In this document: piece after piece, positions 1-64,000 of the stretch | Numbering within the stretch: position 1 is the first letter of the stretch | Layout: every line of letters begins with the position of its first letter | Assembly (NCBI GenBank): GCA_964594865.1 | Contig: CAZQMZ010000005.1 | Span: 8,521-72,520 of the forward strand | Source: an uncultured Lachnospiraceae bacterium | Lineage (GTDB): Bacteria; Bacillota; Clostridia; Christensenellales; UBA1242 | DNA length: 64,000 nt | Direction of reading: 5' to 3' | Notes under the pieces: generated by a model | Database searches by the model: none | What the model was told of the DNA's origin: nothing | The model's input: the letters and a program-made list of their open reading frames with translations, nothing else | Program-made: the position numbers and the translations under genes

Positions 1-1660
1 TCGGTGTGCCATAGACACTGTAATCAATGTCTTCCGCTTCCTTCCACTCTTTACATTTGTCGTTCAAGTGTTGCATAACTTTCAAAGCAAATTCTTTTCC
101 TTGGCCGTTGTCGGTGTGGCTGTGCCCTGTCATGAACTTCACGCATTCATAAAGCCCCGCATATCCAAGAGAAATGGTGGAATAGCCATGATGTAACAAT
201 TCGTGGATGCTTTCACCTTTTTTCAATCGTGCAAGCGCGCCATGTTGCCACAAAATTGGTGCAACGTCGGATGTAACCTTGCTCAAACGTTTATGTCTGA
301 TCTGCAATGCACGATGACACATTTCCAATCTTTCGTCAAAGATCTTCCAGAATTCATCAATATCTTTGTCCGATGAAAGTGCAACATCCACCAAATTGAT
401 TGTCACAACACCTTGATTGAATCGACCATAATATTTTGGATTGCCGTTTTCGTCAACATATGGAGTCAAGAAAGAACGACATCCCATGCATGGATAACAT
501 TGTCCATTTCCATTTTTGTCAATTTTGAACTTCCTCATAACTTTTTCGGAAATATAGTCAGGAACCATACGCTTTGCGCTGCACTCAGCAGCAAGTTTGG
601 TGAGATAATAATATTTTCCGTCTTCGCGAATGTTATTCTCTTCCAAAACATATAAAAGTTTTGGGAACGCAGGAGTGATATAAACTCCTTTCTCATTTTT
701 CATACCTTCAATTCTTTGTTTAAGAACTTCTTCAATGATCATTGCAAGTTCTTCTTTATATTCTTCTGTTTCACCCAAATACATACACACACTCAAAAAT
801 GGTGCTTGTCCATTTGTGGTGGTCATGGAATTTATTTGATATTGAAAAGTTTGCACACCGTCGGTGATTTCTTTTTTCAAATCTTCTTTTGCAAATTTTT
901 CGCACTGCTCTGGCGACAATTTTCGGTCTTGATATCTTTTCAAATGGCGATGATAGCTGTCTCTAACAAATGGAGCAAGGTGCGTGAGTGTGATTGTTGC
1001 ACCGCCATATTGACTGGAAGAAACCGCAGTGATCAATTGCGTTGCAATGGTCATGGCAGTCAAAAATCTGTGTGGTTTTTCAATCATAACGCCGTTGATG
1101 TTTGTACCGTTTTGAAGCATATCTTCCAAATTGATCAAATCGCAGTTATGTAAAGCACTTTGAGCAAAATAGTCAGCATCATGGAAGTGAATGATTCCTT
1201 CATCGTGTGCTTGAACAATGTCAGCAGGAAGCAAAAAACGTCTTGTGATGTCTGTGCTTGTGATGCCAGCAATATAATCGCGTTGTGTGGTGACAACTCT
1301 GGCATTTTTGTTGGAATTTTCGGTGTTCCAATATTCATTTTCGCCGTCAATAAGTTCTTTGATTGCAAGGTCTGTGGTGTTGCTCTTGCGCACAAGTTCA
1401 CGCGTATATCTGTATATGATATATTTCTTTGCAAGGTCATAATGCCCATAAGACATCAATTTTTCTTCAATAATGTCTTGGATGTCTTCAACCAAAAGGC
1501 GCTTTTTCTTCAAACCAACTATGTATGAAAGGATCGCTTTGATCTCTTCACTGGTCGCCCTTTCGCTCTCTTCAACCTCGTTGTTGGCTTTTTCAATGGC
1601 AACTTTGATTTTGTTTGGATCGAAATCGACAAAAGTCCCATTTCTCTTGATAACTTGCAT
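1..1660 (-). CDS. nrdD: Anaerobic (class III) ribonucleoside-triphosphate reductase with N-terminal ATP-cone; 5' part only, runs off the window
   Basis: Not in the ORF track (no stop in window). Manual translation from ATG at 1660 (RBS AAGGAGG): MQVIKRNGTFVDFDPNKIKVAIEKA (ATP-cone)...AHDEGIIHFHDADYF...HNCDLINLEDMLQNG...ITAVSSSQYGG, typical NrdD motifs. Confidence 0.96.
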   Translation of the reverse strand, partial: MQVIKRNGTFVDFDPNKIKVAIEKANNEVEESERATSEEIKAILSYIVGLKKKRLLVEDIQDIIEEKLMSYGHYDLAKKYIIYRYTRELVRKSNTTDLAIKELIDGENEYWNTENSNKNARVVTTQRDYIAGITSTDITRRFLLPADIVQAHDEGIIHFHDADYFAQSALHNCDLINLEDMLQNGTNINGVMIEKPHRFLTAMTIATQLITAVSSSQYGGATITLTHLAPFVRDSYHRHLKRYQDRKLSPEQCEKFAKEDLKKEITDGVQTFQYQINSMTTTNGQAPFLSVCMYLGETEEYKEELAMIIEEVLKQRIEGMKNEKGVYITPAFPKLLYVLEENNIREDGKYYYLTKLAAECSAKRMVPDYISEKVMRKFKIDKNGNGQCYPCMGCRSFLTPYVDENGNPKYYGRFNQGVVTINLVDVALSSDKDIDEFWKIFDERLEMCHRALQIRHKRLSKVTSDVAPILWQHGALARLKKGESIHELLHHGYSTISLGYAGLYECVKFMTGHSHTDNGQGKEFALKVMQHLNDKCKEWKEAEDIDYSVYGTP

Positions 1661-1683
1661 TGTAAACCTCCTTAGTTCCAAGT

Positions 1684-1805
1684 TGTCAATATATTGTGCA
1701 ATAACACTTGCCACACACACAATATGGCGAATTTTTGCAACTTTCAAGAGACATTTTACAATATATATAGTGGTTTTGTCAAACAAAAATCACTAGATGT
1801 TGTGT
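1684..1805. promoter_or_regulatory. NrdR boxes (two tandem pairs) and sigmaA promoter of nrdD
   Basis: Matches to acaCwAtATaTwGtgt at 1684-1699, 1717-1732 (weak), 1758-1773 and 1790-1805; pairs offset by 33 and 32 bp. Minus-strand TTGACA (1777-1782) and TAAAAT (1753-1758). Confidence 0.85.
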
Positions 1806-1975
1806 TTTTTAATTTTTTTTTAACTTCTTTTATTTTATAAAATTTTTCAAAAATATTCGGCAAAATTTTATCCCATAAGAGTGCATATCCTGTTATAAAT
1901 TTATAACAAAATGTAACAAAATTTTTTCGTATAAAACTATTCGCAAAATTCATAAAACACAAATAGTCGTTTTTT

Positions 1976-2614
1976 TCATTGAAGAAGATTTTGTAAGTCT
2001 GTCACAATCTTTTCTTTATCTTCTTGAATGGCGGTCAAAAGTTTTTTCAAACTTTGATTGTCAACAATTTCAATTGTTTTTTCAAAGTCTTTCACCGCTT
2101 TTTTCTCCATGTTGATTGCATGACGCAAAAAGATGTCTTTGTTGGTTGTCAAAATCAAATACTGAACCGTCCATTTTCGACCGTTGGATGTCATAAAGTT
2201 TGGATCTCCGCCAAACGCGACGACAATGTTGCCGAGCGCATTCAAGATTTCACCGTCATTTTGCGAAAGTTTGGAAAGATAATCGCCCAAAATTTTGTCT
2301 TTTGGAGCATTCAACCAAGATTGATATAAATATGACAAGTGCGCTGTCAAAATGCCGTCCTGAGAATATAAGAGATTTTTCAAAGCATTCACCGTTGCTT
2401 GTGAATGAACGATGTCTGTCACAATTGGATATCGATCGTCACTGTTTTGAACATTCAACAAACTTTCATCACCTTGTTTGAAAATCATTTTTCCCGCACG
2501 AGTAACATATCGCGGTTCACACACAAACGCACTTTTTTGAATAAAATTCTCCGCAAACACGCGAGGAGAATAAGCAAAGCCGTCGCCCTGCACAAATTTC
2601 ATTTTTTCTTTCAT
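1976..2614 (-). CDS. Ferritin-like superfamily protein (CotJC/bacterioferritin-like, sporulation-type), metal ligands partly degenerate
   Basis: TAHLSYLYQS...LGNIVVAFGGDP...W...AINMEKKAVKDF...IQEDKEK pattern of clostridial ferritin-like proteins; GGAGG RBS. Confidence 0.6.
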   Translation of the reverse strand: MKEKMKFVQGDGFAYSPRVFAENFIQKSAFVCEPRYVTRAGKMIFKQGDESLLNVQNSDDRYPIVTDIVHSQATVNALKNLLYSQDGILTAHLSYLYQSWLNAPKDKILGDYLSKLSQNDGEILNALGNIVVAFGGDPNFMTSNGRKWTVQYLILTTNKDIFLRHAINMEKKAVKDFEKTIEIVDNQSLKKLLTAIQEDKEKIVTDLQNLLQ

Positions 2615-2753
2615 TTTTCCTCCATATCATTTTTTTATATGAAGAAAAAACATCCTTTTGACACAAAAAAACATCGCTTTTTCAAACGATGTTTATCTGT
2701 CCACAACAATCAACGCAAGCCTTTCTCATATCTTTTTCTGCAGAAAAAATTTT

Positions 2754-3689
2754 CTATTTCTTCCCTGTTCTTCTGTTATAATTTTGCAAATCTTGAAGCG
2801 TCATTTCTTTTTTGTTTAGCAAATCCAAAAGTTCGGCAATGCGATCTAAATCATCGCGCGTGTAATAATCAATATAAATTCTTCCTTTATTATCATTTCC
2901 AATTGCTGAAACTTTTGTCGCAAAAGTCTTTTGCATTTGATTGATGAGTTCTCTAAGTTCCAAAGATTGCTCTTCTTTGACAATAATTTTCTTGGTTGGG
3001 TTGGTGAGATTTTTGACTGCCTTTTCAAGGTCGCGAACGCTCATATTTTTTGAAACAACCATTTGTGCCAAACGAATTTGATCTTTCGGATTTTCAACAA
3101 CAACCAAACATCTTGCGTGTCCAGAAGATATTTGTCCTTTTTCCACCATGTCAATGACAGCAGGATAGAGCGTCAAAAGACGCAAAGTGTTTGCAACGTT
3201 TGAACGGCTTTTTCCAATTCTTTCTGAAACAGTTTCTTGTGTCAAGCCATATTCATCCATAAGTTGCTTTATGGCGCGCGCTGCCTCAATTGGATTTAAA
3301 TCTTCTCTTTGTAAATTTTCTATTATACTGATTTCTTTGACTTGTTTGTCAGTATAATTCTTGACAATTGCTGGCACGGTTTTGAGTCCGCAAAGGTTTG
3401 CTGCTCTCCAACGTCTTTCACCAGCGATGATCATATATTCTCCATTCGATTGTTGATTGAGAACGATTGGTTGAACAATGCCATGAATTTTGATGGAAGA
3501 CGCCAACTCTTGCAATGCCTCTTCGTCAAAGTTCTTACGTGGCTGGTTTGGATTTGGCTTGATTTTGGTGATATCAATTTCCAAAACACCACCGTCTGAT
3601 TTTTTGGTGTTCACTTTGGCTGGTTCTTCTTCATCATAGATGCCAAAAAGTGCGTTAAGTCCTCTCCCCAATCCTTTATTGTTATTCAT
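2754..3689 (-). CDS. parB: ParB/Spo0J chromosome partitioning protein
   Basis: GLGRGLNALF N-terminal peptide, NPNQPRKNF, IIAGERRWRAA, ENLQREDLNPIEAA, HTH with GKSRSNVANTLRLL. Confidence 0.97.
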   Translation of the reverse strand: MNNNKGLGRGLNALFGIYDEEEPAKVNTKKSDGGVLEIDITKIKPNPNQPRKNFDEEALQELASSIKIHGIVQPIVLNQQSNGEYMIIAGERRWRAANLCGLKTVPAIVKNYTDKQVKEISIIENLQREDLNPIEAARAIKQLMDEYGLTQETVSERIGKSRSNVANTLRLLTLYPAVIDMVEKGQISSGHARCLVVVENPKDQIRLAQMVVSKNMSVRDLEKAVKNLTNPTKKIIVKEEQSLELRELINQMQKTFATKVSAIGNDNKGRIYIDYYTRDDLDRIAELLDLLNKKEMTLQDLQNYNRRTGKK

Positions 3690-4518
3690 TCACTCCTCCT
3701 TGATTTTCATTTTTAAATTTGATTTTTCTCAATTTTGAAATTTTGTTGTAAGGAACTTGGGCACGTTTCAAAATTTCTTCTGCCAAACTCAAATACGCTT
3801 CTGCCCCTTTTGAAGTTGCATCATACAACGCCACCGGCAAACCATGACTTGGCGCTTCTGCCAAACGTATGTTTCTTGGAATGTTGGTCAAATAAACCTT
3901 TTTGTTGAAGACTTTGATAATTTCGTTGCTCACCTGATTTGTGAGATTATATCTCTTATCTTTCATTGTCATCACAACACCTTCAATGTCAAGGTCAGGA
4001 TTGAGATGATATTTAATCAATCGAATTGTGTTCATAAGTTGTGCAATTCCTTCAAGAGGGAAGAACTCGCAAGTGATTGGAATGATCACACTGTCAGAAG
4101 CCGTCAATGCATTGACCGTGATCAGCCCAAGCGACGGCGGACAGTCAATAAGAATGAAGTCATAGCTACCTTTAATTTCATCCAAAATGCGTTTGATCAC
4201 TTTTTCTCGTTGTGGAATTTGAATCAATTCCACTTCTGCGCCAGCCAAATCAATGGTGGACGGAATGATAAATAAATTTTCAATAATTGTTGTTTGAATG
4301 ACATCTTCATACAAACTTTGATCATCAATAAGATCATAGATTGTTTTGAGCTCTTTTGTCTTGTTCACACCAACAGCACTGGTGGCATTTCCTTGTGGAT
4401 CCATGTCCAAAATCAACACTTTTTTTCCCATAAGCGCCATGTAAGTCGCCACATTGACACAAGTTGTTGTCTTTCCAACCCCACCTTTTTGATTTGCAAA
4501 AGCAATAATTTTTCCCAT
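3682..4518 (-). CDS. parA: ParA/Soj ATPase
   Basis: NQKGGVGKTTT deviant Walker A, DMDPQGNAT, IDCPPSLG, IPRNIRLAEAPSHG; overlaps parB start. Confidence 0.97.
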   Translation of the reverse strand: MGKIIAFANQKGGVGKTTTCVNVATYMALMGKKVLILDMDPQGNATSAVGVNKTKELKTIYDLIDDQSLYEDVIQTTIIENLFIIPSTIDLAGAEVELIQIPQREKVIKRILDEIKGSYDFILIDCPPSLGLITVNALTASDSVIIPITCEFFPLEGIAQLMNTIRLIKYHLNPDLDIEGVVMTMKDKRYNLTNQVSNEIIKVFNKKVYLTNIPRNIRLAEAPSHGLPVALYDATSKGAEAYLSLAEEILKRAQVPYNKISKLRKIKFKNENQGGVNE

Positions 4519-4667
4519 AAATCAAATTCCTTTGTTAAATTATACAATAAATTTTTGAAAAATAAAAGAAAAAACACATTTTTGCAATTTTTTTTATGTT
4601 TTTGACAAATTTTCGTTGTAAATCTCAACAAAAAACATCGTCAAATCGCAAATTTCTTTTGTTTCAA

Positions 4668-5375
4668 TCATCTTATCGGTGACAATTTTGGTTTGTTTCC
4701 TGAGCGCGGATATTTTTTTGGAGTTGAAGAAATTTTTCGAATTACCAAAATTCTTCGTTCTATTTTTTCCATTCCCAATTCGTCTATGTTGAATTCTTCA
4801 ATCTTTTCAACCTTTCCGCCAAGTTTGTTGATGGCTTTTTGAGCGTCTTTCAACTCTTCATCAAGTTTGGATGATTTATAGACAATCGCAGTTCCGCCAA
4901 CTTTGACAAACGGCAACAAATATTCCACAAGAGTGTCAAGCGGTGCAACTGCACGTGCCGTGGCAACATCAAAAATTTCGCGGTTGTCTTTGGCAAAATC
5001 TTCCGCACGAGCATGAACTGCTGAAATATTTGAAAGTTGAAGAATTTTGACAACATCGTTCAAGAAATTCACACGCTTATTCAAACTGTCAATCATGCAT
5101 ATTGAAAGATCTGGACGAACAATTTTGAGAGGTATTGCTGGAAAACCTGCTCCACTTCCAATATCAACGACACATGCATTTTCTGGAAAAAGATTACAAG
5201 GCAAAACACTGTCCAAAAAATGTTTGACAAGCACATCTCTTTCTTCCGTCAGCGCTGTCAAATTGATTTGTTTGTTCCTTTCAATCAAATGATGAAAGAA
5301 TAAATCAAATTGGCTTTCTTGATCTTCATTGACATAAATATTATGTTTTTCAAAAATCTCCTTCAAATTTTTCAT
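4668..5375 (-). CDS. rsmG: 16S rRNA m7G527 methyltransferase
   Basis: KHFLDS, DIGSGAGFPAIPL, DSLNKRVNFL, ARAVA, YPRSGNKP; position after mnmG. Confidence 0.96.
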   Translation of the reverse strand: MKNLKEIFEKHNIYVNEDQESQFDLFFHHLIERNKQINLTALTEERDVLVKHFLDSVLPCNLFPENACVVDIGSGAGFPAIPLKIVRPDLSICMIDSLNKRVNFLNDVVKILQLSNISAVHARAEDFAKDNREIFDVATARAVAPLDTLVEYLLPFVKVGGTAIVYKSSKLDEELKDAQKAINKLGGKVEKIEEFNIDELGMEKIERRILVIRKISSTPKKYPRSGNKPKLSPIR

Positions 5376-5391
5376 CTACAAAATCCTTCGT

Positions 5392-7254
5392 TTATTTGTT
5401 CTTTTTGATCAATATTGAAAGCACTGAAACGTCTGCTGGTGACACTCCCGAAATTCGCGATGCCTGCCCTAGGTTCAATGGACGAATTGCCGACAACTTT
5501 TCTTTCGCCTCTTCTCGAAGCCCTTTGGCACTTTGATAGTCAAAATCGGATGGAATTGTCACATTCTCATTGGCAAGCATTCTGTCAATATCTTCCTGTT
5601 GTTGTTTGAGATATCCCTCATACTTGATTTTCGTGTTGACAATTTCCAAAAGCCGAACATCTTCTCCATCAAAAAGATGATAAGTTTCATCCAACTTGAA
5701 AATATTGATGTTGTTCCTTTTCAACAGATCCCAAAAACGCATATTTTCTTTTGGAATTGGTTCGCCATTATCTTTAAACAATTTGATCAATTTTTCATCA
5801 ATTTTCACTTTTTTTTGCAAAATTTGTTCAATTTGTTCAATTTTTTTACATTTTTCTTGAAATTTTTGATATCTTTCATCACTCACAAGTCCAACTCTTC
5901 GACCAATTTCCGTCAAACGCATATCCGCATTGTCTTGTCTTAAAAGAAGGCGATATTCCGCGCGCGATGTCATCATGCGATATGGCTCATTCGTTCCTTT
6001 TGTGACAATGTCATCAATCAAAACGCCGATATAGGCATCACTTCGTTTAAGCACAAGTTGTTCTTTGCCTTTGTTATACAAATTGGCATTTATTCCAGCG
6101 ATAATTCCCTGAGCACCTGCCTCTTCATATCCACTTGTGCCGTTGATTTGTCCAGCAAAGAAAAGTCCTTCAATCGTCTTGAGTTCCAAAGTTGGTTTAA
6201 GTTGCGTCGAGTCGATGCAATCATATTCAATGGCATATGCATCGCGCATAATTTCAGCGTTTTCCAAACCTATCACTGAGTGGACCATCTCTTTTTGCAA
6301 GTCTGCCGGCATGGAAGTGGAAAATCCTTGCAAATACATTTCATTTGTGTCCAACGCTTCCGGCTCTAAAAACAATTGATGACGTTCTTTGTCGGAAAAT
6401 CGCACAACTTTTGTTTCAATTGATGGACAATAGCGTGGTCCAACACCCTTGATTTCGCCTGATATTGCTGGCGCCTTGTCCAAATTTTGCCTGATGATTT
6501 CATGCGTTTTTGGTGTGGTGTAGGTGAGATAGCACACTGCCTTGTTCTGAACTTTGCCTTCTGTCATTGCAGAAAATGACATGATGTCTTCATCGCCAAG
6601 TTGCAATTCCATTTTACTGAAATCCACACTTCGCGCATGAAGTCGAACAGGAGTTCCCGTTTTGAAACGCAACAATTTTATTCCCAAGTTCTTTAAACTG
6701 TCCGACAATCGCGACGAATTTTTAAATCCGTTCGGCCCCATAAATTCTCTTGATTTGCCAATGATAATGTCACTTTTGAGATACACTCCCGTCGCAAAGA
6801 CAACACTCTTTGCACGATATTTGAGATTGAGTCGAGTTGTTATGATCTTATGATCACCTTCAATTTCAACAGAATCAACTTCACCTTGACGGATAAACAG
6901 ATTTTTTTCATTCTCCAAAGTCTTTTTCATTTCGACGTGATAAGCATTTTTATCCGCTTGCGCACGAAGACTTTGAACAGCAACACCTTTTCCGCGATTA
7001 AGTATTCGAATTTGGATGGCGGTTTTGTCAGCATTTATTCCCATCTCGCCACCCAGAGCATCAATTTCGGAAACAAGTTGCCCTTTTGCTGTCCCACCAA
7101 TTGACGGATTGCATGCCAAAAAAGCAATTGAATCCAAACTTATTGTCAAAAGCAATGTTTTGTTTCCGGTGCGCGCCAAAGCAAGAGCCGCCTCACAACC
7201 AGCATGCCCAGCACCAATAACAATCGAATCAAAATCTTCATAATTTTTTTTCAT
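5392..7254 (-). CDS. mnmG: tRNA uridine-5-carboxymethylaminomethyl modification enzyme MnmG/GidA
   Basis: VIGAGHAGCEAALA, CNPSIGGTAKG, RFKTGTP, GPRYCPSIE, AGQINGTSGYEEA, ASRISGVSPAD. Confidence 0.98.
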   Translation of the reverse strand: MKKNYEDFDSIVIGAGHAGCEAALALARTGNKTLLLTISLDSIAFLACNPSIGGTAKGQLVSEIDALGGEMGINADKTAIQIRILNRGKGVAVQSLRAQADKNAYHVEMKKTLENEKNLFIRQGEVDSVEIEGDHKIITTRLNLKYRAKSVVFATGVYLKSDIIIGKSREFMGPNGFKNSSRLSDSLKNLGIKLLRFKTGTPVRLHARSVDFSKMELQLGDEDIMSFSAMTEGKVQNKAVCYLTYTTPKTHEIIRQNLDKAPAISGEIKGVGPRYCPSIETKVVRFSDKERHQLFLEPEALDTNEMYLQGFSTSMPADLQKEMVHSVIGLENAEIMRDAYAIEYDCIDSTQLKPTLELKTIEGLFFAGQINGTSGYEEAGAQGIIAGINANLYNKGKEQLVLKRSDAYIGVLIDDIVTKGTNEPYRMMTSRAEYRLLLRQDNADMRLTEIGRRVGLVSDERYQKFQEKCKKIEQIEQILQKKVKIDEKLIKLFKDNGEPIPKENMRFWDLLKRNNINIFKLDETYHLFDGEDVRLLEIVNTKIKYEGYLKQQQEDIDRMLANENVTIPSDFDYQSAKGLREEAKEKLSAIRPLNLGQASRISGVSPADVSVLSILIKKNK

Positions 7255-7499
7255 ATTTTTCTCTTTTTTTCGTATTTTTTTAATTTTTTTATATTTTTTT
7301 GTTTATTTTTTTAAATTTCATTTAAAAATTAATTTATTTTTATTTTAAAAATTATTTTTTATTTAAAAAAAATATTTTTAAATTCATTTTTTTAATATAT
7401 TTTTTTTCGTTTTATTATGGAATTTTAAATTATTTTCTTATTATTTTTTTATTTTTAAATATTTATTTTTATTTTTTTATTATTTTTTATATTTTTTTA
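7255..7499. repeat. Extremely AT-rich low-complexity spacer of T-tracts (A-tracts on the coding strand) between mnmE and mnmG
   Basis: 245 bp almost devoid of G/C; contains TATTATGGAATTTT (7413-7426), also found at 48910-48923. Confidence 0.7.
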
Positions 7500-8888
7500 T
7501 TATTTTCCCAAACAAAATTTAGAAAAAATTAAATTTATTATATCTTCATTTTCCGTGTTGCCGGTGATTTTTCCAAGCGTTTGCCAAACCTGTTTGATCA
7601 GCATAGACAAAACGTCCAGCGTTTGAAAATTGGTTTGCAAAATATTTTCCAAAAGGTCATTTGCTTCCTTCAAAATCTTGCATTGCCTTTCATTTGTCAA
7701 CACCAATGCATTAACATCCACTTTTTCACCAATCACCATGTCAACAATTTGTTTTTTGAGTTTATCAATATTTTTTCCAACTAGCGCAGAAATTTCAATT
7801 TCATTATCACGTTTTTTTGCAATTCGTTTTTTGTCGCTCTTATTGACAACAACAATAACATTTCTGCCCTGCAGCATCTCTTCAATTTGTCTGTCTTCTT
7901 CTGTTTCTTTTTCACTTCCATCCAAAACAAACAGCACGACATCTGCGGTCGACATGCTTTGCTTGCTTTTTGCAATACCCAAACTTTCCACAACATCTGC
8001 CGTTTCTCGAATTCCCGCGGTGTCCACCAAATTGATTTTGACACCATTCCACAAGAGACTCTCCGTCACAGTGTCGCGCGTCGTTCCTTGAATGTCGGTG
8101 ACGATTGCACGGTCTTCACCCAAAAGTGCGTTCATAACACTGCTTTTGCCGACATTCGTCTTTCCAACAAGAGCCACATTTATGCCATTTTTGAGATATT
8201 TCGCGCTTTCTGAATTTTGCAAAATCTTCAAGTTTTTTTCTTTGATTTCTCGCAATTTTTCAAAGACGTCAGTTTTTAATTCAGTTTCTTCCGTTTCATC
8301 AGGATAGTCCATGCCCACTTCAATCTCTGCAAGAAGGGTTGTCAAGTCATTTTGTTCCTGCAGAATTTCGTTTGCCAAGCGCCCGTTTGTTACTTGCAAA
8401 TTGCTTCGAAGTTCTCCCTCTGTTTCAGCATTGATTTCGCCAATAATCGCCTCTGCCTTATCCAAGGAAATTTTTCCGTTCAAAAATGCTCGCTTTGAAA
8501 ACTCTCCCGCTTCCGCAAGGCGTGCGCCAGAAGAAAGGCATTTCTCCAAAACTTTCTGTGCCAACAGCACCCCACCATGCACTTGAAATTCCACAACATC
8601 CTCACCGGTGTAAGAAAAAGGTGCTTTGAAATAGACCATAAGACACTCTTCAAAAACACCATCAAGGTCAAGCTTGCCGAAATACATAAATCTTGGCAAA
8701 ACATTTCTTTCTTGGTGACCTTTTTGTGGTTGCTTATTTACTCCTAAGGACGCTTTTCCATCATCAAACTTTGACAAATGGAAAATTTTGAGCGCGATTT
8801 CCAAACAACCTTTTCCGCTCATTCGAACAACTGCAATAGCCCCACGCCCCAACGGAGTGGAAATTGAAGCAATGACATCCTTTTTCAT
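7500..8888 (-). CDS. mnmE: tRNA modification GTPase MnmE/TrmE
   Basis: IASISTPLGRGAIAVVRMSG, SYTGEDVVEFQVHGG, GKTNVGKSS, GTTRD, DTAGIR, NKSD, FSKFCLGK C-terminus. Confidence 0.98.
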   Translation of the reverse strand: MKKDVIASISTPLGRGAIAVVRMSGKGCLEIALKIFHLSKFDDGKASLGVNKQPQKGHQERNVLPRFMYFGKLDLDGVFEECLMVYFKAPFSYTGEDVVEFQVHGGVLLAQKVLEKCLSSGARLAEAGEFSKRAFLNGKISLDKAEAIIGEINAETEGELRSNLQVTNGRLANEILQEQNDLTTLLAEIEVGMDYPDETEETELKTDVFEKLREIKEKNLKILQNSESAKYLKNGINVALVGKTNVGKSSVMNALLGEDRAIVTDIQGTTRDTVTESLLWNGVKINLVDTAGIRETADVVESLGIAKSKQSMSTADVVLFVLDGSEKETEEDRQIEEMLQGRNVIVVVNKSDKKRIAKKRDNEIEISALVGKNIDKLKKQIVDMVIGEKVDVNALVLTNERQCKILKEANDLLENILQTNFQTLDVLSMLIKQVWQTLGKITGNTENEDIINLIFSKFCLGK

Positions 8889-8988
8889 GCCTTAATTATA
8901 ACAAAAACATATCAAAAAATCAATAAGAAACAACCACCAGCCTTGACTTTTTTTCAGGATTTATGATAGAATGAAAAGGGGAAAATTT

Positions 8989-10683
8989 ATGGAAGTAAAT
9001 GAAAAACAAAAATATAATTTTTCTGTTTTAGAAAGAATGGCAAGACTTTTGAACATCAAAAATCCATTTTTTAAAAATCTACATTATTCGCTTAAAGAAC
9101 ATCCGCAATATGAAGATAGAATATTTGACTATCCACCTACTCAGTTGCTATTCAATCAAAACGATGAGAGACCTTTTATGTATCTTCATGATGAATTGAG
9201 TCACATATCTAAAGTTAAAGGAAATGGAGGTGACCCATCACAATTAAAAGGTTATGTCGAACTTCATTTTACACATCCACAGCATTATTTGCTTGAATCT
9301 AGTCCTGATGTTTTTGATAGAGATGGATTTGAATTTTTTAAAGCAAACATTGCAAAACTGAAAAAGGAATTTCCTCATGTTGATTTCATCGTTGCAGAAG
9401 ACGGATTCTATACATGGAATAACTATTGCATTTATTACGATGTCGACAATTTCATTGCTTGTTATGATTTTGTTTATGGCTTTGTTGACAAAATTAAAAA
9501 CATGGACATTGACGGAGTTCCATTGTCAAACTTTGAAAAATATTTGGCAGTTGAATCGATTGTTAAACACCTTAAGTATGATCTTGAAAAAGAGACTGAA
9601 TCAACAAATTTATCCAGGTCGCTCACTGGAATTTTATCATCAGGACACATTTGTTGTGTAGGATATTCAATTATGATGAACGAAATTTTGAATAGACTTG
9701 GAATTCCAACATTGAATATACATGCAGGAGATATCACTTCAAAACACTCAAACCATACATTAAGTTGTATAAAATTGGACGATGATAAATATGGCATTCA
9801 TGGAGTCTATTTTTCAGATGTGACTTTTGCACAAAACTCTCCAGTGTTTACCATTTTAAGTTATAAGGAGATTATGCAATATTATAAAGAATTTGAAGAG
9901 ATGGAATTAAAACCTTCTTATAGAAATGTTTCTGCAATTGAAGAATTTGCAACTTTCTTTGAAGAAGACCAAGATTCCAAAGAACATCTTTTGAAGATGA
10001 TAAGAAGGCTTGTATACGAAAACGCAGAAAGCTACATCAACTATTTAATTGAACAAATTCCGTCTTCACCAGTTTTTGAACACTTTTCAAAGGACATGCA
10101 AGTCTTGGAAGAAAACAAAAAATATATTTACGCCATCATGGAAGATTCTTTTGAGATTCTTGAATCGGATTTTTATGATTCCAGATATAACAGACAGCTT
10201 TCGCAACAAAACAATTCCAACGACATGCAGTCCGTCATTGCAACAGCCAGAAGTGATATTGCTGAGCTTCTTGACCAATGTTTGAAGGAAGTTGGAGATC
10301 TTTTAAAGGTTCATTGGACTGCCAATCAAGCATTGTCTTCATCAATCAAAAACAAATTTAGTTACGAGAAAATTCTTGATATATACAAAAGAGAGTTGAA
10401 CAGAGTTTTGCCAAGCGCTGATCTCAAAAGTGATTCTCCTCAACGCCTTGCCACATTCCATTTTCTTATTGACAATTTGGATAAAGAAGATTCAGTCTTT
10501 ACGCCAATCCAAAAACTTGTAAAACACAGAGATCCGCTTTGGGGTAAAACGCTTTATGGACGCATGCAAATTGAAAAAGCTTCTCCTTTGGACAAAAATC
10601 TTGTTCAAGGCGTTGCACGAAATCTTTCCAGAAGATTGGAAACTTCAATTCTTAACATAGACGCAAATTTTGAAAAAAAATAA
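8989..10683 (+). CDS. Transglutaminase-like (papain-fold Cys-His-Asp) domain protein of unknown function
   Basis: GHICCVGYSIMMNEILNRLGIP...NHTLSCI...GVYFSDVTF matches the TGc triad pattern; start set at MEVNE (RBS-like AAAGGGG). Confidence 0.7.
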   Translation: MEVNEKQKYNFSVLERMARLLNIKNPFFKNLHYSLKEHPQYEDRIFDYPPTQLLFNQNDERPFMYLHDELSHISKVKGNGGDPSQLKGYVELHFTHPQHYLLESSPDVFDRDGFEFFKANIAKLKKEFPHVDFIVAEDGFYTWNNYCIYYDVDNFIACYDFVYGFVDKIKNMDIDGVPLSNFEKYLAVESIVKHLKYDLEKETESTNLSRSLTGILSSGHICCVGYSIMMNEILNRLGIPTLNIHAGDITSKHSNHTLSCIKLDDDKYGIHGVYFSDVTFAQNSPVFTILSYKEIMQYYKEFEEMELKPSYRNVSAIEEFATFFEEDQDSKEHLLKMIRRLVYENAESYINYLIEQIPSSPVFEHFSKDMQVLEENKKYIYAIMEDSFEILESDFYDSRYNRQLSQQNNSNDMQSVIATARSDIAELLDQCLKEVGDLLKVHWTANQALSSSIKNKFSYEKILDIYKRELNRVLPSADLKSDSPQRLATFHFLIDNLDKEDSVFTPIQKLVKHRDPLWGKTLYGRMQIEKASPLDKNLVQGVARNLSRRLETSILNIDANFEKK

Positions 10684-10727
10684 ATCATGGCAACCATGAT
10701 TTATTTTTTGTGTTCACTAAAAATTTT

Positions 10728-11591
10728 TCAGTCTTCTCGATATTCTCGCGGGAAAACTATGAGATAACGGTGTGGATCTTCACCTTTACTCATTGTCGTC
10801 ACTCTGTCGTCATCTTGAAGTGCGGTGTGAATGATTTTTCGTTCGCTGGCATCCATCGGCTCAAGTCTATAATACCTTCCGCTCTTTGCCACTTTGTTTG
10901 CAATGCGATGTGCAAGAGTAGTTAAACTCTCAGCACGCTTTTGACGATAATTTTCAACATCAAGCGAAATTTTCTTTCTGCCTTCATTTTTGCAAACCAA
11001 ATTCATCAAATATGAAAGTGACAACATGCACTCACCGTGATGTCCAATAAGGTCGTTCAATCCTTCACCAAAAAGTTTGTAATACGCAAACCTTTCATCT
11101 TCAGACACTTCAATTTCACCTTTGAGATTCATTGCTTCAAGCACGCCTTTCAAAAAGTCTTCACCACTGATTTTCTTTGAAGAAATTTTTTCAATCTTGT
11201 CAGGCTTTGAATCACTTATTTCTTCATCGGCATAAACTTTGACTTTCTTCTCTTGTTTTTCCTCTTCCTTGTCTGCCTTCTTTTCAGTTTTTTCGATTTC
11301 TTTTTGCTCTTTCTTTATTTCTTTTTCAACTTCGCTAACTCTTTTGTTGATAAATTTTTCAGCAAAATCTTCATCGTTTTCTTCTTCTGCCAAGCTCTTT
11401 TTCAATTCCTCGCGCTTCTCATATTTTTCAAGTGCGTCTTGTGAAATGGTAACCAAAACTTTTGCTTTTTTCAAAAATCCGCCTTCGCTCAAAATTTTGA
11501 TGTCCACATCTTCGCGTGACGCTTTAAGTTCCAAGAGTGCGTTTTGAATGGCTTGTTCAATGTTTTTGCCTGTTCCTTCACATGATTTCAT
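10728..11591 (-). CDS. jag: Jag/EloR/KhpB RNA-binding protein (Jag_N, KH, R3H)
   Basis: GKNIEQAIQNALLEL, LIGHHGE KH loop, LEPMDASERKIIHTAL R3H motif. Confidence 0.93.
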   Translation of the reverse strand: MKSCEGTGKNIEQAIQNALLELKASREDVDIKILSEGGFLKKAKVLVTISQDALEKYEKREELKKSLAEEENDEDFAEKFINKRVSEVEKEIKKEQKEIEKTEKKADKEEEKQEKKVKVYADEEISDSKPDKIEKISSKKISGEDFLKGVLEAMNLKGEIEVSEDERFAYYKLFGEGLNDLIGHHGECMLSLSYLMNLVCKNEGRKKISLDVENYRQKRAESLTTLAHRIANKVAKSGRYYRLEPMDASERKIIHTALQDDDRVTTMSKGEDPHRYLIVFPREYRED

Positions 11592-11854
11592 TTTTCTTTT
11601 CTCCTTTTTTTGTCCAAATGAGAGTCCGCTACAGGGAGAATACTTTTTGAGTTTTTTTTGATCGTTTTGAACAAAGTTTTATTAAAAAGTATCAATAAAA
11701 AGGGATGCGACCCACATTATCTTCTTTTACACTTTAACATATTTTGCGAAAAATGACAAATAATTTTGCGTTTATATTCAAAATTACAAAAATATTTGCA
11801 AATTTTCATAAATTTGTGCTAAACTTATCGAAAGATTTTCAAAAGGAGATTTTT

Positions 11855-12412
11855 ATGTTTGTAATCTTTTCTGGCGTTTCAGGAGTTGGAAAAAACACAG
11901 TCATCAACAGACTTTTGAGTGAAGATAACAACCGCTTTTTGATTAAATCTGCCACCACACGCGCTTGTCGTGGAAAGGACGACAACAACTATGATTTCAT
12001 GAGTGAAGAAGAGTTTTCCAAGCGCGAAGCAAACGGTGAGTTTTTTGAAGTTATCAATATTCACACTCATCGCTCCGCCACGCAGTTTAAAGAATTACAA
12101 AAAATCATCGACAATCCGCAGAACGTTTATTTCAAAGACATCGACGTGATTGGCACGCAAAAACTTGTGGAATTTTTCAAAGATAAAGACGTCGAACTTC
12201 TGACCATTTTCCTTGATGCACCAGATGATGTTTTGCATGAACGATTGATAAATCGTGGTGAAAGCGAAGAAAAAGCACAACTGCGACTCTCTCGTGCCAA
12301 AATGGAAAGAGAATATATGGTCAAATATGACCTTGTGATTGAGAATATCGACATTGAAAAAACACTTGCAATAGTTCGCGAAAGATTGGAAAAATCTCAT
12401 TCCAAAAAATAA
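11855..12412 (+). CDS. gmk: Guanylate kinase
   Basis: FSGVSGVGKNTV P-loop, SATTRACR, RLINRGESEE, YDLVIEN; start reassigned to MFVIF after AAGGAG. Confidence 0.85.
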   Translation: MFVIFSGVSGVGKNTVINRLLSEDNNRFLIKSATTRACRGKDDNNYDFMSEEEFSKREANGEFFEVINIHTHRSATQFKELQKIIDNPQNVYFKDIDVIGTQKLVEFFKDKDVELLTIFLDAPDDVLHERLINRGESEEKAQLRLSRAKMEREYMVKYDLVIENIDIEKTLAIVRERLEKSHSKK

Positions 12413-12450
12413 AAAGGATAGAAATCTATCCTTTTTTAACTTTAAATTTT

Positions 12451-13701
12451 TTATGTCTTCACCCTTGCCAAAGTGATGTTGTCTTCTTCTCGATTTTGAA
12501 GTTCTTTGACAGGGTTTGTTTTTGTTTCACATCGATAATCTTCTCCAAAATAGTTGATGTGGTCCACGATAACTTTGTGGCTGGCTTCTTCTTCCGGATT
12601 TTTGATCACTTTGTTTTGATATTTAAAGAAGTTGTCAGCGTCATCAAGGTCGTCAATGTTGACATAACCTTCGCGCTTTGCTGTGCAAGTGACAGTTTTC
12701 TTCAATACTGTTCGAACATACTCTATGTTTGATTGCAGTTTGATAAGCTCTGGAAATTCGCCATTTGGAATGACTTCTTGCCACTCCTTTTTCTCATATT
12801 TCATCAAAAGATCTTTTGCGGAATGAAGATGTGCAATTTCTTGCTCCAAAATCATCTCCCAAATCTTTTTGATGTGTTTGTCACTCTCATCTTGCATCAT
12901 GGAATAATATAGATAGCACTCAATATACTCATGCATAAGGCACATCTCAAACCAACTTGCTGTCGGATCAATCAAACTGCCATACTGCGAAACATGTTGC
13001 TCTTCCACCATGCCAATTTCGGTGTATAATTCTCGACCTTTTTGATTTTTATAAAATGAGCCCAAATTCATATAATAATTCATTGTCTGCTGTTCCGCCG
13101 CTGTGATTATGCTGACTGCACATTTAGTGAAAGGGTCGGATATTTTGTTTGAAATTGGTTCTTTGATTTCGTCATAAGGATGTCGATGATGAGCAATCGT
13201 TGGACGCCCCGGCGTGATTTCTGTGTATCCGCCCACATATTCTTCCGCTTTTGCACCCATATCACTTTCCAACAAATTTGAATAGCGATATAAATGGTCA
13301 AAGTCTTCCAAAAGTGCAAAATCAAGGGCATCCTTGACGTGCTGATCTTTTGTGTGTTGAGCCAAAAATGCCGTCAATTCAACAGCAAGTTGCTCATATC
13401 CAATCGTCGTTTCAAGCAAATTTTCATCGACAGGTTTAAGCCCCGCAATAAGTTTTTGCTGCTGGTGTTCTTGGCGTCTTATCATGGCAATCGACCGCCT
13501 CAAATCGTTGTCAGAAGAATGTCTGTGGAAGGCATGTCCAAACCATACCGCCTCATATTCCGTCCCATTCATCAAAATGCAACGCGTGCGCGTGTATGGG
13601 TTCACTTCGTTTTTGTCATATGGTTTTGGCGCAAGATCTTTCCAACTCATGATACACGCTTCCAATTTTTTTGGTTTTTCCAAAAAAGGATTAAATTTCA
13701 T
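12451..13701 (-). CDS. Conserved double ferritin-like-domain protein
   Basis: Repeated ExxH pairs (EHQQQ, EDFDHL, EEQHVSQY, EIAHL) in helical bundles; GGAGG RBS. Confidence 0.6.
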   Translation of the reverse strand: MKFNPFLEKPKKLEACIMSWKDLAPKPYDKNEVNPYTRTRCILMNGTEYEAVWFGHAFHRHSSDNDLRRSIAMIRRQEHQQQKLIAGLKPVDENLLETTIGYEQLAVELTAFLAQHTKDQHVKDALDFALLEDFDHLYRYSNLLESDMGAKAEEYVGGYTEITPGRPTIAHHRHPYDEIKEPISNKISDPFTKCAVSIITAAEQQTMNYYMNLGSFYKNQKGRELYTEIGMVEEQHVSQYGSLIDPTASWFEMCLMHEYIECYLYYSMMQDESDKHIKKIWEMILEQEIAHLHSAKDLLMKYEKKEWQEVIPNGEFPELIKLQSNIEYVRTVLKKTVTCTAKREGYVNIDDLDDADNFFKYQNKVIKNPEEEASHKVIVDHINYFGEDYRCETKTNPVKELQNREEDNITLARVKT

Positions 13702-13919
13702 TATTCACCTCCAATTTTTACTTTTTCCAAATATTTTTCGTTTTATTCGGTGAATATAAAAATCTGACACGAGAAGTGGTTTAGAGCAAATTTTATATGT
13801 ATTTTGATAAGAAAAATCAAAAAAACACTTGCAAAAAAAAATAAAATGTGTATAATAGATAGTGCAAAAACTGACAAAATGTTTTAAACTTTTCAAATTG
13901 TCAAAAATTGCAAAGATAT

Positions 13920-14007
13920 GGAGAGTTGGCTGAGCGGTCGAAAGCGGCGGTCTTGAAAACCGTTGAGGTGAAAGCCTCCGTGGGTTCGAATCCTACACTC
14001 TCCGCCA
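13920..14007 (+). tRNA. tRNA-Ser (anticodon TGA)
   Basis: GGAGAGTTGGCTGAGCGGTCGAAAGCGGCGGTCTTGAAAACCG...long variable arm...GGGTTCGAATCCT...CTCTCCGCCA; CCA encoded; followed by terminator hairpin ~14017-14049. Confidence 0.97.
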
Positions 14008-14187
14008 ACTTGTACCCAACTGAACACCTTTGTTTAGTTGGGTTTTTTTATGAAAATTAGTAAGACTCCTTATTATCTTTGCCTTTCGCCATGGGTTCAG
14101 CAAAATTCTTGTATGAAGTCAACGGGACAAATTAAATTTCGTTTTGTTTTTGATTTTAGAAATATTGGACCATTATTATAAATTAAG

Positions 14188-14217
14188 TTGACATTTTAAT
14201 TCTTCGTTCATTATAAT
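14188..14217 (+). promoter_or_regulatory. Consensus sigmaA promoter upstream of the Pro-rich small ORF
   Basis: TTGACA (14188-14193), 18 bp, TATAAT (14212-14217). Confidence 0.8.
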
Positions 14218-14264
14218 AGTTTTATGATGACACTTCATTATAACTAAAATTAAAGGAGGTCAAT

Positions 14265-14390
14265 ATGCCAAGACATCCAAAACCAGGTGGTCCAGGACCA
14301 CATCCAATTCCAGGTCCACGTCCTAGAAGAGTGCCTGTTCCACCACCAAAAAGAGCACCTGGCAGAAGAGATACAGGTCCGCCAAAGTGA
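14265..14390 (+). CDS. 41-aa Pro/Arg-rich small protein (not in ORF track)
   Basis: AAAGGAGGT 5 nt before ATG; MPRHPKPGGPGPHPIPGPRPRRVPVPPPKRAPGRRDTGPPK; GC-rich island in AT-rich DNA. Confidence 0.75.
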   Translation: MPRHPKPGGPGPHPIPGPRPRRVPVPPPKRAPGRRDTGPPK

Positions 14391-14452
14391 ACACAACTGA
14401 AAACCACTATTAAAGATATTGTTATTAAAAATGAATTAAAAGAGAGGGGACT

Positions 14453-14983
14453 ATGAAATTTTTGATCGTTTCAGATATTCATGGAAGTGCAAATTCAGCA
14501 AAAATGTTGGTGGAAAAGTTTGAAAAAACAGGCGCGGACAGAATAATTTTGTTGGGTGATTTGCTTTATTCTGGGCCAAGAAACGGCTTGCCTGAAAATT
14601 TCAATCCACAAGAAGTTACAAATATTTTAAATTCACTTGCCGACAAAATTTTGGCGGTTAGAGGTAACTGTGACTCAGAGATTGACCAAGTAGTTTTGAA
14701 TTTTCAGCTTGCAGAAAATATGTATATTGTTGTCGGAGATAAAATTTATTTTTGCACGCACGGACACCACATAAGTCACGAGACGCCGGCAAATTTTGCA
14801 GACGGCATAACGGTTTTGTATGGACACTTTCACGTAACTCGCAAAACCGAAATTTCAGGTGTGACATATTTCAACATTGGAAGCATCACAAAACCAAAAC
14901 ATGATTCAAAAAAGTGTTACGGAATTTTGGATGAAAATGGAATCAAAGTTTTTGACCTTGACGACAATTTGATTTTGGAATAA
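14453..14983 (+). CDS. yfcE: YfcE/MJ0936-family metallophosphoesterase
   Basis: SDIHG, LGDLLYSGPRN, VRGNCDSEID, THGH, GHFH, NIGS. Confidence 0.9.
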   Translation: MKFLIVSDIHGSANSAKMLVEKFEKTGADRIILLGDLLYSGPRNGLPENFNPQEVTNILNSLADKILAVRGNCDSEIDQVVLNFQLAENMYIVVGDKIYFCTHGHHISHETPANFADGITVLYGHFHVTRKTEISGVTYFNIGSITKPKHDSKKCYGILDENGIKVFDLDDNLILE

Positions 14984-15269
14984 TTTTGTTATTTAAACAT
15001 TACTAATTTTTTCAAATTTAATATTCATTTCATTTTCCAATAAGAAATTTTTGCGTATTTACTCAAAATATTTTATTTGCCAAATCGTTTTACATCTCTG
15101 TTGCACCGTCACATCATTTAAAATACGAACTCTGCGAATTTATTTAGAGTTCGTATTTTTTTAGTAAAAATTATTGTAAATCATTATAAAAATCGCCATA
15201 AAAGTGTGCAAATCTGGAAAAATTGTTTTTTTTGTATTGTATTTTGCACAAAATTAGGAATGAGTTGTT

Positions 15270-16526
15270 TTATTCAAAAATCAAAGTATATGTCGCAGTC
15301 AATGTCTTGCCCGAATCGTCAATGGTGAAATAAACTGTCAAAACACCTTCGCTCCCAGCAAACTCTGAGATGTTGGAGAGAGACATTTTGTATGATTTAT
15401 TGCTCCCCGTTGCTGAATACTGACTTCCATCAATTTCAAGTGTGACTTCTGTTATAACCAGTTTAATATCTTTATACGTATCCGACGCTGCAAAGGACAA
15501 CGGAATGTTTGTCATCATACTCATGCTTGTTGGAATTATCAATGTGTTTTCAACTTGTGTGATTGCAGGATATGTTGTCAAGTTCAAATATACATTTCCG
15601 TCAACAATGTCGTCACCTGTCTCTTCATTATCAAAAATTTCGGCGTTTTCATTTTCGTCAGTATTTTGATCATCGTCCGCTAAATCTTCCTCGACATATA
15701 CTTTTTCATTGTCACCTTCTTCATCTGTGTTCTTGTCGTCGTCTTCTGCTGGAAATTCTTCATCATTAGGAACACCCTCATCGTTGTCAGTCTCTACATC
15801 ACCGTTCTTGTCGTTTAAATCACTCTCTTCACCGCCATCGTCTTCGCCAGCATTTTGATTGTCATTCCCTGAATCTTCGTCTTTATTCCCTTCGTCAAAA
15901 TTTTCATTTTCATCGCTCTCGTTATCGTCTGCCTCATCGTCTTTGGATAAATTTTCTTCATTGTTGTTTCCATCATCATCGATGTTCTGACTGTCATCCA
16001 CATCTTCGCTAACTTTTTCATCAGAATTGTCAATATCATTATTATCAATCTCTTCTTCATCACCACTGTCATCTTCGCTGTCTTGGGCACCTTTTTCTTC
16101 GTCTAAATCTTTATTTTCATCTTCTTCTGGAAGGTCCTCATCTAAGATTATCTTTTCAGGATATATCACCGTGACGTTGATGACCACTTCACAATCGTCA
16201 TATCCATCTGCGGTTAAAATAAGTTGGGATGAAATCTCGCCCGTGCGCTCTTCATTCTCCAATGCAGTGATTACCAAAGAATTGTCCACCCCAAGCGAAT
16301 ATTCAAAAATCTTTTCACCAACGACAGCTGTCTCAACAACCATAGATGAAGGACTGGCGTAATAAGTCAAAGTCACACTTTCGCCGGCGGGCAATGTTAC
16401 ATCCGTTGTTGAAACACTGATTGAAGGTTCTTCCCCGTTGTTGCAAGCAGTTAATGCAATGCCTGTTGCAAATATTGCAAGAACAACAAAAATTCCAAAA
16501 AATATCTTTTTTATGTTTGTTTTCAT
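15270..16526 (-). CDS. Lipoprotein with long Asp/Glu/Asn-rich low-complexity linker between two beta-rich domains
   Basis: Signal peptide with LTAC lipobox (Cys28); central DEDSGDEEEIDNND...-type tract; downstream terminator hairpin ~15121-15162. Confidence 0.8.
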   Translation of the reverse strand: MKTNIKKIFFGIFVVLAIFATGIALTACNNGEEPSISVSTTDVTLPAGESVTLTYYASPSSMVVETAVVGEKIFEYSLGVDNSLVITALENEERTGEISSQLILTADGYDDCEVVINVTVIYPEKIILDEDLPEEDENKDLDEEKGAQDSEDDSGDEEEIDNNDIDNSDEKVSEDVDDSQNIDDDGNNNEENLSKDDEADDNESDENENFDEGNKDEDSGNDNQNAGEDDGGEESDLNDKNGDVETDNDEGVPNDEEFPAEDDDKNTDEEGDNEKVYVEEDLADDDQNTDENENAEIFDNEETGDDIVDGNVYLNLTTYPAITQVENTLIIPTSMSMMTNIPLSFAASDTYKDIKLVITEVTLEIDGSQYSATGSNKSYKMSLSNISEFAGSEGVLTVYFTIDDSGKTLTATYTLIFE

Positions 16527-17666
16527 GGCGGTATTTTAACATATATATCAAATATACACAAAGTAAATTTCGACATTATTTACAAATTACTAGAAAAACT
16601 TTGACGAACTGCTGTCATTTTGCTGTCAAACTGACAGCAAAATCTTTTCAACAAAAAATCCTTGCCAAAAAATCTTACAGATTGAGTCTTTTCTATTTAA
16701 CAACAAAACACTCAAGCATTAAGCCGTTGTTTGGAAAAAACATAAAAGTATCGACATGTAGTTGAAGGATGAACTATCATTTTTTTTAATATAAGTATTT
16801 TTCAAGTATAAGTGCTCTGTCGCAATCTTTGAAAAAGTTCTATGTCAATTTACTATTCTTTAATTTTTGTTCAAATTATTGTTTCTTATTTTTAAAGATG
16901 TTTAAGTTATGTTTTAATAACAATAGTGTACAAATTCGCTTACTATATAAATTCGCTAATCTAACTTTAGTATTTATCAAAGTGTTTAATTTTTACTTTT
17001 TCATTTCTATACACGAAAAATTTTTATTAAGTATGTCAAGACTTTAAAGAAAAAATTAAAAGATGTTATAATTCCTTCATAATAAAACATATAAAAAACA
17101 CTGCCAAAATGTCTTGTTTGAAACGACTGCTAGTATGTCTGTTAATTTATGTACCAGTTCCAAACACTTAACTCTTTGATTGCTTAATATAAGCCTTTGT
17201 ATAATTTGATAAATTAAGAAATGAAAAAGATCGACCTTTTGGAAGAGATTTAGAAATTTTTAACTGTTTCGGATATTATGGCAGTTTAGAACTGGTAAAA
17301 TATTTGGCGGATAAGCTAAAAGGCAAATGTAGACAAAATACTTTTATTGACCAATTTACTTTATTTTGGTTTAGAAAACAGTTTAAAAATTTTATACCAA
17401 AGAAATTACAATATTTTAAACTCTTTTACCAACAAAACGTTTTTAAAATATGAACGAAATTTTGAATAAAAACGGTGTTAAAGTCTTTTAAGCTTAACAA
17501 TTGCTTGATTTTGAATGAATTTTGAACTTTGCTGAACTAAAAATAGTCACAAATAAATGTGCCATATAGTGCCACTCCTTATTAACAGCTAAATGATCGA
17601 TTTCAAAAGCATATTTATTAAATCGGTATTGTTAACAACTTTAAGTATTGGTTATTATGCCAGGAT

Positions 17667-17756
17667 TGTTTCACGTGAAACATTTTAAAGCTAATGATAT
17701 AAGTTTGTTTCACGTGAAACATTTTTTATATAAATGGAATTGTTCCATGTGAAACA
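17667..17756. promoter_or_regulatory. parS: Cluster of three parS sites
   Basis: TGTTTCACGTGAAACA at 17667-17682 and 17706-17721; TGTTCCATGTGAAACA at 17741-17756; match the Firmicute parS consensus. Confidence 0.93.
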
Positions 17757-17843
17757 AACGGTTAAATGTATCTTTAAAAATGTTTGACATTAAATTTTTA
17801 AAAAGATATAATATAGTATACTTTAACTTAATGGAGGTTTAAT

Positions 17844-18386
17844 ATGAAAAGTTTAAAGGGAACAAAAACAGAACAAAATTTGTGGGAAGCATTTGCAGGG
17901 GAAAGTAAAGCAAGAAATAAATATACATTCTACGCATCTCAAGCAAAAAAGGATGGTTATGAACAAATTGCAGAGATTTTCAGTGAAACTGCCGACAATG
18001 AAAAAGAACACGCAAAACTTTGGTTTAAATACCTTAATGGCGGTTCAATTCCAACAACAACTGAAAATTTGATTGACGCTGCTGCTGGCGAAAACGACGA
18101 ATGGACAAATATGTATAAACGTATGGCAGAAGAAGCTAGAGCTGAGGGCTTTATGGAGATTGCTTACAAATTCGAAGCTGTCGGAGCTATTGAAAAGCGA
18201 CACGAAGAAAGATATAAAACACTTTCCAAACTTATAGAAGAAAAGAAAGTTTTTAAAAAGTCAGAAAAGAAAATGTGGATTTGCAGAAACTGTGGACATA
18301 TCCATGTTGGCGACACAGCTCCTGAAGTTTGTCCTGTTTGCAATCATCCAAAAGCATACTTTGAAATTTTTAACGAAGAGTTTTAA
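17844..18386 (+). CDS. rbr: Rubrerythrin
   Basis: AFAGESKARNKY, NEKEHA, GENDEW, IEKRHEERY, C-terminal CRNCG...CPVC rubredoxin site; terminator ~18427-18460. Confidence 0.96.
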   Translation: MKSLKGTKTEQNLWEAFAGESKARNKYTFYASQAKKDGYEQIAEIFSETADNEKEHAKLWFKYLNGGSIPTTTENLIDAAAGENDEWTNMYKRMAEEARAEGFMEIAYKFEAVGAIEKRHEERYKTLSKLIEEKKVFKKSEKKMWICRNCGHIHVGDTAPEVCPVCNHPKAYFEIFNEEF

Positions 18387-18799
18387 TTTTAAAGATATAT
18401 TAAATATTACATACTTATTTGGTTTAAACTAGTGGCTATATAAAATAACCACTAGTTTTATTATTTTTTATTTTTAATTATATAAAAATAACTAGTTTAA
18501 TGTAAAATAAGTTATATGTTGACTATATTAAAAATCTAATTGTTATATTAAAATAATTATTATTTCATAACCATTTTAAATTTTAAATTTTTTAGTGTTT
18601 CACACATCTTTTTTATTCTTTCACATTTTTCTGAAAAATAATATAATTAAATAGATCTTCTATTGGACAAATTTTTGTTTGATAAAAGAATAGAATTCAA
18701 TTTTACGTATTTTTTGAATTAACAGAATATTTTTTAAATTTTAAAAAGAAAAAGTGTTTTTTTTATTGACATCTTAAAAAAAATAACTTATAATCTAAA

Positions 18800-19062
18800 A
18801 AGGAAATGCGATGACGGAGAAAAGTAGCATATTCACTTGTTTTCCAGAGAGGTAAATCGTGGCTGAAAGTTTACCATCAAAAATATGTGAAAGAACACTC
18901 AGGAGCAGTTTTTTCGAAAAATTATTTTAGTAGGGAAAACCGGGATTGCCCGTTACAGCAAAATTGAGAGGCAGTTTTACTGCAAGTTAGGTGGCACCGC
19001 GAATCATTCGTCCTAACACTGTTGACAAAAAGTCAAGTGTTAATGACGAGTGACTTTTTTGT
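18800..19062 (+). ncRNA. Canonical transcriptional T-box riboswitch, Asn (AAC) specifier
   Basis: Promoter TTGACA-17-TATAAT (18766-18794); GCGATGA K-turn, AGTA loop E, AGAGA bulge, GCTGAA loop, AAC at 18894-18896 before ACTC, T-box AGGTGGCACCGCG (18989-19001), terminator plus T-run. Confidence 0.92.
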
Positions 19063-19092
19063 TTATAAAAAATTTTTTAAAAGGAGAGGTTT

Positions 19093-20394
19093 ATGGAAAA
19101 ATATAAAGTAAGCGACCTTAAAAACAGCGAAGGTAAAGTGGAGGTTTGGGCTTGGATTGAAAAAGTCCGTGATCAAAAAAATATGCAATTTGTCATATTA
19201 AGAGACAGAAGCGGAATGCTCCAAATGACGATTGAAAAAGCAACAAAACCAGAAATTGCTGAGATTGTTTCTCATTTTACGCAAGATTTTTATGTTAAAG
19301 TTGAAGGAACTGTTGTGCCAAATGAATATGTCAAACTCGGAAAAAAAGAATTGATCCCGGACAGTTTGGAAGTTTTATCAACTGCCGAGATTTCTCCTAT
19401 TGACGAGAAAAGTTCAATTGACCAACGCCTTGATTATCGATGGATAGATTTGAGAGATCCAAAAAAGAGATTGATTTTTGAGGCTCAAACTGCACTCGCA
19501 CAAGGAATGAGAAAATATTGTATCGAAAATGGCTTTATCGAAGTTCATTGTCCAACAATAATCAAAAATGAAAGTGAAAGCGGTTCAGGTGTGTTTGAAG
19601 TTAAATATTTTGACAAAAAAGCATATCTAATCCAAAGCCCACAATTTTATAAACAAATGGCAATTGCTGCAGGATTTGAAAAAGTGTTTATCATCACACC
19701 GGTCTTTCGTGCAGAAAAATCTTACACAAGAAAACATGCGACAGAATTTTCAGGTTTTGACCTTGAAATTGCCAATGTTTCTTCTGTCGAAGATGTTATG
19801 AAACTGGAAGAAGAATTTATTTATGCTGGTTTGAAAGAAGTAAGTGAAAAGTATGGCGAAAAAATTAAAGAACTTTTGGGCGTGGAGGTTATTGTTCCAA
19901 CATTACCATTTCCAAGAATAACAATGAAAGAAGTTTATAAAATTTTGGAAGAAGAACTTGACTATCCGCTCGATGAAGGAGCTGATTTGGACACAGAGGC
20001 AGAAAATTTGATTGCTGCCTATATGATGAAGAAAAATAATCATCAATTCTTTTTTATCAAAGAATACCCTTCCGATGTTCGACCATTCTATTCAATGCAT
20101 AAAAAAGATGAGCCAGAATATAGCGAAACATATGATTTATATTATAAAGACATCGAAATCACAAGTGGTGCAATGAGAGAACATCGACCAGATGTTCTGG
20201 CAAAACAAATTGCAAGTAAAGGAATTGATCCAAAAACAATGGAAGAAAATTATATCAATTTCTTTAAATATGGTTGCCCACCACACGGCGGGTTTGGTTT
20301 AGGACTTGACCGATTGACAATGATTATGCTTGATGTTCCAACCATAAAAGAAGCAATGTTTGTCTTCCGTGGTCCAGACCGACTTGATCCATAA
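19093..20394 (+). CDS. aspS: Archaeal-type (GAD-less), probably non-discriminating aspartyl-tRNA synthetase
   Basis: 433 aa; RLDYRWIDLR, QSPQFYKQ, VFRAEKSYTRKHATEF, PPHGGFGLGLDR; operonic with gatCAB. Confidence 0.92.
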   Translation: MEKYKVSDLKNSEGKVEVWAWIEKVRDQKNMQFVILRDRSGMLQMTIEKATKPEIAEIVSHFTQDFYVKVEGTVVPNEYVKLGKKELIPDSLEVLSTAEISPIDEKSSIDQRLDYRWIDLRDPKKRLIFEAQTALAQGMRKYCIENGFIEVHCPTIIKNESESGSGVFEVKYFDKKAYLIQSPQFYKQMAIAAGFEKVFIITPVFRAEKSYTRKHATEFSGFDLEIANVSSVEDVMKLEEEFIYAGLKEVSEKYGEKIKELLGVEVIVPTLPFPRITMKEVYKILEEELDYPLDEGADLDTEAENLIAAYMMKKNNHQFFFIKEYPSDVRPFYSMHKKDEPEYSETYDLYYKDIEITSGAMREHRPDVLAKQIASKGIDPKTMEENYINFFKYGCPPHGGFGLGLDRLTMIMLDVPTIKEAMFVFRGPDRLDP

Positions 20395-20437
20395 AAACAA
20401 ATCTCAAAGACAAATATAATTGTTTGTAGGAGGAAAA

Positions 20438-20731
20438 ATGAATAAAACAAAAATAACAATTGAGGAAGTTAAAAGGCTTGCAGGATTGTCAGCGCTTGAA
20501 TTTACGGACGAAGAACTCGCATCTTTCGTTCCTGAATTTGAAAAAATTATTGAACTTGTGGACGAAGTGAAAAATTGCGATATTGGAAATGCACAACTTG
20601 AATATAACTCTCACAAACTCAGTGAATGTCGCGAAGATGTGGCAAAAGAAAGTTTGCCACAAGAAGAAATTTTGTTAAACAGTCCAAAAACAAAGAAGGG
20701 CTCATTCTGCGTGCCTAAAATGTTGGATTAA
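20438..20731 (+). CDS. gatC: Asp/Glu-tRNA amidotransferase subunit C
   Basis: EEVKRLAGLSALEF...REDVAKE...FCVPKML; AGGAGG RBS before ATG 20438. Confidence 0.93.
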   Translation: MNKTKITIEEVKRLAGLSALEFTDEELASFVPEFEKIIELVDEVKNCDIGNAQLEYNSHKLSECREDVAKESLPQEEILLNSPKTKKGSFCVPKMLD

Positions 20732-20740
20732 GGAGGGGAT

Positions 20741-22183
20741 ATGAAAATTGATGAATTATCACTAATAGACCTTAAAAATGCTATTGCCAACAAAAAAGTA
20801 ACTTCTTATGAAGCAACGAAATTTTATATTGAACAATGCAAAAAACACGCAGACTTAAATGCCGTTTTGGAAATTTTTGATGATGCTCTTGACAACGCAA
20901 AAGCAATGGATGAAAAAATTCAAAACGGATTTAAAGGTAAACTTGCTGGTGTGCCGGTCATAATCAAAGATAATATTTTATATAAAGGTAAAAAAGCAAG
21001 TTGCGGTTCAAAATTTTTAGAAAATTATGTTGCGCAATACAATTCTACAGTTGTTCAAAAAATGCTTGATGCAGGGGCAATTATTTTCGCAAGGTCAAAT
21101 ATGGACGAATTTGCAATGGGTTCTTCAACAGAAACATCATATTTTGGCATAACGAAAAATGCACTTGATCCCACTCGCGTGCCGGGCGGTTCAAGCGGTG
21201 GTTCTGCAAGCGTTGTTGGTGCTGGACTTGCTCCGGTAGCTCTTGGAACGGACACAGGTGGGTCAATAAGACAACCAAGTTCATATAATGGCGTTGTGGG
21301 AATTAAACCAACTTATGGCAGAGTTTCAAGATATGGAGTCATCGCTTTTGCAAGTTCAATTGAACAAGTTGGTCCAATAACTAAAAATGTTAAAGACAAT
21401 GCGTATATGTTGGAAGTTCTTGCAGGAAAAAGTGAACATGACGAAACTTCTCTTGTCGAAGAAGTGCCAAACTATCTTGCTTCAATCAAGGGAGATATTA
21501 AAGGACTTAAAGTTGGTGTTTTGAAAGAAGTTGAAGAAGTTGTCGAAGGTTTGGAAGTTGAGAAAAGTTATAAAGAAGCTCTTAGATTTTTGAAAGATAA
21601 CGGTGCAACTTTGGTTCCTGTTTCAATTCCAGATTTCAAACTTTCTCTTCCTTGCTATTACATCATTGCACCAGCCGAAGCAACCAGTAATTTGGGAAGA
21701 TTTGATGGCGTTAAATATTCAAAAAGAAGTGCTGATGCAAAAAATATTGACGAAATTTATTTCAAAAGTCGTTCGGAAGGTTTTGGAAAAGAGGTTAAAA
21801 GAAGAATAATGCTCGGAAACTTTGTTTTGAGTTCGGGGTATTTTGATGCTTATTACAATAAAGCAAAAAAATTACAACAAAAACTTATTGCCGAAAGCAA
21901 AGAAGTTTTCAATAAATGCGATGTTATTGTGATGCCAACCACCATTGGAGAAGCCTTCAAACTTGGTGAAAAGAGTGACAATCCAGTTGAGATGTATAAA
22001 GAAGATTTGTTCACAATTATGGCAAACATTTTGGGCGTACCTGCCATTTCATTACCTTTTGGGAAAGGGAAAAGCGGACTTCCTCTCGGACTTCAAATTG
22101 TCGCTGACAGATTGAACGAAGGAGTTCTTTATAATGTTGCCGATTTCATCGAGAGTAAAGGAGGAGAATATGCAAGAGTATGA
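20741..22183 (+). CDS. gatA: Amidotransferase subunit A
   Basis: IKDNI, NMDEFAMGSSTE, PGGSSGGSA, GTDTGGSIRQP amidase signature. Confidence 0.97.
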   Translation: MKIDELSLIDLKNAIANKKVTSYEATKFYIEQCKKHADLNAVLEIFDDALDNAKAMDEKIQNGFKGKLAGVPVIIKDNILYKGKKASCGSKFLENYVAQYNSTVVQKMLDAGAIIFARSNMDEFAMGSSTETSYFGITKNALDPTRVPGGSSGGSASVVGAGLAPVALGTDTGGSIRQPSSYNGVVGIKPTYGRVSRYGVIAFASSIEQVGPITKNVKDNAYMLEVLAGKSEHDETSLVEEVPNYLASIKGDIKGLKVGVLKEVEEVVEGLEVEKSYKEALRFLKDNGATLVPVSIPDFKLSLPCYYIIAPAEATSNLGRFDGVKYSKRSADAKNIDEIYFKSRSEGFGKEVKRRIMLGNFVLSSGYFDAYYNKAKKLQQKLIAESKEVFNKCDVIVMPTTIGEAFKLGEKSDNPVEMYKEDLFTIMANILGVPAISLPFGKGKSGLPLGLQIVADRLNEGVLYNVADFIESKGGEYARV

Positions 22184-23579
22184 TATTGTTATTGGACTTG
22201 AAGTCCACAGTGAACTTAAAACAAATGCTAAAGTTTTCTGTTCTTGCAAAAATCAATTTGGCCAAACACCAAACACAAATTGTTGCCCTGTTTGTGTTGG
22301 GCTTCCTGGTGCTCTTCCCGTTTTAAATAAAAAAGCAGTGCAGCTTGTTATCAAAGCAGGTTTGACAATGGATTGTGAAATAAACGACATTGCTGTTTTT
22401 GAAAGAAAGAACTATTTTTACCCTGACCTTGCGAAAGCATATCAAATAAGCCAACTTGTCAAACCAATTTGTGTTGGTGGACATATTGAACTTAAAAACA
22501 AAAAAGTTCGACTTAACCGTATTCATTTGGAAGAAGATGCTGGAAAACTTGTGCATAGCACTGCGGCAATTGGAACTTTGATTGACTATAACCGTGGTGG
22601 CGTGCCACTTATGGAACTTGTTACTGAACCTGATATTTCAAGTGCAGAAGAAGCTGTGGAATTTTTGACAAAACTTCGTCAACGCCTTATCTTTGCTGGT
22701 GTTGCTGAATGTAAAATGGAGCAAGGCGGAATGCGTTGCGATGTGAATATATCAGTCAAAAAGAAAGGCTCAAACAAACTTGGTGAGAGAACAGAAATGA
22801 AAAACCTTAACTCTTTCAAGAGTGTTTATCGTGCCATTAAATTTGAAACAAACAGACAAATTGAAATTCTTGAAAATGGTGGAAAAATAATCCAAGAAAC
22901 AAGAAAATGGGATGACAATCATGGCAAGAGTGTTTCAATGCGTAAAAAAGAAACTTCTTCTGATTATCGTTATTTTCCAGACCCTGATATGCTTGCTGTG
23001 GAAATTTCAAGAAAAGACGTTGAAGAGATAAGAAAAAATCTTCCACTTATGCCAGAAGAATTAAAAGCCAAATATATGGAAGAATATGGATTGACAGAAT
23101 ATGAAAGCGATATTTTGACCAAAGAAAAAGAACTTTCGGACTATTTCAATGAAATAATAAAAAATGTGGACAATCCAAAAGAAGTATCCAACTGGATTTT
23201 AACAGAAGTTTTAAACAAAGTTAAAGATGGAGACAATGAAATAAAGGTTTCACCAAAAGAACTTGCCGAACTTATCAAACTTGTTGAAAAAAAGACAGTG
23301 ACAAGAACAAATGCAAAAGAAATGCTTTCTCGAATTTGGGAAAATGGCGAAAAAATTGAGAATTTGGTTAAAGAATTTGGCGGAAGTGTTGAAGATGATA
23401 TGTTAAAAACAATTGTGGAAAACATTATCAAAAACAATCCAAAAGTGGTGGAAGACTATAAAACTTCTCCAACTCCTGAAAAAGTTTTCCGTTGGTTTGT
23501 TGGACAGGTAATGAAAGAAACTCGCGGAAAAGCAAATGCATCAAAGGCAGAAGAATATATCAAAAAGTTAGTGAAATAA
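22170..23579 (+). CDS. gatB: Amidotransferase subunit B
   Basis: IGLEVHSEL, RKNYFYPDL, HLEEDAGK, MRCDVNIS, DYRYFPDPD; start MQEYD after GGAGG; terminator 23580-23610. Confidence 0.97.
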   Translation: MQEYDIVIGLEVHSELKTNAKVFCSCKNQFGQTPNTNCCPVCVGLPGALPVLNKKAVQLVIKAGLTMDCEINDIAVFERKNYFYPDLAKAYQISQLVKPICVGGHIELKNKKVRLNRIHLEEDAGKLVHSTAAIGTLIDYNRGGVPLMELVTEPDISSAEEAVEFLTKLRQRLIFAGVAECKMEQGGMRCDVNISVKKKGSNKLGERTEMKNLNSFKSVYRAIKFETNRQIEILENGGKIIQETRKWDDNHGKSVSMRKKETSSDYRYFPDPDMLAVEISRKDVEEIRKNLPLMPEELKAKYMEEYGLTEYESDILTKEKELSDYFNEIIKNVDNPKEVSNWILTEVLNKVKDGDNEIKVSPKELAELIKLVEKKTVTRTNAKEMLSRIWENGEKIENLVKEFGGSVEDDMLKTIVENIIKNNPKVVEDYKTSPTPEKVFRWFVGQVMKETRGKANASKAEEYIKKLVK

Positions 23580-23689
23580 AGTGTAAAGAATAAAATCTTT
23601 ACACTTTTTTCTCATTTTTTTTCATTTATTTTCTATTTAATCATTATTTTCCAGAATGCGGACTTCTCTTTTTAATCTAATGGATAAAT

Positions 23690-24514
23690 TTATTCAATAT
23701 TTGACCTAACAACTTTCAAGATCGTGTCAAAAGAGTCTTTGTCTCTTGATTTTTTGTTGACGATTTTGCGGACACCCCAAAATATATAAAACATTATTCC
23801 TGCTCCCAAAATGATTGCAAACAGATATAGACACATATTTGCAAACCATCCGTTGTTTAGGTTGAAGGTTTCAAAAAAGTAGATTGGACTTATTTCAAAA
23901 GGGGAGATGTAAAACATGTTAACTCCACCTTTATCTTTCAAAGCCACATTGAAAATTTGCGCAATGCAACAGCAAATCAAAAAAATCACCACGCCTTTAA
24001 AAAAGTCATACCAATTTTGTCCAGCACGACCGCTGAAAAACAGATAAAGCCCAATAAACACCAACGTCATGTGCCAGACATATGCGTGCAGAGTCAATGT
24101 CCAATATTCATGATTAAGCCCACTTGGTTCGGCAAAGGAAATTGCTCCGCCAAACAAATTGAAAATAAACATAAAATTATATACATAACTCAACACTTTT
24201 TCATTTTTAATAAACAAGCATAAAATGCAAAGATACATCGGCACAGAACATAATTGAAAAGGAAAAATCCACCATGAATATTCGCAATCTTTCATAACAT
24301 AGAAATAAAAAAGTTGTTTATAGATTTCTGTCAAAATCAAAAATCCACCGACTACTCCCAAAACAATTTTGTTTTGTTTTTTATTCGTCTTTCGCAAGAA
24401 CCACGCCAAAAGCACGGAGACAATCAACCCGATTATCACAAAGGATATGTGAAACAACCCATAGGATTGTGGAGGAGTCATCTCCCACGCTGTCCATTTG
24501 AAAAAACTTTGCAT
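23690..24514 (-). CDS. YwaF/TMEM164-like integral membrane protein
   Basis: YGLFHI, FPFQLCS motif, multiple TM helices, NMFYISP. Confidence 0.75.
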   Translation of the reverse strand: MQSFFKWTAWEMTPPQSYGLFHISFVIIGLIVSVLLAWFLRKTNKKQNKIVLGVVGGFLILTEIYKQLFYFYVMKDCEYSWWIFPFQLCSVPMYLCILCLFIKNEKVLSYVYNFMFIFNLFGGAISFAEPSGLNHEYWTLTLHAYVWHMTLVFIGLYLFFSGRAGQNWYDFFKGVVIFLICCCIAQIFNVALKDKGGVNMFYISPFEISPIYFFETFNLNNGWFANMCLYLFAIILGAGIMFYIFWGVRKIVNKKSRDKDSFDTILKVVRSNIE

Positions 24515-24807
24515 ATAAACCTTCCTTTTTTAAGGATATCACAACCTTGAACAAGATGTAAAGAAATTATCAATGTTTTATTTGATATTAAAAAAATATT
24601 TAAATTAGATATATTAAGTTTTATGTGGTTTTTATATTTTATGGAATGTATAAAACGATGTTTTTGAGTTGTTGTTCTTTGTGATATAAATAAACCAATG
24701 AGAACAACAGGCATTGTCGGCATCAAACCTTACGTAATTTCTCTATAATTTTTTACGTACGTCTATCTAAAACAATAAAAAAGAACATTTTTAACATGTT
24801 CTTTCTT

Positions 24808-25185
24808 TTAATTTTCTTTATAAAGACCTAAAAGATAATATTCTGCAACCAAACGAATCAACTCTCCAGATGTTGGCTTATCATCTATTGTATAAAGCGG
24901 AGCTTTAAACATTTTATTTAATTCCATGAAACTTTTTGTTTCTGCTGTTGTATCTATTGCATGGCGAATACTTCTTTCAATATTTCCACTTTTTTCTAAT
25001 TGAAAACATTTTGAAATTTCAACATAAAGTCCTTTACATAAATTTTTCAACAGTTCCGGACGCTGTATCACAAGTTCAATTCCACAACAAAGATAACTAA
25101 ATCCAATCAGATCACATCTGATTCCAATCCTTATTAAAGTTAATTTGATAATTTTTCTCATTTCTGCCAATTGATTTTTATCCAT
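24808..25185 (-). CDS. Stand-alone Spo0A C-terminal DNA-binding domain protein (no receiver domain)
   Basis: IGFSYL...GLYVEI...IERSIRHAI...KPTSGELIRLVAE parallels Spo0A_C (KGYQYL...VERAIRHAI...KPTNSEFI). Confidence 0.85.
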   Translation of the reverse strand: MDKNQLAEMRKIIKLTLIRIGIRCDLIGFSYLCCGIELVIQRPELLKNLCKGLYVEISKCFQLEKSGNIERSIRHAIDTTAETKSFMELNKMFKAPLYTIDDKPTSGELIRLVAEYYLLGLYKEN

Positions 25186-25658
25186 TTTTTTATCTCCTTT
25201 TATTTTTATTTATATTTTTCATCAAATTCTTTTTGTAAATTTTAAAATTTTTTCATCCTTTTGTAAATCACTCCTTTCAATCTTTGTGAATAAAAAACGC
25301 ATATAGATGATAAGTATCTATCAAAACAAGCAAGATTTTAATTAAAGATATAACGTTTTTATTTATTGAGATTATATATAATCTTCTGAAGATTTTCTAG
25401 GAGTGTCCTTTTTCAAGGACATTTTTATTATAACATCTTTGTGACAAAATTCAAAATAATTTTACAAAATTTCACAAAAATTTTATTATAATTTTTTAGT
25501 TTATAATTGTATCTAAAAACAATATATTATGTTATTAAAATATAATTAACACAAATATTTCTAAATATAGTATTGTAGAATATTGTAAAAAATATAACAG
25601 TAAAAACTTTCTATTAACATAAAACATTTGTTGAAAATCCTATAATATCGTTTTCTGT

Positions 25659-26276
25659 TTGACACAAAAAACTAAAATAATTATAATTATCCTTATGTAT
25701 ATTTTATCACAAATCTCAGTTGCAATCGGAATGATCATCGACCTTTCTGGCAAACTTATGAAATCTAAAAGGCTTTTACTTCTGTTTATGGCAATAGCTT
25801 CAATTTTTTATTGCATTTCTTACGTATTGTTGTCAAGTTATTTACCTGCAATTATGCAAATCTTGCTCTTAGCTCGTGCACTTTGGTATATGGTTTTGGA
25901 TGAAAGAGAAGTCCCAATCAAAAATTATTTTCTACCTTTTTCTTTAATAAACTCACTTTTTGTTGTTGCGCTTATCTTTTTCTGGGAAAATATAATGACT
26001 CTCGTGCTTGTTTTTGCTATGTTTATTTTAACTTTTTGTTTAATATTTAAAAATCTCGTCTTTATAAAAATATCGCTTATAATAAACTCCATACTTTGGT
26101 GCACATATAATTTCACCATACGAGGTTATGTCAATATGTCGGTTGATTTAATTTCTATCGTACTTTTGCTTATTTCTCTCTTCATATATGACATCCTGCC
26201 AAGTATAAGAAAAAAGAAAAGTTTTGAAAATAATTATGACATCAAAAAAATAATAAAAATTTGCAAAAACAATTAA
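25659..26276 (+). CDS. YgjV-like inner membrane protein (start uncertain)
   Basis: Hydrophobic; two-repeat pattern Q.KSK..LL...LWCTYN...GY typical of YgjV family. Confidence 0.55.
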   Translation: MTQKTKIIIIILMYILSQISVAIGMIIDLSGKLMKSKRLLLLFMAIASIFYCISYVLLSSYLPAIMQILLLARALWYMVLDEREVPIKNYFLPFSLINSLFVVALIFFWENIMTLVLVFAMFILTFCLIFKNLVFIKISLIINSILWCTYNFTIRGYVNMSVDLISIVLLLISLFIYDILPSIRKKKSFENNYDIKKIIKICKNN

Positions 26277-26443
26277 AAAAACTCTGTGTTTTTCACAGAG
26301 TTTTTTATAAAAATTTTTATTTATATCTTTTATTTTGATTTTTATATATCAAGGTTGAATTTTTTAATAAATTTTGCAATTTTTCACACTTTTTTGCTTT
26401 TTGCCATATTAATTTATGTATTCAAATTTTTCAAGGAGCAAAT

Positions 26444-27478
26444 ATGTCAAATGAAATTTATTACATAGGTGGAAACGATGAACATGGAATCAATCCGCCA
26501 ACATACGGCAAAAGAACGCCGGTTGTTCCGGGGTTAGAGCGTCAGATATATGAAAATGAATTTAATAATGCTGCAAAAAATTATTTTCTTGAAGCGTGTC
26601 TAAGACAAGGGTTTTCGGTTTATGATGTCAAACCAGAAGATAGTGATGTCAGCATCTCCACACGCGTGACAAGAATAAATCGTCAAAATCTCACCGCACT
26701 TGTCACCTTTGCATATAACGCATATGGCGAAACTTTCAACAGCACTTCTGGAGTGGAAGTTTATTATTCTCTCACCAATCCCGAAGTGACACAAAGTCAA
26801 ACTCTTGCAAATGACATCTATCAATATATCATCCAAGGGACATCTCAAACGGGGCGCGGTGTCAGAACTTTGGACGTTGGAGTTTTGTCTTCTGTGAATT
26901 GTCCATCAGCTCTCATTGAGGCAGGGTTTATGACCAATCTCCATGAAGCACAATTGATGATCAATCCACTTTTTCAAACAGAAGTGGGTGAAGAAGCATG
27001 CCAAGGTGTGTGCGAATTTTTGGGCGTCGACTATGTTGGTCGCGACGATTTGTCAGTTTATCCAACAATAAGAAATGGTTCAGCGAATAACTTTGTCTTT
27101 CTTTTACAATTCATTTTAAATCACCAGTATGGCACAAGTCTTGATGTGGATGGCATCTTTGGAAGTAAAACCAAAAGCGCTGTGGAAACATTTCAACAAA
27201 ACAACGGACTTACTGTCGACGGTATCGTCGGACAAAACACATGGCGAACTCTTTTAAATCTTCCAACCTATCCAACATTGGTGCAGGGCAGTTCTGGTGC
27301 ATATGTCACTTTCATGCAACAGCTTCTTGAAAGTTTTCTCATTCCTGTGGGGACCATTGACGGAATTTTTGGTTCAAAAACTCTTTCCGCTGTCAAACAA
27401 TTTCAAGAAGAACAAAATCTCACTGTGGATGGAATTGTTGGCACCAACACTTGGAACGCACTTACTCAAACTCCTTGA
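26444..27478 (+). CDS. N-acetylmuramoyl-L-alanine amidase (Amidase_3) with C-terminal PG_binding_1 repeats
   Basis: DEHG, E-N.FN, SGVEVYY, LDVGVL, ALIEAGFMTN; repeats VDGIFGSKTKSAVETFQQNNGLTVDGIVGQNTW. Confidence 0.9.
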   Translation: MSNEIYYIGGNDEHGINPPTYGKRTPVVPGLERQIYENEFNNAAKNYFLEACLRQGFSVYDVKPEDSDVSISTRVTRINRQNLTALVTFAYNAYGETFNSTSGVEVYYSLTNPEVTQSQTLANDIYQYIIQGTSQTGRGVRTLDVGVLSSVNCPSALIEAGFMTNLHEAQLMINPLFQTEVGEEACQGVCEFLGVDYVGRDDLSVYPTIRNGSANNFVFLLQFILNHQYGTSLDVDGIFGSKTKSAVETFQQNNGLTVDGIVGQNTWRTLLNLPTYPTLVQGSSGAYVTFMQQLLESFLIPVGTIDGIFGSKTLSAVKQFQEEQNLTVDGIVGTNTWNALTQTP

Positions 27479-27525
27479 AACATTTTTATTTAACAAAAAA
27501 AACTATTAGTTTTTTAATAGTTTTT

Positions 27526-28782
27526 TTATTTTTCCAAATTAGTTTTTTCAAATTTGTTTTCAACGATATTTTTGATCCAATCTGCACGAGTGTTGATGTA
27601 TGTCTTAAACATTGTTGCGTCTTCTTTTGTCAAAAGAGGTTTTCCGTCAACCGTCATTTCGGTGTAACTGTCAACAATTTTATTGATTTTTTTTGATCTA
27701 ATGACTTTGTTTAACCCCTTCAAAAATTCGTTGGCGTCATCTGGAAAATATGTGACGATATATTCAAGATTTTTGTCGCTAACTATGCTTGAATATCTCT
27801 TTGCAAGTTCTTCCACCGGGATTTTGCTCTGTTCTTCTTTTTTACGTAAATAATCTTTATCAAACTTCAAAATCACTTCCAATTCTTTGACAGGCGGGAT
27901 ATAATCCAATTTTGTCCTTATCAAAGAGTTGAAACTTTCACCATAATCAAAGTTTGGAGCATAGTTCAAATATTTCTTCTCACAATTCACAACAATTCCA
28001 CTGTTTATGTCTGTAAAGTCACAATCACCCAAAAATTCTCTCAAAAGAAACGATCGAACAATCCGGCTTTTCACATTCTTCATATTTCCATTTGGTGAGA
28101 AATGAAAATCTTGAGCACACTTGTTTGCAAAGAACTCCACACTTCTTATCCAATTTTTCACCAACAAAGTCTCTCCACTCACATACTCTTCTTCTTTCAT
28201 TCGATTTATGTTCTCTTCAAAAGAAATAAGGTTTTCGCCGGTGTAATTTCTGTATATTTCAACCCATTCAAACTTTCCATCAATTTTTATTCTTTTTTCT
28301 TCTTTGACAGGCACTTCAATTTCTTCCGCTCTCAAAAAATCGATTGAAACAACTCCCACAGGTTTTAAATTTTCTACACTTCCTGAAATCTTAAAGTTGT
28401 CGATGATTTGAGGATATTTTTTCGCGTCAAACTTCACCAAATAATTGAAAGAAGTTGGCATTCCAAGAACCATTGCAATTCTCATAGCCATGTTTTCTGC
28501 GACTGCTGAATATTTTGTATATGTTGGCTTGAAGGTTGCCGAAATTGTTTCTGGCAAATTCTTTTTATCTACTCCAACAAATTTTCCTGCCTTATTTTTT
28601 TTGTAAATAAATTCATCATAACATGTCCAAACGCAAGACTTTTCTCCTCTTCGAACAGACTTTTCAATCGCGTCAAAAGAAAGATTTTTTGTTGAAACTT
28701 GTCCCCAGACATTTTGACTTTTTCCGCCAGACATTTCCCAGCCTTCAACATCCAAATTTATTTCCAATTCTTGAATTTCCAT
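27526..28782 (-). CDS. Orphan HipA/CtkA-like atypical kinase
   Basis: GEKSCVW, TFKP (Lys), AVAENMAMRIAMVLG (alphaC Glu), GVVSIDF, LGDCDFTDINSG (catalytic D..N), APNFDYGES. Confidence 0.7.
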   Translation of the reverse strand: MEIQELEINLDVEGWEMSGGKSQNVWGQVSTKNLSFDAIEKSVRRGEKSCVWTCYDEFIYKKNKAGKFVGVDKKNLPETISATFKPTYTKYSAVAENMAMRIAMVLGMPTSFNYLVKFDAKKYPQIIDNFKISGSVENLKPVGVVSIDFLRAEEIEVPVKEEKRIKIDGKFEWVEIYRNYTGENLISFEENINRMKEEEYVSGETLLVKNWIRSVEFFANKCAQDFHFSPNGNMKNVKSRIVRSFLLREFLGDCDFTDINSGIVVNCEKKYLNYAPNFDYGESFNSLIRTKLDYIPPVKELEVILKFDKDYLRKKEEQSKIPVEELAKRYSSIVSDKNLEYIVTYFPDDANEFLKGLNKVIRSKKINKIVDSYTEMTVDGKPLLTKEDATMFKTYINTRADWIKNIVENKFEKTNLEK

Positions 28783-28891
28783 TTTTTTGTCCTTTTTTTT
28801 ACTTCAAACCATTATACCATTTCTTCTCAACAATTTCAATAGTTTATGTAAAAACAATAAAAAAAGACAGAACAATTTCTGCCTTTTTTTG

Positions 28892-30241
28892 TTAGATATC
28901 CTTTCGGCGATAATCCACTTCAACAACATTTTTGTCTTGTTTTTTCTTCATATCGTGGTCGTTCCATTTACGAACAATAAGTGTGGTCAAAGGTGTCAAA
29001 ATCATCATAACCAACTGTCCTACAATCAGATAGATTGCAAACAAACTTGTATACATAAAGGTGAACACACCATAAATCAACGCCATGACAACATACATAA
29101 CCCAAGACTGTTTTTGTGCAGGTGCGTTTTTGTTTCTCATAAGCCTGTTTGAAAGCCACATTGACAACACGCAAACAAGCACAGCAATTATTGTGAGAAT
29201 ATAATATCCATTCTGTTGATTTTCAATGTCTTCAAGTTGTGAATTGTTTTCAATAACATAATCAAAAATTGACTCTTCATATGAGTATGTGTCTTCCACT
29301 TCCTGTTCTTCGTCACTGTAATAATCGGACATATAATCCACAATTTCACTCTTTGTGAACAATGGACTTGTTGGAGACTCAGATTTATATATGTTCTTTA
29401 TCCACAAAAATCCTTCTTGGGTGTTGAGATAATATTCTCTTACAGCGGTTTCAGCCAAAAGTACAAACTCATCATTATAACCGGTTGAGACGTAAGCAAT
29501 TTCTTCCAAACTTTCTTCGTCTGCTGTTGTGACAATTTCGTTTTCGTCATCATCTTCTTCAATAACATATTTTGCAAGAAGATTATAAACTTCTTCGTTT
29601 GAAGATGCAAGTTCTTCATCAAACAAAACTGCATTTCCAAGATTTTCAAAAGTTTCTCCCTCATCTTTACTAACTTTCAATTGCATATATTGAAGACCGT
29701 CATCAGCTGTGTAAATCTCAATTGAAAGTTGATCACTTTCGGAATCATATTCTTCTTCCAAAACTTGCAAAATGTCACTGTTTTCGTTTAAACTTATCAC
29801 ATTGGCATAAATATTCTTCATGTTTTGATATTGATTTACGATGTTATAACTTGCCACTGATTGCAAAGAGTTCCATAATGTCAAAAACACTGTAAATTGC
29901 AAAATCAACATTATAAGCATTGGAAGACAACTGCTGACCATGCTGAATTGATATTTTTTATACACTTCATTTGTCTTCTGTTGCATGAGGGCTGGATCGT
30001 TGCCATATTTCTGTTTAATTGCATCCAACTCTGGTTTCATTTTGGCATTTATGTCGTTGTTTTTCATGGTCACTTTTTTGTTTATTATGTCCACAAGAGA
30101 AAACAAAAATCTGACGATCACAGCAATGACAATGACTGCCAAAATATATGTCCCCATTCCATTTTTGAAAGCATTTAAAATGTTTTGCCAAAAACCTGTG
30201 GATTGAGTTAATGTCACGAGGTAGGTGTTTATAAAATCCAT
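28892..30241 (-). CDS. yidC: YidC/Oxa1 membrane insertase with enlarged acidic extracytoplasmic region
   Basis: IVRFLF, KPELDAIKQKYGND, SSCLPMLI, FLWIKN, FAIYLIVG; position after yidD. Confidence 0.9.
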   Translation of the reverse strand: MDFINTYLVTLTQSTGFWQNILNAFKNGMGTYILAVIVIAVIVRFLFSLVDIINKKVTMKNNDINAKMKPELDAIKQKYGNDPALMQQKTNEVYKKYQFSMVSSCLPMLIMLILQFTVFLTLWNSLQSVASYNIVNQYQNMKNIYANVISLNENSDILQVLEEEYDSESDQLSIEIYTADDGLQYMQLKVSKDEGETFENLGNAVLFDEELASSNEEVYNLLAKYVIEEDDDENEIVTTADEESLEEIAYVSTGYNDEFVLLAETAVREYYLNTQEGFLWIKNIYKSESPTSPLFTKSEIVDYMSDYYSDEEQEVEDTYSYEESIFDYVIENNSQLEDIENQQNGYYILTIIAVLVCVLSMWLSNRLMRNKNAPAQKQSWVMYVVMALIYGVFTFMYTSLFAIYLIVGQLVMMILTPLTTLIVRKWNDHDMKKKQDKNVVEVDYRRKDI

Positions 30242-30492
30242 ATGTTATCTCCTTTTATGTTGATGGGAATGGGGTCATATCCTCTCTTCTTTTGCCAAGG
30301 AACACATCGACAAAGTCTTTTCAACCCCAACCAAACACCTTTAAAAATTCCAAATTCTTCCACCGCACCAATCATATAGTTGGAACACGTCGGCGTGAAC
30401 AAGCAAGAGTGAGGAATCAATGGCGAAATGCACCATTTATATAAATATATTGGAAACAATAAGATTTTCTTAAAGAGATTTTTTCTTTTCAT
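30229..30492 (-). CDS. yidD: Membrane protein insertion efficiency factor
   Basis: YKWCISPL..SCLFTPTCSNY..AVEEFG...RLCRCVPW..GYDPIP. Confidence 0.93.
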   Translation of the reverse strand: MKRKNLFKKILLFPIYLYKWCISPLIPHSCLFTPTCSNYMIGAVEEFGIFKGVWLGLKRLCRCVPWQKKRGYDPIPINIKGDNIWIL

Positions 30493-30799
30493 ATTTCTCA
30501 AACAATATTTCAAGTTCTTTTTTCAAATCTAAAAAATCAAGACTTGTGGCATCTTCTCTTGCCAAGACAACAAAATTGCAAAAAGATGGAATATTCATTT
30601 TTCTGACAATTTCTTTCATACGTCTTTTCAACTTATTTCTTTTGTTGGCTTTTCCAAGTTTTTTGGAAATCGAAAACCCAATTTTATATCCTTCAAATCT
30701 GCTCTTAACGACAAAAAGGGTGAAATTTTTTGTGTGAACTTTCTCACCCTTCTTATATATATAATTGAATTGGCTATTTTTCTTTAATCTGTGGTCCAT
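30470..30799 (-). CDS. rnpA: Ribonuclease P protein component
   Basis: RLKKNSQF, IGFSISKKLGKANKRNKLKRRMKE (RNR motif). Confidence 0.95.
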   Translation of the reverse strand: MDHRLKKNSQFNYIYKKGEKVHTKNFTLFVVKSRFEGYKIGFSISKKLGKANKRNKLKRRMKEIVRKMNIPSFCNFVVLAREDATSLDFLDLKKELEILFEKYEKKKSL

Positions 30800-30808
30800 A
30801 AAAAACCT

Positions 30809-30943
30809 TTAAGCAGAGATTTTCTTTCTTCCTCTGTTTCTGCGTCTTTGCAAAACATTTCTTCCGCCTTTTGTTTTCATTCTTTCACGGAAGCCATGAA
30901 CTTTTTGTCTTTTTCTCTTTTTAGGTTGATATGTTCTTTTCAT
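30809..30943 (-). CDS. rpmH: 50S ribosomal protein L34 (below ORF-track cutoff)
   Basis: [52 protein letters not shown]. Confidence 0.98.
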
Positions 30944-31172
30944 AATTTTTCTCCTTAAACTCGAATTGTAAAAGTGTTACGTTTGATTATACAAAATATA
31001 TTTTTTTTTGTCAAGGCGATTGAAAAAATTTTTTAAATAATTTATTGAATATACTGAAATTTTGTCGATTTTTTTTAATAATTTAAAATAAGATAAAAAA
31101 GAAACAAAAAATCTTTCAAAATAAAAAAAATCTATATATTTTTATAGATTTTTTATTTTTATTTTATTTTTC

Positions 31173-32273
31173 TTATCCAATCATTCTGACAGGTAAGATG
31201 AGATATAAAAATTCATCGCCTTCAACAGGAACAATGACACATGGATTGGCAGGTGAGTTGAAACAAATTTTGACAAACTCATCACTGTTCACTTTCAAAT
31301 TTTCAATGAAATAACGCGCATTAAACGCAATCAAAAGTTCTTTGCCAGAAGTATTCACTGACACATTTTCTTTGATATTTCCAATTTCAGAATTGGAAGT
31401 TATGCACAAATTTTTCTCTTTGATCTCAAACTTGACACAATTTCCTTGTCCAACCTTGGAAAGAAGTGAGGCTCTTTCCAAAGCATCTTCAAATTGAACT
31501 TTGTTTATGATGCAAATCGTTTCATAGTTCGCTGAAATGATTTGTTTGTAATTAACAAAATCTCCTTCAAGAAGTCTTGTAGTCAATTTTGTGTCACCAA
31601 AATCTATCATCAAAGAACTTCTGTCCACATAGACATTGATGATTTCATCACTCTCATCCAAAAGACGAGAAATTTCATTCAAACTCTTGGAAGGAATGAC
31701 AATGCTCATTGTCAAATTTGAAGAGATGTTTTTCTTGACTTTTGCCAAACGATATCCATCAAGTGCCACAGCATTGAGAGTGTTTTTGTCGATGTCAAAA
31801 AGCACACCTTTAAGAATTGGGCGACTGTCATCCACAGCAACAGAAAAAATTGTTTTGCTGATTACTGTTTTTAAATCTTTTTTTGTAATTCCAAAACAAT
31901 CCAAACTTTCCAATCTCTTGAACGATGGATATTCCAAAACATTATAACATTGAATGATTGATTGACTGTCGTCATATTTGATTATCATTTGATTTTTTTC
32001 ATTGAGTTCAATTTCAATCATTTCATTTGTCAATTTCTTAACAAACTCAGTGATAAATTTGCCAGGAACAACCGCTTCCCCTTCTTCTTTGATGTTTGCC
32101 CTAATTTTCTTTTCAATGGAAAGTTCTGTGTCTGTTGCACTCAATGTGATGCGATCATCTTCAGCAACAATTTTGATGCCTTCCAAAATTGGATTTGTTA
32201 TCTTGTTTGATATTGCTTTGCTTACACTGAGTAAAGCTTCCGAAAGGTCCACTCCATGACATGAAACTAACAT
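31173..32273 (-). CDS. dnaN: DNA polymerase III beta clamp
   Basis: PILEGI, LSATDTELSI, SRPILKGV, VALDGYRLA, RLLEGDFVNY, YLILPVR; start set at MLVSC. Confidence 0.97.
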   Translation of the reverse strand: MLVSCHGVDLSEALLSVSKAISNKITNPILEGIKIVAEDDRITLSATDTELSIEKKIRANIKEEGEAVVPGKFITEFVKKLTNEMIEIELNEKNQMIIKYDDSQSIIQCYNVLEYPSFKRLESLDCFGITKKDLKTVISKTIFSVAVDDSRPILKGVLFDIDKNTLNAVALDGYRLAKVKKNISSNLTMSIVIPSKSLNEISRLLDESDEIINVYVDRSSLMIDFGDTKLTTRLLEGDFVNYKQIISANYETICIINKVQFEDALERASLLSKVGQGNCVKFEIKEKNLCITSNSEIGNIKENVSVNTSGKELLIAFNARYFIENLKVNSDEFVKICFNSPANPCVIVPVEGDEFLYLILPVRMIG

Positions 32274-32399
32274 TTCTAAATTCTCCTTATCTAAATTTTG
32301 TATCTTTTGAACATGAGAATTATAACACATTCAAAAAACAAAGTCCAACAAATTTGACCTATTTCAAAATCTCATTTTTTAAGATTCTTCACGCGCGCA

Positions 32400-32610
32400 C
32401 TTTAACTTTTTTGAAATCATTAATTATATAATAATATTACTTGTTATCGCTGTGGAAATGTGGATAACTAAAAGCAAAAAATCTAAAAATACCATATATT
32501 GTGAGAAGAAAAATGAAAATTTCAATATATAGAAAATTTTTAAATGAGATTTATGTGGATAAAAATGTGTATAAATAAGGTAAAAAATTCCACAAGTTCA
32601 CATTTTTTTA
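32400..32610. other. oriC: Replication origin oriC: DnaA-trio-like tract, GC spacer, tandem DnaA boxes
   Basis: TAATAATATTAC...TCGC followed by TGTGGAAA TGTGGATAA (32451-32467); TGTGGATAA 32554-32562; TGTGTATAA 32566-32574; AATTCCACA 32586-32594; between dnaA and dnaN. Confidence 0.88.
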
Positions 32611-32660
32611 AATAAAAAAAACTTCTAAAAATTTTTTAGAAGTTTTGTAAAATATTTTTT

Positions 32661-34007
32661 TTACATCATCAAAGTGTTTTTTATGTCATTGATAAGAGTT
32701 TGTGTTTTCTTGTTTGTTTTCAAATCTTGAGTGATTTTATCTCTTGAATGCATGATTGTGGTGTGATCGCGTCCACCAAAAATTTTTCCGATTGTTTTGA
32801 GCGGTGGATCCAAAATTTCACTGATGAGATATATAGCAATCATGCGTGGTTCAACAACTTCTTTATTTTTCTTTTTGCCGGTGATGTCGTTATACGAAAT
32901 ATTGAAATAGTCGCAAACAACAGAAATTATTTTGTCTGTCGTGACGTCATTTTTGAGTTCTTCTTTTTGGTTTGAAAAGATATCTTTCACTTCTTCCATA
33001 GTTGCAACTTTTTTGCCTGTGAGAGTGGCAAGAAAATATACTTCAGAGAGTTTTCCTTCCAAATCTCGAATGTTTGTGTCGACATTTTCTGCGATGTAAT
33101 TGATGACTTCATCTTCGGCATAATATTTTTCTAATTGACTTTTTTTGTGAAGAATAGCAATCCGTGTTTCAATATCTGGTTTTTGAATGTCGTGAATCAA
33201 TCCCATTGAAAAACGAGAGCGGAGTCTGTCTTCAAGAGTTGGGATATCTTTTGGAGGTCGGTCAGAACAAATGATAACCTGTTTGTTGGACATAATAAGT
33301 TCGTTGAAAGTGTTGAAAAATTCTTCTTGTGTTTCTTTTTTGTTGGCAATATTTTGAATATCATCCACCATCAAAACATCAAGGTTTCGATATTTTCCAC
33401 GAAATTCCATAATTGATTTTGTTTTTGTTGAAGAATAAAGAGAAGAGATATAGTCATTTGTGAATTGTTCACAGGTGACATATTTGATTTTAAGTTCAGG
33501 CGAAAATTCCCAAAGATAATTTCCAATTGCGTGCAAAAGGTGAGTTTTTCCCAAACCAACACCACCATATATAAAAAGCGGGTTATATCTTTTTCCTGGA
33601 TTTTCAGCAACAGTTCGTGCAGCGGCATATACAAATTGATTACTCTTTCCAACAACAAAATTGTCAAATGTGAATTTTTCAATGAAAGGATTTTTTTCTT
33701 TTTGTGAAGGATTTTTATTTTCTTCCACTCTGTTTGTCTTCAAATATTCAATCTCTTCGTTTGGATCAAGAACGACAATCTTGAGTGGCTTGCCAACAAC
33801 TTCAAAGCAACAATCACCAATTTTGTCCAGAAAATTTCTTAAAATTTGATTTTTTGCTGAAACAGATTGTGCTGCGATGATAAAATTGTCGTTGTCATCA
33901 ATTTCAATTGGTTTAATTGTGTTGATCCAAAGCATAAAAGAAACGGAAGAAATCCGAAGTTCCAATTTTTCCAAAATTTGTTGCCAAAGAATGCTTATTT
34001 CTTGCAT
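32661..34007 (-). CDS. dnaA: Chromosomal replication initiator DnaA
   Basis: FTFDNFVVGKSN, NPLFIYGGVGLGKTHL, LMVDDIQ, RLRSRF, GGRDHTTIMHS. Confidence 0.99.
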   Translation of the reverse strand: MQEISILWQQILEKLELRISSVSFMLWINTIKPIEIDDNDNFIIAAQSVSAKNQILRNFLDKIGDCCFEVVGKPLKIVVLDPNEEIEYLKTNRVEENKNPSQKEKNPFIEKFTFDNFVVGKSNQFVYAAARTVAENPGKRYNPLFIYGGVGLGKTHLLHAIGNYLWEFSPELKIKYVTCEQFTNDYISSLYSSTKTKSIMEFRGKYRNLDVLMVDDIQNIANKKETQEEFFNTFNELIMSNKQVIICSDRPPKDIPTLEDRLRSRFSMGLIHDIQKPDIETRIAILHKKSQLEKYYAEDEVINYIAENVDTNIRDLEGKLSEVYFLATLTGKKVATMEEVKDIFSNQKEELKNDVTTDKIISVVCDYFNISYNDITGKKKNKEVVEPRMIAIYLISEILDPPLKTIGKIFGGRDHTTIMHSRDKITQDLKTNKKTQTLINDIKNTLMM

Positions 34008-34113
34008 AAAATTCTCCTTGAAGTTTTTGATTTTAATATGAATATATTTTAAATTAGAAAAAATAAATTGTCAAGCAGTTTGAAATATTAAAAATTTGTG
34101 ATAAAATATTTTC

Positions 34114-35205
34114 ATGAATGTTCGACAACTTGAAATTTGCAATTTCAGAAATTATGAAAAAACAAAATTGGCTTTTGATGAAAAAGTCAATGTTTTTATT
34201 GGAAAAAATGCTCAAGGAAAAACAAATTTGCTTGAAAGCCTATATTATTCATGTATTGGAAAAAGTTTTAAATCTTGCAAAGACAAAGATCTCATCCGAT
34301 GGGGTCAAGACAGCGGAAAAATTGACATCATCGTCAATAAAAAATATCGCGATGTTGAAGTGGAAATTGGTTTAAGTAGATTACAGAAAAAAAGTGTGAA
34401 AATCAACAACCTTCCAATAAGAAGAATTGGCGAACTTATTGGAGAAATCAACATAGTCTTTTTTTCTCCACAAGAAATGAAACTTGTTCGAGAAAGTCCA
34501 GAAGAAAGACGTAAATTTATGGATGTCGACATTTCTCAAAACAATAAAAGATATTTTTATCAACTGTCGAGATATGAAAAAATTTTAGCGAACCGAAACA
34601 AACTTCTCAAAACATCCAACTCAATTGAAGTTGTCAAAGAAACTGTGGACATATGGGACAGAGCGCTTGTGACATCCGCCAAATTCATTGCTTTTGAAAG
34701 AGCAAAATTTATCTCACAAATTTTGCCATACTCTCAAAAGGCGCACAGTTTCTTAAGTGGTGGAAAAGAAAACTTGTCGCTTAAATATCGTTGTGGATGT
34801 TCGGTGGCACTTGACGAAAATTTTGAAAAAAACATGATTTCTCTTTTGAAGAAAAATCTTGAAAAGGACTATAAATTTGGATATACAACAATCGGGGTCC
34901 ACAGAGATGAAATAGACATTTTTTTGAATGACGTTGAAGTGAAAAATTTTGGTTCGCAAGGTCAACAGCGGACAGTGGCACTTGCCTTGAAACTTGCAGA
35001 ACTTGAAAATATGAAAGAAATCAACGGAGAATATCCAATTCTTCTTCTGGACGATGTTTTTTCAGAACTTGACAGCGAACGTCAAGCAAGACTTCTCAAA
35101 TTTGTTGGAAGAACACAGACCTTTATCACTTGCACAGATGAGAGAAAATTGGATGGAAAGATTTTTAAGATTGTGGACGGAAAAGTTTTTGAAGATAATG
35201 TTTGA
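34114..35205 (+). CDS. recF: DNA replication/repair protein RecF
   Basis: NFRNY, GKNAQGKTNLLE, PEERRKFMD, GVHRDEI, GSQGQQR, LLLDDVFSELD. Confidence 0.97.
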   Translation: MNVRQLEICNFRNYEKTKLAFDEKVNVFIGKNAQGKTNLLESLYYSCIGKSFKSCKDKDLIRWGQDSGKIDIIVNKKYRDVEVEIGLSRLQKKSVKINNLPIRRIGELIGEINIVFFSPQEMKLVRESPEERRKFMDVDISQNNKRYFYQLSRYEKILANRNKLLKTSNSIEVVKETVDIWDRALVTSAKFIAFERAKFISQILPYSQKAHSFLSGGKENLSLKYRCGCSVALDENFEKNMISLLKKNLEKDYKFGYTTIGVHRDEIDIFLNDVEVKNFGSQGQQRTVALALKLAELENMKEINGEYPILLLDDVFSELDSERQARLLKFVGRTQTFITCTDERKLDGKIFKIVDGKVFEDNV

Positions 35206-35363
35206 TATTTTCTTGCAAAATTAAACAAAAATATATTAAAATAAAGAAAAGTTGTATACAAATTTGCAGGAAAGGAAAAATTTATAAGATTGAATCGTCT
35301 TTAATATAAATCAAAAATAAAAAATCATTTTTGACATAAAGTCAAAAAAAAGGAGAAGAAGTT

Positions 35364-38222
35364 TTGGAAAATTATATTGTTTGGGGCGGAGCGGCCATTT
35401 TGGTGATTTTTTTAGGATTGGGTTTTCTTATGGGAGTGTGGAGAGGACTTAAACGTTCAACATGTCACATCTTTTTCTTTATTGCAAGCATTATTTTGGC
35501 GTATTTAATCACAAAAGTGGTGACAAACGCACTGCTTGGAATTACGATTGCTTATGGAGAAGAGAGTTATTCTTTGAAAGATTTGATTTCTCAGCTTATT
35601 TCCGAACAGTTTGATTTATCAAGTTACAGCAGTGTTTCAACCTTTATTGAAAACTTGCCGGCGGCAATTTTAAGTCCAATTGTCTTCATGTTTTTGGTGA
35701 TCGTGGTCTATTTTGTCGTTAACTTGATCTATCATTGCGTTGCTTGTTTTTGTTTTCGAAAAAAGAATGTAAAACAAAAACCTCGCAGACTTTTGGGAGG
35801 CCTTTTGGGAATTGTTGAAGGTTTTGTTTTTATGATTGTGCTTTTTGCGCCAATCACAGCTCTGACAAATTTCTATCAAGATCTGTCCACTTCTTCAAGT
35901 GAAAGCACGGAAATTTCCAGCGAAAATTCTTTTATGACAATTGACGAATATATTTCACTATATGTTCCACAAACGGTGAACGACGTAATTACGGCGTATA
36001 ACAATTCATTCTTTGGAAAATTGGTCAATTTTGGCGGACTTTCAGATGTCATTTTTGATGGACTTGCAAACGTTTCAGTGAATAATGAAAAAATTGTCAT
36101 AAGAACGGAACTTTTGAACCTTGCGGAAATCTATAACAACGCCGTGGAAATCTATGGCGAAATTTCAAATTCCAACTATGACATAAGCATCACAAATTTG
36201 AAAGACAGTGTTGAAACTTTTGTGGATAACGGTCTTTTCAAGGCGGTTATTGCTCCAACGATTGTTGATTACATTAAAAACTACTCTCTTTCAGACGAAA
36301 ACACAGATGAAAATTCTAGCTTTATGCAAGTTTTGGAAGACTTGATTGCAAACTTGAAAGAAGTTGTTGTGGAAGAGGGTTTTGACGGATACACATATTT
36401 CAGACATGACATTATGCAAGTATTTGAAATTGCAAATGATGTGTTTGAAAGCAAAATTGTTTCAAAGATTATAGATTTGGAAGAAAAATCCGTCATCAAT
36501 ATTTTGGAAATAGTCAACAACGAATCTGTGGAAACAATCGCCACAAATATGTTGACTCTCAACATTGTTCAAGACTCTTTCTCAACAATCATAAAATTTG
36601 CAAACACACAAATTGAAAGCTTGTTTGAAAGTGACGAAACAATCGGGCTTAATTCAAACATAACCGACACAGAAAAACTTGTCAGCGACATCTTTGAAAT
36701 CCTGAACGAAATTTTGGAACTGTACGATCATATTGACATTATAAGTCTTTTGGACGGAGATATTTTTGAAATTCTTTCACAAGCTGAAGATTTGAGTTCT
36801 GTGCTTGACAGCTTGGGAGTTGTTTTTGACAATGTGAGAGAACTTGAATTGTTGGTTCTTGATGAAAACGGCACAACAGTGTATGTTTTTGACAACCTTT
36901 TGAAAACCTTTGAAATTTCATTGCTTGGCGATGAAGTTCAAACAGAAAGTGGCAGTGAAACTTTGGACACATACACCAAATTCTTCAACTTCATAAAAGA
37001 GCCAATCATGACAATTTTGGATTTGGAAATTTTAAGCTCTGAGAATTTTGATGAAGTGTATGAAAGCATTTTGGATCGATTGAAAGAAAATGAAGATCTT
37101 TTTGCAGAGCTTCTTATGCCGTTCTATCAACTTAAAAATGCGACCTTTGATGGCGAAACATCTTTGAAAGAATTGGTGTTTGACAGTATGATTGATGCAT
37201 TGAAAGATGTGATCAGTGAAGATATAATTAACTTTGATGCTGTGGAGAACACATATGAAAGCTGGAAGAGCGAGCTTGAACTTTTGGGCAAAACATTGAA
37301 CGCGTTGAACTCTGGCGAGATTGAAAGTGGAACCGAAATGACATATCTTGAATACATCCAACAAGATTCTTTTGACATGAACACTCTTTTGGAAGCAATA
37401 CTTGAAGGCACGGATGATGCGTTTACAAACATTTTGACACCAATTTTTAAATCAAGTTTGTTCTCACCTTTGGTTGAAAGCGTGTTTGAAGAGATTGACA
37501 ATCAAATTTTCAGCTTGACAGGTGTTAATCCACAAACATCTCTTGACAACTTGAAATCGACAATCGAGGGCGACAGCGGAGTGATTGAAACATTGAAATC
37601 TCTTTTGGAGACAACTCTAAATGAGGAAAATATGAGCGAAATCAGTCTTTCAACAGTCGGCAAAATTTTGGATATTCTTCAAAACAATGCAAAATCATCT
37701 GGAAATGAAGGAAATTATGACGGCGTGTTCAACAACATCTTTGTCAATTTGGTTTGGTATTTGACAGGCGATGACATAAGTGCTGGAGAAATATATTCCA
37801 GTGAGACAAACAAGAATGAATACACAGAAGAAATCAAAGCGCTTTTGAAAGAGAATTTGTCAATAGATGAGATTGATTATTATAAAATTAATTTTGAAAG
37901 TGCAATGTCCGGAATTGAAGATGTTGTTAATCTTGCACAATCACTTTTGGAAAATTTGAATAACTTTAATTTCTCAGGCGAAAGTGACATCTCCACTTTT
38001 GTGGAAAAACTTGAAACAGCAATTGGAGAAACTTCGGCGGAAATTATCGAAAAATTGGCATCTATAGTTGACCAAATTGAAGATAAGTATGATTTCATTG
38101 ACGAGTCAACAATAACAGAATTTGGAGATGAAATTGTTGAACAAATTAATGACACTTTCGATTCAGATGTTGCTCAGGCGATATGCGATCTTCTTGGACT
38201 CAAATCAATTACACAAGCTTGA
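35364..38222 (+). CDS. CvpA-like N-terminal membrane domain fused to a very long acidic helical extracytoplasmic region
   Basis: GFLMGVWRGLKR...RLLGGLLGIVEG CvpA pattern in first ~170 aa; remainder D/E/S/N/I/L-rich; TTG start after AAGGAG; terminator 38228-38265. Confidence 0.65.
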   Translation: MENYIVWGGAAILVIFLGLGFLMGVWRGLKRSTCHIFFFIASIILAYLITKVVTNALLGITIAYGEESYSLKDLISQLISEQFDLSSYSSVSTFIENLPAAILSPIVFMFLVIVVYFVVNLIYHCVACFCFRKKNVKQKPRRLLGGLLGIVEGFVFMIVLFAPITALTNFYQDLSTSSSESTEISSENSFMTIDEYISLYVPQTVNDVITAYNNSFFGKLVNFGGLSDVIFDGLANVSVNNEKIVIRTELLNLAEIYNNAVEIYGEISNSNYDISITNLKDSVETFVDNGLFKAVIAPTIVDYIKNYSLSDENTDENSSFMQVLEDLIANLKEVVVEEGFDGYTYFRHDIMQVFEIANDVFESKIVSKIIDLEEKSVINILEIVNNESVETIATNMLTLNIVQDSFSTIIKFANTQIESLFESDETIGLNSNITDTEKLVSDIFEILNEILELYDHIDIISLLDGDIFEILSQAEDLSSVLDSLGVVFDNVRELELLVLDENGTTVYVFDNLLKTFEISLLGDEVQTESGSETLDTYTKFFNFIKEPIMTILDLEILSSENFDEVYESILDRLKENEDLFAELLMPFYQLKNATFDGETSLKELVFDSMIDALKDVISEDIINFDAVENTYESWKSELELLGKTLNALNSGEIESGTEMTYLEYIQQDSFDMNTLLEAILEGTDDAFTNILTPIFKSSLFSPLVESVFEEIDNQIFSLTGVNPQTSLDNLKSTIEGDSGVIETLKSLLETTLNEENMSEISLSTVGKILDILQNNAKSSGNEGNYDGVFNNIFVNLVWYLTGDDISAGEIYSSETNKNEYTEEIKALLKENLSIDEIDYYKINFESAMSGIEDVVNLAQSLLENLNNFNFSGESDISTFVEKLETAIGETSAEIIEKLASIVDQIEDKYDFIDESTITEFGDEIVEQINDTFDSDVAQAICDLLGLKSITQA

Positions 38223-38387
38223 GAATAAAATGAAAAAGTTGAGACTGAATTCTCAACTTTTTTGTTCTAGAAAAACTTTAATAAAATTTTTTCGTTTAGC
38301 AAGATCTTTAATAAAATTAATTTTTGTAAAAAAATACATGTTGTCGATTTGATTTGAAAATATTAAATTATGTGATAAAATATTTAC

Positions 38388-39314
38388 ATGAACTCATATC
38401 ACATTCCAATCATGGTCAAGGAAATTATTGACGGCTTGAACATCAAAGAAAATGGAATATATGTCGATTGCACTGTTGGCGGAGGCGGACATTCTTTTGA
38501 AATTGCAAAGAGACTGAAAGATGGACATCTCTTTTGTTTTGATCGAGACCAAGAAGCAATTGACTTTGCAAAAGAAAGATTGAAAAAGTTTGGTGACAAA
38601 GTGACTTTGATTAAAGACAACTTCAAAAACGCACCAACAGTTTTGGAAGGGAAAAAGATTGACGGATTTTTGGTCGATTTGGGCATCAGTTCTCACCAAA
38701 TTGACGAAGGTGGACGCGGTTTTTCTTTCGTGCGTGACGGCGAACTTGATATGCGTATGGACAGAGAAGAAAAAACATTGACAGCACGCGAGATTGTCAA
38801 CACGTTTTCATATGAAGAGTTGGTCAAAATTTTTCGAACATATGGAGAAGAAGAATTTTCAACAATCATTGCAAAAAACATAATCAAAGAGCGTGAACAG
38901 GGAGAAATTGTCACAACCTTTCAACTTCGAGACATCATTGAGAGAAGTTTACCAAAAAAAGTGGTGTTCTCACGCGGTGGAGCATCCAAAAAAGTTTTTC
39001 AGGCTCTTCGAATTTATGTCAACGGCGAACTTGAAAAGTTGGATGAATTTTTGACAAAGATGATTGGCTTACTCAACAGTGGCGGACGCGGTTGTGTGTT
39101 GACTTTTCACAGTTTGGAAGACCGAATTGTCAAAAACGTTTTTAAACTTGAAAGCACAAATTGCATATGTCCACCGAAAACGCCGATTTGTATATGTGGC
39201 CACAGAGCAAACGTCAAGTTGGTCAATCGCAAACCGATCATTGCATCGGTTGAAGAGCAAAAAAGCAACTCTAGAAGTACAAGCGCAAAACTGCGTGTGG
39301 TGGAGAAGATTTAA
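38388..39314 (+). CDS. rsmH: 16S rRNA m4C1402 methyltransferase
   Basis: HIPIM, DCTVGGGGHS, DLGISSHQID, LDMRMD, FQALRIYVN, FHSLEDRIVK, RSTSAKLR. Confidence 0.97.
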   Translation: MNSYHIPIMVKEIIDGLNIKENGIYVDCTVGGGGHSFEIAKRLKDGHLFCFDRDQEAIDFAKERLKKFGDKVTLIKDNFKNAPTVLEGKKIDGFLVDLGISSHQIDEGGRGFSFVRDGELDMRMDREEKTLTAREIVNTFSYEELVKIFRTYGEEEFSTIIAKNIIKEREQGEIVTTFQLRDIIERSLPKKVVFSRGGASKKVFQALRIYVNGELEKLDEFLTKMIGLLNSGGRGCVLTFHSLEDRIVKNVFKLESTNCICPPKTPICICGHRANVKLVNRKPIIASVEEQKSNSRSTSAKLRVVEKI

Positions 39315-39346
39315 GTCATTATGTGAAAAGGAGAAGAATATAATAT

Positions 39347-40042
39347 ATGGATCAATCGAATCAAAACAAAGGAATTTTTGAGTCCAATGTGGAAGTTCTT
39401 GAAAAAACAACGGAAACAACTCAAGACAAACTTGTTGAAAATGAAAAAGCAGAAGTCACCGTTCAAAACGCACCGCCTGCCAATGAATCATATTTAAACT
39501 CCTTCAAAGACATGACGATTGCCGACCTTAAACGCGAAGAAGAAGAGAAATTTAAGGCAGAAAGGGACAGGCTTATTCAGGAACAATTTGAAAAAGAACT
39601 CAAAGAAAAGACGAAGGCCAAGCAAGAGAAAGTTCAACAGACAGCAAAAGAAGAGAGCAAGAATGTTATTGAAAAGCCCAACTATGACTTGATTGAAGAG
39701 AACAAAAAAATTGTCAAGCTGTCAAAGAAAACTCACGAAAAAAGCAAGAAAAAGACTGCAGGAATTGTTTTGGCGTGCGTTTTGGGAGCGAGTGCGGTGG
39801 TTTGTGTTGCCAACACCATTGTCATTGACCAAATGAGTTCAAACTATGTCCAAATTGATGAAACATATCAATTCAACTTGGCAAAATATTTGAAAGACAT
39901 ATACAATTTGGATGTGACTAAAGACAGTATGCAGGTGATTGAAACCTATCCTGACGAACTTTTGGACGCAGGAGATGTTGGCGAAAGTTCAAATTGGTTT
40001 GACAGAATTTGCAATTTCATAGTGGGGATCTTTGGAGGTTAA
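39347..40042 (+). CDS. Bitopic membrane protein at the ftsL position (charged coiled-coil N-terminus, one TM, short C-terminal segment)
   Basis: Between rsmH and PBP; KKKTAGIVLACVLGASAVVCVA TM; assignment is positional only. Confidence 0.45.
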   Translation: MDQSNQNKGIFESNVEVLEKTTETTQDKLVENEKAEVTVQNAPPANESYLNSFKDMTIADLKREEEEKFKAERDRLIQEQFEKELKEKTKAKQEKVQQTAKEESKNVIEKPNYDLIEENKKIVKLSKKTHEKSKKKTAGIVLACVLGASAVVCVANTIVIDQMSSNYVQIDETYQFNLAKYLKDIYNLDVTKDSMQVIETYPDELLDAGDVGESSNWFDRICNFIVGIFGG

Positions 40043-40044
40043 AA

Positions 40045-41940
40045 TTGCAAAAGGTCTACACCCTACACTCAATGCAAAAAAGGATAAAAGCAATTTTGCT
40101 TGTTGTCCTTTTTCTTTTTTGCAGTTTGATTGTTAGGCTTTTTGTTGTTCAAATCATAAATGGCAAATCTTTGCAAATCAAAGCAACTGACCAATGGACT
40201 CGCGATCTTTCACTAACTGCTCCACGTGGAGTGATTTATGACAGCACAGGAGACACTCTTGCAGTTTCTTACACAACGTATGACATCTATGTTCGTGGAA
40301 GAGAAGTGACAAGCGCAACGCACACAGCAACCATACTTTCAATCTTGTTAGATCTAGACTTTTCTTCAACTCTTGAAAAAGTTATGAAAAAGGATGTGTC
40401 GGAAGTTCTTCTCAAAATGCAAGTTGACGGAGATATTGCTGAAGAAATCTATAACGCCAACCTCGACGGAGTTTATATCACCGAAAACGTTGGGAGATAT
40501 TATGTCTATGGCAACCTTTTCACGCAACTGTTGGGATTTGTTTCGGTGGATAATGTTGGGCAGGCAGGCTTGGAAGCATATTTGAATGAGTATCTCACCG
40601 GCACAGACGGATATTCTTATGTGCAAAGTGATTTGCAAGGTAAGGAAATTTCCAGCACCATAAGATATTATGTCAGCGGAACAGCTGGTGACGATGTCAC
40701 ATTGACAGTCAACAGCAAAATTCAAATTATTTTGGAAAGAATTTTGCAACAAGCGTATGAAGAACAAGAGGCAAAATCGGTGACAGGAATTGTCATGAAC
40801 GCACAAACAGGCGAGATTTTGGCAATCTCAACCAAGCCAAGTTTCGACCTTAATGATCCACCACGCGACGACCTTGAAACACTTTTTGAAGAAATGAAGA
40901 TGACTGCCATCACGGACACATATGAACCAGGTTCCACTTTCAAAATTTTGACACTTGCAGCGGCGCTTGAAGAAGGCGTTGTCACGCTTGAAGACACTTT
41001 TTATTGTCCGGGATATAGAATTGTTGACGGGCAAAAAATCAAATGCTGGAAAACGATCGGGCATGGCAACCAAACTTTGGCTGAGGCTTTTGCTAATTCT
41101 TGCAACTGCTGTTTCATAGATTTGGCGCTTCGGCTGGGTGTTGACAAATTTTATGAATATATGGAAAAATTTGGTTTGGGACAAAAAACGGGAATAACTC
41201 TCAGCGGAGAAAGTTCGGGCATTTTGATGGAAAAATCGCAAGTCAAAACTGTGGACTTGGCACGCATGGGTTTTGGGCACGCAATCGCAGTGACTCCAAT
41301 TCAACTTTTGTCAATCGTTGCGGGCATAACAAACGGCGGAGTGTATAACACGCCGACAGTCATTCAAAAAATCACAAATGTTGACGGAAAGACGACATAC
41401 ACTCCGTCGACAAGTTCAACAAGGCTCGTTTCTACACAAACAAGCGCTATTGTCAATCAACTTTTGCAGTTTGCAGAGAACAAATCAGGAGATTACACTT
41501 TTGTCGAAGGCTATAATGTTGGCGGAAAGACAGGCACAGCGCAAAAGTATGACGAAAACGGGCAGATCGCAAGCGGAAAATATATTTCAAGCTTTATTGG
41601 AACATATCCAGCAGATAATCCGCAATATATTTTCATGATCATTGTCGACGAACCAAGCGCAGGAGTATATTATGGTTCTCTTGTTGCAGCGCCTTATGGA
41701 AAAGAATTTTTCTCTCAACTTTTTGAACTATATGACATTCCAAAGGATGATCCAACCGTGGTGGTGGAGCAAGTGATCATGCCACAGGTGACCGGCTATT
41801 CTCTTGCGAATGCTGTTGCAATTCTTGCGCAAATTGGACTCGAATATGAAATTGACGGCGAAGGCGGAATTGTCCTTTCGCAACTTCCGCCAGCTGGAAC
41901 AATTTTAAACAGAGGCGACACGGTGTTGCTGACAACATGA
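40045..41940 (+). CDS. spoVD: Class B penicillin-binding protein (SpoVD/FtsI type) with one PASTA domain
   Basis: APRGVIYD, YEPGSTFK (SxxK), SCN, GGKTGTAQK, C-terminal MPQVTG PASTA; TTG start after GGAGG. Confidence 0.85.
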   Translation: MQKVYTLHSMQKRIKAILLVVLFLFCSLIVRLFVVQIINGKSLQIKATDQWTRDLSLTAPRGVIYDSTGDTLAVSYTTYDIYVRGREVTSATHTATILSILLDLDFSSTLEKVMKKDVSEVLLKMQVDGDIAEEIYNANLDGVYITENVGRYYVYGNLFTQLLGFVSVDNVGQAGLEAYLNEYLTGTDGYSYVQSDLQGKEISSTIRYYVSGTAGDDVTLTVNSKIQIILERILQQAYEEQEAKSVTGIVMNAQTGEILAISTKPSFDLNDPPRDDLETLFEEMKMTAITDTYEPGSTFKILTLAAALEEGVVTLEDTFYCPGYRIVDGQKIKCWKTIGHGNQTLAEAFANSCNCCFIDLALRLGVDKFYEYMEKFGLGQKTGITLSGESSGILMEKSQVKTVDLARMGFGHAIAVTPIQLLSIVAGITNGGVYNTPTVIQKITNVDGKTTYTPSTSSTRLVSTQTSAIVNQLLQFAENKSGDYTFVEGYNVGGKTGTAQKYDENGQIASGKYISSFIGTYPADNPQYIFMIIVDEPSAGVYYGSLVAAPYGKEFFSQLFELYDIPKDDPTVVVEQVIMPQVTGYSLANAVAILAQIGLEYEIDGEGGIVLSQLPPAGTILNRGDTVLLTT

Positions 41941-41996
41941 AAACTTTCATTTTAGTTTGATTGACAAGAAAATTGAAAATGATATAAAATATCTTC

Positions 41997-42725
41997 ATGT
42001 GGACTTGGATTATTGTTGGAATTGTCATAGGGCTTGCAGTTTTGCTATGCTTTTTACTTGCTATAGCAAACTTTTCCTTTGAGAATTTTGAAGCAAAATT
42101 GAAAGAATATTCTGTCAAAAGAAACAGTTATGGCATAACCACTCATCAATATGTCGACATGTTGAACAAAAACTATTTCAACGGTAGGTTGAAGATTGCC
42201 AAATGTGCGCGCTTGAAAGATCATTATTCTCGCGGGATTGTGGCACTGTCAGAAGAAACGATGAACTCCAACAGTCTGGCAAGTTTGGCAATTATATCTC
42301 ATGAAATGGGGCATGCTCGACAGGACGCCAGTGGTGACTCTTTGGAAAAGCATTGGCGTATGCGTCGCACAGGACGAATTTGTGGATTTTTCTTCATGCC
42401 ACTTCTCATTGTTGGCGCCGTGCTTTGTTTGCTTTGGGTGTTTGAAGTTCTTTCAAGCATATATTTTCTTGTGGCAGGAGTTACTTGTCTGGCTTTGGCG
42501 TTATTCATTTTCATTTTCGCAATAATTTTGAAATATAAAGAAATCAAAATTGAGAAAGAAGCGTCAGAATTTGCTATTGAATATTTGAAAGAGATTCTTT
42601 TGGATGACGAAATTCAGGCATGCAGAGATCTTCTCAATTCTGCAAAATTGACCTATTGGGCGGGGCTGATTCGCACTCTTCTTTCATGGACAATGCTCAC
42701 CGGCAAGGATACAATGTTTAAATAA
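41997..42725 (+). CDS. YugP-like neutral zinc metallopeptidase, membrane-bound
   Basis: DHYS..IVALSEE, SLAIISHEMGHARQ (HExxH), EKEAS..A, AKLTYWA. Confidence 0.85.
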   Translation: MWTWIIVGIVIGLAVLLCFLLAIANFSFENFEAKLKEYSVKRNSYGITTHQYVDMLNKNYFNGRLKIAKCARLKDHYSRGIVALSEETMNSNSLASLAIISHEMGHARQDASGDSLEKHWRMRRTGRICGFFFMPLLIVGAVLCLLWVFEVLSSIYFLVAGVTCLALALFIFIFAIILKYKEIKIEKEASEFAIEYLKEILLDDEIQACRDLLNSAKLTYWAGLIRTLLSWTMLTGKDTMFK

Positions 42726-42735
42726 AAAAAAGACC

Positions 42736-42906
42736 TCAGTCTTTTTCCGTGAAACTCTTGCAAAAATGTTTTTGTATACCGTTTGACATTGGCTCCCCGT
42801 CGCCTTGTGAAACGTCAATCACTTGTTTGTTGCAATTGTTTCCATTTTCGTTATATAAACATTTTGTGCAGTTGCATCTCACACCGCTGTTTAAATTTTC
42901 TTTCAT
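42736..42906 (-). CDS. DUF1540-like small Cys-rich protein (spore-associated type)
   Basis: VRCNCTKCLYN...C...IDV...CKSF; GGAGG RBS; GCATA...CAATAT sigmaG/F-like upstream. Confidence 0.75.
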   Translation of the reverse strand: MKENLNSGVRCNCTKCLYNENGNNCNKQVIDVSQGDGEPMSNGIQKHFCKSFTEKD

Positions 42907-43069
42907 ACAAACCTCCATCTATATTGTCTGTTAAAATTTTTGTTTTATGCATAAAACAAAACAAAAAAACATATAAATAAATGTAAAATTTGTTGACATT
43001 TTTTGTTTTTAGGTCTAAAATCAATAATGTAATAATCAAATTACAAATTTTTTAAAAAGGAGAGAAAAA

Positions 43070-43291
43070 ATGGCAAAAAAATCTGATTATTTTGGAATGG
43101 GATATCTTGTCAGCGTCATCCTTGCAATTATTCCGGTGACATCTTGGATTTTGGGAGCAATTACAAGATTTTCCGAAGGAAAAATTGTTGCAGGACTGCT
43201 CAGACTTATCTTAGGCTGGAACATCATTTGGATTATTGACTTAATTCTTATGATCGTAAGCAAACACATCATGAGAATTTTGAACATCTAA
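43070..43291 (+). CDS. Small membrane protein (73 aa), unknown function
   Basis: AAGGAG RBS, own TTGACA promoter, terminator 43298-43323, hydrophobic segments. Confidence 0.75.
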   Translation: MAKKSDYFGMGYLVSVILAIIPVTSWILGAITRFSEGKIVAGLLRLILGWNIIWIIDLILMIVSKHIMRILNI

Positions 43292-43454
43292 AAAAAGAAA
43301 ACCCTCAAAACAGAGGGTTTTTTATTATCTTCGCAATAAACAACTTGACAAAGAATTTGAATACATCTTCAAAAATAGAGATTGTGTAAATGGTAAACGA
43401 GTTCATACCACACTTTATACAAGAAGATATAAATAAAAAGGATTAGATTTAATT

Positions 43455-43796
43455 CTAATCCTTTTTTTCTTCATCTATATCTTCATAACACCAAACTTTT
43501 TTATTGCAATTAGGACATTTTAAATGTCTTTTTGTAAATGTATGCAATGAAAAAATTATTTCTGCTTTTGTAGGCTTAAAATTTTGACGGCATTTAGGAC
43601 AAATATAGTAATAATATTTAATTGCATAACAAGATACAATCAATATGATTATAAGTGATATAATTAATAAAATAGCAAAAATAATGGTTAAAACAAATTC
43701 GTGAAAGCTGGCTGATAAGACAGTTCCCAAAATAAAAATTGCCATAAAGATAATTGAGACAACAAACATTATGTTAATTTTATTTTTTCTTTTCAT
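43455..43796 (-). CDS. Two-TM protein with C-terminal zinc ribbon
   Basis: Two hydrophobic helices then CPKC...CPNC; AGGAG RBS; terminator hairpin 43436-43470. Confidence 0.7.
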   Translation of the reverse strand: MKRKNKINIMFVVSIIFMAIFILGTVLSASFHEFVLTIIFAILLIISLIIILIVSCYAIKYYYYICPKCRQNFKPTKAEIIFSLHTFTKRHLKCPNCNKKVWCYEDIDEEKKD

Positions 43797-44072
43797 TAAA
43801 ATCTCTCCTATCTTATCTTTAATTTATAAAAATTATATCATAAAATATAAGCATTTGTCCATTTTATTCAACTTTTGTTCAAGTAAATTACTATTTTGGT
43901 ATTGGCGAACTACGAGAGAGTTCATTCATTTTTTTATGCCATTTTTCTATAATTGCAGTGTAGTTGGTAGCAAGACAAATCTTAGAAAAAGTGCGGACGC
44001 TGTGTGATTTAATTTGGTGGCCATCTCACACTGTCCAACGAGACTGTTTATTTTTTGTCAAATTTGTGAAAA

Positions 44073-45467
44073 TCAAAACTTTATCTTTTCCGAAAAGTAT
44101 TTCACAAGCTCACAGGTTTTCAAACGAATTTGTTGCATACTGTCGCGGTCGCGCACCGTCACGGTGTCATCTTCAAGGGTGTCGAAATCAACTGTCACGC
44201 AATAAGGAGTGCCAATTTCATCCTCACGGCGATATCGCTTTCCAATTGATCCGGCTTCGTCATAGTCACACATAAATTCTTTAGACAGGAGAGCATAGAC
44301 TTCTCTTGCTTTTTCGGACAAGGTCTTTTGAAGTGGAAGAACGGCAACTTTATATGGTGCAATGGCTGGATGTAAATGAAGAACAACGCGTGTCTCACCA
44401 TTTTCCAAACTCTCTTCATCATATGCCTCGCACAAAAGTGCCAAAGTAAGTCGGTCCGCGCCGATGGAATATTCAATGACATTCGGCAAAAATTTCTCAT
44501 TTGTGACAGGGTCAAGATAGAGCATGCTTTTTCCGCTGAATTCTTGGTGACGAGAGAGATCCCATGTGGAGCGGTGATGTATGCCATTCAATTCTTGCCA
44601 ACCTATTGGGAAGAAATATTGAATGTCGCACGCAGCTTTGGCATAGTGAGCAAGTTTGTCGTGATCGTGGAGACGAAGATGATTTTTGTCAACTCCCAAA
44701 TCTTCAACAAACTTCATCGCTTCTTTTTTATATTCTTCATAGAAAGCCAAAGAGTCGTATTCTTTGCAAAACATTTGAAGTTCCATTTGTTCAAACTCAA
44801 TTGTGCGGAAAAGGAAGTTCCCCGGAGTTATTTCATTTCGGAAAGATTTACCAACTTGGGCAATTGCAAACGGAACCTTGGCACGGGCACTTCTTTGAAC
44901 ATTGAGAAAATTGACATATTCGCCTTGACAAGTTTCTGGACGAAGATAGACAACATCTTTTTCTCCTTCCACTGTGCCACGAGAAGTTTCGAACATAAGT
45001 TTAAATTGACGGATGTTTGTCCAATTGAAATTTCCGCAGTGTGGACATTTGACCTTGTGCTCGGCGATATATTTTTCCATATCCTCATTGCTCATGCCTT
45101 CGGCAGAAACAACACCTTTGGAATGTTCTTCAATCAAGTTGTCGGCACGAAAACGTTGTCTACAAGATTTGCAGTCCATCTTTGGATCAGAAAAGCTTGT
45201 TGTGTGTCCGCTGGCTTCCCAAACGCGCGGATTCATCAAAATGGCAGCGTCCACGCCATAGGTGTTTGGACTCTCTTGCACAAACCTTTTCCACCAAGCA
45301 CGTTTGACGTTGTTTTTAAGTTCAACACCAACAGGCCCAAAATCCCAAGTGTTTGCAAATCCGCCATAGATTTCGCTTCCCGGAAAAACAAATCCGCGTC
45401 CTTTGCAAAGGTTGATAATTTTGTCCATTGTTGCTTTTGTTTGCGTGTTTGAAGTTTCTTTTTTCAT
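44073..45467 (-). CDS. glyQS: Glycyl-tRNA synthetase, alpha2 (eukaryote-like) type
   Basis: GFVFPGSEIYGG, WEASGH, YLRPETCQG, FRNEITPGNFLFRTIEFEQME, IGKRYRREDEIGTP; start MKKET after AAGGAG. Confidence 0.97.
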   Translation of the reverse strand: MKKETSNTQTKATMDKIINLCKGRGFVFPGSEIYGGFANTWDFGPVGVELKNNVKRAWWKRFVQESPNTYGVDAAILMNPRVWEASGHTTSFSDPKMDCKSCRQRFRADNLIEEHSKGVVSAEGMSNEDMEKYIAEHKVKCPHCGNFNWTNIRQFKLMFETSRGTVEGEKDVVYLRPETCQGEYVNFLNVQRSARAKVPFAIAQVGKSFRNEITPGNFLFRTIEFEQMELQMFCKEYDSLAFYEEYKKEAMKFVEDLGVDKNHLRLHDHDKLAHYAKAACDIQYFFPIGWQELNGIHHRSTWDLSRHQEFSGKSMLYLDPVTNEKFLPNVIEYSIGADRLTLALLCEAYDEESLENGETRVVLHLHPAIAPYKVAVLPLQKTLSEKAREVYALLSKEFMCDYDEAGSIGKRYRREDEIGTPYCVTVDFDTLEDDTVTVRDRDSMQQIRLKTCELVKYFSEKIKF

Positions 45468-45504
45468 ATTTTTTCTCCTTTTAAATTGCTTTCGCATAGA
45501 AAAT

Positions 45505-45642
45505 AAAAAAGCCCTATGCACCATTTGCATAGGGGCGACTGTTAAACCGCTGTTCCACCCTATTTCGTGAAAACTCACCTCATTGAATGTCTTTACGCCG
45601 ACACGCGTTCGCTGTTGGAGTTGCCAATTCCGTCATCGCTAT
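45505..45642 (-). ncRNA. Transcriptional T-box riboswitch (Gly) with drastically shortened 5' domain
   Basis: Promoter TTGACA-18-TATAAT (45676-45647); GCGAUGACGGAAUUGGCAACUCC; antiterminator UAGGG-UGGAACA-GCG...CGC-CCCUA; terminator GCCCUAUGCA/UGCAUAGGGC plus U6. Confidence 0.88.
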
Positions 45643-45779
45643 CTTTATTATACTTTAAGAAACAAAATTTTGTCAAGTAATTTTTTTCGTAAACCAAACA
45701 AAAAAATTAAAAAATTCGCAAAATAAGTATTGATTTATTTCTAAAATTGTTGTATAATCAAAAAATCAAGGAGAAAAAA

Positions 45780-46292
45780 ATGGAAAAACAAGAAAAAAAA
45801 GAAATTTCAGTAGCAAGAAAATTTAACAATTTAATTGCGCCAATTCAAGACTCCAATAACGGATCTTTAAGGATGTTTGCTGCGGAGATAAAAACTTTTG
45901 GATACACTTCTCATGAGAAAAAGGGAAATCATGATATCTATTACAACATCATAAAAAAGTACGACGAAAATTATCAGCCAGAGCGATTGTTTCAAGCACT
46001 CTCTTTTTCTAAAGAAGGAAACCGATTTATTATTTCTTTGGATAAATATAACATCGGTTTTGGAGGGCAAAAAACATTAAGATCAAAACAAGTGTTGACA
46101 GCAGTGAAAGAAAAGGAAGGGTATTATTGTTCATATGACATTTCAACATACAGAAAAAATGTTGGAACGGCAAAAATAGTGACCAAGACAGAGCGCACTC
46201 TCACTTTTCCAATCGACAAAGACAAAAAAGTTGGAGAAGTAAACCTTCGCTTAACAAAATTTGAAACTGACAAAAATGGAAGAGTGTTATAA
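45780..46292 (+). CDS. Hypothetical basic protein, solitary transcription unit
   Basis: Own TG-TATAAT promoter, AAGGAG RBS, bidirectional terminator 46291-46320. Confidence 0.7.
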   Translation: MEKQEKKEISVARKFNNLIAPIQDSNNGSLRMFAAEIKTFGYTSHEKKGNHDIYYNIIKKYDENYQPERLFQALSFSKEGNRFIISLDKYNIGFGGQKTLRSKQVLTAVKEKEGYYCSYDISTYRKNVGTAKIVTKTERTLTFPIDKDKKVGEVNLRLTKFETDKNGRVL

Positions 46293-46340
46293 AAAAAACG
46301 CTGAAAAGCGTTTTTTTTGTTGAATAAGATTTTTTGAAAA

Positions 46341-47921
46341 TTATACTTTATATTTTTCCATGTATTCTTCATATGTCATCTGTTTGTCGATGATTGTGTT
46401 TTCGTCCACAATGTCAATGATTCTGTTGGCGACCGTTTCGATGATTTCTTGGTCACCGGTGGCAAACAACATGGAGCCCTTAAAGTTTATCATTCCTTTG
46501 TTGAGAGAAGTGATGCTTTCAAGGTCAAGGTGGTTGGTTGGTTCGTCAAGAATAAGAAAATTTCCGCTTTCAAGCATGATTTTTGCCAACATACAACGCA
46601 CTTTTTCACCGCCAGAAAGAACACTCACTTCTTTCAAACTTTCTTCACCAGAAAAGAGCATGCGTCCCAGCCAGCCTCGGACATAACTTTCTGTTTTATC
46701 CTTGGAAAACTGCCTAAGCCAATCAACGATTGACAGGTGACAGTTGTCGAAATATTCGCGATTGTCTTGTGGGAGATAGGAACAATTGATTGTTTTTCCA
46801 AATCGGAAAGTTCCACTGTCCGCTTCTTCTTTGCCAGCCAAAATATTGAACAAAGTTGTCAAGACAAGAGAATTTGATGACAAAAAGACGATTTTCTGGT
46901 CTTTTTCCACGGTAAAAGACAAGTTTTTGAACATACCTTTCTTTGAAAGATTTTCCACTTTCAAAATTTCTTTGCCAATTTCTTGTTCAAACTTGAAATC
47001 GACATATGGATATTTTCGTGAAGATGGCTTGAAATCATCCAATGTCAACTTTTCCAATTCTTTCTTTCGACTTGTGGCTTGTTTTGATTTGGAAGCATTT
47101 GCAGAGAAGCGTGCAATAAAGTCTTTGAGTTCTTTGGCGCGTTGTTCTGCTTTTTTGTTTTGATCGCGTGCCTGACGAGCCAAAAGTTGACTTGTCTCAT
47201 ACCAAAAATCATAGTTTCCCAAATACATATTGATTTCACCAAAATCTACATCGCAGATGTGAGTGCAGACTTTGTTCAAGAAATGTCGGTTGTGCGAAAC
47301 AATGATGACAATATTTTCAAAATCCAAGAGAAAATTTTCCAGCCAACGAATTGTTTTAAAGTCCAAATTGTTTGTCGGTTCATCCAAAATCAAAATGTCT
47401 GGATTTCCAAAAAGTGCTTGCGCCAAAAGAACTTTGACTTTCAATTTTGCGTCAAGCGAAGACATGAGTTCATAGAAATATTTCTCATCGACGCCCAAAT
47501 TTTGAAGCAAGGTCTTTGCTTCACTGTCCGCTTCCCAACCACCGAGTTCGGCGAATTCTGTTTCCAATTCTCCTGCGCGAAGTCCATCTGCTTCGGTGAA
47601 GTCAGCTTTGGAATAGAGAGCATCTTTCTCTTTTTGGATTTCCATAAGTCTTTTGTGTCCCAAAAGAACGGTGTCCAAAACGGGTTCGTTGTCATATTTG
47701 TTTTGGTTTTGCTCCAAAACGGACATACGTTCACCAGGTGTGATGACAATTTCGCCGGTGTTTGGCTCGATTTCACCTGTCAAAATTTTCAAAAAAGTCG
47801 ATTTGCCAGCACCGTTTGCACCGATTATGCCATAACAATTCCCTTTGGTGAATTTCAAATTGACTTCTTTATATAATGTGCGTCCGCCAAAAGAAAGCGA
47901 AACATTGACTGCTTGTATCAT
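46341..47921 (-). CDS. ABC-F family ribosome-associated ATPase (YbiT/YkpA-like)
   Basis: Two ABC domains: GANGAGKST, LDEPTNNLD, LSGGEK, LDEPTNHLD; no TM; linker KQATSRKK. Confidence 0.93.
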   Translation of the reverse strand: MIQAVNVSLSFGGRTLYKEVNLKFTKGNCYGIIGANGAGKSTFLKILTGEIEPNTGEIVITPGERMSVLEQNQNKYDNEPVLDTVLLGHKRLMEIQKEKDALYSKADFTEADGLRAGELETEFAELGGWEADSEAKTLLQNLGVDEKYFYELMSSLDAKLKVKVLLAQALFGNPDILILDEPTNNLDFKTIRWLENFLLDFENIVIIVSHNRHFLNKVCTHICDVDFGEINMYLGNYDFWYETSQLLARQARDQNKKAEQRAKELKDFIARFSANASKSKQATSRKKELEKLTLDDFKPSSRKYPYVDFKFEQEIGKEILKVENLSKKGMFKNLSFTVEKDQKIVFLSSNSLVLTTLFNILAGKEEADSGTFRFGKTINCSYLPQDNREYFDNCHLSIVDWLRQFSKDKTESYVRGWLGRMLFSGEESLKEVSVLSGGEKVRCMLAKIMLESGNFLILDEPTNHLDLESITSLNKGMINFKGSMLFATGDQEIIETVANRIIDIVDENTIIDKQMTYEEYMEKYKV

Positions 47922-48646
47922 CTTTTCTCCTTAACATTTTCGGTTTTTGTTTTCTTGATTTCTTCGCGAAATTTCTTTATTTCGCGGTCTTTTTTGATTT
48001 TTTGCGCATTTTTTGCATTTTTTTCGATGATTTTTCGGTTAATTTTGAGATTTTTTGCGTTTATCAAATTGTTTTCAGCATCAAGTGCATCTTTTTCCAA
48101 TTTGCGATTGTTGTTGGTTTCAAGAAGTTTTTGTTTTTGAGAATAGGAAACTTTATATTTTTTCTCCAAGTCACTCAAAACTTCATCAATATTGAAGTTT
48201 TCTTCAAAAAGATTGTCAAGAAGTTGCCCAAGAACAGGGTCAAGATTATAGAGTTCTTGATAAGAAGCTGCTTCATCAAATGTAAAACTTCGAAAATCTT
48301 TCAAAATCATTTCTGTCAAAACAATTCTCATATTGAAATATAAATGAAGCTTTTCGGCAAACTTTTTCGAAAATTTCTCATCAAAATCGCATTTTTTGAC
48401 AATTTTTTGACAATTTTTCAATGAAATTTTGAAATGCTTTTTAATTTTTTTCTTCTCTTCATTGATGAAATGTGGAAAAATGTTTTCTTCAACCATTTGC
48501 GAAAGGGTCAATTTTTCTTTGATGATCTCTTTGGTTAAAGTGAAATTTTTCGGCAACGGAGAAGATCCCGACAATCGATAAATTTTGGCAAGCCTTTGAT
48601 TTGTCAGGTTGAGATAGTTATAAATATCAAAATTCGTCATTTTCAT
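47918..48646 (-). CDS. Hypothetical Lys-rich helical protein, translationally coupled to the ABC-F
   Basis: Stop overlaps ABC-F start (ATGA overlap); TTGACT-17-TATAAT-6 nt-ATG. Confidence 0.65.
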   Translation of the reverse strand: MKMTNFDIYNYLNLTNQRLAKIYRLSGSSPLPKNFTLTKEIIKEKLTLSQMVEENIFPHFINEEKKKIKKHFKISLKNCQKIVKKCDFDEKFSKKFAEKLHLYFNMRIVLTEMILKDFRSFTFDEAASYQELYNLDPVLGQLLDNLFEENFNIDEVLSDLEKKYKVSYSQKQKLLETNNNRKLEKDALDAENNLINAKNLKINRKIIEKNAKNAQKIKKDREIKKFREEIKKTKTENVKEKR

Positions 48647-49082
48647 GTTTTTATTATAAATGATAGAGAAGAAAAAGTCAACCCAAAAGATATTTAAAGT
48701 TGAACAATCTTTATTTTTTGTAAATTTGACAAAAACAACTTTAATATTCAAAAAAAATAAGAATAAATGCTTAAAAAATAAAAAACAACAAAAAAAATAA
48801 TAGAAAAATAATAAAAAATAATAAAAAATAATAAAAAATGATAAAAAAGTGGTAAAAAAATATTTTTTGATATTTTTTAATTTTTTTCTTCACATATTTT
48901 ATCTTTTGATATTATGGAATTTTCGAGATTTTTGCGATATTTTTTATTTAATATTTTTTTAAAAAAAATAAAAAAACAAAAAAGCTGTAAATTTTGTCAA
49001 TTTGCTTGATAAAAAAAGATTAAAAATGTTACAATATTTTTGTTAAATTATTTATAATAAATATAAAGAGTTGAGGTGTTTG

Positions 49083-52000
49083 ATGAAAAGAAGAAGACAA
49101 GTGCTTAAACTTTGGGTGGCAGTCTTGTTGACATTTGTTGGCATTTTGGCAATTGCCGGTGGCACTGTGTTGGCTCTCTATTTCATGGGCAAACTTTCGG
49201 ACGAGGTGGTTGAGCCGGGAAGCAACTCGCTCAGTTTCACCGAATTGGATGAGAACGAAATGGGATACCTTGACTTTTCAATCGATGACACTTATTATTA
49301 CAACGTTGCCGGCGACTTTGAGATGACAATCAATTGTTCCACAGAAGGTGTGACGGTGACAAATGTGACTCTCAGTCTTGCGAACTCTATAAACGACTCA
49401 ACTCTTCCAGCTGGATACATAACAGACGGCATCATCACGATTCCACAACAAGTGACACTCAACGAGTCTTTCACTGTGACGGTCAACCGACTTGAAGATT
49501 ACACAGTTGTTGGTGGGGTTTCAATAATCACGGCTGTGTCTGATGGATACCTTGCAAACAGACTTACGGCAATCATCTCTGTCGACGTGCCTGCAACAAA
49601 CATTGTGGCATATGTCAGTGGTTCTTCAAACACAGAAGGAACGCAAAATGTTGTGATTGGAACAGATTTCTATCTTGAAACAGAATTCACTCCAACGGCA
49701 AGCAAATATTTGTTCTCTGACACAACAACCGAAAAGACAATTTTTTATGTTGTTCCAAACAATTTGGAAATCGACTATGAAACAGGAAAATTCACCGCAA
49801 ACACAAGTGGAACATACACAATTCAGGTGTATGCTTTTTCCAATTCTTATTATCAAAAAGTTTTTCTGGACGCGAACGGCAATTTGGACGCCGAAGAACT
49901 CAACAATGCTGCAATCACATATTTCAACTCGAATCCAGAAGTTTATGTTTCCACCACTGTCACCATTGAAGTGGGCGATGTGGAAGTGACAGATTTGCGC
50001 GTATCGACAAATTCTTTTGATGTGACTGCTGACACAAAATATGTTCTCACAGCCAACTCAACAAACGGAAATGGTTCGCTTGGTTTGAGTGTGCTTGTTG
50101 GAGTTGACAATTTCTCTTCTTTGTATGGAAGAGCGGCAATCAAAGTGACAAGTGACGACATCACCATTGTTGGCGGAAAAGTCATCAAAGTGACTGTGGA
50201 CGAAACAGGAAGTGTGCTTGAAATCACACAAGAAAACTATGACAGCACAAAAAGTTATGTTTCAACTTCAACAGAGATCTATTACATCCAACCAAACACT
50301 TCACCAAGGGAATATGCTGACTATTATTGGCAGATAACTTCCAGCGAAGAGTGCTCTGTGACAACAAGTGTCAACTATTTCTATCAAGATTCTTTTGGTC
50401 AATGGCAGATGTTTCTAGGTTTTGAAAACGAAAAAACGATCACTTTCAATGTGACAGTAAGCACAAGTGAAATAAGTCCTTCTTGGCTTGACTCAGACAT
50501 TATTTTGGAAATTGATTACACTCAAGAACAAGAGACAATCAAGGCGGATGTTGACTTGTCGACATATTTGGCTGAAGTGAGCTCTTCAAACATATACACA
50601 AGAGTGGTCTATTTCCTTTTGGATGACAGCACTTCGGACACCGGTTCCCTTGACAACAGCATCACAGAAATCTTCAACGTCAAAGCGGGAGTGACATACG
50701 GTGGTCTTTCAATTGGAAACACATACAACACATCGGGCAGTTACACTCTTTATGAAATTGAAGGCACAGTTTTGACAGCACTGAAAGCATATTCTTCAGG
50801 TTCGGTCAAAGTTGTGGCGGTGATTGTCAAGACGGATGCCGACGGCAATATTGTGTATGACGAAGACGGCAAGTATATCATAATCAACATGTCTCGTGCA
50901 AAAGTTGTGACAGTGAACAGTTTGCTTTCCATATATAATATGTCAGCAACCTTCACTCTCACAGAAGAAGAAGAATACAGAGTAGAATCAAATACGGGGA
51001 TAACATATTATCTTCCTGCGTTTAATCTCAACGAAGACGGCTCACAAAAAACAATGATCTCTTTCACTTTGGAATTGACTGTCAACACTTCCACTGATGT
51101 TGAAAACTTGATCACGGCATATAGGGACGGAAACTTGACAGTGGATTGCTATTATGACGGAGCGGTTGTTGAATACATCACTTTGGAATCTTTGACACAT
51201 CAAAGCACTGAAGGGAATGTGGCAACTTTCACAGGAGAACTGAAAATTGACGAAACTTATTGTTTGAACAATCGTTCAACTTTGCAACATGGCCTTGAAA
51301 TATATTTCCGACTTACTTACGACAACGGAACAACAGAAAGAACTTCTTTGGTGACCAACGCGAACAATGCAAATGTTTATACAATTGTTTTGTATTCTCC
51401 TGTTCCAACTGCTTTGACAGGGGCTTATGAAGAGACTGAAGAATATTTGAATTCCGTAGTTTCTGCAACCGTCACCACCAGTGGTGTGTCAATCACTTGG
51501 GGCAATAATAACATTTCTTCCATCGACGCTCTCAACCTTCTCTTGACATTCACAATGACTGACCAATATGGTTTTACAATCGATCCAAATGACGGGCTGT
51601 ATGACATTCAATTTTCTGAAAACAGTTCATCAACCAATGTTTTGGGCTTCAACTCTTCCAACAATGCAATCATCAGTTTTTCTGCTGGAACAGAAGTTTC
51701 AACACAGTTGATTGTCAGCATTGTTGACCAAAAAACAAACAGCACAGTCACGGGTGACAATTTGACAAAAACAATCAATTTTGAAGTTGACAGTGAAGGC
51801 GTTTCTTTGATTCGAATAACTCCATCAGACGAAATTCTTTCATCGGGCGGGTATGGTTTTACCGACGCTTTAAGCACATCCGCTGTGACCATTTCAAGAT
51901 ATGTCAGAAGTGGAGACACTGAAACTCTTGCAAACATACTTCAAGTTTACACCGGCACAACGAGTGGAGGTTCTCTTGTCGAAAGTCTTATGTTCCAGCT

Positions 52001-55000
52001 GAACTTGTCGCGATATTCCAGCACAAATCAAGCCCAACTTTTGAAAATGGTGACATTCTATGACTCCAACGGCGGTGTAATCACCACCTTTAATGACAAC
52101 ACTGCGATTTCTTATATGACTTTCAACGGCGTCTTCAAAGAAGCAACAAATCTATATTTCACTGTCACAAGCGCATCAAATTCAAGCCTGTTCTCCATTG
52201 AGTTGACATACACTTGCATGCCGTTGTTAACCATGACAGACAGTTTCTCGAATTATTCAGAAGCATATGCGAACTATTTGGTTAGTTCTGAAAATGCTCT
52301 TGTGGCAAGTGTGTTTGCGGATGAGTCCTATCTCCTTTCAACATATCTCCCGGTTTCATACACTTCAACCGTAACACAAACAAGCGGACTTTGGAGTTGG
52401 GTGAGTTCGGGAAATATCAGCATAACCAGCAGCTCTGACGACACAAGCAATTCGATTTTCAATTCCGAAACAAACATTTTGACACTTTCAATTTCTGGCA
52501 CTAATCTCTATCTCAACATTGATGCGGTTTATCAGTTCACGACCGCAAGCTTTACGCTTTATTTTGGTGTGAGATCAAGTTATGCGTTGAGCATAACTGT
52601 CACTCTATACATTAATCCAAACATCATCATTGAAGAAAAAGTTTCTTCTTTGAGTTCAAGTGCTTTTGTGAACTTGCAGAATTTTGGAAGTGTGACCGAC
52701 AACTTCAATTTCTATAAAGCGACATCCTATATTGCCGGAACTTTGACACCAATCAGCGATTTCTATTCTGGCACAAATTTGTCGTCAAGTTTGACTTTCA
52801 CCAACACAAGCAATGATATATATTTGAGCATAAGCAACGGAGCATATTCTCTTGCAACAAACGGCAACCTGGAATTGACTTTGACACAGCAATTAGAGCA
52901 AACTTTCCAAATTATATATAATGACACCACAATCGACGCCATTCGCGTGAAGGCGGTCTATGATGATAACGGACAAGTCACAGATCAGCAATTTATTTTG
53001 TGCACTGCATCAGAGCACGCCGAAATTTCCGTTCTGATTGGATATGGCGAAAATGAACAAAGTGTGATCGAAGCCATTTTCGCAGACGGAGAAGACCTTC
53101 AAATTGTCACATACAACGGAGAAAAATATCTTCTCTTGACGAATGGTCAAACATACACCTTGATCAATGGTTTTACAATCTATTCACGCAGTGGAGATTT
53201 GTATGATGCAAGTGGCGGCGGAATACTCACCAGCACAGGCAGTTTCATAAGTTTCGACAACAGTGTCACAATCAGCAATTCAGATGAAACAATCAAAATC
53301 ACAATCCCAATTATTGTCAGCATGCTTGGCGATAAAATTTTCGAATATGGCGAAGGATTCAACACTTTCACAAATGAAGACGGCGAAGTTGACTTCTCGG
53401 TGCTTTTGGGAAATCAAACATCTTTGACAGACAATGGAGTTTATGCCACAATTTCTGCGGGCACAACAACCACAATTCTTCACAATTTGAGTAAAAATGC
53501 CGACACTTCCGGAATTGGAATTTATTATCTAAATGACAACATGGGCGTTTCTTGGTCATTCAGTGCTTCCATTGTCAGCGCAACCGGCGTTTTGAACGAC
53601 GCAACAGTTTCACTTCTCAACATGGTGAGTCTTGATTCAAGTTTGAATGATGACGGAGAGATTGAAATCACACTCAATCACCTTTCAAACAACTATACCG
53701 ACGTCTATGTTGTTGTGATGTTCACCTTCACGCGAAACATTTCTTCGGACTCTTTGTCGATCTATCTGCGTTTGAAAGTTGAAACAAGTTTTGAGGCAGG
53801 TTCTGTGACATATCCATATGCTGATTCTGCTGAATATCTCGACGAAAAATCGGTGTATTATAGTGACGGCACATACACAATCGATCTTGAAGAAACACTT
53901 GACAGTTCAAACAGCAAATTCACAGAAGAAACCAAACGATTTGGCGATGTTTCAATTGAAGATGAGAAAATCACAAGTGTATATCAAATCACATCAATAA
54001 TTGTTGGCGGCACATCCGTTTCAACTGGAAATTATTCGACATATTTCGACTATACAATAGCCGACACAATCTTGACAATCACACCAAAAACATTCAGCAC
54101 AATTCAAATTGTTGTGCAGAACTCTTTCTATTATGACGGCGCGCTTATGATTGGCAGTGAACTTTCATACACATTCATCTTCAATCAAAGTGTTTCATAC
54201 AACCACTCAATCACGCAAGTCACAACAATAACGGAAAACGAAGAAAGCAAGAAAGTCGAAACACCTTTAAGTTCGACAAATGACATCTATGACATAACTT
54301 TGCAAGCGGGAAGCAATGAAACTGAATATGTCATTCAAATCATCTTGAACAGCGCAACAGTTGACTCTTTTGGTGTGAATATGACGGGAGATTATGAAGA
54401 TGCTCTTCAACAAAACAACGGAACGTATTACACTCTCACAGACAACGAAGTTTCAGGTGCAAACGCTGGCACAAAAACACTGACAATCACACCAAAAACT
54501 AGTGTGGACAAAGATTATGTTGTCACAATCATCATATACACCGATCGCGTTGTTTGCGTTCTCAACATCACTGTGACGGGAATTTATTCATACGAACTGA
54601 ATAACATTGAACTTTCGGGCGGAAACACTTACAATTTGATTAACGAAAACAACGGTATTTTCAAAACATTGGAGGGAGAAAGTTTTACAATTGCTTTGAG
54701 CGATCAATATGATGAAGAAACAAAAGCTTCTCTTGAAAAACTTTACATTTATAATTCAACCACAATTGAATTTGCACACTTGACAGAAGACACAACTTTC
54801 ATTTTTGATGTTACAATTAATGAAGGCAGGGACGATAAATACACCTTCACAATTGAACTTGTGGTCAAAGAAAGTTTAGATGACAGACAGAGAACTTATC
54901 AAGATAATAGCACAAGTTATTATTCTGGAGCGACAATAAATGTCGACATGAGCACTTTGTTGACAGCAATCGATCTTTCAAGTGATGACGTATATTCCAA

Positions 55001-58000
55001 CGGAACAGGCAACGGAACAGGATTTGCTTTTGACACAGGTGGATCGACAAGCGCATCATTCACGGCACAATCGGTTGGCTTGTCGACAGTTTGCTATACA
55101 ACTCTGACAATTTATTATGTGTTTAACGGAGAAGCGCTTTATCAAATCACTTTAAACTATTATTACACTGCTCTTCCAAATGTTTCTCTCTCAGTCAACT
55201 ATCCACAACCGGACGGAGAAAACAATGCAACATACACAATTGTCACCACATCCACAACAATGGATGCAGAATATTTGCAAGCAACAACAGAAGGTTCTGT
55301 CACAGTGAGCGACTTCTTCACCAGCACGGCGGACCTTGCAAAGGGAACTCGTGTTGCGGTTGGAACTCTTGTAGAAAACATAACGCCAACTTGGATCGTA
55401 AGCATAGAAACAATTTCCAATTTGACAGTCAACAATCAGACAAGTGGAACAATTGAAAACCCTAACAGCGATCTTACGTTCACCTTGACAAATGGCGCAA
55501 CAACAGGATATGTCACATTCACGATCACAGTCAACCTTGTTTCAGTGAGCTACACCGTTGTTGTGACCAGTGCGTCGATTTATTCCTTTGCAAACTACAT
55601 TCCAGAGATCGACAACACAGGAGAGGTGATCTATGCAGAAGATATGGCAGAATTGTTGGATGACAACGACGATGACAGTTCTGTTCTCAACATCTTCCAA
55701 CAAGAAAGAATTTTGAACTACACTCTCCGCACTTCCGGAACATATTATTTGAAATATGTTAAGTCTGAGACTGATTTCAAAATCATCACCATTTCGGGCA
55801 CTGCTGGAGAAAATGTCAACAAAGATTTGGGCTTCTCACTTTCGGGATACACCTATGACGGAACATATCGATATTCGAGTGGCAGTGATGTTTCGACAAA
55901 ATTGGATGACTCGGAAATTTATTCTTCTGCACCAATTCTTGTGGCGCGCGTTGTGGTGAGATATGCCGACGGCTCAATCATCGTTCTGTCAAAACACAGT
56001 GGCTTGTCGATTACGTATGATTCCGAAAGTCAAGACAATTATTCTCTTGTCACAACCACAGACACTTTGCAAACAGTTAATTTAAGTTTTGGAACATCGA
56101 CGGACACAATATTGACGGGCACATATTCCTATACTCTCAAACTTGACTTTGCTGTTTCTGGCAATGCTGACAGCGCGACAAACTATACCACATACAACAT
56201 CAACGCCGGCACTTCAATTTCGCTTTTAAGTGACACACAATCAACGTTTGGCATTCAATCGTCAAAAACGGGAGAATATTATTCCTCAAGCGACATTTCA
56301 AACAACAATGCCACGTTGACTTTGCAAGTGTATGGTTTCGCAACTTTGCCAATTGACACAGCTGCCACAATCAACAACATCCAAGACAGCGCATCACTTG
56401 ATAAAGTGGCGGGCGCAATTCACAACTATTTAGTTTCGACAACATACAGTAAGACTGACAATTCTGGCAACACGCAGTATTATAAATATTACACCGGTTT
56501 GACTCCAAGAGCGGGCGGAACAATCAACAGTATAAGCGGTGGAATAAATGAATATGACTATATTGTCATTGAAAACAACGGAAACGATTGGACGATAAGG
56601 GCTCAGGGCGCAAACAATGACGGAAACTATGTGATGATATTGTTGACATACAGTGTTGAATTGGGAAATGAAACAATCACATCGTCGCACAACCTTCTGT
56701 TCTTTGTTCAACCAAATTCCACGGTTTCATATTCGTCTTCGCCAACAAATTCAGCAGCAAATGTTTCTGGAGATTCAACAAAGACCAATGGTGAACAAAC
56801 CTATGTTTCCAACGAACTCACTCCTTATGAAATCAATGAAAGCGATTTGGGAAATGACGGCACTTTGACAATTGATCTCTATGATGTGATTTTTGCTTAT
56901 ATGCGTGGCAGTTCTTCCAACCAAATCAGCACCTTTGACAGTTGGACAATTTCATTGAACGAAACAATTGACGGCGCAACTTACAACAATGAGTCGTATA
57001 TCAATTCAAGCAGCACCAATGTCTTGACACTGGGCAGCAGCAGTTGGGAAAAATCAAATGATAGTGATTATTATTCAGCTTCTATAACTTCCAGCACCGA
57101 TTCATTGGAACTGACATTAAGTTCTTCCAACTTGGGCGAAAAGTTGTTCTATGTTGAGTTTGAGGATCCATTTGGATTTATCGGACGGTTCTATTTCAAA
57201 GTTGTTTCTTCAGACAATCCAGAGATTTACAGTTTGACATCCACAACTTTGACAGAAGGAAGTTATCTCGCTTTCGCATCTCAATACACCACCATGACAA
57301 CAGCAAACATAAGTGGTTATGACACATACTATTCGTTCAATTATTCATACAGCGGCAGCAACAACGACGAGATAGAAATAGCCCTAGACACGAATACAGT
57401 TTCCATCAATTATAGAATTCAATTGACATTGCAAAATGCAATGACTGTTAGTTCAGTCGAAATTCCAGCCAATACAGTTTTGGAAAGAACTGGCACCGCC
57501 GCAAACATCAGCACGGCAACGATTGAAATTAATGGAGAAAATACCGAGTGGACATATTATGACAGCAATAATGCGGCTCAAACGGTGACATTGACTGACG
57601 CTCAATTGATGAGCGCTGGAGCGACAGTGCAATTCTCAATGACTATCTATGACAACATCACTCAACAAGGATCAACATCATTGAGTTCAACTGTGCTATA
57701 CACATTGACATATGCGGATGAAGAGCAGGCAATTGCATATGAAATAGGCAATAGGGTTTCAAATCCTGGAATAACCAACAATATTGAGGATGGCATCAAT
57801 GACAATCCTGAACTCACAACTGTCATTTTCAGCGGATTGACAGCATATGCGTTTGACACCAATTCGGCAATTGATAAAACTTCTTTGGAAGAACAAAGTC
57901 TTTATTCAAACATTGGCAATTTGAAAGTAACAAAAGTGACATTCACATATGACAATGGCGAGATTTCTGACACACAAGAAGTTAAACTAAGCGGATTAAG

Positions 58001-59351
58001 TTTCTTGACAGCAGAAGGTTTGTCCTTCATTGATGAATATGGCGCCGAAACCGAAGGTTCCGGACTTGCAAATTCTGGAAATACACTTGTTGTTCCAACA
58101 TTCAAAGGAATTGACTTTGGCACAGGCAATCTTTTAACCGGAGTGATTATGACCGTGACAATTCAAGACACAAGCACCGGAGAAACTTGCGAAGTGACAA
58201 GAACGGTCAACATTCAACGTGCTGTTTCAACATCCGACATCTTCACATCGACGGCAGTTTTGGACGGAGAGTCGGTTTCTGGAAATGTTTCAGGCAGTCT
58301 CTCTGGGTCACTTCTCAATGACACACTTGAAATCGACCTTGAAGCAGGCGAAAGCATGACTTTGGTTGTGCATAACGAACAATTGGAATATGTTAACGGC
58401 AACTATTATTTCTCAACTTCGGACGAAGCAATTTCCACAGGAAAGACATATTACACAATTTCAGACGGAGTTGCAACGGCTGTCACAACTCCACAACAAA
58501 GTTTAATGTCGTCATATTATGAATTGTTCACACCAAACTATGTGACAATTTCCAACCAAGGAAGTTATGCAGTCACCGAATATGTTGGAATTTCGGCAAG
58601 CATGGCAAGCGGTGTGTTGACAGAGAACTTGGAAGAAGATTCAGAATTCTATGTTTATGTATACTCATACACCACCGCTTCCAATGACAAGGGTGTTTCT
58701 GACGCTGTGATTTACTATAATGGCACACAATTGACAGTTTCCAGCGATGGGGAAGTGACACTTACTTCCAACGATGAAGAAGTGACACTTACAATTGCAG
58801 AACTCGACAATGATGCACTCACACTCAACATTGAGAACACATCGGCTCTTACAAACAATCAAATGACCAAGAGACTATACTTCTTGTATACATCCAGCAC
58901 ATCCGGCGAAACATATCAAATTCAACAAGAATTCACAGTGTATCCATACTACACAAGCGCAGAAGCGGAAAATGCAGCTGCACTCTCTGGCGCGATTTAT
59001 GTGGATGTGTCCGGAAAGCAACCTGATGATGACGGTTATTACACTCTTGAGTTATCAGATTGGGCAAGCGAAATCGCTCTAACAAAAGGCAATGAAAGCA
59101 CATCAAGTGGTGACTATTTGACAAGCGGAAATGTAGAGAAGTTCTATTTTGAAATTGCAAGTGGAAATGCAACAATTGATGAAGACACAGGTGTGATTAA
59201 AACCAACATGACAGAAATCCAATATATCACCGTCAATGTTTACATCAAAGTTTCCGGAATAGCCGACGATTGGGATTCTGACAACGGAACAATTCTTATC
59301 GGCACATTTGAAATTCGTTTGGATTATGATGGATCATCTTCTTCAGCATAA
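49083..59351 (+). CDS. Giant (~3,420 aa) Ser/Thr/Asn/Tyr-rich beta-strand surface protein with N-terminal membrane anchor
   Basis: Single uninterrupted ORF; MKRRRQVLKLWVAVLLTFVGILAIAGGTVLALYF; GAGGTG RBS; Ig-like alternating beta patterns; no LPxTG/SLH seen. Confidence 0.9.
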   Translation: MKRRRQVLKLWVAVLLTFVGILAIAGGTVLALYFMGKLSDEVVEPGSNSLSFTELDENEMGYLDFSIDDTYYYNVAGDFEMTINCSTEGVTVTNVTLSLANSINDSTLPAGYITDGIITIPQQVTLNESFTVTVNRLEDYTVVGGVSIITAVSDGYLANRLTAIISVDVPATNIVAYVSGSSNTEGTQNVVIGTDFYLETEFTPTASKYLFSDTTTEKTIFYVVPNNLEIDYETGKFTANTSGTYTIQVYAFSNSYYQKVFLDANGNLDAEELNNAAITYFNSNPEVYVSTTVTIEVGDVEVTDLRVSTNSFDVTADTKYVLTANSTNGNGSLGLSVLVGVDNFSSLYGRAAIKVTSDDITIVGGKVIKVTVDETGSVLEITQENYDSTKSYVSTSTEIYYIQPNTSPREYADYYWQITSSEECSVTTSVNYFYQDSFGQWQMFLGFENEKTITFNVTVSTSEISPSWLDSDIILEIDYTQEQETIKADVDLSTYLAEVSSSNIYTRVVYFLLDDSTSDTGSLDNSITEIFNVKAGVTYGGLSIGNTYNTSGSYTLYEIEGTVLTALKAYSSGSVKVVAVIVKTDADGNIVYDEDGKYIIINMSRAKVVTVNSLLSIYNMSATFTLTEEEEYRVESNTGITYYLPAFNLNEDGSQKTMISFTLELTVNTSTDVENLITAYRDGNLTVDCYYDGAVVEYITLESLTHQSTEGNVATFTGELKIDETYCLNNRSTLQHGLEIYFRLTYDNGTTERTSLVTNANNANVYTIVLYSPVPTALTGAYEETEEYLNSVVSATVTTSGVSITWGNNNISSIDALNLLLTFTMTDQYGFTIDPNDGLYDIQFSENSSSTNVLGFNSSNNAIISFSAGTEVSTQLIVSIVDQKTNSTVTGDNLTKTINFEVDSEGVSLIRITPSDEILSSGGYGFTDALSTSAVTISRYVRSGDTETLANILQVYTGTTSGGSLVESLMFQLNLSRYSSTNQAQLLKMVTFYDSNGGVITTFNDNTAISYMTFNGVFKEATNLYFTVTSASNSSLFSIELTYTCMPLLTMTDSFSNYSEAYANYLVSSENALVASVFADESYLLSTYLPVSYTSTVTQTSGLWSWVSSGNISITSSSDDTSNSIFNSETNILTLSISGTNLYLNIDAVYQFTTASFTLYFGVRSSYALSITVTLYINPNIIIEEKVSSLSSSAFVNLQNFGSVTDNFNFYKATSYIAGTLTPISDFYSGTNLSSSLTFTNTSNDIYLSISNGAYSLATNGNLELTLTQQLEQTFQIIYNDTTIDAIRVKAVYDDNGQVTDQQFILCTASEHAEISVLIGYGENEQSVIEAIFADGEDLQIVTYNGEKYLLLTNGQTYTLINGFTIYSRSGDLYDASGGGILTSTGSFISFDNSVTISNSDETIKITIPIIVSMLGDKIFEYGEGFNTFTNEDGEVDFSVLLGNQTSLTDNGVYATISAGTTTTILHNLSKNADTSGIGIYYLNDNMGVSWSFSASIVSATGVLNDATVSLLNMVSLDSSLNDDGEIEITLNHLSNNYTDVYVVVMFTFTRNISSDSLSIYLRLKVETSFEAGSVTYPYADSAEYLDEKSVYYSDGTYTIDLEETLDSSNSKFTEETKRFGDVSIEDEKITSVYQITSIIVGGTSVSTGNYSTYFDYTIADTILTITPKTFSTIQIVVQNSFYYDGALMIGSELSYTFIFNQSVSYNHSITQVTTITENEESKKVETPLSSTNDIYDITLQAGSNETEYVIQIILNSATVDSFGVNMTGDYEDALQQNNGTYYTLTDNEVSGANAGTKTLTITPKTSVDKDYVVTIIIYTDRVVCVLNITVTGIYSYELNNIELSGGNTYNLINENNGIFKTLEGESFTIALSDQYDEETKASLEKLYIYNSTTIEFAHLTEDTTFIFDVTINEGRDDKYTFTIELVVKESLDDRQRTYQDNSTSYYSGATINVDMSTLLTAIDLSSDDVYSNGTGNGTGFAFDTGGSTSASFTAQSVGLSTVCYTTLTIYYVFNGEALYQITLNYYYTALPNVSLSVNYPQPDGENNATYTIVTTSTTMDAEYLQATTEGSVTVSDFFTSTADLAKGTRVAVGTLVENITPTWIVSIETISNLTVNNQTSGTIENPNSDLTFTLTNGATTGYVTFTITVNLVSVSYTVVVTSASIYSFANYIPEIDNTGEVIYAEDMAELLDDNDDDSSVLNIFQQERILNYTLRTSGTYYLKYVKSETDFKIITISGTAGENVNKDLGFSLSGYTYDGTYRYSSGSDVSTKLDDSEIYSSAPILVARVVVRYADGSIIVLSKHSGLSITYDSESQDNYSLVTTTDTLQTVNLSFGTSTDTILTGTYSYTLKLDFAVSGNADSATNYTTYNINAGTSISLLSDTQSTFGIQSSKTGEYYSSSDISNNNATLTLQVYGFATLPIDTAATINNIQDSASLDKVAGAIHNYLVSTTYSKTDNSGNTQYYKYYTGLTPRAGGTINSISGGINEYDYIVIENNGNDWTIRAQGANNDGNYVMILLTYSVELGNETITSSHNLLFFVQPNSTVSYSSSPTNSAANVSGDSTKTNGEQTYVSNELTPYEINESDLGNDGTLTIDLYDVIFAYMRGSSSNQISTFDSWTISLNETIDGATYNNESYINSSSTNVLTLGSSSWEKSNDSDYYSASITSSTDSLELTLSSSNLGEKLFYVEFEDPFGFIGRFYFKVVSSDNPEIYSLTSTTLTEGSYLAFASQYTTMTTANISGYDTYYSFNYSYSGSNNDEIEIALDTNTVSINYRIQLTLQNAMTVSSVEIPANTVLERTGTAANISTATIEINGENTEWTYYDSNNAAQTVTLTDAQLMSAGATVQFSMTIYDNITQQGSTSLSSTVLYTLTYADEEQAIAYEIGNRVSNPGITNNIEDGINDNPELTTVIFSGLTAYAFDTNSAIDKTSLEEQSLYSNIGNLKVTKVTFTYDNGEISDTQEVKLSGLSFLTAEGLSFIDEYGAETEGSGLANSGNTLVVPTFKGIDFGTGNLLTGVIMTVTIQDTSTGETCEVTRTVNIQRAVSTSDIFTSTAVLDGESVSGNVSGSLSGSLLNDTLEIDLEAGESMTLVVHNEQLEYVNGNYYFSTSDEAISTGKTYYTISDGVATAVTTPQQSLMSSYYELFTPNYVTISNQGSYAVTEYVGISASMASGVLTENLEEDSEFYVYVYSYTTASNDKGVSDAVIYYNGTQLTVSSDGEVTLTSNDEEVTLTIAELDNDALTLNIENTSALTNNQMTKRLYFLYTSSTSGETYQIQQEFTVYPYYTSAEAENAAALSGAIYVDVSGKQPDDDGYYTLELSDWASEIALTKGNESTSSGDYLTSGNVEKFYFEIASGNATIDEDTGVIKTNMTEIQYITVNVYIKVSGIADDWDSDNGTILIGTFEIRLDYDGSSSSA

Positions 59352-59380
59352 ACCTTTCGAAAAAGAAAGTTAACCAAATT

Positions 59381-59425
59381 CTCCACACCATTGACTGCGA
59401 ATTGCGGTCAGTGGTGAGATTGGAG
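59381..59425 (+). other. GC-rich stem-loop between giant gene and cls, no U-tract
   Basis: CACCATTGACTGC-GAATT-GCGGTCAGTGGTG: 13 bp with two G-U pairs; outer CTCCA/TGGAG. Confidence 0.65.
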
Positions 59426-59450
59426 AGTTAAAAATGATATGGAGGGAAAT

Positions 59451-60899
59451 ATGGATGTTTGGTTTTGGGTGTTTATTGCTTACATTGTTATCAATTTTTT
59501 GCTCTTCATTTCAATGGTCTTTTTTGAAAGAAAGAAGTTGTCAAGCGTCATCAGTTGGCTGACAATTCTTACCTTTTTGCCGATTGTGGGTTATCTGTTT
59601 TACATCGTCTTTGGAAGTGGATTATCCCTTCGTGTCAGAAAGATGATCAGTCGCCACAAACTCTATGAGGTCGAATATAGCGAACACATTGCTCAATATC
59701 TCATCAGCAGTGATGAAGCAAGGCAGGTATTGGAAAAAGATCAGGGACTCGTCAAGTGTTGTTATAACTATGGAAGCATACTTTGCCCGAAAAACGATGT
59801 CAAAATCTTTTGCTGGGGAGAAGACAAGCTTGAATGTCTGCTCAAAGATTTGGAAAATGCAAAAGAAACAATAAACATTCAATATTACATCTTTGCCAAG
59901 GATTCCACCGGCAAAAAAGTGATGAACACATTGATCAAAAAGGCAAAAGAAGGGGTCAAAGTTCAATTTATCTATGACAGTGTGGGGTCGCGTAAGGCAC
60001 CAAGACGCTTTTTCAGAAAGTTGAAAAAAGCGGGCGGTGAAGTTGCAGAATTTTTCCCACCTTTTGCTCATATTCGTTTGATAAATCTTAAACTGAACTA
60101 TCGAAATCACAGAAAAATTGTTGTGATTGACGGCAAGATTGCTTACACCGGCGGGATGAACATTCGCGATGACCATATGGGGAAATCGAAAAAGCTCAAA
60201 CCGTGGCGAGATGCTCACATCCGTGTTGAAGGCCCGGGAGTTTATCCTCTTCAGAACATCTTTTTGAACGATTGGAGATATGTCAAAAAGGAAAATTTCG
60301 CTTCGCAAAAATACATCCAAGATGGCTTTTTTCCAGCGCCGGAAAATTATGGTGACACATATATGCAAGTCGTCGTTTCTGGGCCGGACAGTCCGGTGCA
60401 AGCCATAAAAGAAGTCTTCATCAAACTGATTACAAATGCAAAAGAAAGCGTTCTGATTCAAACTCCATATTTTGTTCCGGATGAAGCTTTCTCTTCCGCT
60501 CTTCGCATTGCTTTGGCAAGTGGAGTGAAAGTGAAAATCATGGTTCCTTCAAAACCAGACTATCGCACAGTGCTTTGGGTTTCGCTTTCATATCTGAAAG
60601 AGTTTGTTGAACTTGGTGCGGAAGTGTTTTTGTATGAAGGCTTTATGCACAGCAAGGTGATTGTTGTGGATGATGACAAAATTTCAATAGGCTCTTGCAA
60701 CCTTGACAACCGCTCATTTGGTTTAAACTTTGAAGACACTGTGATTTTGTATTCAAAAGAACTGAATGAAGAATATCGAAAATATTACGAAGATGACATC
60801 TCTCACAGTTTGAACGCTGACATCTCATATTTCAAACGCAAAAAGTGGTTGACAAAGTTCTTGCAAGCAATCTTTCGTTTGTTTTCTCCAATTTTATAA
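59451..60899 (+). CDS. cls: Cardiolipin synthase
   Basis: PLDc_N (SSVISWL..LPIVGYLFY), NYRNHRKIVVIDG and MHSKVIVVDD HKD motifs; start after GGAGG; terminator 60911-60943. Confidence 0.96.
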   Translation: MDVWFWVFIAYIVINFLLFISMVFFERKKLSSVISWLTILTFLPIVGYLFYIVFGSGLSLRVRKMISRHKLYEVEYSEHIAQYLISSDEARQVLEKDQGLVKCCYNYGSILCPKNDVKIFCWGEDKLECLLKDLENAKETINIQYYIFAKDSTGKKVMNTLIKKAKEGVKVQFIYDSVGSRKAPRRFFRKLKKAGGEVAEFFPPFAHIRLINLKLNYRNHRKIVVIDGKIAYTGGMNIRDDHMGKSKKLKPWRDAHIRVEGPGVYPLQNIFLNDWRYVKKENFASQKYIQDGFFPAPENYGDTYMQVVVSGPDSPVQAIKEVFIKLITNAKESVLIQTPYFVPDEAFSSALRIALASGVKVKIMVPSKPDYRTVLWVSLSYLKEFVELGAEVFLYEGFMHSKVIVVDDDKISIGSCNLDNRSFGLNFEDTVILYSKELNEEYRKYYEDDISHSLNADISYFKRKKWLTKFLQAIFRLFSPIL

Positions 60900-60957
60900 A
60901 TTTGCATACGAAAAAGCGTTTCTGTTTAGAAACGCTTTTTTTTGATATAATTTTTTT

Positions 60958-61395
60958 ATGGTTTTGAAAAAATATTTGAAAATCTTGTGGCTTAAAGTTG
61001 TCAGAACAGTTCTGGTTGTTTTGGGCACATGTATTTTTGTTTTTCCGGGAGTTTTTTGTCTTGTCAGTTTTGCTTTTGCAGAGTTGATTGCGCGTGAAAG
61101 TCCTATGTTGGACACAAAAGGAATTTTTATGCTTTCTCACGAACTTTCAAAAGGACATCGTGTGGAAATCTTTTTTAGATATTTTCTTACCTTTTTGGTT
61201 ATCGGACTGATTGTCGGTCTTGTTTTTTCTGTCGTCACAATTTTCAATCATTTTTGCACGATTTCCAAAACAGTTGAAATCATCGTTATTCTCACAGCAA
61301 TTTTGTTGACTTTTTTGCTGATCTTGCCACACTTAAAAACAAAAATAAAGACTTGTTTTGCGCTTGCCAAGAGAGAAAAAATTATTAGAAATTGA
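60958..61395 (+). CDS. Small multi-pass membrane protein (DUF975-like C-terminal pattern)
   Basis: CIFVFPGVFC...S.ELSKGHRVEIF; three hydrophobic segments. Confidence 0.55.
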   Translation: MVLKKYLKILWLKVVRTVLVVLGTCIFVFPGVFCLVSFAFAELIARESPMLDTKGIFMLSHELSKGHRVEIFFRYFLTFLVIGLIVGLVFSVVTIFNHFCTISKTVEIIVILTAILLTFLLILPHLKTKIKTCFALAKREKIIRN

Positions 61396-61484
61396 CAAAA
61401 ACGATTTACAAAGATTTTATGTTCAAAAAAATTTGTATTTTTTTCGTTTTTTTGATAAAATCATAACGAGAGGTTTAAAAAGTT

Positions 61485-62054
61485 ATGGACTATCGTGATT
61501 TCACAAAACGAGCAACTGCATATGACGGATTTGTAAAATTTCGCAAAGATGTTTTGGACAACACTGAAAAAGGCGGTTTTACAGAAAGTTTCACCGACCT
61601 TTGTGCAAATGCGTTAGCTGGGAATTGTATTGCACAAGATTGCGTTGCATACTTTTTCAAACGCGGTGTGCCAGATCCAAAATCGGAAACGAGATATCTT
61701 CTTCCGCCAAATTATGATTATTATATTTCTTGGCAAATTTTGGCAGGGGCAAACGGAAATGAATTTGCTTTGGAAAAGTTGGAATTTTTTCTAAATCCTG
61801 CACTTGAAACAATCATCGATGATGAAGAAATTTTGACACGGGCTATGCAGAAAAAGAACATCACAAAAGACAACGCTTTGATGGTGATTTCAAACCTGAT
61901 TTGCGAAGGAATTGTCGATCAACTTCATATTGATCCAAAGAAACTTATAAAAATCGATAACAGAGAAGTGCCATATTCCGCGCAAAGAAATCGTATATAT
62001 CTTGACGCCATGGAAGACTGTTTGATTGATGTTGTCGACTTTTTGATAAGTTAG
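61485..62054 (+). CDS. Hypothetical protein with one Sel1-like repeat
   Basis: ALAGNCIAQDCVAYFFKRG...NYDYYISWQILAGANGNEFA resembles the SLR consensus; GAGAGG RBS. Confidence 0.55.
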   Translation: MDYRDFTKRATAYDGFVKFRKDVLDNTEKGGFTESFTDLCANALAGNCIAQDCVAYFFKRGVPDPKSETRYLLPPNYDYYISWQILAGANGNEFALEKLEFFLNPALETIIDDEEILTRAMQKKNITKDNALMVISNLICEGIVDQLHIDPKKLIKIDNREVPYSAQRNRIYLDAMEDCLIDVVDFLIS

Positions 62055-62072
62055 TTTGACAATTTTTGAAGA

Positions 62073-62552
62073 TTGATCATAAAAAAGCATATGGATACCA
62101 TTTATGACGACGAACTTATGCCAGATAATTTTGAACAAATGGCAAAGGCATATTCAAAATCGCTTAAAAACAAGGGTTTTGTTTTTGTCCGCTTGGAAGA
62201 GGAAGAGTTTCACTTACTTTTGTCGGAAGTGTTTGTGATCATCTCCAAAATGCAGGCATGTTTAAACCGCTTGAAGGCTCTTCTCGATGCCAGGGTTTTG
62301 CAAGAGAAACTTTGTCACGCAAAAAGTCAATTGGAAGAAAAATTTGGTTCGAAACACTCATACAACTTTGTTTGTATTGAAGATGAAAATAAGGCTTTTT
62401 TGAGTTTGGTGGCGCTTGAAAATTTGCTTATTATCAAGCTGATGTTGCTTTCGGTCAAAAGTGGAGAGCTTGAACTTTGCAACAGCATAACAACAGCCAT
62501 CACCGGAGTTTTTGCAGAAAGTTTTCCGTGCGAGGGGTTTAAGGTGAATTAA
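62073..62552 (+). CDS. Hypothetical helical protein (start may be ATG 62091)
   Basis: ORF track; same strand as neighbour; ends at bidirectional terminator 62569-62601. Confidence 0.6.
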   Translation: MIIKKHMDTIYDDELMPDNFEQMAKAYSKSLKNKGFVFVRLEEEEFHLLLSEVFVIISKMQACLNRLKALLDARVLQEKLCHAKSQLEEKFGSKHSYNFVCIEDENKAFLSLVALENLLIIKLMLLSVKSGELELCNSITTAITGVFAESFPCEGFKVN

Positions 62553-62620
62553 AAAAGATTTTTTAAAAAAAATAGTGGCAACGTCTACCACTATTTTTAT
62601 TTCAAAAGCTATCTTCATTT

Positions 62621-64000
62621 TTAGAATCTATCAAACGGGTTGGAGGACTTCAAAACTTTCTTATTTCTCATTTTGATGTCATAATAAACTTTTTGAGTGT
62701 CCAAACTCTTCATAATTCCAACAGATTGCTCGGCTTTTTTAGTGTAGAAAAATGGTGTTTCATAGACAGCTGTTTGTTTAATTTTCATTGGGTTGAATCT
62801 GAAAAGTTTGACAATCATGGTGTTCAGTGGCAACTGTCCAAGTTCATAAGGGGTGATAAGCGGGCGAGTGGAGCGTTGAACGCTTGTGTTTGTGCTTGTG
62901 CTCTTGTCGTCAGTATTCTTTTGAGATTTTGATGTGCCAGTGCTTGTTTCTTCATGCACCAATTGCACTTCACCGCACATTTTTGAGAAGTCATCTCTTG
63001 TTTGCTGGTCGTCCGCACCGACAAAGATTTGCGCGTTACAGTTTGTTTTGACGGTTTTAAGTCCATCGGCGCCATATTTTGTCTCAATCTGTGCATAAGA
63101 TTGCACTGCCATTTCAAACAAGATGTTTCTTCCACGCGCAACAGTGATCATGCTATCAAATTTTGGAATTGGTGGCAAGTTTCCAAACTCTTCCAAGATG
63201 AAGTAAACATGACGTGGCAACATCCCACCTGGATATGAATTTGCTTTGTCGACAAGACGTTTGTATAGTTGAGACAAGCACAAAATTGCAAGATTGTGAC
63301 GCTCTTCGCGGTCATCTGGAATGATGAGATAGAAAGCAGTTGGAACAGATGTGAAATCATCAAAATTCAGGTCGCTTTGAGATGTCAAATAAGCAATGCC
63401 GATGTCGTTCATGAAAGAGATTTTTCCGTTGAGCACACCCATATATGATTTTGTTGTGCCCGGAGCGTTGTTGATGACAGATGACGTCAAGTTTGGAACG
63501 TTGGAAGTGGCTTCGTCTCGACCTTGCAACAAATATTTTCTCACAGTCTCGAATGGAGCATCGGCATCTGGATCGCGGAAAGTGGCAATTTTGTATAGAT
63601 TATAGAAATTGAACTTTTCTCTCGTCATGCCAAGTTCTGGGTTCAAACTGTCTTCAAGCATAGCAAGTGAACAACCATAGAGGAAATCTTGTGCACCTTC
63701 TTCCCAAGTTGGATCACTTGCTTTTGGAGATTTTGGAGCAATAGTGTTGCAAATTTCTCGAAGTTCGTTATATGCCATGTCGCAATAGACTTGTTCAGCG
63801 CTCTTGACGGCAACACGAAGAGATTCTTCATTTGGATATGCAATTCCTTCAAAACCAAACCACTCTTTGCCATATTTTTCGCCAGGGATTTCTTTATATC
63901 CTGCATCTTTTGGATGAGTGCCGTTGACACATTTTTTAATGTGGTTTCTGCAGCTCTTTCCTTTGTGATATAAATCATATGCGTGTTCCATTGGGTTCCA
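62621..64000 (-). CDS. virD4: VirD4/TraG type IV coupling protein, 3' part; 5' end outside the window
   Basis: Frame open to window edge (WNPMEH), DPTWEEGAQ, FILEEFGNLP.IP.FDSMITVARGRNI, VQSYAQIETKYG, TVKTNC, RPLITPYEL. Confidence 0.88.
   Translation of the reverse strand, partial: WNPMEHAYDLYHKGKSCRNHIKKCVNGTHPKDAGYKEIPGEKYGKEWFGFEGIAYPNEESLRVAVKSAEQVYCDMAYNELREICNTIAPKSPKASDPTWEEGAQDFLYGCSLAMLEDSLNPELGMTREKFNFYNLYKIATFRDPDADAPFETVRKYLLQGRDEATSNVPNLTSSVINNAPGTTKSYMGVLNGKISFMNDIGIAYLTSQSDLNFDDFTSVPTAFYLIIPDDREERHNLAILCLSQLYKRLVDKANSYPGGMLPRHVYFILEEFGNLPPIPKFDSMITVARGRNILFEMAVQSYAQIETKYGADGLKTVKTNCNAQIFVGADDQQTRDDFSKMCGEVQLVHEETSTGTSKSQKNTDDKSTSTNTSVQRSTRPLITPYELGQLPLNTMIVKLFRFNPMKIKQTAVYETPFFYTKKAEQSVGIMKSLDTQKVYYDIKMRNKKVLKSSNPFDRF

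Follow-up and report, generated by a model that had tools for sequence, protein, structure and literature searches.

A species-restricted, proline- and arginine-rich small ORF preceding yfcE in an uncultured Lachnospiraceae bacterium, a candidate polyproline leader cistron

We have shown here that the yfcE gene in the window (the whole 64,000-nucleotide stretch of DNA that was analysed) belongs to an operon that starts at a promoter at 14188, continues through a 41-codon open reading frame (ORF) and yfcE, and ends at a terminator at ~15121-15162. The 41-codon ORF is real and species-restricted, has coding-type periodicity and would encode a peptide dominated by proline and arginine. Our preferred reading, held tentatively and at a probability of roughly 40%, is that the ORF is a young, species-specific, cis-acting and slowly translated polyproline leader cistron, the first gene of a pep-yfcE operon. 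We infer translation of the ORF, ribosome pausing on it and a resulting effect on yfcE. Behind this reading we rank, in descending order of likelihood, a small protein acting in trans, a non-functional ORF, and a peptide resembling the proline-rich antimicrobial peptides (PrAMPs).

The operon and the tRNA gene that precedes it comprise the following features.

13920-14007, plus strand: tRNA-Ser(UGA), identified by ARAGORN and by Rfam (tRNA, 58 bits)
14014-14050, plus strand: intrinsic terminator of the tRNA gene, a 13-bp stem followed by a T-run
14188-14217, plus strand: sigma-70/sigma-A type promoter, TTGACA-18 nt-TATAAT, matching at 12/12 positions
14252-14260, plus strand: Shine-Dalgarno (SD) sequence AAAGGAGGT, with GGAGG 5 nt 5' of the ATG at 14265; kept in the strain variant
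14265-14390, plus strand: 41-codon Pro/Arg/Gly-rich ORF, translation MPRHPKPGGPGPHPIPGPRPRRVPVPPPKRAPGRRDTGPPK
14391-14452, plus strand: AT-rich spacer of 62 nt that holds the yfcE SD GAGAGGGG at ~14441-14448
14453-14983, plus strand: second cistron, a yfcE-type Mn-dependent phosphodiesterase of 176 aa (Pfam Metallophos_2; NCBIfam NF006988 and TIGR00040)
15121-15162, plus strand: operon-closing intrinsic terminator, a 14-bp stem (15121-15158) of -15.2 kcal/mol followed by a U-run

Promoter, ORF, 62-nt spacer, yfcE and terminator follow one another in sequence and therefore form one transcription unit. Much of this layout had been anticipated by a first-pass annotation, which proposed a perfect TTGACA/TATAAT promoter, a ribosome-binding site and a yfcE gene with no terminator in front of it, and these proposals are all borne out. 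The promoter boxes (TTGACA at 14188-14193 and TATAAT at 14212-14217) form the sole 12/12 match in the region, their 18-nt spacer is one nucleotide longer than the optimum, and the promoter is identical in four of four strain contigs. Transcription would be expected to start at ~14224, and the ORF lies within a 229-nt yfcE leader. A scan of the plus strand from 14218 to 14452 finds no intrinsic terminator, and there is no promoter between the ORF and yfcE. The yfcE product itself scores 191 bits against NF006988 (cut-off 117) and 75 bits against TIGR00040 (cut-off 56). On its upstream side the operon is insulated from tRNA read-through by the terminator at 14014-14050; on its downstream side the terminator has a 10-nt loop, which places it beyond the reach of a consensus terminator scan. 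A Gly-rich 61-aa ORF on the minus strand (14222-14407) has neither an SD nor a promoter and was rejected, as was a fusion of the 41-codon ORF to yfcE by frameshifting, because the spacer carries an in-frame TAA.

The flanks of the operon contain several further elements. A gene on the minus strand at 12451-13701 encodes a 416-aa protein that is conserved (53-80% identity) in 26 of the 41 genomes from this genus; its ferritin-like and rubrerythrin Pfam matches are sub-threshold and it falls into no NCBIfam family, and it may represent an uncharacterised di-iron-type family. On the other side, a minus-strand gene at 15270-16526 encodes a 418-aa lipoprotein-like protein whose centre is extremely acidic, rich in D/E/N and contains diverged repeats of ~75-100 nt; neither Pfam nor NCBIfam gives a match for it, and the syntenic loci of relatives lack a homologue. 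Further along, at 17666-17725, are two perfect 21-nt direct repeats (TTGTTTCACGTGAAACATTTT) that lie 39 nt apart, ~120 nt upstream of a rubrerythrin gene (17844). Each repeat includes the palindrome TTTCACGTGAAA, and the pair probably serves as tandem operators bound by a redox or peroxide regulator.

The expression signals and base composition of the ORF can be set against those of the genome as a whole, which is 945 kb (0.94 Mb) in size, 37% GC and 100% complete. Translation follows table 11, and TGA is an ordinary stop codon: table 11 gives 541 ORFs of at least 200 aa and ~77% genome coverage, 214 of these ORFs end in TGA, and an alternative code with TGA read-through was rejected. Perfect TTGACA-N16-18-TATAAT sites number 33 genome-wide compared with 2.1 in block shuffles, and many of them precede rpoB, L21, L32, L34, rubrerythrin and similar genes; a perfect promoter here is therefore usually real. 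Likewise, 130 of 178 GGAGG-N4-9-ATG sites open ORFs of at least 100 aa, while 12 of the 178 open ORFs shorter than 20 aa. The GC contents of the three codon positions of the ORF (GC1/GC2/GC3) are 0.71/0.76/0.12, compared with 0.45/0.33/0.38 for the genes of the genome. The resulting contrast, (GC1+GC2)/2 - GC3, is 0.61, which ranks first among 820 intergenic ORFs of 30-60 codons and is ~5 sd above their distribution (mean -0.04, sd 0.12). Overall, the ORF is 53% GC and strictly 3-periodic, and its intergenic surroundings are 20-25% GC. Synonymous codon choice is similar to that of a proxy set of highly expressed genes (EF-Tu, EF-G, S12, DnaK, GroEL, enolase and GAPDH), with CCA making up 75% of Pro codons in the ORF and 71% in the set, and with Arg encoded in the ORF only by AGA and CGT, which have shares of 44% and 35% in the set; the GGT codons of the ORF likewise agree with the set. 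This is the pattern expected of a translated, native ORF, and on these compositional grounds we consider translation of the ORF likely.

The predicted peptide has a mass of 4.4 kDa and a pI of 12.0, starts with Met-Pro-Arg and ends with DTGPPK. Translation and codon counting confirm the 16 Pro (12 of them encoded by CCA), 7 Arg, 3 Lys and 1 Asp previously reported for its 41 residues, to which can be added 6 Gly; the remaining Pro codons are CCT (3) and CCG (1), Arg is encoded by AGA (6) and CGT (1), and GGT occurs 4 times. The PRPRR and PPP motifs already described are found at residues 18-22 and within VPPPK at residues 25-29, respectively. These are followed by RAPG at residues 30-33 and by GPPK immediately before the stop codon at residues 38-41. 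As stated in the earlier work, the peptide has no signal peptide: it contains no hydrophobic, signal or TM stretch and its GRAVY value is -1.59. A translated product would probably stay in the cytoplasm and lack a stable fold. A role as a spore-surface peptide, which had also been suggested, has no support: signal and homologues are both lacking, and the locus offers no sporulation context. A tandem-repeat origin of the ORF was rejected after TRF found nothing.

The same composition had led to the proposal of a bacterial PrAMP-like peptide, and we find that the likeness is compositional only. The peptide resembles the class I PrAMPs oncocin, pyrrhocoricin, metalnikowin and Bac7 in being cationic, Pro/Arg-rich and unstructured, in falling within their ~20-60 residue range and in having a PRPR element. 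Its 16 Pro, 10 Lys+Arg and single acidic residue in 41 aa, together with a pI of 12, place both charge and length within the PrAMP range, and it has PRPRR and PPP. By analogy with oncocin, Bac7 and apidaecin, such a peptide might bind the 70S exit tunnel and block initiation or elongation, acting either against competitors or as an endogenous inhibitor that throttles the cell's own translation. However, in the core of class I PrAMPs, Pro-Arg repeats surround a (Y/R)(L/R) pair, and this pair stacks in the A-site cleft (PMC4797290). A regular expression for the (Y/R)(L/R)PRPR core, [YR][LR]P[RT]P, has no match in the peptide, whose PRPR element is preceded by P-G rather than by Y-L or R-L. In addition, animals produce the class I PrAMPs, which enter target bacteria through SbmA (PMC4797290). 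These PrAMPs originate as secreted precursors, whereas the peptide would be made in the bacterial cytoplasm and has no export route. It carries no signal or pro-region, and no transporter, exporter, immunity or processing gene is found near the locus, the neighbourhood being one of housekeeping genes (gmk-like, rubrerythrin, class II aaRS and gatCAB) together with the acidic lipoprotein. Class II PrAMPs, of the apidaecin/drosocin type, have a C-terminal release-factor-trapping motif, and apidaecin ends ...HPRL; the DTGPPK terminus of the peptide is not of this PRL type. Nor does the peptide show detectable homology to any PrAMP family or similarity to any PDB chain, and it is an orphan with no evidence of constraint. 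Given that there is no core, no signal and no exporter or immunity gene, and that cytoplasmic synthesis would expose the producer's own ribosomes, we reject membership of the PrAMPs and judge a PrAMP-like activity to be highly improbable.

The peptide is an orphan whose only relative is an allele in the same species. No homologue is present in 81 related genomes, no match is found among 40 further genomes from the genus and order (41 genomes searched), and tblastn and blastn-short detect no paralogue or source fragment in its own genome. Among 5.8 billion clustered proteins there is a single match (P0001), which comes from this locus on contig L017, in a second strain of the species, and an exhaustive HMMER scan of 1.84 billion representatives adds only P0002, a eukaryote-like repeat protein of low complexity. 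Nothing is returned when JGI metagenomes and IMG/VR are scanned with back-translated patterns, and the peptide has no match in Pfam, NCBIfam, PHROGs or the PDB. The description of the peptide gene as unannotated in the first-pass annotation is correct in so far as the product is nameless; the 41-aa product has, though, already been called by the gene callers behind public collections.

The distribution of yfcE provides context for this restriction. The gene is absent from the 40 other genomes of the genus and is thus itself accessory in the genus. Its best species-representative homologues reach only 44% identity; closer homologues, at 82% and 65-67% identity, occur on metagenomic contigs, where their neighbours differ (Tex, ABC transporter, NT5C and GreA). 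A Pro-rich upstream ORF (uORF) precedes none of the yfcE homologues on eight contigs (65-82% identity), where the upstream regions are 19-26% GC, and none is found at 13 more distant species-representative yfcE loci. Since there is no uORF even at the 82% homologue, any regulation of yfcE by the ORF would be a species-level novelty, and the ORF is either younger than the split from the 82% yfcE or has been lost everywhere else. In relatives (loci L060-L070) the gene for the 416-aa neighbour and, often, the tRNA-Ser gene are kept, and the sequence after the tRNA is different in every genome; the ORF therefore sits in a variable region. An integrated island bounded by att repeats of the tRNA 3' end was considered and rejected, as no such direct repeat occurs within 12 kb. 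The contig with the 82% yfcE homologue also codes, at L072:230-613, for a protein with a Spo0A C-terminal domain, which hints that the lineage descends from sporulating Bacillota despite its ~1 Mb genomes.

The variant allele differs from the ORF at 3 of 126 nt, and all three differences are nonsynonymous (P16S, D36H and T37A). Between the same strains yfcE differs at 3 of 531 nt, two of the changes being nonsynonymous, so that divergence is 2.4% for the ORF and 0.56% for yfcE (Fisher p = 0.09). The ORF has 89 nonsynonymous and 34 synonymous sites, for which three nonsynonymous changes out of three have p ~0.38 under neutrality; with two alleles, purifying selection on the peptide is therefore neither supported nor contradicted. 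The three nonsynonymous changes and the faster divergence than yfcE fit a peptide under little or no constraint. The variant allele has the promoter, the SD, the start and stop codons, and the PPP, RAPG and GPP motifs in unaltered form. The conservation of promoter, SD and ORF between strains, with the stalling motifs intact while three other residues have changed, supports the reading of the ORF as a cis-acting leader.

These data on distribution and divergence bear equally on whether the ORF has any function. It could be a young proto-gene or a captured fragment, a recent accident after a tRNA gene that is not under selection and is perhaps transcribed only because yfcE needs a promoter. Its restriction to one species would be expected on this account, as would its position in a region after tRNA-Ser that differs in every relative examined, next to a yfcE gene that is accessory in the genus; moreover, divergence of the ORF equals that of the non-coding DNA on its flanks, and all of its changes are nonsynonymous. 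Against this, a 53% GC, periodic ORF with an ideal SD-ATG arrangement and preferred codons would not easily arise unless selection or a coding origin were involved, and no source sequence is found in its own genome or in any database searched. We consider it doubtful that the ORF is without function.

The coding-type evidence would serve a product that acts in trans as well as one that acts in cis. A highly cationic, cytoplasmic peptide of polyproline-II type, co-expressed with yfcE, could be the functional product, and its target would be RNA, DNA, the ribosome or a partner protein, of which YfcE is one possibility. The ORF has its own strong SD, and 41 codons is long for a leader peptide. 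In addition, CC, GG and CG persist at codon positions 1-2 in the face of AT-biased mutation while position 3 is 88% A/T, suggesting that the amino acid composition is being maintained. This account is weakened by the lack of a homologue anywhere searched and of any family or structure match, by the three out of three nonsynonymous strain differences, one of which loses a proline, and by the fact that no partner or target can be named. A trans-acting small protein ranks second among the readings, and we regard it as unlikely.

The preferred reading, that of a cis-acting leader cistron, draws on what the peptide would demand of the ribosome. The first-pass annotation had already suggested a leader for yfcE that senses EF-P or Pro-tRNA, and several features agree with it: the ORF is in leader position with no intervening promoter or terminator, it encodes VPPPK, RAPG and GPPK, and EF-P is present. 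The efp gene is located at contig C1:206757-206967 and is cut by the contig end, leaving ~70 N-terminal residues that include the KPGKG loop; for this reason an automatic annotation may list EF-P as partial or overlook it. The genome has tRNA-Pro genes with UGG and CGG anticodons. With proline at just 2.5% of the proteome, PPP is found no more than ~9-14 times genome-wide, and the ORF therefore represents an exceptional load on prolyl-bond formation.

The RAPG sequence is of particular relevance to pausing, since it is the arrest core of ApcA, in which the proline occupies the P-site and the glycine the A-site (PMC12992588). RAPP-like motifs are strongly depleted from bacterial proteomes, and recur near the C-termini of small uORF products that regulate diverse downstream genes (PMC12992588). 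In the present genome, ORFs of at least 100 aa contain RAPP once, RAPG once, and RGPP and RAGP not at all; a 147-aa ORF on contig C14, which has RAPP close to its C-terminal end, resembles a spurious antisense ORF. In the peptide, RAPG occupies residues 30-33 of 41, 8 residues before the stop, and is kept in the variant allele. The motif alone is nevertheless insufficient, and RAPG supports arrest only in its ApcA setting, giving none in the context of ApdP (PMC12992588). Given the composition of the peptide (16 Pro, 7 Arg and 6 Gly), an arithmetic estimate of the chance of finding RAPP, RGPP, RAPG or RAGP is ~0.2, and the RAPG may be a chance product of that composition.

The leader proposal is weaker on the means of coupling to yfcE; in RAPP-like arrest peptides, the stalled ribosome melts a structure in which the SD of the downstream gene is sequestered. 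No alternative stem-loops or attenuator coupled to translation of the ORF are found in the leader, and the fold of 14224-14470 is no better than that of shuffled sequences (z = 0.03). Rfam, at E <= 1, reports only tRNA, so that with this fold value a structured RNA or riboswitch in the leader was rejected. Rho-dependent polarity was also considered, and a crude motif search finds no Rho Walker-A motif. The sole candidate coupling structure is a weak 7-bp pairing, predicted from the minimum free energy (MFE) fold, between the last codons of the ORF (14376-14383) and the yfcE SD (14446-14452); its opening energy is 4.2 kcal/mol and it is lost in the strain variant (G14446A). We know of no link between yfcE and proline or translation, and, as noted, uORFs are missing at the yfcE homologues. 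The reading of the ORF as a leader is thus plausible, and fits better than the PrAMP reading, but is incomplete.

In the mechanism that we propose, ribosomes entering the yfcE mRNA at the strong SD would have to form 16 prolyl bonds, including those in VPPPK, RAPG and GPPK, so that how long they take to cross the leader would depend on EF-P and Pro-tRNA(UGG). Slow or paused ribosomes would set yfcE output by protecting the 5' end of the mRNA and by being delivered next to, or unmasking, the yfcE SD 62 nt downstream. A more specific proposal is that a cytoplasmic Pro-rich peptide engages its own ribosomal tunnel, whether as a signal-less RAPG/polyproline arrest chain that senses EF-P/Pro-tRNA for yfcE or as a released PrAMP-like modulator, and that it arose de novo in one species; we judge this composite claim improbable.

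Provided that the ORF is translated and that it tunes yfcE, we would have here a clear-cut case of the very recent, species-level birth of a polyproline leader cistron. It would then offer a natural test, in a reduced genome of 0.94 Mb, of how EF-P-dependent or RAPP-like stalling sequences get recruited. The locus is one orphan small ORF in one species with no measurable selection, and it is not evidence for bacterial PrAMPs.

Among known systems, the mgtL and mgtP leaders of Salmonella mgtA and mgtCBR resemble the ORF in being short, in carrying Pro codons and in lying within the 5' leader of the gene that follows. Their Pro codons include consecutive ones, the speed of their translation depends on Pro-tRNA and EF-P, and they act through alternative stem-loops or attenuators (PMC3641672, PMC6460261), whereas no such structures are predicted in the yfcE leader. 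mgtL and mgtP are also much shorter than the ORF and have no sequence relationship to it, and yfcE is without a known proline or Mg2+ link. The RAPP-like arrest peptides (ApcA with RAPG, ApdA/ApdP with RAPP, and SecM with RAGP) provide a second comparison. Like them, the ORF is a small ORF directly upstream of another gene on one transcript and has its motif near the C-terminus, here exactly RAPG, the weakest, context-dependent form; and RAPP-like motifs are nearly absent from the rest of its own proteome, as they are in bacteria generally (PMC12992588). The known RAPP-like arrest peptides carry an N-terminal signal or TM segment that acts as a monitoring substrate, which the peptide lacks. 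Also unlike them, the ORF does not precede sec or yidC genes, has no homologues, and is not followed by a clear SD-sequestering stem-loop. In a broader sense, the ORF resembles the lineage-specific small ORFs of bacteria, being nameless, confined to one species, under 50 codons in length and placed in a variable region. Most spurious small ORFs lack its strong expression signals and its codon-position contrast, the highest among the intergenic ORFs compared in the genome.

Follow-up and report, generated by a model that had tools for sequence, protein, structure and literature searches.

T-box riboswitches have been divided into 4 classes by Suddala et al. 2023 (PMC10482949). Class I combines a long Stem I with a Stem II; class II is specific for glycine, its Stem I being long and its Stem II replaced by a linker; class III comprises translational ileS leaders with a short Stem I, an apical codon and a required Stem II; and class IV has a Stem I of intermediate length (PMC10482949). 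A 2024 survey of glycyl T-boxes reported other oddities, always with a long Stem I (PMC11404447). Transcriptional T-boxes are said to need a platform that contacts the tRNA elbow, in order to catch the tRNA quickly during transcription, and where Stem I is truncated, hardly any tRNA is bound unless Stem II is present (PMC7583486). Glycine T-boxes are thought to tolerate the loss of Stem II owing to the GGC/GCC codon-anticodon duplex. For the Stem IIA/B pseudoknot, whose role has been named as a question for study, it has been proposed that the discriminator-facing side positions the purines located 5' of Stem III (PMC7583486).

The window analysed here, meaning the whole stretch of 64,000 nucleotides, belongs to a metagenome-derived assembly of 0.94 Mb in 25 contigs that is rated complete. 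An initial annotation had read the leader of its glyS gene as a glycine T-box in which an ultrashort Stem I is coupled to a transcription terminator, and had called this an unusual class. Anatomy and covariation support that reading: the leader is very probably a glycine T-box riboswitch that acts by transcription attenuation and whose decoding half is strongly reduced, and the published scheme of 4 classes contains no such combination (PMC10482949).

Anatomy of the glyS leader

The glyS leader is 140 nt long and lies downstream of its promoter on the minus strand (Table 1), with the RNA sequence AGCGAUGACGGAAUUGGCAACUCCAACAGCGAACGCGUGUCGGCGUAAAGACAUUCAAUGAGGUGAGUUUUCACGAAAUAGGGUGGAACAGCGGUUUAACAGUCGCCCCUAUGCAAAUGGUGCAUAGGGCUUUUUU followed by the Shine-Dalgarno sequence and the ATG of a gene whose product matches NF003211 at 633 bits (cut-off 312). 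The promoter proposed initially is indeed perfect, its 2 boxes agreeing with the consensus at 12 of 12 positions, and its -10 box ends 11 nt upstream of the U in UGA, the commonest spacing across 78 leaders of the genus, which places the start of the transcript at the base of Stem I. The promoter adjoins Stem I in most leaders of the genus. A search of sequencing runs with the leader sequence returned 4 DNA runs only, with a 0.04 share of words, and no RNA runs. The intergenic region also contains a divergent promoter-like sequence on the plus strand, TTGATT-17-TATAAT (45730-45758), adjoined by an ORF starting at about 45780 (region 45730-46292).

Table 1. Features of the glyS leader and related elements, with positions counted along the window.
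Feature	Position	Strand	Details
Sigma-70-type promoter	45647..45676	-	-35 TTGACA 45676-45671; 18-nt spacer; -10 TATAAT 45652-45647
Ultrashort Stem I	45611..45639	-	29 nt
Basal helix P0	45639-45638 with 45612-45611	-	GC with GC
K-turn strands	45637-45633; 45616-45613	-	5' GAUGA; 3' AACA
P1	45631-45629 with 45619-45617	-	GGA with UCC, 3 bp
Apical loop	45628-45620	-	AUUGGCAAC, 9 nt
Specifier	45623..45625	-	GGC (glycine); U at -1 (45626), A at +1 (45622)
Stem IIA/B-type pseudoknot	45589..45607	-	
Helix IIA	45607-45605 with 45598-45596	-	CGC with GCG
Helix IIB	45602-45600 with 45591-45589	-	GUC with GAC; loop 3 UAAA
Purine-rich linker	45588-45579	-	AUUCAAUGAG; AAUGA(A)G motif conserved
Stem III	45578-45567	-	GUGA-GUUU-UCAC
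T-box sequence and antiterminator	45530..45562	-	A1 UAGGG/CCCUA; bulge UGGAACA (7 nt); A2 GCGGUU/AGUCGC
UGGA of bulge	45557-45554	-	
Intrinsic terminator	45500..45534	-	9-bp stem CCCUAUGCA/UGCAUAGGG 45534-45512; U-run to 45500
Shine-Dalgarno sequence	45481-45475	-	AAAGGAG
glyS, dimeric glycine-tRNA ligase	ATG 45467, stop 44073	-	464 aa
Asn T-box of the window, class I	18802-19018		

As the initial annotation had noted, the leader opens with GCGAUGACGGA (45639-45629), the same letters with which the Asn T-box begins at 18808, and AUU-GGC-AAC-UCC follows immediately. Counted between the G of GCGAUGA and the U of UGGAACA, the distance amounts to exactly 82 nt, whereas the Asn T-box has 184 nt there. 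The 5' strand of the kink-turn (K-turn), GAUGA, is canonical; for the 3' strand, 66 of the 78 genus leaders have NGA and 8 have NNCA, among them the AACA of the window copy, whose kink may on this sequence differ from a standard K-turn. No gene for a K-turn-binding protein of the L7Ae family was found in the source genome. The specifier of the 78 leaders is GGC or GGA only, both of which are glycine codons. It sits in the terminal loop, the AGUA/GAA S-turn motifs of an internal Specifier Loop being absent, and the 29 nt of Stem I contain no tRNA-elbow platform (AG bulge plus distal loop). There is no space for a longer Stem I, because the promoter adjoins its 5' side and the pseudoknot begins 3 nt past its 3' side. 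Neither a Stem II helix nor its S-turn was found, Stem I and IIA being separated by at most about 4 unpaired nucleotides in the 78 leaders and by GAA (45610-45608) only in the window copy. The other T-boxes of the genome retain a long Stem I with platform motifs, which indicates that the shortening is specific to the glycine leader. Some leaders of the genus reach 160-170 nt, and their insertions are found only inside Stem III, with Stem I and Stem II no longer than elsewhere.

In the discriminator, AAAUAGGGUGGAACAGCG matches the Rfam T-box model with a posterior probability near 1 and GGGUGGAACAGCG is invariant across the genus. The bulge ends in ACA, not ACC, and the pair above it is G-C instead of the usual G-U. 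Across the genus the discriminator is UGGAACA-GCG...CGC-CCC, and short leaders of other lineages retain ACC and CGU.

The fit of UGGA to a tRNA-Gly ending in U73-CCA, proposed from the window sequence, holds for the genome's own tRNA-Gly(GCC), whose 3' end is ...CCCGC-U-CCA. The anticodon loop of this tRNA, UUGCCAA, is moreover perfectly complementary to UUGGCAA of the apical loop, with duplex energies from -2.6 kcal/mol for the 3 codon-anticodon pairs to -9.1 kcal/mol for a full loop-loop interaction. No covariation between the specifier flanks and the tRNA was demonstrable, as UUGCCAA is identical in all 30 tRNA-Gly(GCC) genes of the genus, even in the genome whose specifier loop is AGUGGCGU; a tRNA loop that is invariant in 30 genomes permits no covariation, and pairing past the codon is therefore something that we infer. 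Genomes with a GGA specifier still have tRNA-Gly(GCC). Over all contigs of the source genome, ARAGORN detected 32 tRNA genes, including tRNA-Gly(GCC) and tRNA-Gly(CCC), and found no tRNA-Gly(UCC) gene; GGA is the commonest glycine codon of this genome (24 per 1000), and undetected tRNA genes probably lie in unassembled rRNA/tRNA clusters. The codon CGG is rare in it (0.7 per 1000), yet present in frame.

The antiterminator and the U-tailed terminator are both intact, in line with the initial annotation, and the 5' arm of the terminator shares CCCUA with the 3' strand of A1. By computed folding the terminator reaches -13.3 kcal/mol and the antiterminator -6.0 kcal/mol, so that the terminator is the predicted default fold of the leader and the antiterminator, as in T-boxes generally, must depend on uncharged tRNA for its stability.

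Occurrence in the genus, covariation and competing readings

Leaders of relatives were taken from the DNA upstream of glyS, and a covariance model, R1, was built from 20 short leaders of the genus. With R1, short leaders receive 87-123 bits, while ordinary T-boxes do not exceed 29 bits. The model detects the short leader in 140 of the genus's 154 species genomes, and in 100 of the 103 that are of high quality; these genomes are metagenome assemblies of uncultured gut Clostridia, from rabbit, mouse, rumen and reindeer guts among others. No leader is present in G002 (L008) and G019 (L028), two members of the genus, indicating that the switch has been lost at least occasionally; in one of the two, glyS directly follows an upstream coding sequence, whose 3' end, judged by eye, we take to encode an ABC-ATPase-like C-terminus. 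In the wider order, a related short leader was found only in one sister genus of the same family, and the other families either lack a leader or have canonical glycine T-boxes, 165-175 nt in length, whose Stem I is long. R1 matches of 36-49 bits elsewhere in the order were rejected as the 3' halves of ordinary thrS, pheS and proS T-boxes.

The general T-box model of Rfam (RF00230) gives the glyS leader 32.5 bits against a threshold of 93 (local E = 1.3e-5), and within the window only the Asn T-box (139 bits) passes. The standard model does not align fully: 10 nt stand for 82 positions of distal Stem I and Stem II is placed at low posterior probability, whereas its IIA/F-box region is aligned to the pseudoknot stretch at high posterior probability.

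For covariation, leaders were parsed by hand with fixed anchors, requiring P1 pairing and the inner basal pairs and permitting 4 or 5 nt in loop 3, Stem III was aligned by its own pairing, and pairs were counted on an N-padded structural alignment; since all these sequences come from one genus, some of the changes counted below are not independent of one another. Over the 20 full leaders, pairing is seen in 96.3% of the cells compared with 84% after shuffling (none of 500 shuffles reaches 96.3%), 21 pairs show changes on both sides, and registers that were slid pair at only 30-43%. P1 is paired in 100% of cases, and its 3 pairs all have changes on both sides in the 20 leaders as well as in 75 (6, 4 and 14 of the 75 distinct 5' halves, per pair), with variants such as GGA/UCC, GGG/CCC, AGA/UCU, AAG/CUU and others. 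These compensatory changes bear out the first of 2 alternatives offered initially, in which GGC occupies the apical loop of a GGA/UCC hairpin. The inner two P0 pairs covary too among the 75 distinct 5' halves. Helix IIA (CGC/GCG) is invariant in 75 distinct leaders; IIB is paired in all 75, with both-side changes at its 3 pairs in 2, 7 and 2 sequences (GUC/GAC, GCC/GGC, GCU/AGC, CUC/GAG and AUC/GAU were seen). All pairs of Stem III covary in the 20 leaders, in which A1 and A2 are always paired.

Thermodynamic prediction gives another picture, since RNAfold on the single sequence returned an unrelated fold, with a non-significant z-score of -1.13 for the whole leader, and nearest-neighbour energies favour a minimum free-energy structure (-24.4 kcal/mol) over the proposed one (-15.6 kcal/mol).

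The main competitor of a glycine-decoding T-box is a decayed relic, in which the discriminator alone works and senses the 3' end of any uncharged U73 tRNA, or the terminator is merely leaky, and in which the hairpin no longer decodes. The loss of both platform and Stem II, a P1 of only 3 bp, a genome reduced to 0.94 Mb and the published binding data on truncated Stem I (PMC7583486) are what such decay would lead one to expect. However, a decaying hairpin would not covary, and P1 is kept by compensatory changes; moreover, in 101 of 101 parsed short leaders, several phyla included, the codon in the loop encodes glycine, the U at -1 is invariant and the +1 base is A or G. We consider this relic improbable.

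A smaller probability still, and a slight one, goes to a helix between CGAU of the K-turn 5' strand and AUUG of the loop, which would hide part of the codon, whether it were the actual structure or formed an additional off-state. It was proposed by RNAalifold on the raw MAFFT alignment, a suggestion that we rejected as the 3' side of Stem I is mis-aligned there and the helix lacks covariation. Of its cells 92% are able to pair, but the same share is expected by shuffling (92.1%, with all 500 shuffles attaining the observed value), no both-side changes occur in 75 leaders, and the pairing follows from the conserved bases of the K-turn and the loop.

Translational control, or a short Stem I that is only an assembly deletion, is very unlikely. 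The short-Stem-I T-boxes described so far do act on translation (PMC10482949), and the genome is a metagenome assembly in 25 contigs. Nevertheless, the antiterminator faces competition from a G+C-rich 9-bp hairpin followed by a U-run, and the Shine-Dalgarno sequence is unpaired and lies 19 nt past the U-run, outside the switch helices, an arrangement that does not correspond to a class III-type sequestrator. Furthermore, the leader recurs upstream of glyS with the same length and layout in 140 of 154 independently assembled species genomes, so it is neither a chance match nor an assembly artefact, and the check for a deletion found none.

Finally, the second initial alternative, with a rearranged Stem I (GAA/UUC plus AACUC/GAGUU) that would hold GGC in a bulge on its 5' side, and with AGCGA and GGCGUAAA as relict T-loop motifs, can practically be set aside: although the window sequence taken alone offers the complementary segments, GAGUU belongs to Stem III of the window copy only and is absent from relatives, where nearly every Stem III sequence differs while its self-pairing persists, and GGCGUAAA is made up of the 3' IIA strand and loop 3 of the covarying pseudoknot, which the first reading had overlooked.

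Relation to published classes and proposed mechanism

The glyS leader fits none of the 4 published classes, as it unites a Stem I of class III type, the glycine specificity and the Stem II loss of class II, a pseudoknot as in classes I and III, and a terminator. A full-text literature search found no paper describing this design. With class II (Bacillus subtilis glyQS, Geobacillus kaustophilus glyQ) it shares the glycine specificity, GGC followed by a purine, UGGA for U73, the missing Stem II S-turn helix, a Stem III with flanking purines, and the antiterminator/terminator pair ahead of a GlyRS gene. The Stem I of class II, however, measures about 90-100 nt, presents the codon in an internal Specifier Loop and bears a distal double-T-loop elbow platform, whereas that of the glyS leader measures 29 nt, presents it apically and has no platform. 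Class II also has a single-stranded linker where the glyS leader has a covarying IIA/B pseudoknot, and a discriminator with ACC and G-U where the glyS leader has ACA and G-C.

The short platform-less Stem I, the apical codon and the IIA/B pseudoknot are shared with class III ileS leaders (Nocardia farcinica, Mycobacterium tuberculosis, M. smegmatis). In those leaders, by contrast, the S-turn of Stem II clamps the codon-anticodon duplex, the loop has 5-6 nt, the amino acid is Ile and the Shine-Dalgarno sequence is sequestered, while the glyS leader has no Stem II, a loop of 8-9 nt, a glycine codon and an intrinsic terminator. Finally, class I (the B. subtilis tyrS type and the Asn T-box of the window) resembles it in the identical opening GCGAUGACGGA, in matching Stem III and discriminator, and in the same pseudoknot design, with a 3-bp IIA, a IIB formed from the loop and GCGUAAA resembling the F-box, but class I has a Stem II with S-turn and a long Stem I equipped with AGUA/GAA, an AG bulge and a distal loop, none of which the glyS leader contains.

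We consider the leader a real and probably functional glycine T-box outside the published classes, distinguished above all by a pseudoknot that persists although Stem II is gone. In the mechanism that we propose, transcription starts at the base of Stem I, where a kink-turn-like element sits on the 2-bp basal helix, and the 3-bp helix with its 8-9-nt apical loop would offer GGC to the anticodon of tRNA-Gly(GCC). The UCCA end of uncharged tRNA-Gly would then pair with the UGGA bulge and stabilise the antiterminator, and RNA polymerase would read into glyS, a tRNA-dependent readthrough. The strong G-C codon-anticodon duplex, to which a pair between the invariant U at -1 and A37, or still further pairs, may be added, would make the 2 lost tRNA contacts dispensable; the argument that this duplex compensates for an absent Stem II may hold for the absent platform as well. 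Without Stem II, the pseudoknot would act as a hub placing the linker and the discriminator, and a covarying pseudoknot in such a leader fits the idea of purine positioning (PMC7583486). Against this mechanism, a 3-bp helix is marginal alone.

What the covariation and the occurrence data indicate is that a leader without platform or Stem II, and with a terminator, is maintained by selection in about 140 species. Tentatively, and with slightly less confidence than we would give to an even call, we suggest that it represents a fifth natural T-box architecture, a co-transcriptional sensor working by an apical-loop codon (perhaps 4-7 pairs) and a discriminator, without elbow contact or Stem II clamp, in which the pseudoknot would have a job independent of Stem II, for example placing the linker purines or the discriminator. 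Such an architecture would contradict both the stated need for an elbow platform and that for Stem II where Stem I is truncated. If functional, it would be the smallest known co-transcriptional tRNA sensor, with about 115 nt from Stem I to antiterminator, and it tests how little RNA suffices to sense uncharged tRNA co-transcriptionally. It is also a natural construct that separates the IIA/B pseudoknot from Stem II, making the role of the former testable.

Reduced leaders in other lineages

A pattern scan was run on one genome per species; the matches listed give presence, not counts, and include chance matches such as those in Pseudomonas. Among the matches listed, the combination of K-turn, 3-bp helix and apical loop is present in metagenome-assembled genomes (MAGs) of uncultured Bacilli/'Tenericutes', in high-GC Clostridia (including Ca. 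Ventricola) and in Patescibacteria. These reduced glycine leaders resemble the glyS leader of the window in K-turn, 3-bp helix and a loop of the form N-U-U/G-GG(C/A)-A, often identical to AUUGGCAAC, and in their normal discriminator, but most of them have a plain linker or a hairpin and no pseudoknot. The literature yielded no description of the reduced glycine leaders in Bacilli, high-GC Clostridia or Patescibacteria. At 32.5 bits, Rfam-based annotation misses the glyS leader, so the regulation of glyS goes unannotated in these gut Clostridia, as well as in similar Bacilli and Patescibacteria.

In 2 Patescibacteria MAGs, T-box-like leaders with a short Stem I, an apical GGC and a UGGA bulge (L128:4198-4312 and L152:1661-1779) precede glyA (Pfam SHMT, 200-204 bits), not glyS. 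The sister genus mentioned above has a short glyS leader (L082:1501-1622) with the same K-turn and the apical GGC loop CUGGCAA, in which an A/U-rich hairpin, GCUUUUUUU/AAAAAAAGC, takes the place of the IIA/B pseudoknot and the bulge is UGGACCC. In an uncultured Clostridia MAG (L155:2122-2250), an extra perfect 6-bp hairpin, GAUAUU-GAAAA-GAUAUC, lies between Stem I and a pseudoknot of the form CGC..CCU..GCG UAAA AGG; this hairpin, in which no S-turn motif occurs, may be a remnant of Stem II or a newly arisen one.

One genome of the genus, G059, contains a second glyS copy with a different short leader on a contig of 2.7 kb (L223:1-395), which features a GCAA/UUGC helix, the loop AGUGGCGAC, 2 further hairpins and ACCACG in the T-box sequence. 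Given the tiny contig, this second copy may be contamination from another lineage. In the source genome itself, a T-box with a long Stem I and ACC (Thr) at the codon position (L003:1501-1692, C2:12517-12708) has the whole of Stem II deleted in the Rfam alignment and a small hairpin instead, which would be a Stem II-less layout outside glycine.

What the first reader, a model, noticed from the sequence alone, without database searches (positions are those of the whole stretch)
62621..64000. Candidate system: chromosomal VirD4 plus dispersed solitary effector-like genes and a giant adhesin
Seen: a VirD4/TraG gene ends amid housekeeping genes with host-like sequence style and a shared terminator; no relaxase, integrase or att site lies on this side. 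Three monocistronic, signal-peptide-less genes interrupt core regions (8989-10683 TG-like, 27526-28782 kinase, 45780-46292). All start M-E-x-[QN]-E (MEVNE, MEIQE, MEKQE) and have charged C-termini (ANFEKK, KTNLEK, DKNGRVL). Established: VirD4 recruits protein substrates via charged C-terminal signals, and effector genes of Legionella/Bartonella-type systems are scattered. Inference (speculative): a domesticated type IV protein-delivery system in a gut/anaerobic Firmicute with a contact-dependent lifestyle.
Basis: inference. Interest (0 to 1): 0.65.

Follow-up and report, generated by a model that had tools for sequence, protein, structure and literature searches.

The report
Core chromosomal secretion motor, scattered parts
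A tiny-genome gut bacterium (Candidatus Caccovivens) keeps a stripped-down DNA/protein-transfer machine as fixed chromosomal genes scattered over four places, and the gene flagged here is its substrate-feeding motor; the proposed "effector" genes and their shared signal do not hold up.

Summary
The VirD4 gene is real: 676 aa, with its last 459 codons in the window. It has two TM helices and intact Walker A/B motifs, and it scores above the NCBIfam cut-off for the CD1115 VirD4 family.

It is not ICE cargo. A full-length ortholog occurs in 71/71 sampled genomes of the genus, with dN/dS 0.06. It sits in conserved synteny with tRNA-Arg and two unknown helical proteins (p159, p189). The own genome has no MobL, MOBQ/P or MOBT relaxase, and no integrase on this contig.

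The genome holds the other parts at three other loci:
- a VirB3-VirB4 fusion (71/71 genomes);
- a VirB6-like membrane protein (68/71);
- two pilin-like genes (65/71).

All of these are of the Mollicutes-ICE type. In more distant species of the genus the four parts form one cluster with a giant surface protein. Related true ICEs, with a MobL relaxase and an integrase at tRNA-Arg, occur in 15/71 genomes.

So this is a domesticated, relaxase-less minimal T4SS. It parallels the one reported in Patescibacteria.

The effector idea fails. The three genes are orphan or patchy (only itself in a protein database, 9/71, 2/71). Their M-E-x-[QN]-E start is not kept in orthologs, and their C-termini are typical of the proteome. 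The substrate remains unknown.

The parts
62621..64000 (-). virD4 (type IV coupling protein), the C-terminal 459 of 676 codons. The gene runs on to window-equivalent 64651 (C5:71141-73171).
   Evidence: Pfam gives T4SS-DNA_transf, TraG-D_C and TrwB_AAD_bind. NCBIfam NF045973 (CD1115 family) scores 267.7 against a cut-off of 250. The full ORF has two N-terminal hydrophobic helices. Walker A is GTTASGKT and Walker B is ILEEFG. A full-length ortholog is present in 71/71 genus genomes. dN/dS is 0.06.
62572..62594 (.). Hairpin between the convergent p159 and virD4 genes, a probable bidirectional intrinsic terminator. It has a 7-bp stem and a 9-nt loop, flanked by an A-run and a T-run.
   Evidence: Read directly from the sequence. 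The rule-based scan did not report it, because the loop exceeds 8 nt.
62091..62552 (+). p159, a 153-aa cytoplasmic helical-bundle protein and conserved partner gene of virD4. It lies directly downstream of virD4 and co-directional with it in 34 of 36 relatives. It is inverted in this genome and in L029 and L058.
   Evidence: Synteny. Alignment A1 has 62% mean column identity. The AF2 model has pLDDT 84.6 and five helices. No PDB fold match at E <= 0.001. No Pfam or NCBIfam family. The family has 212 members, restricted to this lineage.
61485..62054 (+). p189, a 189-aa all-alpha protein and the second conserved neighbour of virD4 in the close clade.
   Evidence: 31 syntenic orthologs. The AF2 model has pLDDT 94.6. 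No significant PDB match; the most suggestive weak hit is a Sel1 repeat protein at probability 0.33.
60958..61395 (+). Small polytopic membrane protein (145 aa). It is weakly conserved in the same block. Its role is unknown and its membership of the system is doubtful.
   Evidence: Homologs at 28-38% identity in 10 loci. Only sub-threshold family hits.
49071..59351 (+). 3,426-aa N-terminally anchored surface protein. It is syntenic with virD4 in the close clade and is a candidate contact or adhesion component. The link is unproven.
   Evidence: The order giant-cls-TM-p189-p159-virD4 is conserved, but the protein is only 26-34% identical in most relatives and 53% in the nearest. It has no paralog in the genome. 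In the clustered species and in the ICE, a different giant gene directly follows virD4.

Best explanation
**What it is.** The gene encodes the coupling ATPase (T4CP) of a vertically inherited, relaxase-less, minimal Gram-positive-type type IV secretion system (T4SS). This system has become a fixed chromosomal organelle of the reduced-genome gut genus Candidatus Caccovivens (Christensenellales, family UBA1242).

**Shown: the parts in this genome.** They lie at four loci.
- VirD4, with p159 and p189, beside tRNA-Arg on C5.
- A VirB3-VirB4 fusion followed by a 3,440-aa lipoprotein, in front of rpoB, on C1.
- Two tandem VirB2-like pilin genes on C1.
- A 708-aa VirB6-like polytopic protein on C16.

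**Shown: how they evolved.**
- All four are core in the genus.
- In more distant species of the genus they form one cluster (VirB4-VirB6-X-pilin | VirD4-giant protein). That cluster sits beside the same housekeeping genes that flank VirB4 here.
- ICEs of the same family, with a MobL relaxase and an integrase, still circulate in a minority of genomes.

**Inferred: how it works.**
- The membrane-anchored VirD4 hexamer docks on the VirB3-VirB4/VirB6 channel. It uses ATP to feed a cytoplasmic substrate outward, across a cell contact made by pilin and giant surface proteins, into a partner cell.
- Retention of a T4CP points to export, because import-only systems such as ComB and Ced lack one.
- With no relaxase, I lean to protein substrate (about 0.45) over relaxase-independent DNA exchange (about 0.3).
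- p159 and p189 are the best candidates for adaptors or cargo.
For: **Identity of VirD4:**

**Core status and selection.**
- 71/71 genomes hold a full-length ortholog at 41-90% identity.
- dN/dS is 0.06 against the nearest relative.
- Walker A and B motifs are kept in every sampled VirD4 ortholog of the genus clades (L028-L095).

**Synteny.**
- tRNA-Arg(TCG) lies divergent to virD4 in about 38 loci.
- p159 and p189 are adjacent to it.

**No mobile-element hallmarks.**
- PF03432, PF18555 and PF02486 are absent from the genome.
- The only integrases are on C3 and C8.
- In the nearest relative the far side of tRNA-Arg carries folD, DHFR, glyA and thyA.

**Other parts, by NCBIfam.**
- Pilin-like NF045849: 40.8 bits against a cut-off of 40.
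- MMCAP2_0566/Mbov_0396 TM protein: 101.9 against 90.
- Mbov_0397 VirB4: 579 against 590.

**Their distribution:** VirB4 71/71, VirB6-like 68/71, pilin 65/71.

**Ancestral cluster:** seen in L091, L098, L084 and L077, flanked by homologs of the neighbours of the own VirB4.

**The ICE contrast in G002.**
- Order: MobL, VirD4 (722 aa), 1,481-aa surface protein, pilin, VirB6, VirB4..., primase, methylase, integrase, then tRNA-Arg, then the core VirD4.
- Its parts are 32-44% identical to the core parts.
- MobL occurs in only 15/71 genomes.

**Literature.**
- UBA1242 bacteria are inferred to be obligate partner-dependent (PMC12306168).
- A chromosomal, relaxase-less MPF_FATA T4SS with pilin arrays and a distant T4CP is reported in Patescibacteria (bioRxiv 10.1101/2025.01.22.634366).
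Against: - There is no expression or functional evidence.
- No VirB8-like or VirB1-like (cell-wall hydrolase) component was identified.
- The VirB4 match is just below the NCBIfam cut-off, and the Pfam pilin match is just below its gathering score.
- Relaxase classes MOBV, MOBF, MOBH and MOBC were not searched.
- Dispersal of the genes might mean they no longer work together.
- In the Patescibacteria analogue the T4CP was reported not to be essential, while other T4SS genes were. VirD4 might therefore have a separate, exapted role.
- Nothing computed here separates protein from DNA substrate.
- Three of the 71 core VirD4 matches carry one in-frame stop.
Confidence: 0.8

Rival explanations
1. 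Relaxase-independent chromosomal DNA exchange. The core T4SS is a 'sex' machine that moves chromosomal DNA between Caccovivens cells, as the ICE-encoded T4SS does in Mycoplasma chromosomal transfer. This would counter mutational decay in a tiny genome.
For: - The closest named families for three of the four parts are Mollicutes ICE conjugation proteins.
- The system descends from ICEs.
- T4CPs are DNA translocase relatives.
Against: - No relaxase of three classes was found in this genome.
- Universal retention across species whose VirD4 has diverged to 41% identity is unusual for conjugation genes.
- The Patescibacteria analogue is argued to serve functions other than conjugation.
- No recombination analysis was done here.
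Confidence: 0.3
2. ICE remnant. virD4 is a leftover of an element that once integrated at tRNA-Arg. It is decaying or exapted for something unrelated to secretion.
For: - It lies next to a tRNA gene that is an integration hotspot in relatives. An integrase sits at the tRNA 3' side in L041, L042, L046, L060 and L082, and G002 carries a full ICE there.
- Partial copies of the tRNA 5' half lie in the spacer.
- The T4SS genes are dispersed in this genome.
Against: - virD4 is on the 5' side of the tRNA, outside the islands.
- It is intact in 68 of 71 sampled genomes; three matches carry one in-frame stop.
- dN/dS is 0.06 and the ATPase motifs are kept.
- The other three parts are equally core.
- The ancestral cluster sat at the VirB4 locus, not at tRNA-Arg.
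Confidence: 0.05
3. A protein-delivery T4SS injects the three solitary genes (8989-10683, 27526-28782, 45780-46292), which VirD4 recognises through an M-E-x-[QN]-E start and a charged tail.
For: - The three are accessory, unannotated and lack a signal peptide, as effectors often are.
- The motif is nominally enriched: 4 observed against 0.49 expected.
Against: - The motif was fitted post hoc.
- It is not conserved in orthologs.
- The C-termini are typical of the proteome.
- The genes' distribution (9/71, 2/71, and for the third no homolog in a 5.8-billion-protein database) is unrelated to that of the universal T4SS.
Confidence: 0.05

Closest known systems
Chromosomal, relaxase-less MPF_FATA-type T4SS of Patescibacteria/CPR (bioRxiv 10.1101/2025.01.22.634366). 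In Ca. Southlakia epibionticum, T4SS genes are reported there as essential for epibiotic growth.
   Same: - Ultra-small, partner-dependent bacteria.
- T4SS genes are chromosomal and widespread in the lineage.
- No relaxase in most genomes.
- VirB2-like pilin genes in tandem arrays (PF18895-type).
- The T4CP is encoded far from virB4.
- Descent from monoderm conjugation machinery.
   Different: - The host lineage is a reduced Clostridia genus, not CPR, so the co-option is probably independent.
- VirB3 is fused to VirB4 here; that paper reports no such fusion in CPR.
- The parts match Mollicutes-ICE families.
- VirD4 is universally kept under strong purifying selection, and in some species it lies inside the cluster.
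- There are lineage-specific partners, p159 and p189.
- Membership of the CPR VirB4 clade was not tested.
Mycoplasma/Mollicutes ICE conjugation module: Mbov_0395 pilin-like, Mbov_0396/MMCAP2_0566 TM protein, Mbov_0397 (CDS17) VirB4 and CDS5 TraG/VirD4 (PMC6030558).
   Same: - Best NCBIfam matches for the pilin, the TM protein and VirB4.
- A minimal part list.
- A large surface lipoprotein is encoded with the module.
   Different: - The genes here are not on a mobile element and are spread over four loci.
- The VirD4 belongs to the clostridial CD1115 family, not a Mollicutes one.
- A DDE transposase (CDS22) was not looked for.
- The organisms probably have a cell wall; sporulation genes are reported for UBA1242 (PMC12306168).
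CTn2-type ICE T4SS of Clostridioides difficile (CD1110 VirB4, CD1115 VirD4), and the related ICEs in Caccovivens itself (G002, L118/L119).
   Same: - VirD4 scores above the NCBIfam cut-off for the CD1115 family.
- VirB4 hits the CD1110 family at 9e-48.
- The Caccovivens ICE carries homologs of all four core parts (32-44% identity) and a giant surface protein after virD4.
   Different: - The ICE has a MobL relaxase, a primase, a methylase and a tyrosine integrase at tRNA-Arg.
- It is present in a minority of genomes (MobL in 15/71).
- Its VirD4 has a C-terminal extension of about 90 aa and a different N-terminus.
- The core copy has none of these.
Effector-translocating T4SSs with scattered effector genes (Legionella Dot/Icm, Bartonella VirB/VirD4) and dispersed T4SS genes (Rickettsia).
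   Same: - A T4CP-dependent system without a conjugative function.
- Genes dispersed in the chromosome of a host-dependent bacterium.
   Different: - Those are diderm systems with many more parts and with experimentally defined C-terminal signals and adaptors.
- No effector family or signal could be defined here.

Membership tests
Type IV coupling protein (VirD4/TraG/TraD) | Sequence match to the T4CP nucleotide-binding and all-alpha domains | tested here: met
   PF02534 at 7e-38, PF12696 at 3.5e-32 and PF10412 at 9e-19. NF045973 scores 267.7 bits against a cut-off of 250.
Type IV coupling protein (VirD4/TraG/TraD) | N-terminal membrane anchor and intact Walker A/B motifs | tested here: met
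   Hydrophobic segments at residues 13-34 and 50-69, read from the sequence. Walker A is GTTASGKT and Walker B is ILEEFG, conserved across the genus.
Integrative conjugative element (self-transmissible) | A relaxase encoded with the T4CP | tested here: not met
   No PF03432, PF18555 or PF02486 match anywhere in the genome. MOBV, MOBF, MOBH and MOBC were not searched.
Integrative conjugative element (self-transmissible) | An integrase or recombinase and att repeats bounding the element | tested here: not met
   No tyrosine recombinase on contig C5. The repeats near the tRNA are copies of its 5' half, not of the 3' end. Serine and DDE recombinases were not searched.
Integrative conjugative element (self-transmissible) | Variable presence among related genomes | tested here: not met
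   A core ortholog is present in 71/71 genomes. By contrast, ICE-type second copies occur in about 7 genomes and MobL in 15/71.
Minimal monoderm T4SS (MPF_FATA / Mollicutes-ICE type) | VirB4 ATPase | tested here: met
   The 899-aa protein at C1:88493-91192 matches PF19044, PF01935 and PF12846. It scores 579 bits on NF045975, just under the equivalog cut-off of 590. Present in 71/71 genomes.
Minimal monoderm T4SS (MPF_FATA / Mollicutes-ICE type) | VirB6-like polytopic channel protein | tested here: met
   The protein at C16:6698-8824 scores 101.9 bits on NF045848 against a cut-off of 90, and 69.8 on NF045889 against 70. It has no Pfam hit. Present in 68/71 genomes.
Minimal monoderm T4SS (MPF_FATA / Mollicutes-ICE type) | VirB2-like pilin | tested here: met
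   NF045849 scores 40.8 against a cut-off of 40. PF18895 scores 25.6 against 26.6, just below. Present in 65/71 genomes and 53/54 high-quality genomes.
Minimal monoderm T4SS (MPF_FATA / Mollicutes-ICE type) | VirB8-like scaffold and VirB1-like cell-wall hydrolase | not tested
   No candidate was recognised. The 721-aa protein in the L091 cluster has no NCBIfam family match.
Effector-translocating T4SS | Substrates with a shared, conserved translocation signal | tested here: not met
   The proposed N-terminal motif and charged tails are neither conserved nor unusual.
Effector-translocating T4SS | Demonstrated translocation of protein into a target cell | not testable with these tools
   The organism is uncultured. 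A reporter-fusion or interaction assay is needed.
CPR-type co-opted chromosomal T4SS | Chromosomal and lineage-wide, without a relaxase, with pilin arrays and a T4CP apart from virB4 | tested here: met
   compared with the description in bioRxiv 10.1101/2025.01.22.634366.
CPR-type co-opted chromosomal T4SS | VirB4 falls inside the monophyletic CPR clade | not tested
   No VirB4 phylogeny with CPR sequences was built. The NCBIfam affinities point to Mollicutes and Clostridia instead.

The most novel reading that the evidence does not exclude
The domesticated T4SS is the central partner-exploitation organelle of UBA1242/Caccovivens bacteria, evolved independently of the Patescibacteria one. VirD4 uses the lineage-specific helical proteins p159 and p189 as a new kind of adaptor or cargo module. 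With them it exports proteins, or DNA without a relaxase, into a partner bacterium through a contact made by variable pilins and giant surface proteins. The machine would be essential for growth.
Probability: 0.3. Interest if true: 0.8.

Novelty: new variant of a known kind. Interest (0 to 1): 0.62.

Why it matters
The one paper I read on how UBA1242 bacteria live infers from metabolism alone that they depend on partners. It mentions no secretion or conjugation system (PMC12306168).

A universally conserved, relaxase-less T4SS gives a concrete candidate for how these roughly 0.9-Mb Clostridia deal with other cells.

It is a second, probably independent case of an idea recently proposed for Patescibacteria: that monoderm conjugation machines are repeatedly turned into fixed organelles in ultra-small, dependent bacteria.

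The lineage also offers a natural series for studying how such a machine is domesticated and which parts are dispensable:
- a mobile ICE;
- a clustered core system;
- a dispersed core system.

Tried and rejected
- **Families for the five small proteins.** Pfam and NCBIfam found no family for the three 'effector' ORFs, p159 or p189. The only hits were sub-threshold, for example MAG6410 transglutaminase-related lipoprotein at E 9e-4 for 8989-10683.
- **Homologs of 8989-10683.** The search for homologous proteins found only the protein itself.
- **Fold searches.** The confident AF2 models of p159 and p189 gave no PDB match at E <= 0.001. The ferritin-like and Sel1-like resemblances are generic helical-bundle similarity, and I reject them as function calls.
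- **Terminator scan.** It reported nothing in 61300-62750. I read the hairpin by eye instead.
- **Next contig after tRNA-Arg.** I tried to find it by end overlaps and found none. What lies beyond the tRNA in this genome is therefore inferred only from the nearest relative, L058.
- **ICE-remnant reading.** Considered and rejected because of 71/71 conservation and dN/dS 0.06.
- **Paralogy of the giants.** I considered that the window's giant protein is a paralog of the giants that follow virD4 in clustered species. BLASTP found no similarity at 1e-5.
- **A data-access note.** An early attempt at synteny analysis failed because I looked for one file per locus. The loci are stored many to a file.
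Full report
**1. The observation**

The window is G000:C5:8521-72520 of a 944,770-bp, 25-contig genome rated 100% complete.

The minus-strand ORF at 62621-64000 is open at the window edge. On the contig it continues to a 676-aa protein at C5:71141-73171.
- It matches Pfam T4SS-DNA_transf, TraG-D_C and TrwB_AAD_bind.
- It scores above the cut-off for the NCBIfam equivalog 'VirD4-like conjugal transfer protein, CD1115 family' (267.7 against 250 bits).
- The sequence shows two N-terminal hydrophobic helices, Walker A GTTASGKT and Walker B ILEEFG.

The gene ends 68 nt from the convergent p159 gene. That gap holds a 7-bp hairpin flanked by an A-run and a T-run (62572-62594). The rule-based scan missed it.

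Upstream of virD4 lie 574 nt of non-coding DNA and a divergent tRNA-Arg(TCG), at which the contig ends.

**2. Is it mobile or core?**

Record titles of the closest public loci name the lineage Candidatus Caccovivens / Christensenellales MAGs from animal and human guts.

A full-length ortholog is present in 71 of 71 sampled genomes of the genus, and in 54 of 54 high-quality ones, at 41-90% identity (first seen as 24/24).
- Against the nearest relative, dN/dS is 0.06 with dS about 1.
- Walker A and B are kept throughout the genus.

The tRNA-Arg/virD4 junction is conserved in about 38 loci.

On the other side of virD4, the close clade (57% identity or more) keeps this order: virD4, p159, p189, a small TM protein, cardiolipin synthase, a giant surface protein.

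The side beyond the tRNA is variable.
- In several relatives an integrase sits at the tRNA 3' end.
- In G002 a complete ICE lies there: MobL relaxase, a 722-aa VirD4, a 1,481-aa surface protein, a pilin, VirB6-like, VirB4, a primase, a C5 methylase and a tyrosine integrase. Then come the tRNA and the core virD4.
- tRNA-Arg is therefore an island hotspot, and the core virD4 lies just outside it, on the tRNA's 5' side.

For this genome:
- PF03432, PF18555 (MobL) and PF02486 (MOBT) find nothing.
- The only tyrosine recombinases are on C3 and C8.
- In the 90%-identical relative L058, the DNA beyond the tRNA carries homologs of the own C7 genes folD, DHFR, glyA and thyA.
- MobL occurs in only 15 of 71 genomes of the genus.

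**3. The rest of the machine**

In more distant species of the genus (VirD4 43-50% identical; L068-L091, L098), virD4 is flanked by homologs of own genes that lie on other contigs.

NCBIfam identifies those own genes as follows.
- C1:24829-25230 and C1:25473-25862: Mbov_0395-family pilin-like conjugal transfer proteins (40.8 against 40 bits). Pfam T4SS_pilin scores 25.6 against 26.6.
- C16:6698-8824 (708 aa, polytopic): an MMCAP2_0566/Mbov_0396 ICE transmembrane protein (101.9 against 90 bits).
- C1:88493-91192 (899 aa): an Mbov_0397-family VirB4 with a membrane-anchored N-terminus (579 against 590 bits). Pfam finds P-loop_TraG, DUF87 and AAA_10. A 3,440-aa lipoprotein and then rpoB/rpoC follow it.

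Across the genus, VirB4 is in 71/71 genomes, the VirB6-like protein in 68/71 and the pilin in 65/71, or 53/54 high-quality genomes. The VirB6-like and pilin genes are often present as 2-4 tandem paralogs.

In L091 the order is VirB4, VirB6-like, a 721-aa unknown and a pilin on one strand, and VirD4 plus a 2,785-aa surface protein on the other. L098, L084 and L077 are similar.

These clusters sit beside homologs of own C1_87149 and C1_87555, the neighbours of the own VirB4. This suggests that the ancestral cluster lay at the VirB4 locus, and that virD4, virB6-like and the pilins were later scattered in the clade of this genome.

The ICE of G002 carries homologs of all four parts: pilin 44%, VirB6-like 32%, VirB4 42%, VirD4 38%. 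The core system and the circulating ICEs are therefore sister versions of one machine.

An earlier follow-up in this scan (e1-2166350) held that the VirB4 here works without VirD4, VirB6 or pilin. That is contradicted. Its observation that VirB4 plus the giant lipoprotein is conserved is confirmed.

**4. The conserved partners**

p159 (62091-62552) lies directly downstream of virD4 and co-directional with it in 34 of 36 loci. In this genome, L029 and L058 it is inverted.

p189 (61485-62054) is adjacent in 31 loci.

Both are well conserved, at 62-63% mean column identity. Both lack any Pfam or NCBIfam family, and their conserved stretches show no signal peptide or TM segment.
- AF2 gives a five-helix bundle for p159 (pLDDT 84.6) and a compact all-alpha fold for p189 (pLDDT 94.6).
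- Neither has a PDB match at E <= 0.001.
- The p159 family has 212 members, all unnamed and all from this kind of MAG.

They are the best candidates for VirD4 adaptors or cargo. That is an inference from gene linkage only.

**5. The 'effector' claim**

The three ORFs exist with the stated termini. All three have a narrow distribution:
- 8989-10683 has no homolog among 5.8 billion proteins other than itself;
- 27526-28782 (minus strand) occurs in 9/71 genomes;
- 45780-46292 occurs in 2/71.

ME.[QN]E starts 4 of my 854 ORF calls against 0.49 expected. The pattern was fitted to these very genes.

Orthologs of the 'kinase' begin MEEVK, MEVQD, MSKIE, MRKLR, MKKLK, MESLL, MAEIP and MAEIK. The ortholog of the 170-aa protein begins MAKKD.

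The C-terminal tails of the kinase orthologs differ.

Three or more charged residues in the last seven occur in 46% of the proteome. A net charge of +1 over the last 20 residues is the proteome median.

Nothing links these genes to the T4SS.

**6. The giant protein**

The window's 3,426-aa protein is syntenic with virD4 in the close clade, but it evolves fast (26-34% identity in most relatives). It has no paralog in the genome.

Eleven surface-type proteins of 1,295-6,465 aa take up about 10.6% of this genome, so mere proximity is weak evidence.

Both the ICE and the clustered core systems place a giant surface-protein gene directly after virD4, and the own VirB4 is followed by one. A functional tie between this T4SS type and large adhesin-like proteins is therefore likely in general. 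It is unproven for this particular gene.

**7. Mechanism**

Shown:
- a four-part, core, relaxase-less T4SS gene set of ICE ancestry;
- a T4CP under strong constraint.

Inferred:
- VirD4 docks on the VirB3-VirB4/VirB6 channel and feeds a cytoplasmic substrate outward across a contact with a partner cell.
- Import-only T4SS relatives (ComB, Ced) lack a T4CP. Keeping VirD4 therefore argues for export.
- The characterised relaxase-less T4SSs that keep a T4CP, as far as I know, export proteins. Hence my lean to protein (about 0.45) over relaxase-independent DNA exchange of the Mycoplasma type (about 0.3; for the literature).

UBA1242 bacteria lack most biosynthesis and standard transporters, and they are thought to be obligate symbionts or parasites. 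The paper describing them mentions no secretion or conjugation system (PMC12306168).

The closest described parallel is the chromosomal, relaxase-less MPF_FATA T4SS of Patescibacteria. It has pilin arrays and a T4CP far from virB4, but no VirB3-VirB4 fusion, and its T4CP is reportedly dispensable (bioRxiv 10.1101/2025.01.22.634366).

**8. Verdict**

The VirD4 observation is right, and the 'domesticated chromosomal T4SS' reading is supported and extended. The effector part is chance.

This is a new variant of a known kind: a second, probably independent, co-option of a monoderm conjugation machine in an ultra-small dependent bacterium. A mobile ICE, a clustered core system and a dispersed core system all occur within one genus.

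Noticed in passing
L002:13305-13368 and L002:13543-13583 (C5:73304-73582, just beyond the window end): Two partial copies of the 5' part of tRNA-Arg(TCG) lie between virD4 and the intact tRNA. One includes about 40 nt of upstream flank, and both share a variant D-arm. Extra copies of the tRNA 5' half upstream of the tRNA recur in relatives (L039, L041-L043, L046, L047, L060, L065). The cause could be decayed tandem duplication or an unusual 5'-side recombination footprint; it is not resolved.
   Followed up: partly
L118:5870-19965 and L119:1-7830 (G002:C1, about 59.9-81.8 kb): A complete ICE is integrated at the 3' side of tRNA-Arg, next to the core virD4 of a relative. It carries a MobL relaxase, VirD4 (722 aa), a 1,481-aa Ig-like surface protein, a pilin, VirB6-like, VirB4, a BspA-type LRR protein, a primase, a C5 methylase and a tyrosine integrase.
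   Followed up: partly
Own genome: C1:55286-74683, C1:91228-101550, C4:31765-50061, C10:19419-29792, C12:20647-28857, C13:5521-11112, C5:1-5347 and others: Eleven surface-type proteins of 1,295-6,465 aa add up to about 33,500 aa. That is roughly 10.6% of a 0.94-Mb genome.
   Followed up: partly
L097, L099-L106 (other Clostridia MAGs; VirD4 37-41% identical): A second lineage keeps a VirD4 homolog in a conserved housekeeping context (homologs of own uvrA, murJ-like and C2_93745 on one side, an MBL-fold gene on the other). Its Walker A reads GTTGAAKT or GTTGANKT, so the glycine before the lysine is lost. It may be an ATPase-altered, exapted T4CP.
   Followed up: no
G006:C3, G007:C8, G011:C11, G023:C9, G047:C7, G055:C7, G068:C12: The VirB6-like gene is present as 3-4 tandem paralogs in several species, and the pilin genes as 2-4 copies (four in L098). 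This is reminiscent of variable surface-exposed parts.
   Followed up: no
window 62073-62552: The p159 gene is inverted relative to virD4 in this genome, L029 and L058, but co-directional with it in 34 other loci. A small local inversion removed it from the virD4 transcription unit.
   Followed up: partly
Own genome C7:33501-37852: A 1,093-aa Cas9-like gene (N-terminus MKYRLALDIGIASVGW), a small Cas2-like ORF and a repeat array that translates as a repeated peptide. This is probably a type II CRISPR-Cas locus in a 0.94-Mb genome.
   Followed up: no
window 8989-10683: The orphan 564-aa protein has a weak, sub-threshold match (E 9e-4, residues 179-372) to the Mycoplasma MAG6410 transglutaminase-related lipoprotein family. 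It has no homolog in the 5.8-billion-protein collection.
   Followed up: partly
G060:C19:21704-23716, G054:C61:13064-15088, G044:C14:9065-11080: Three of the 71 core VirD4 matches carry a single in-frame stop (TGA or TAA). These could be assembly errors or rare pseudogenisation; they were not examined.
   Followed up: no
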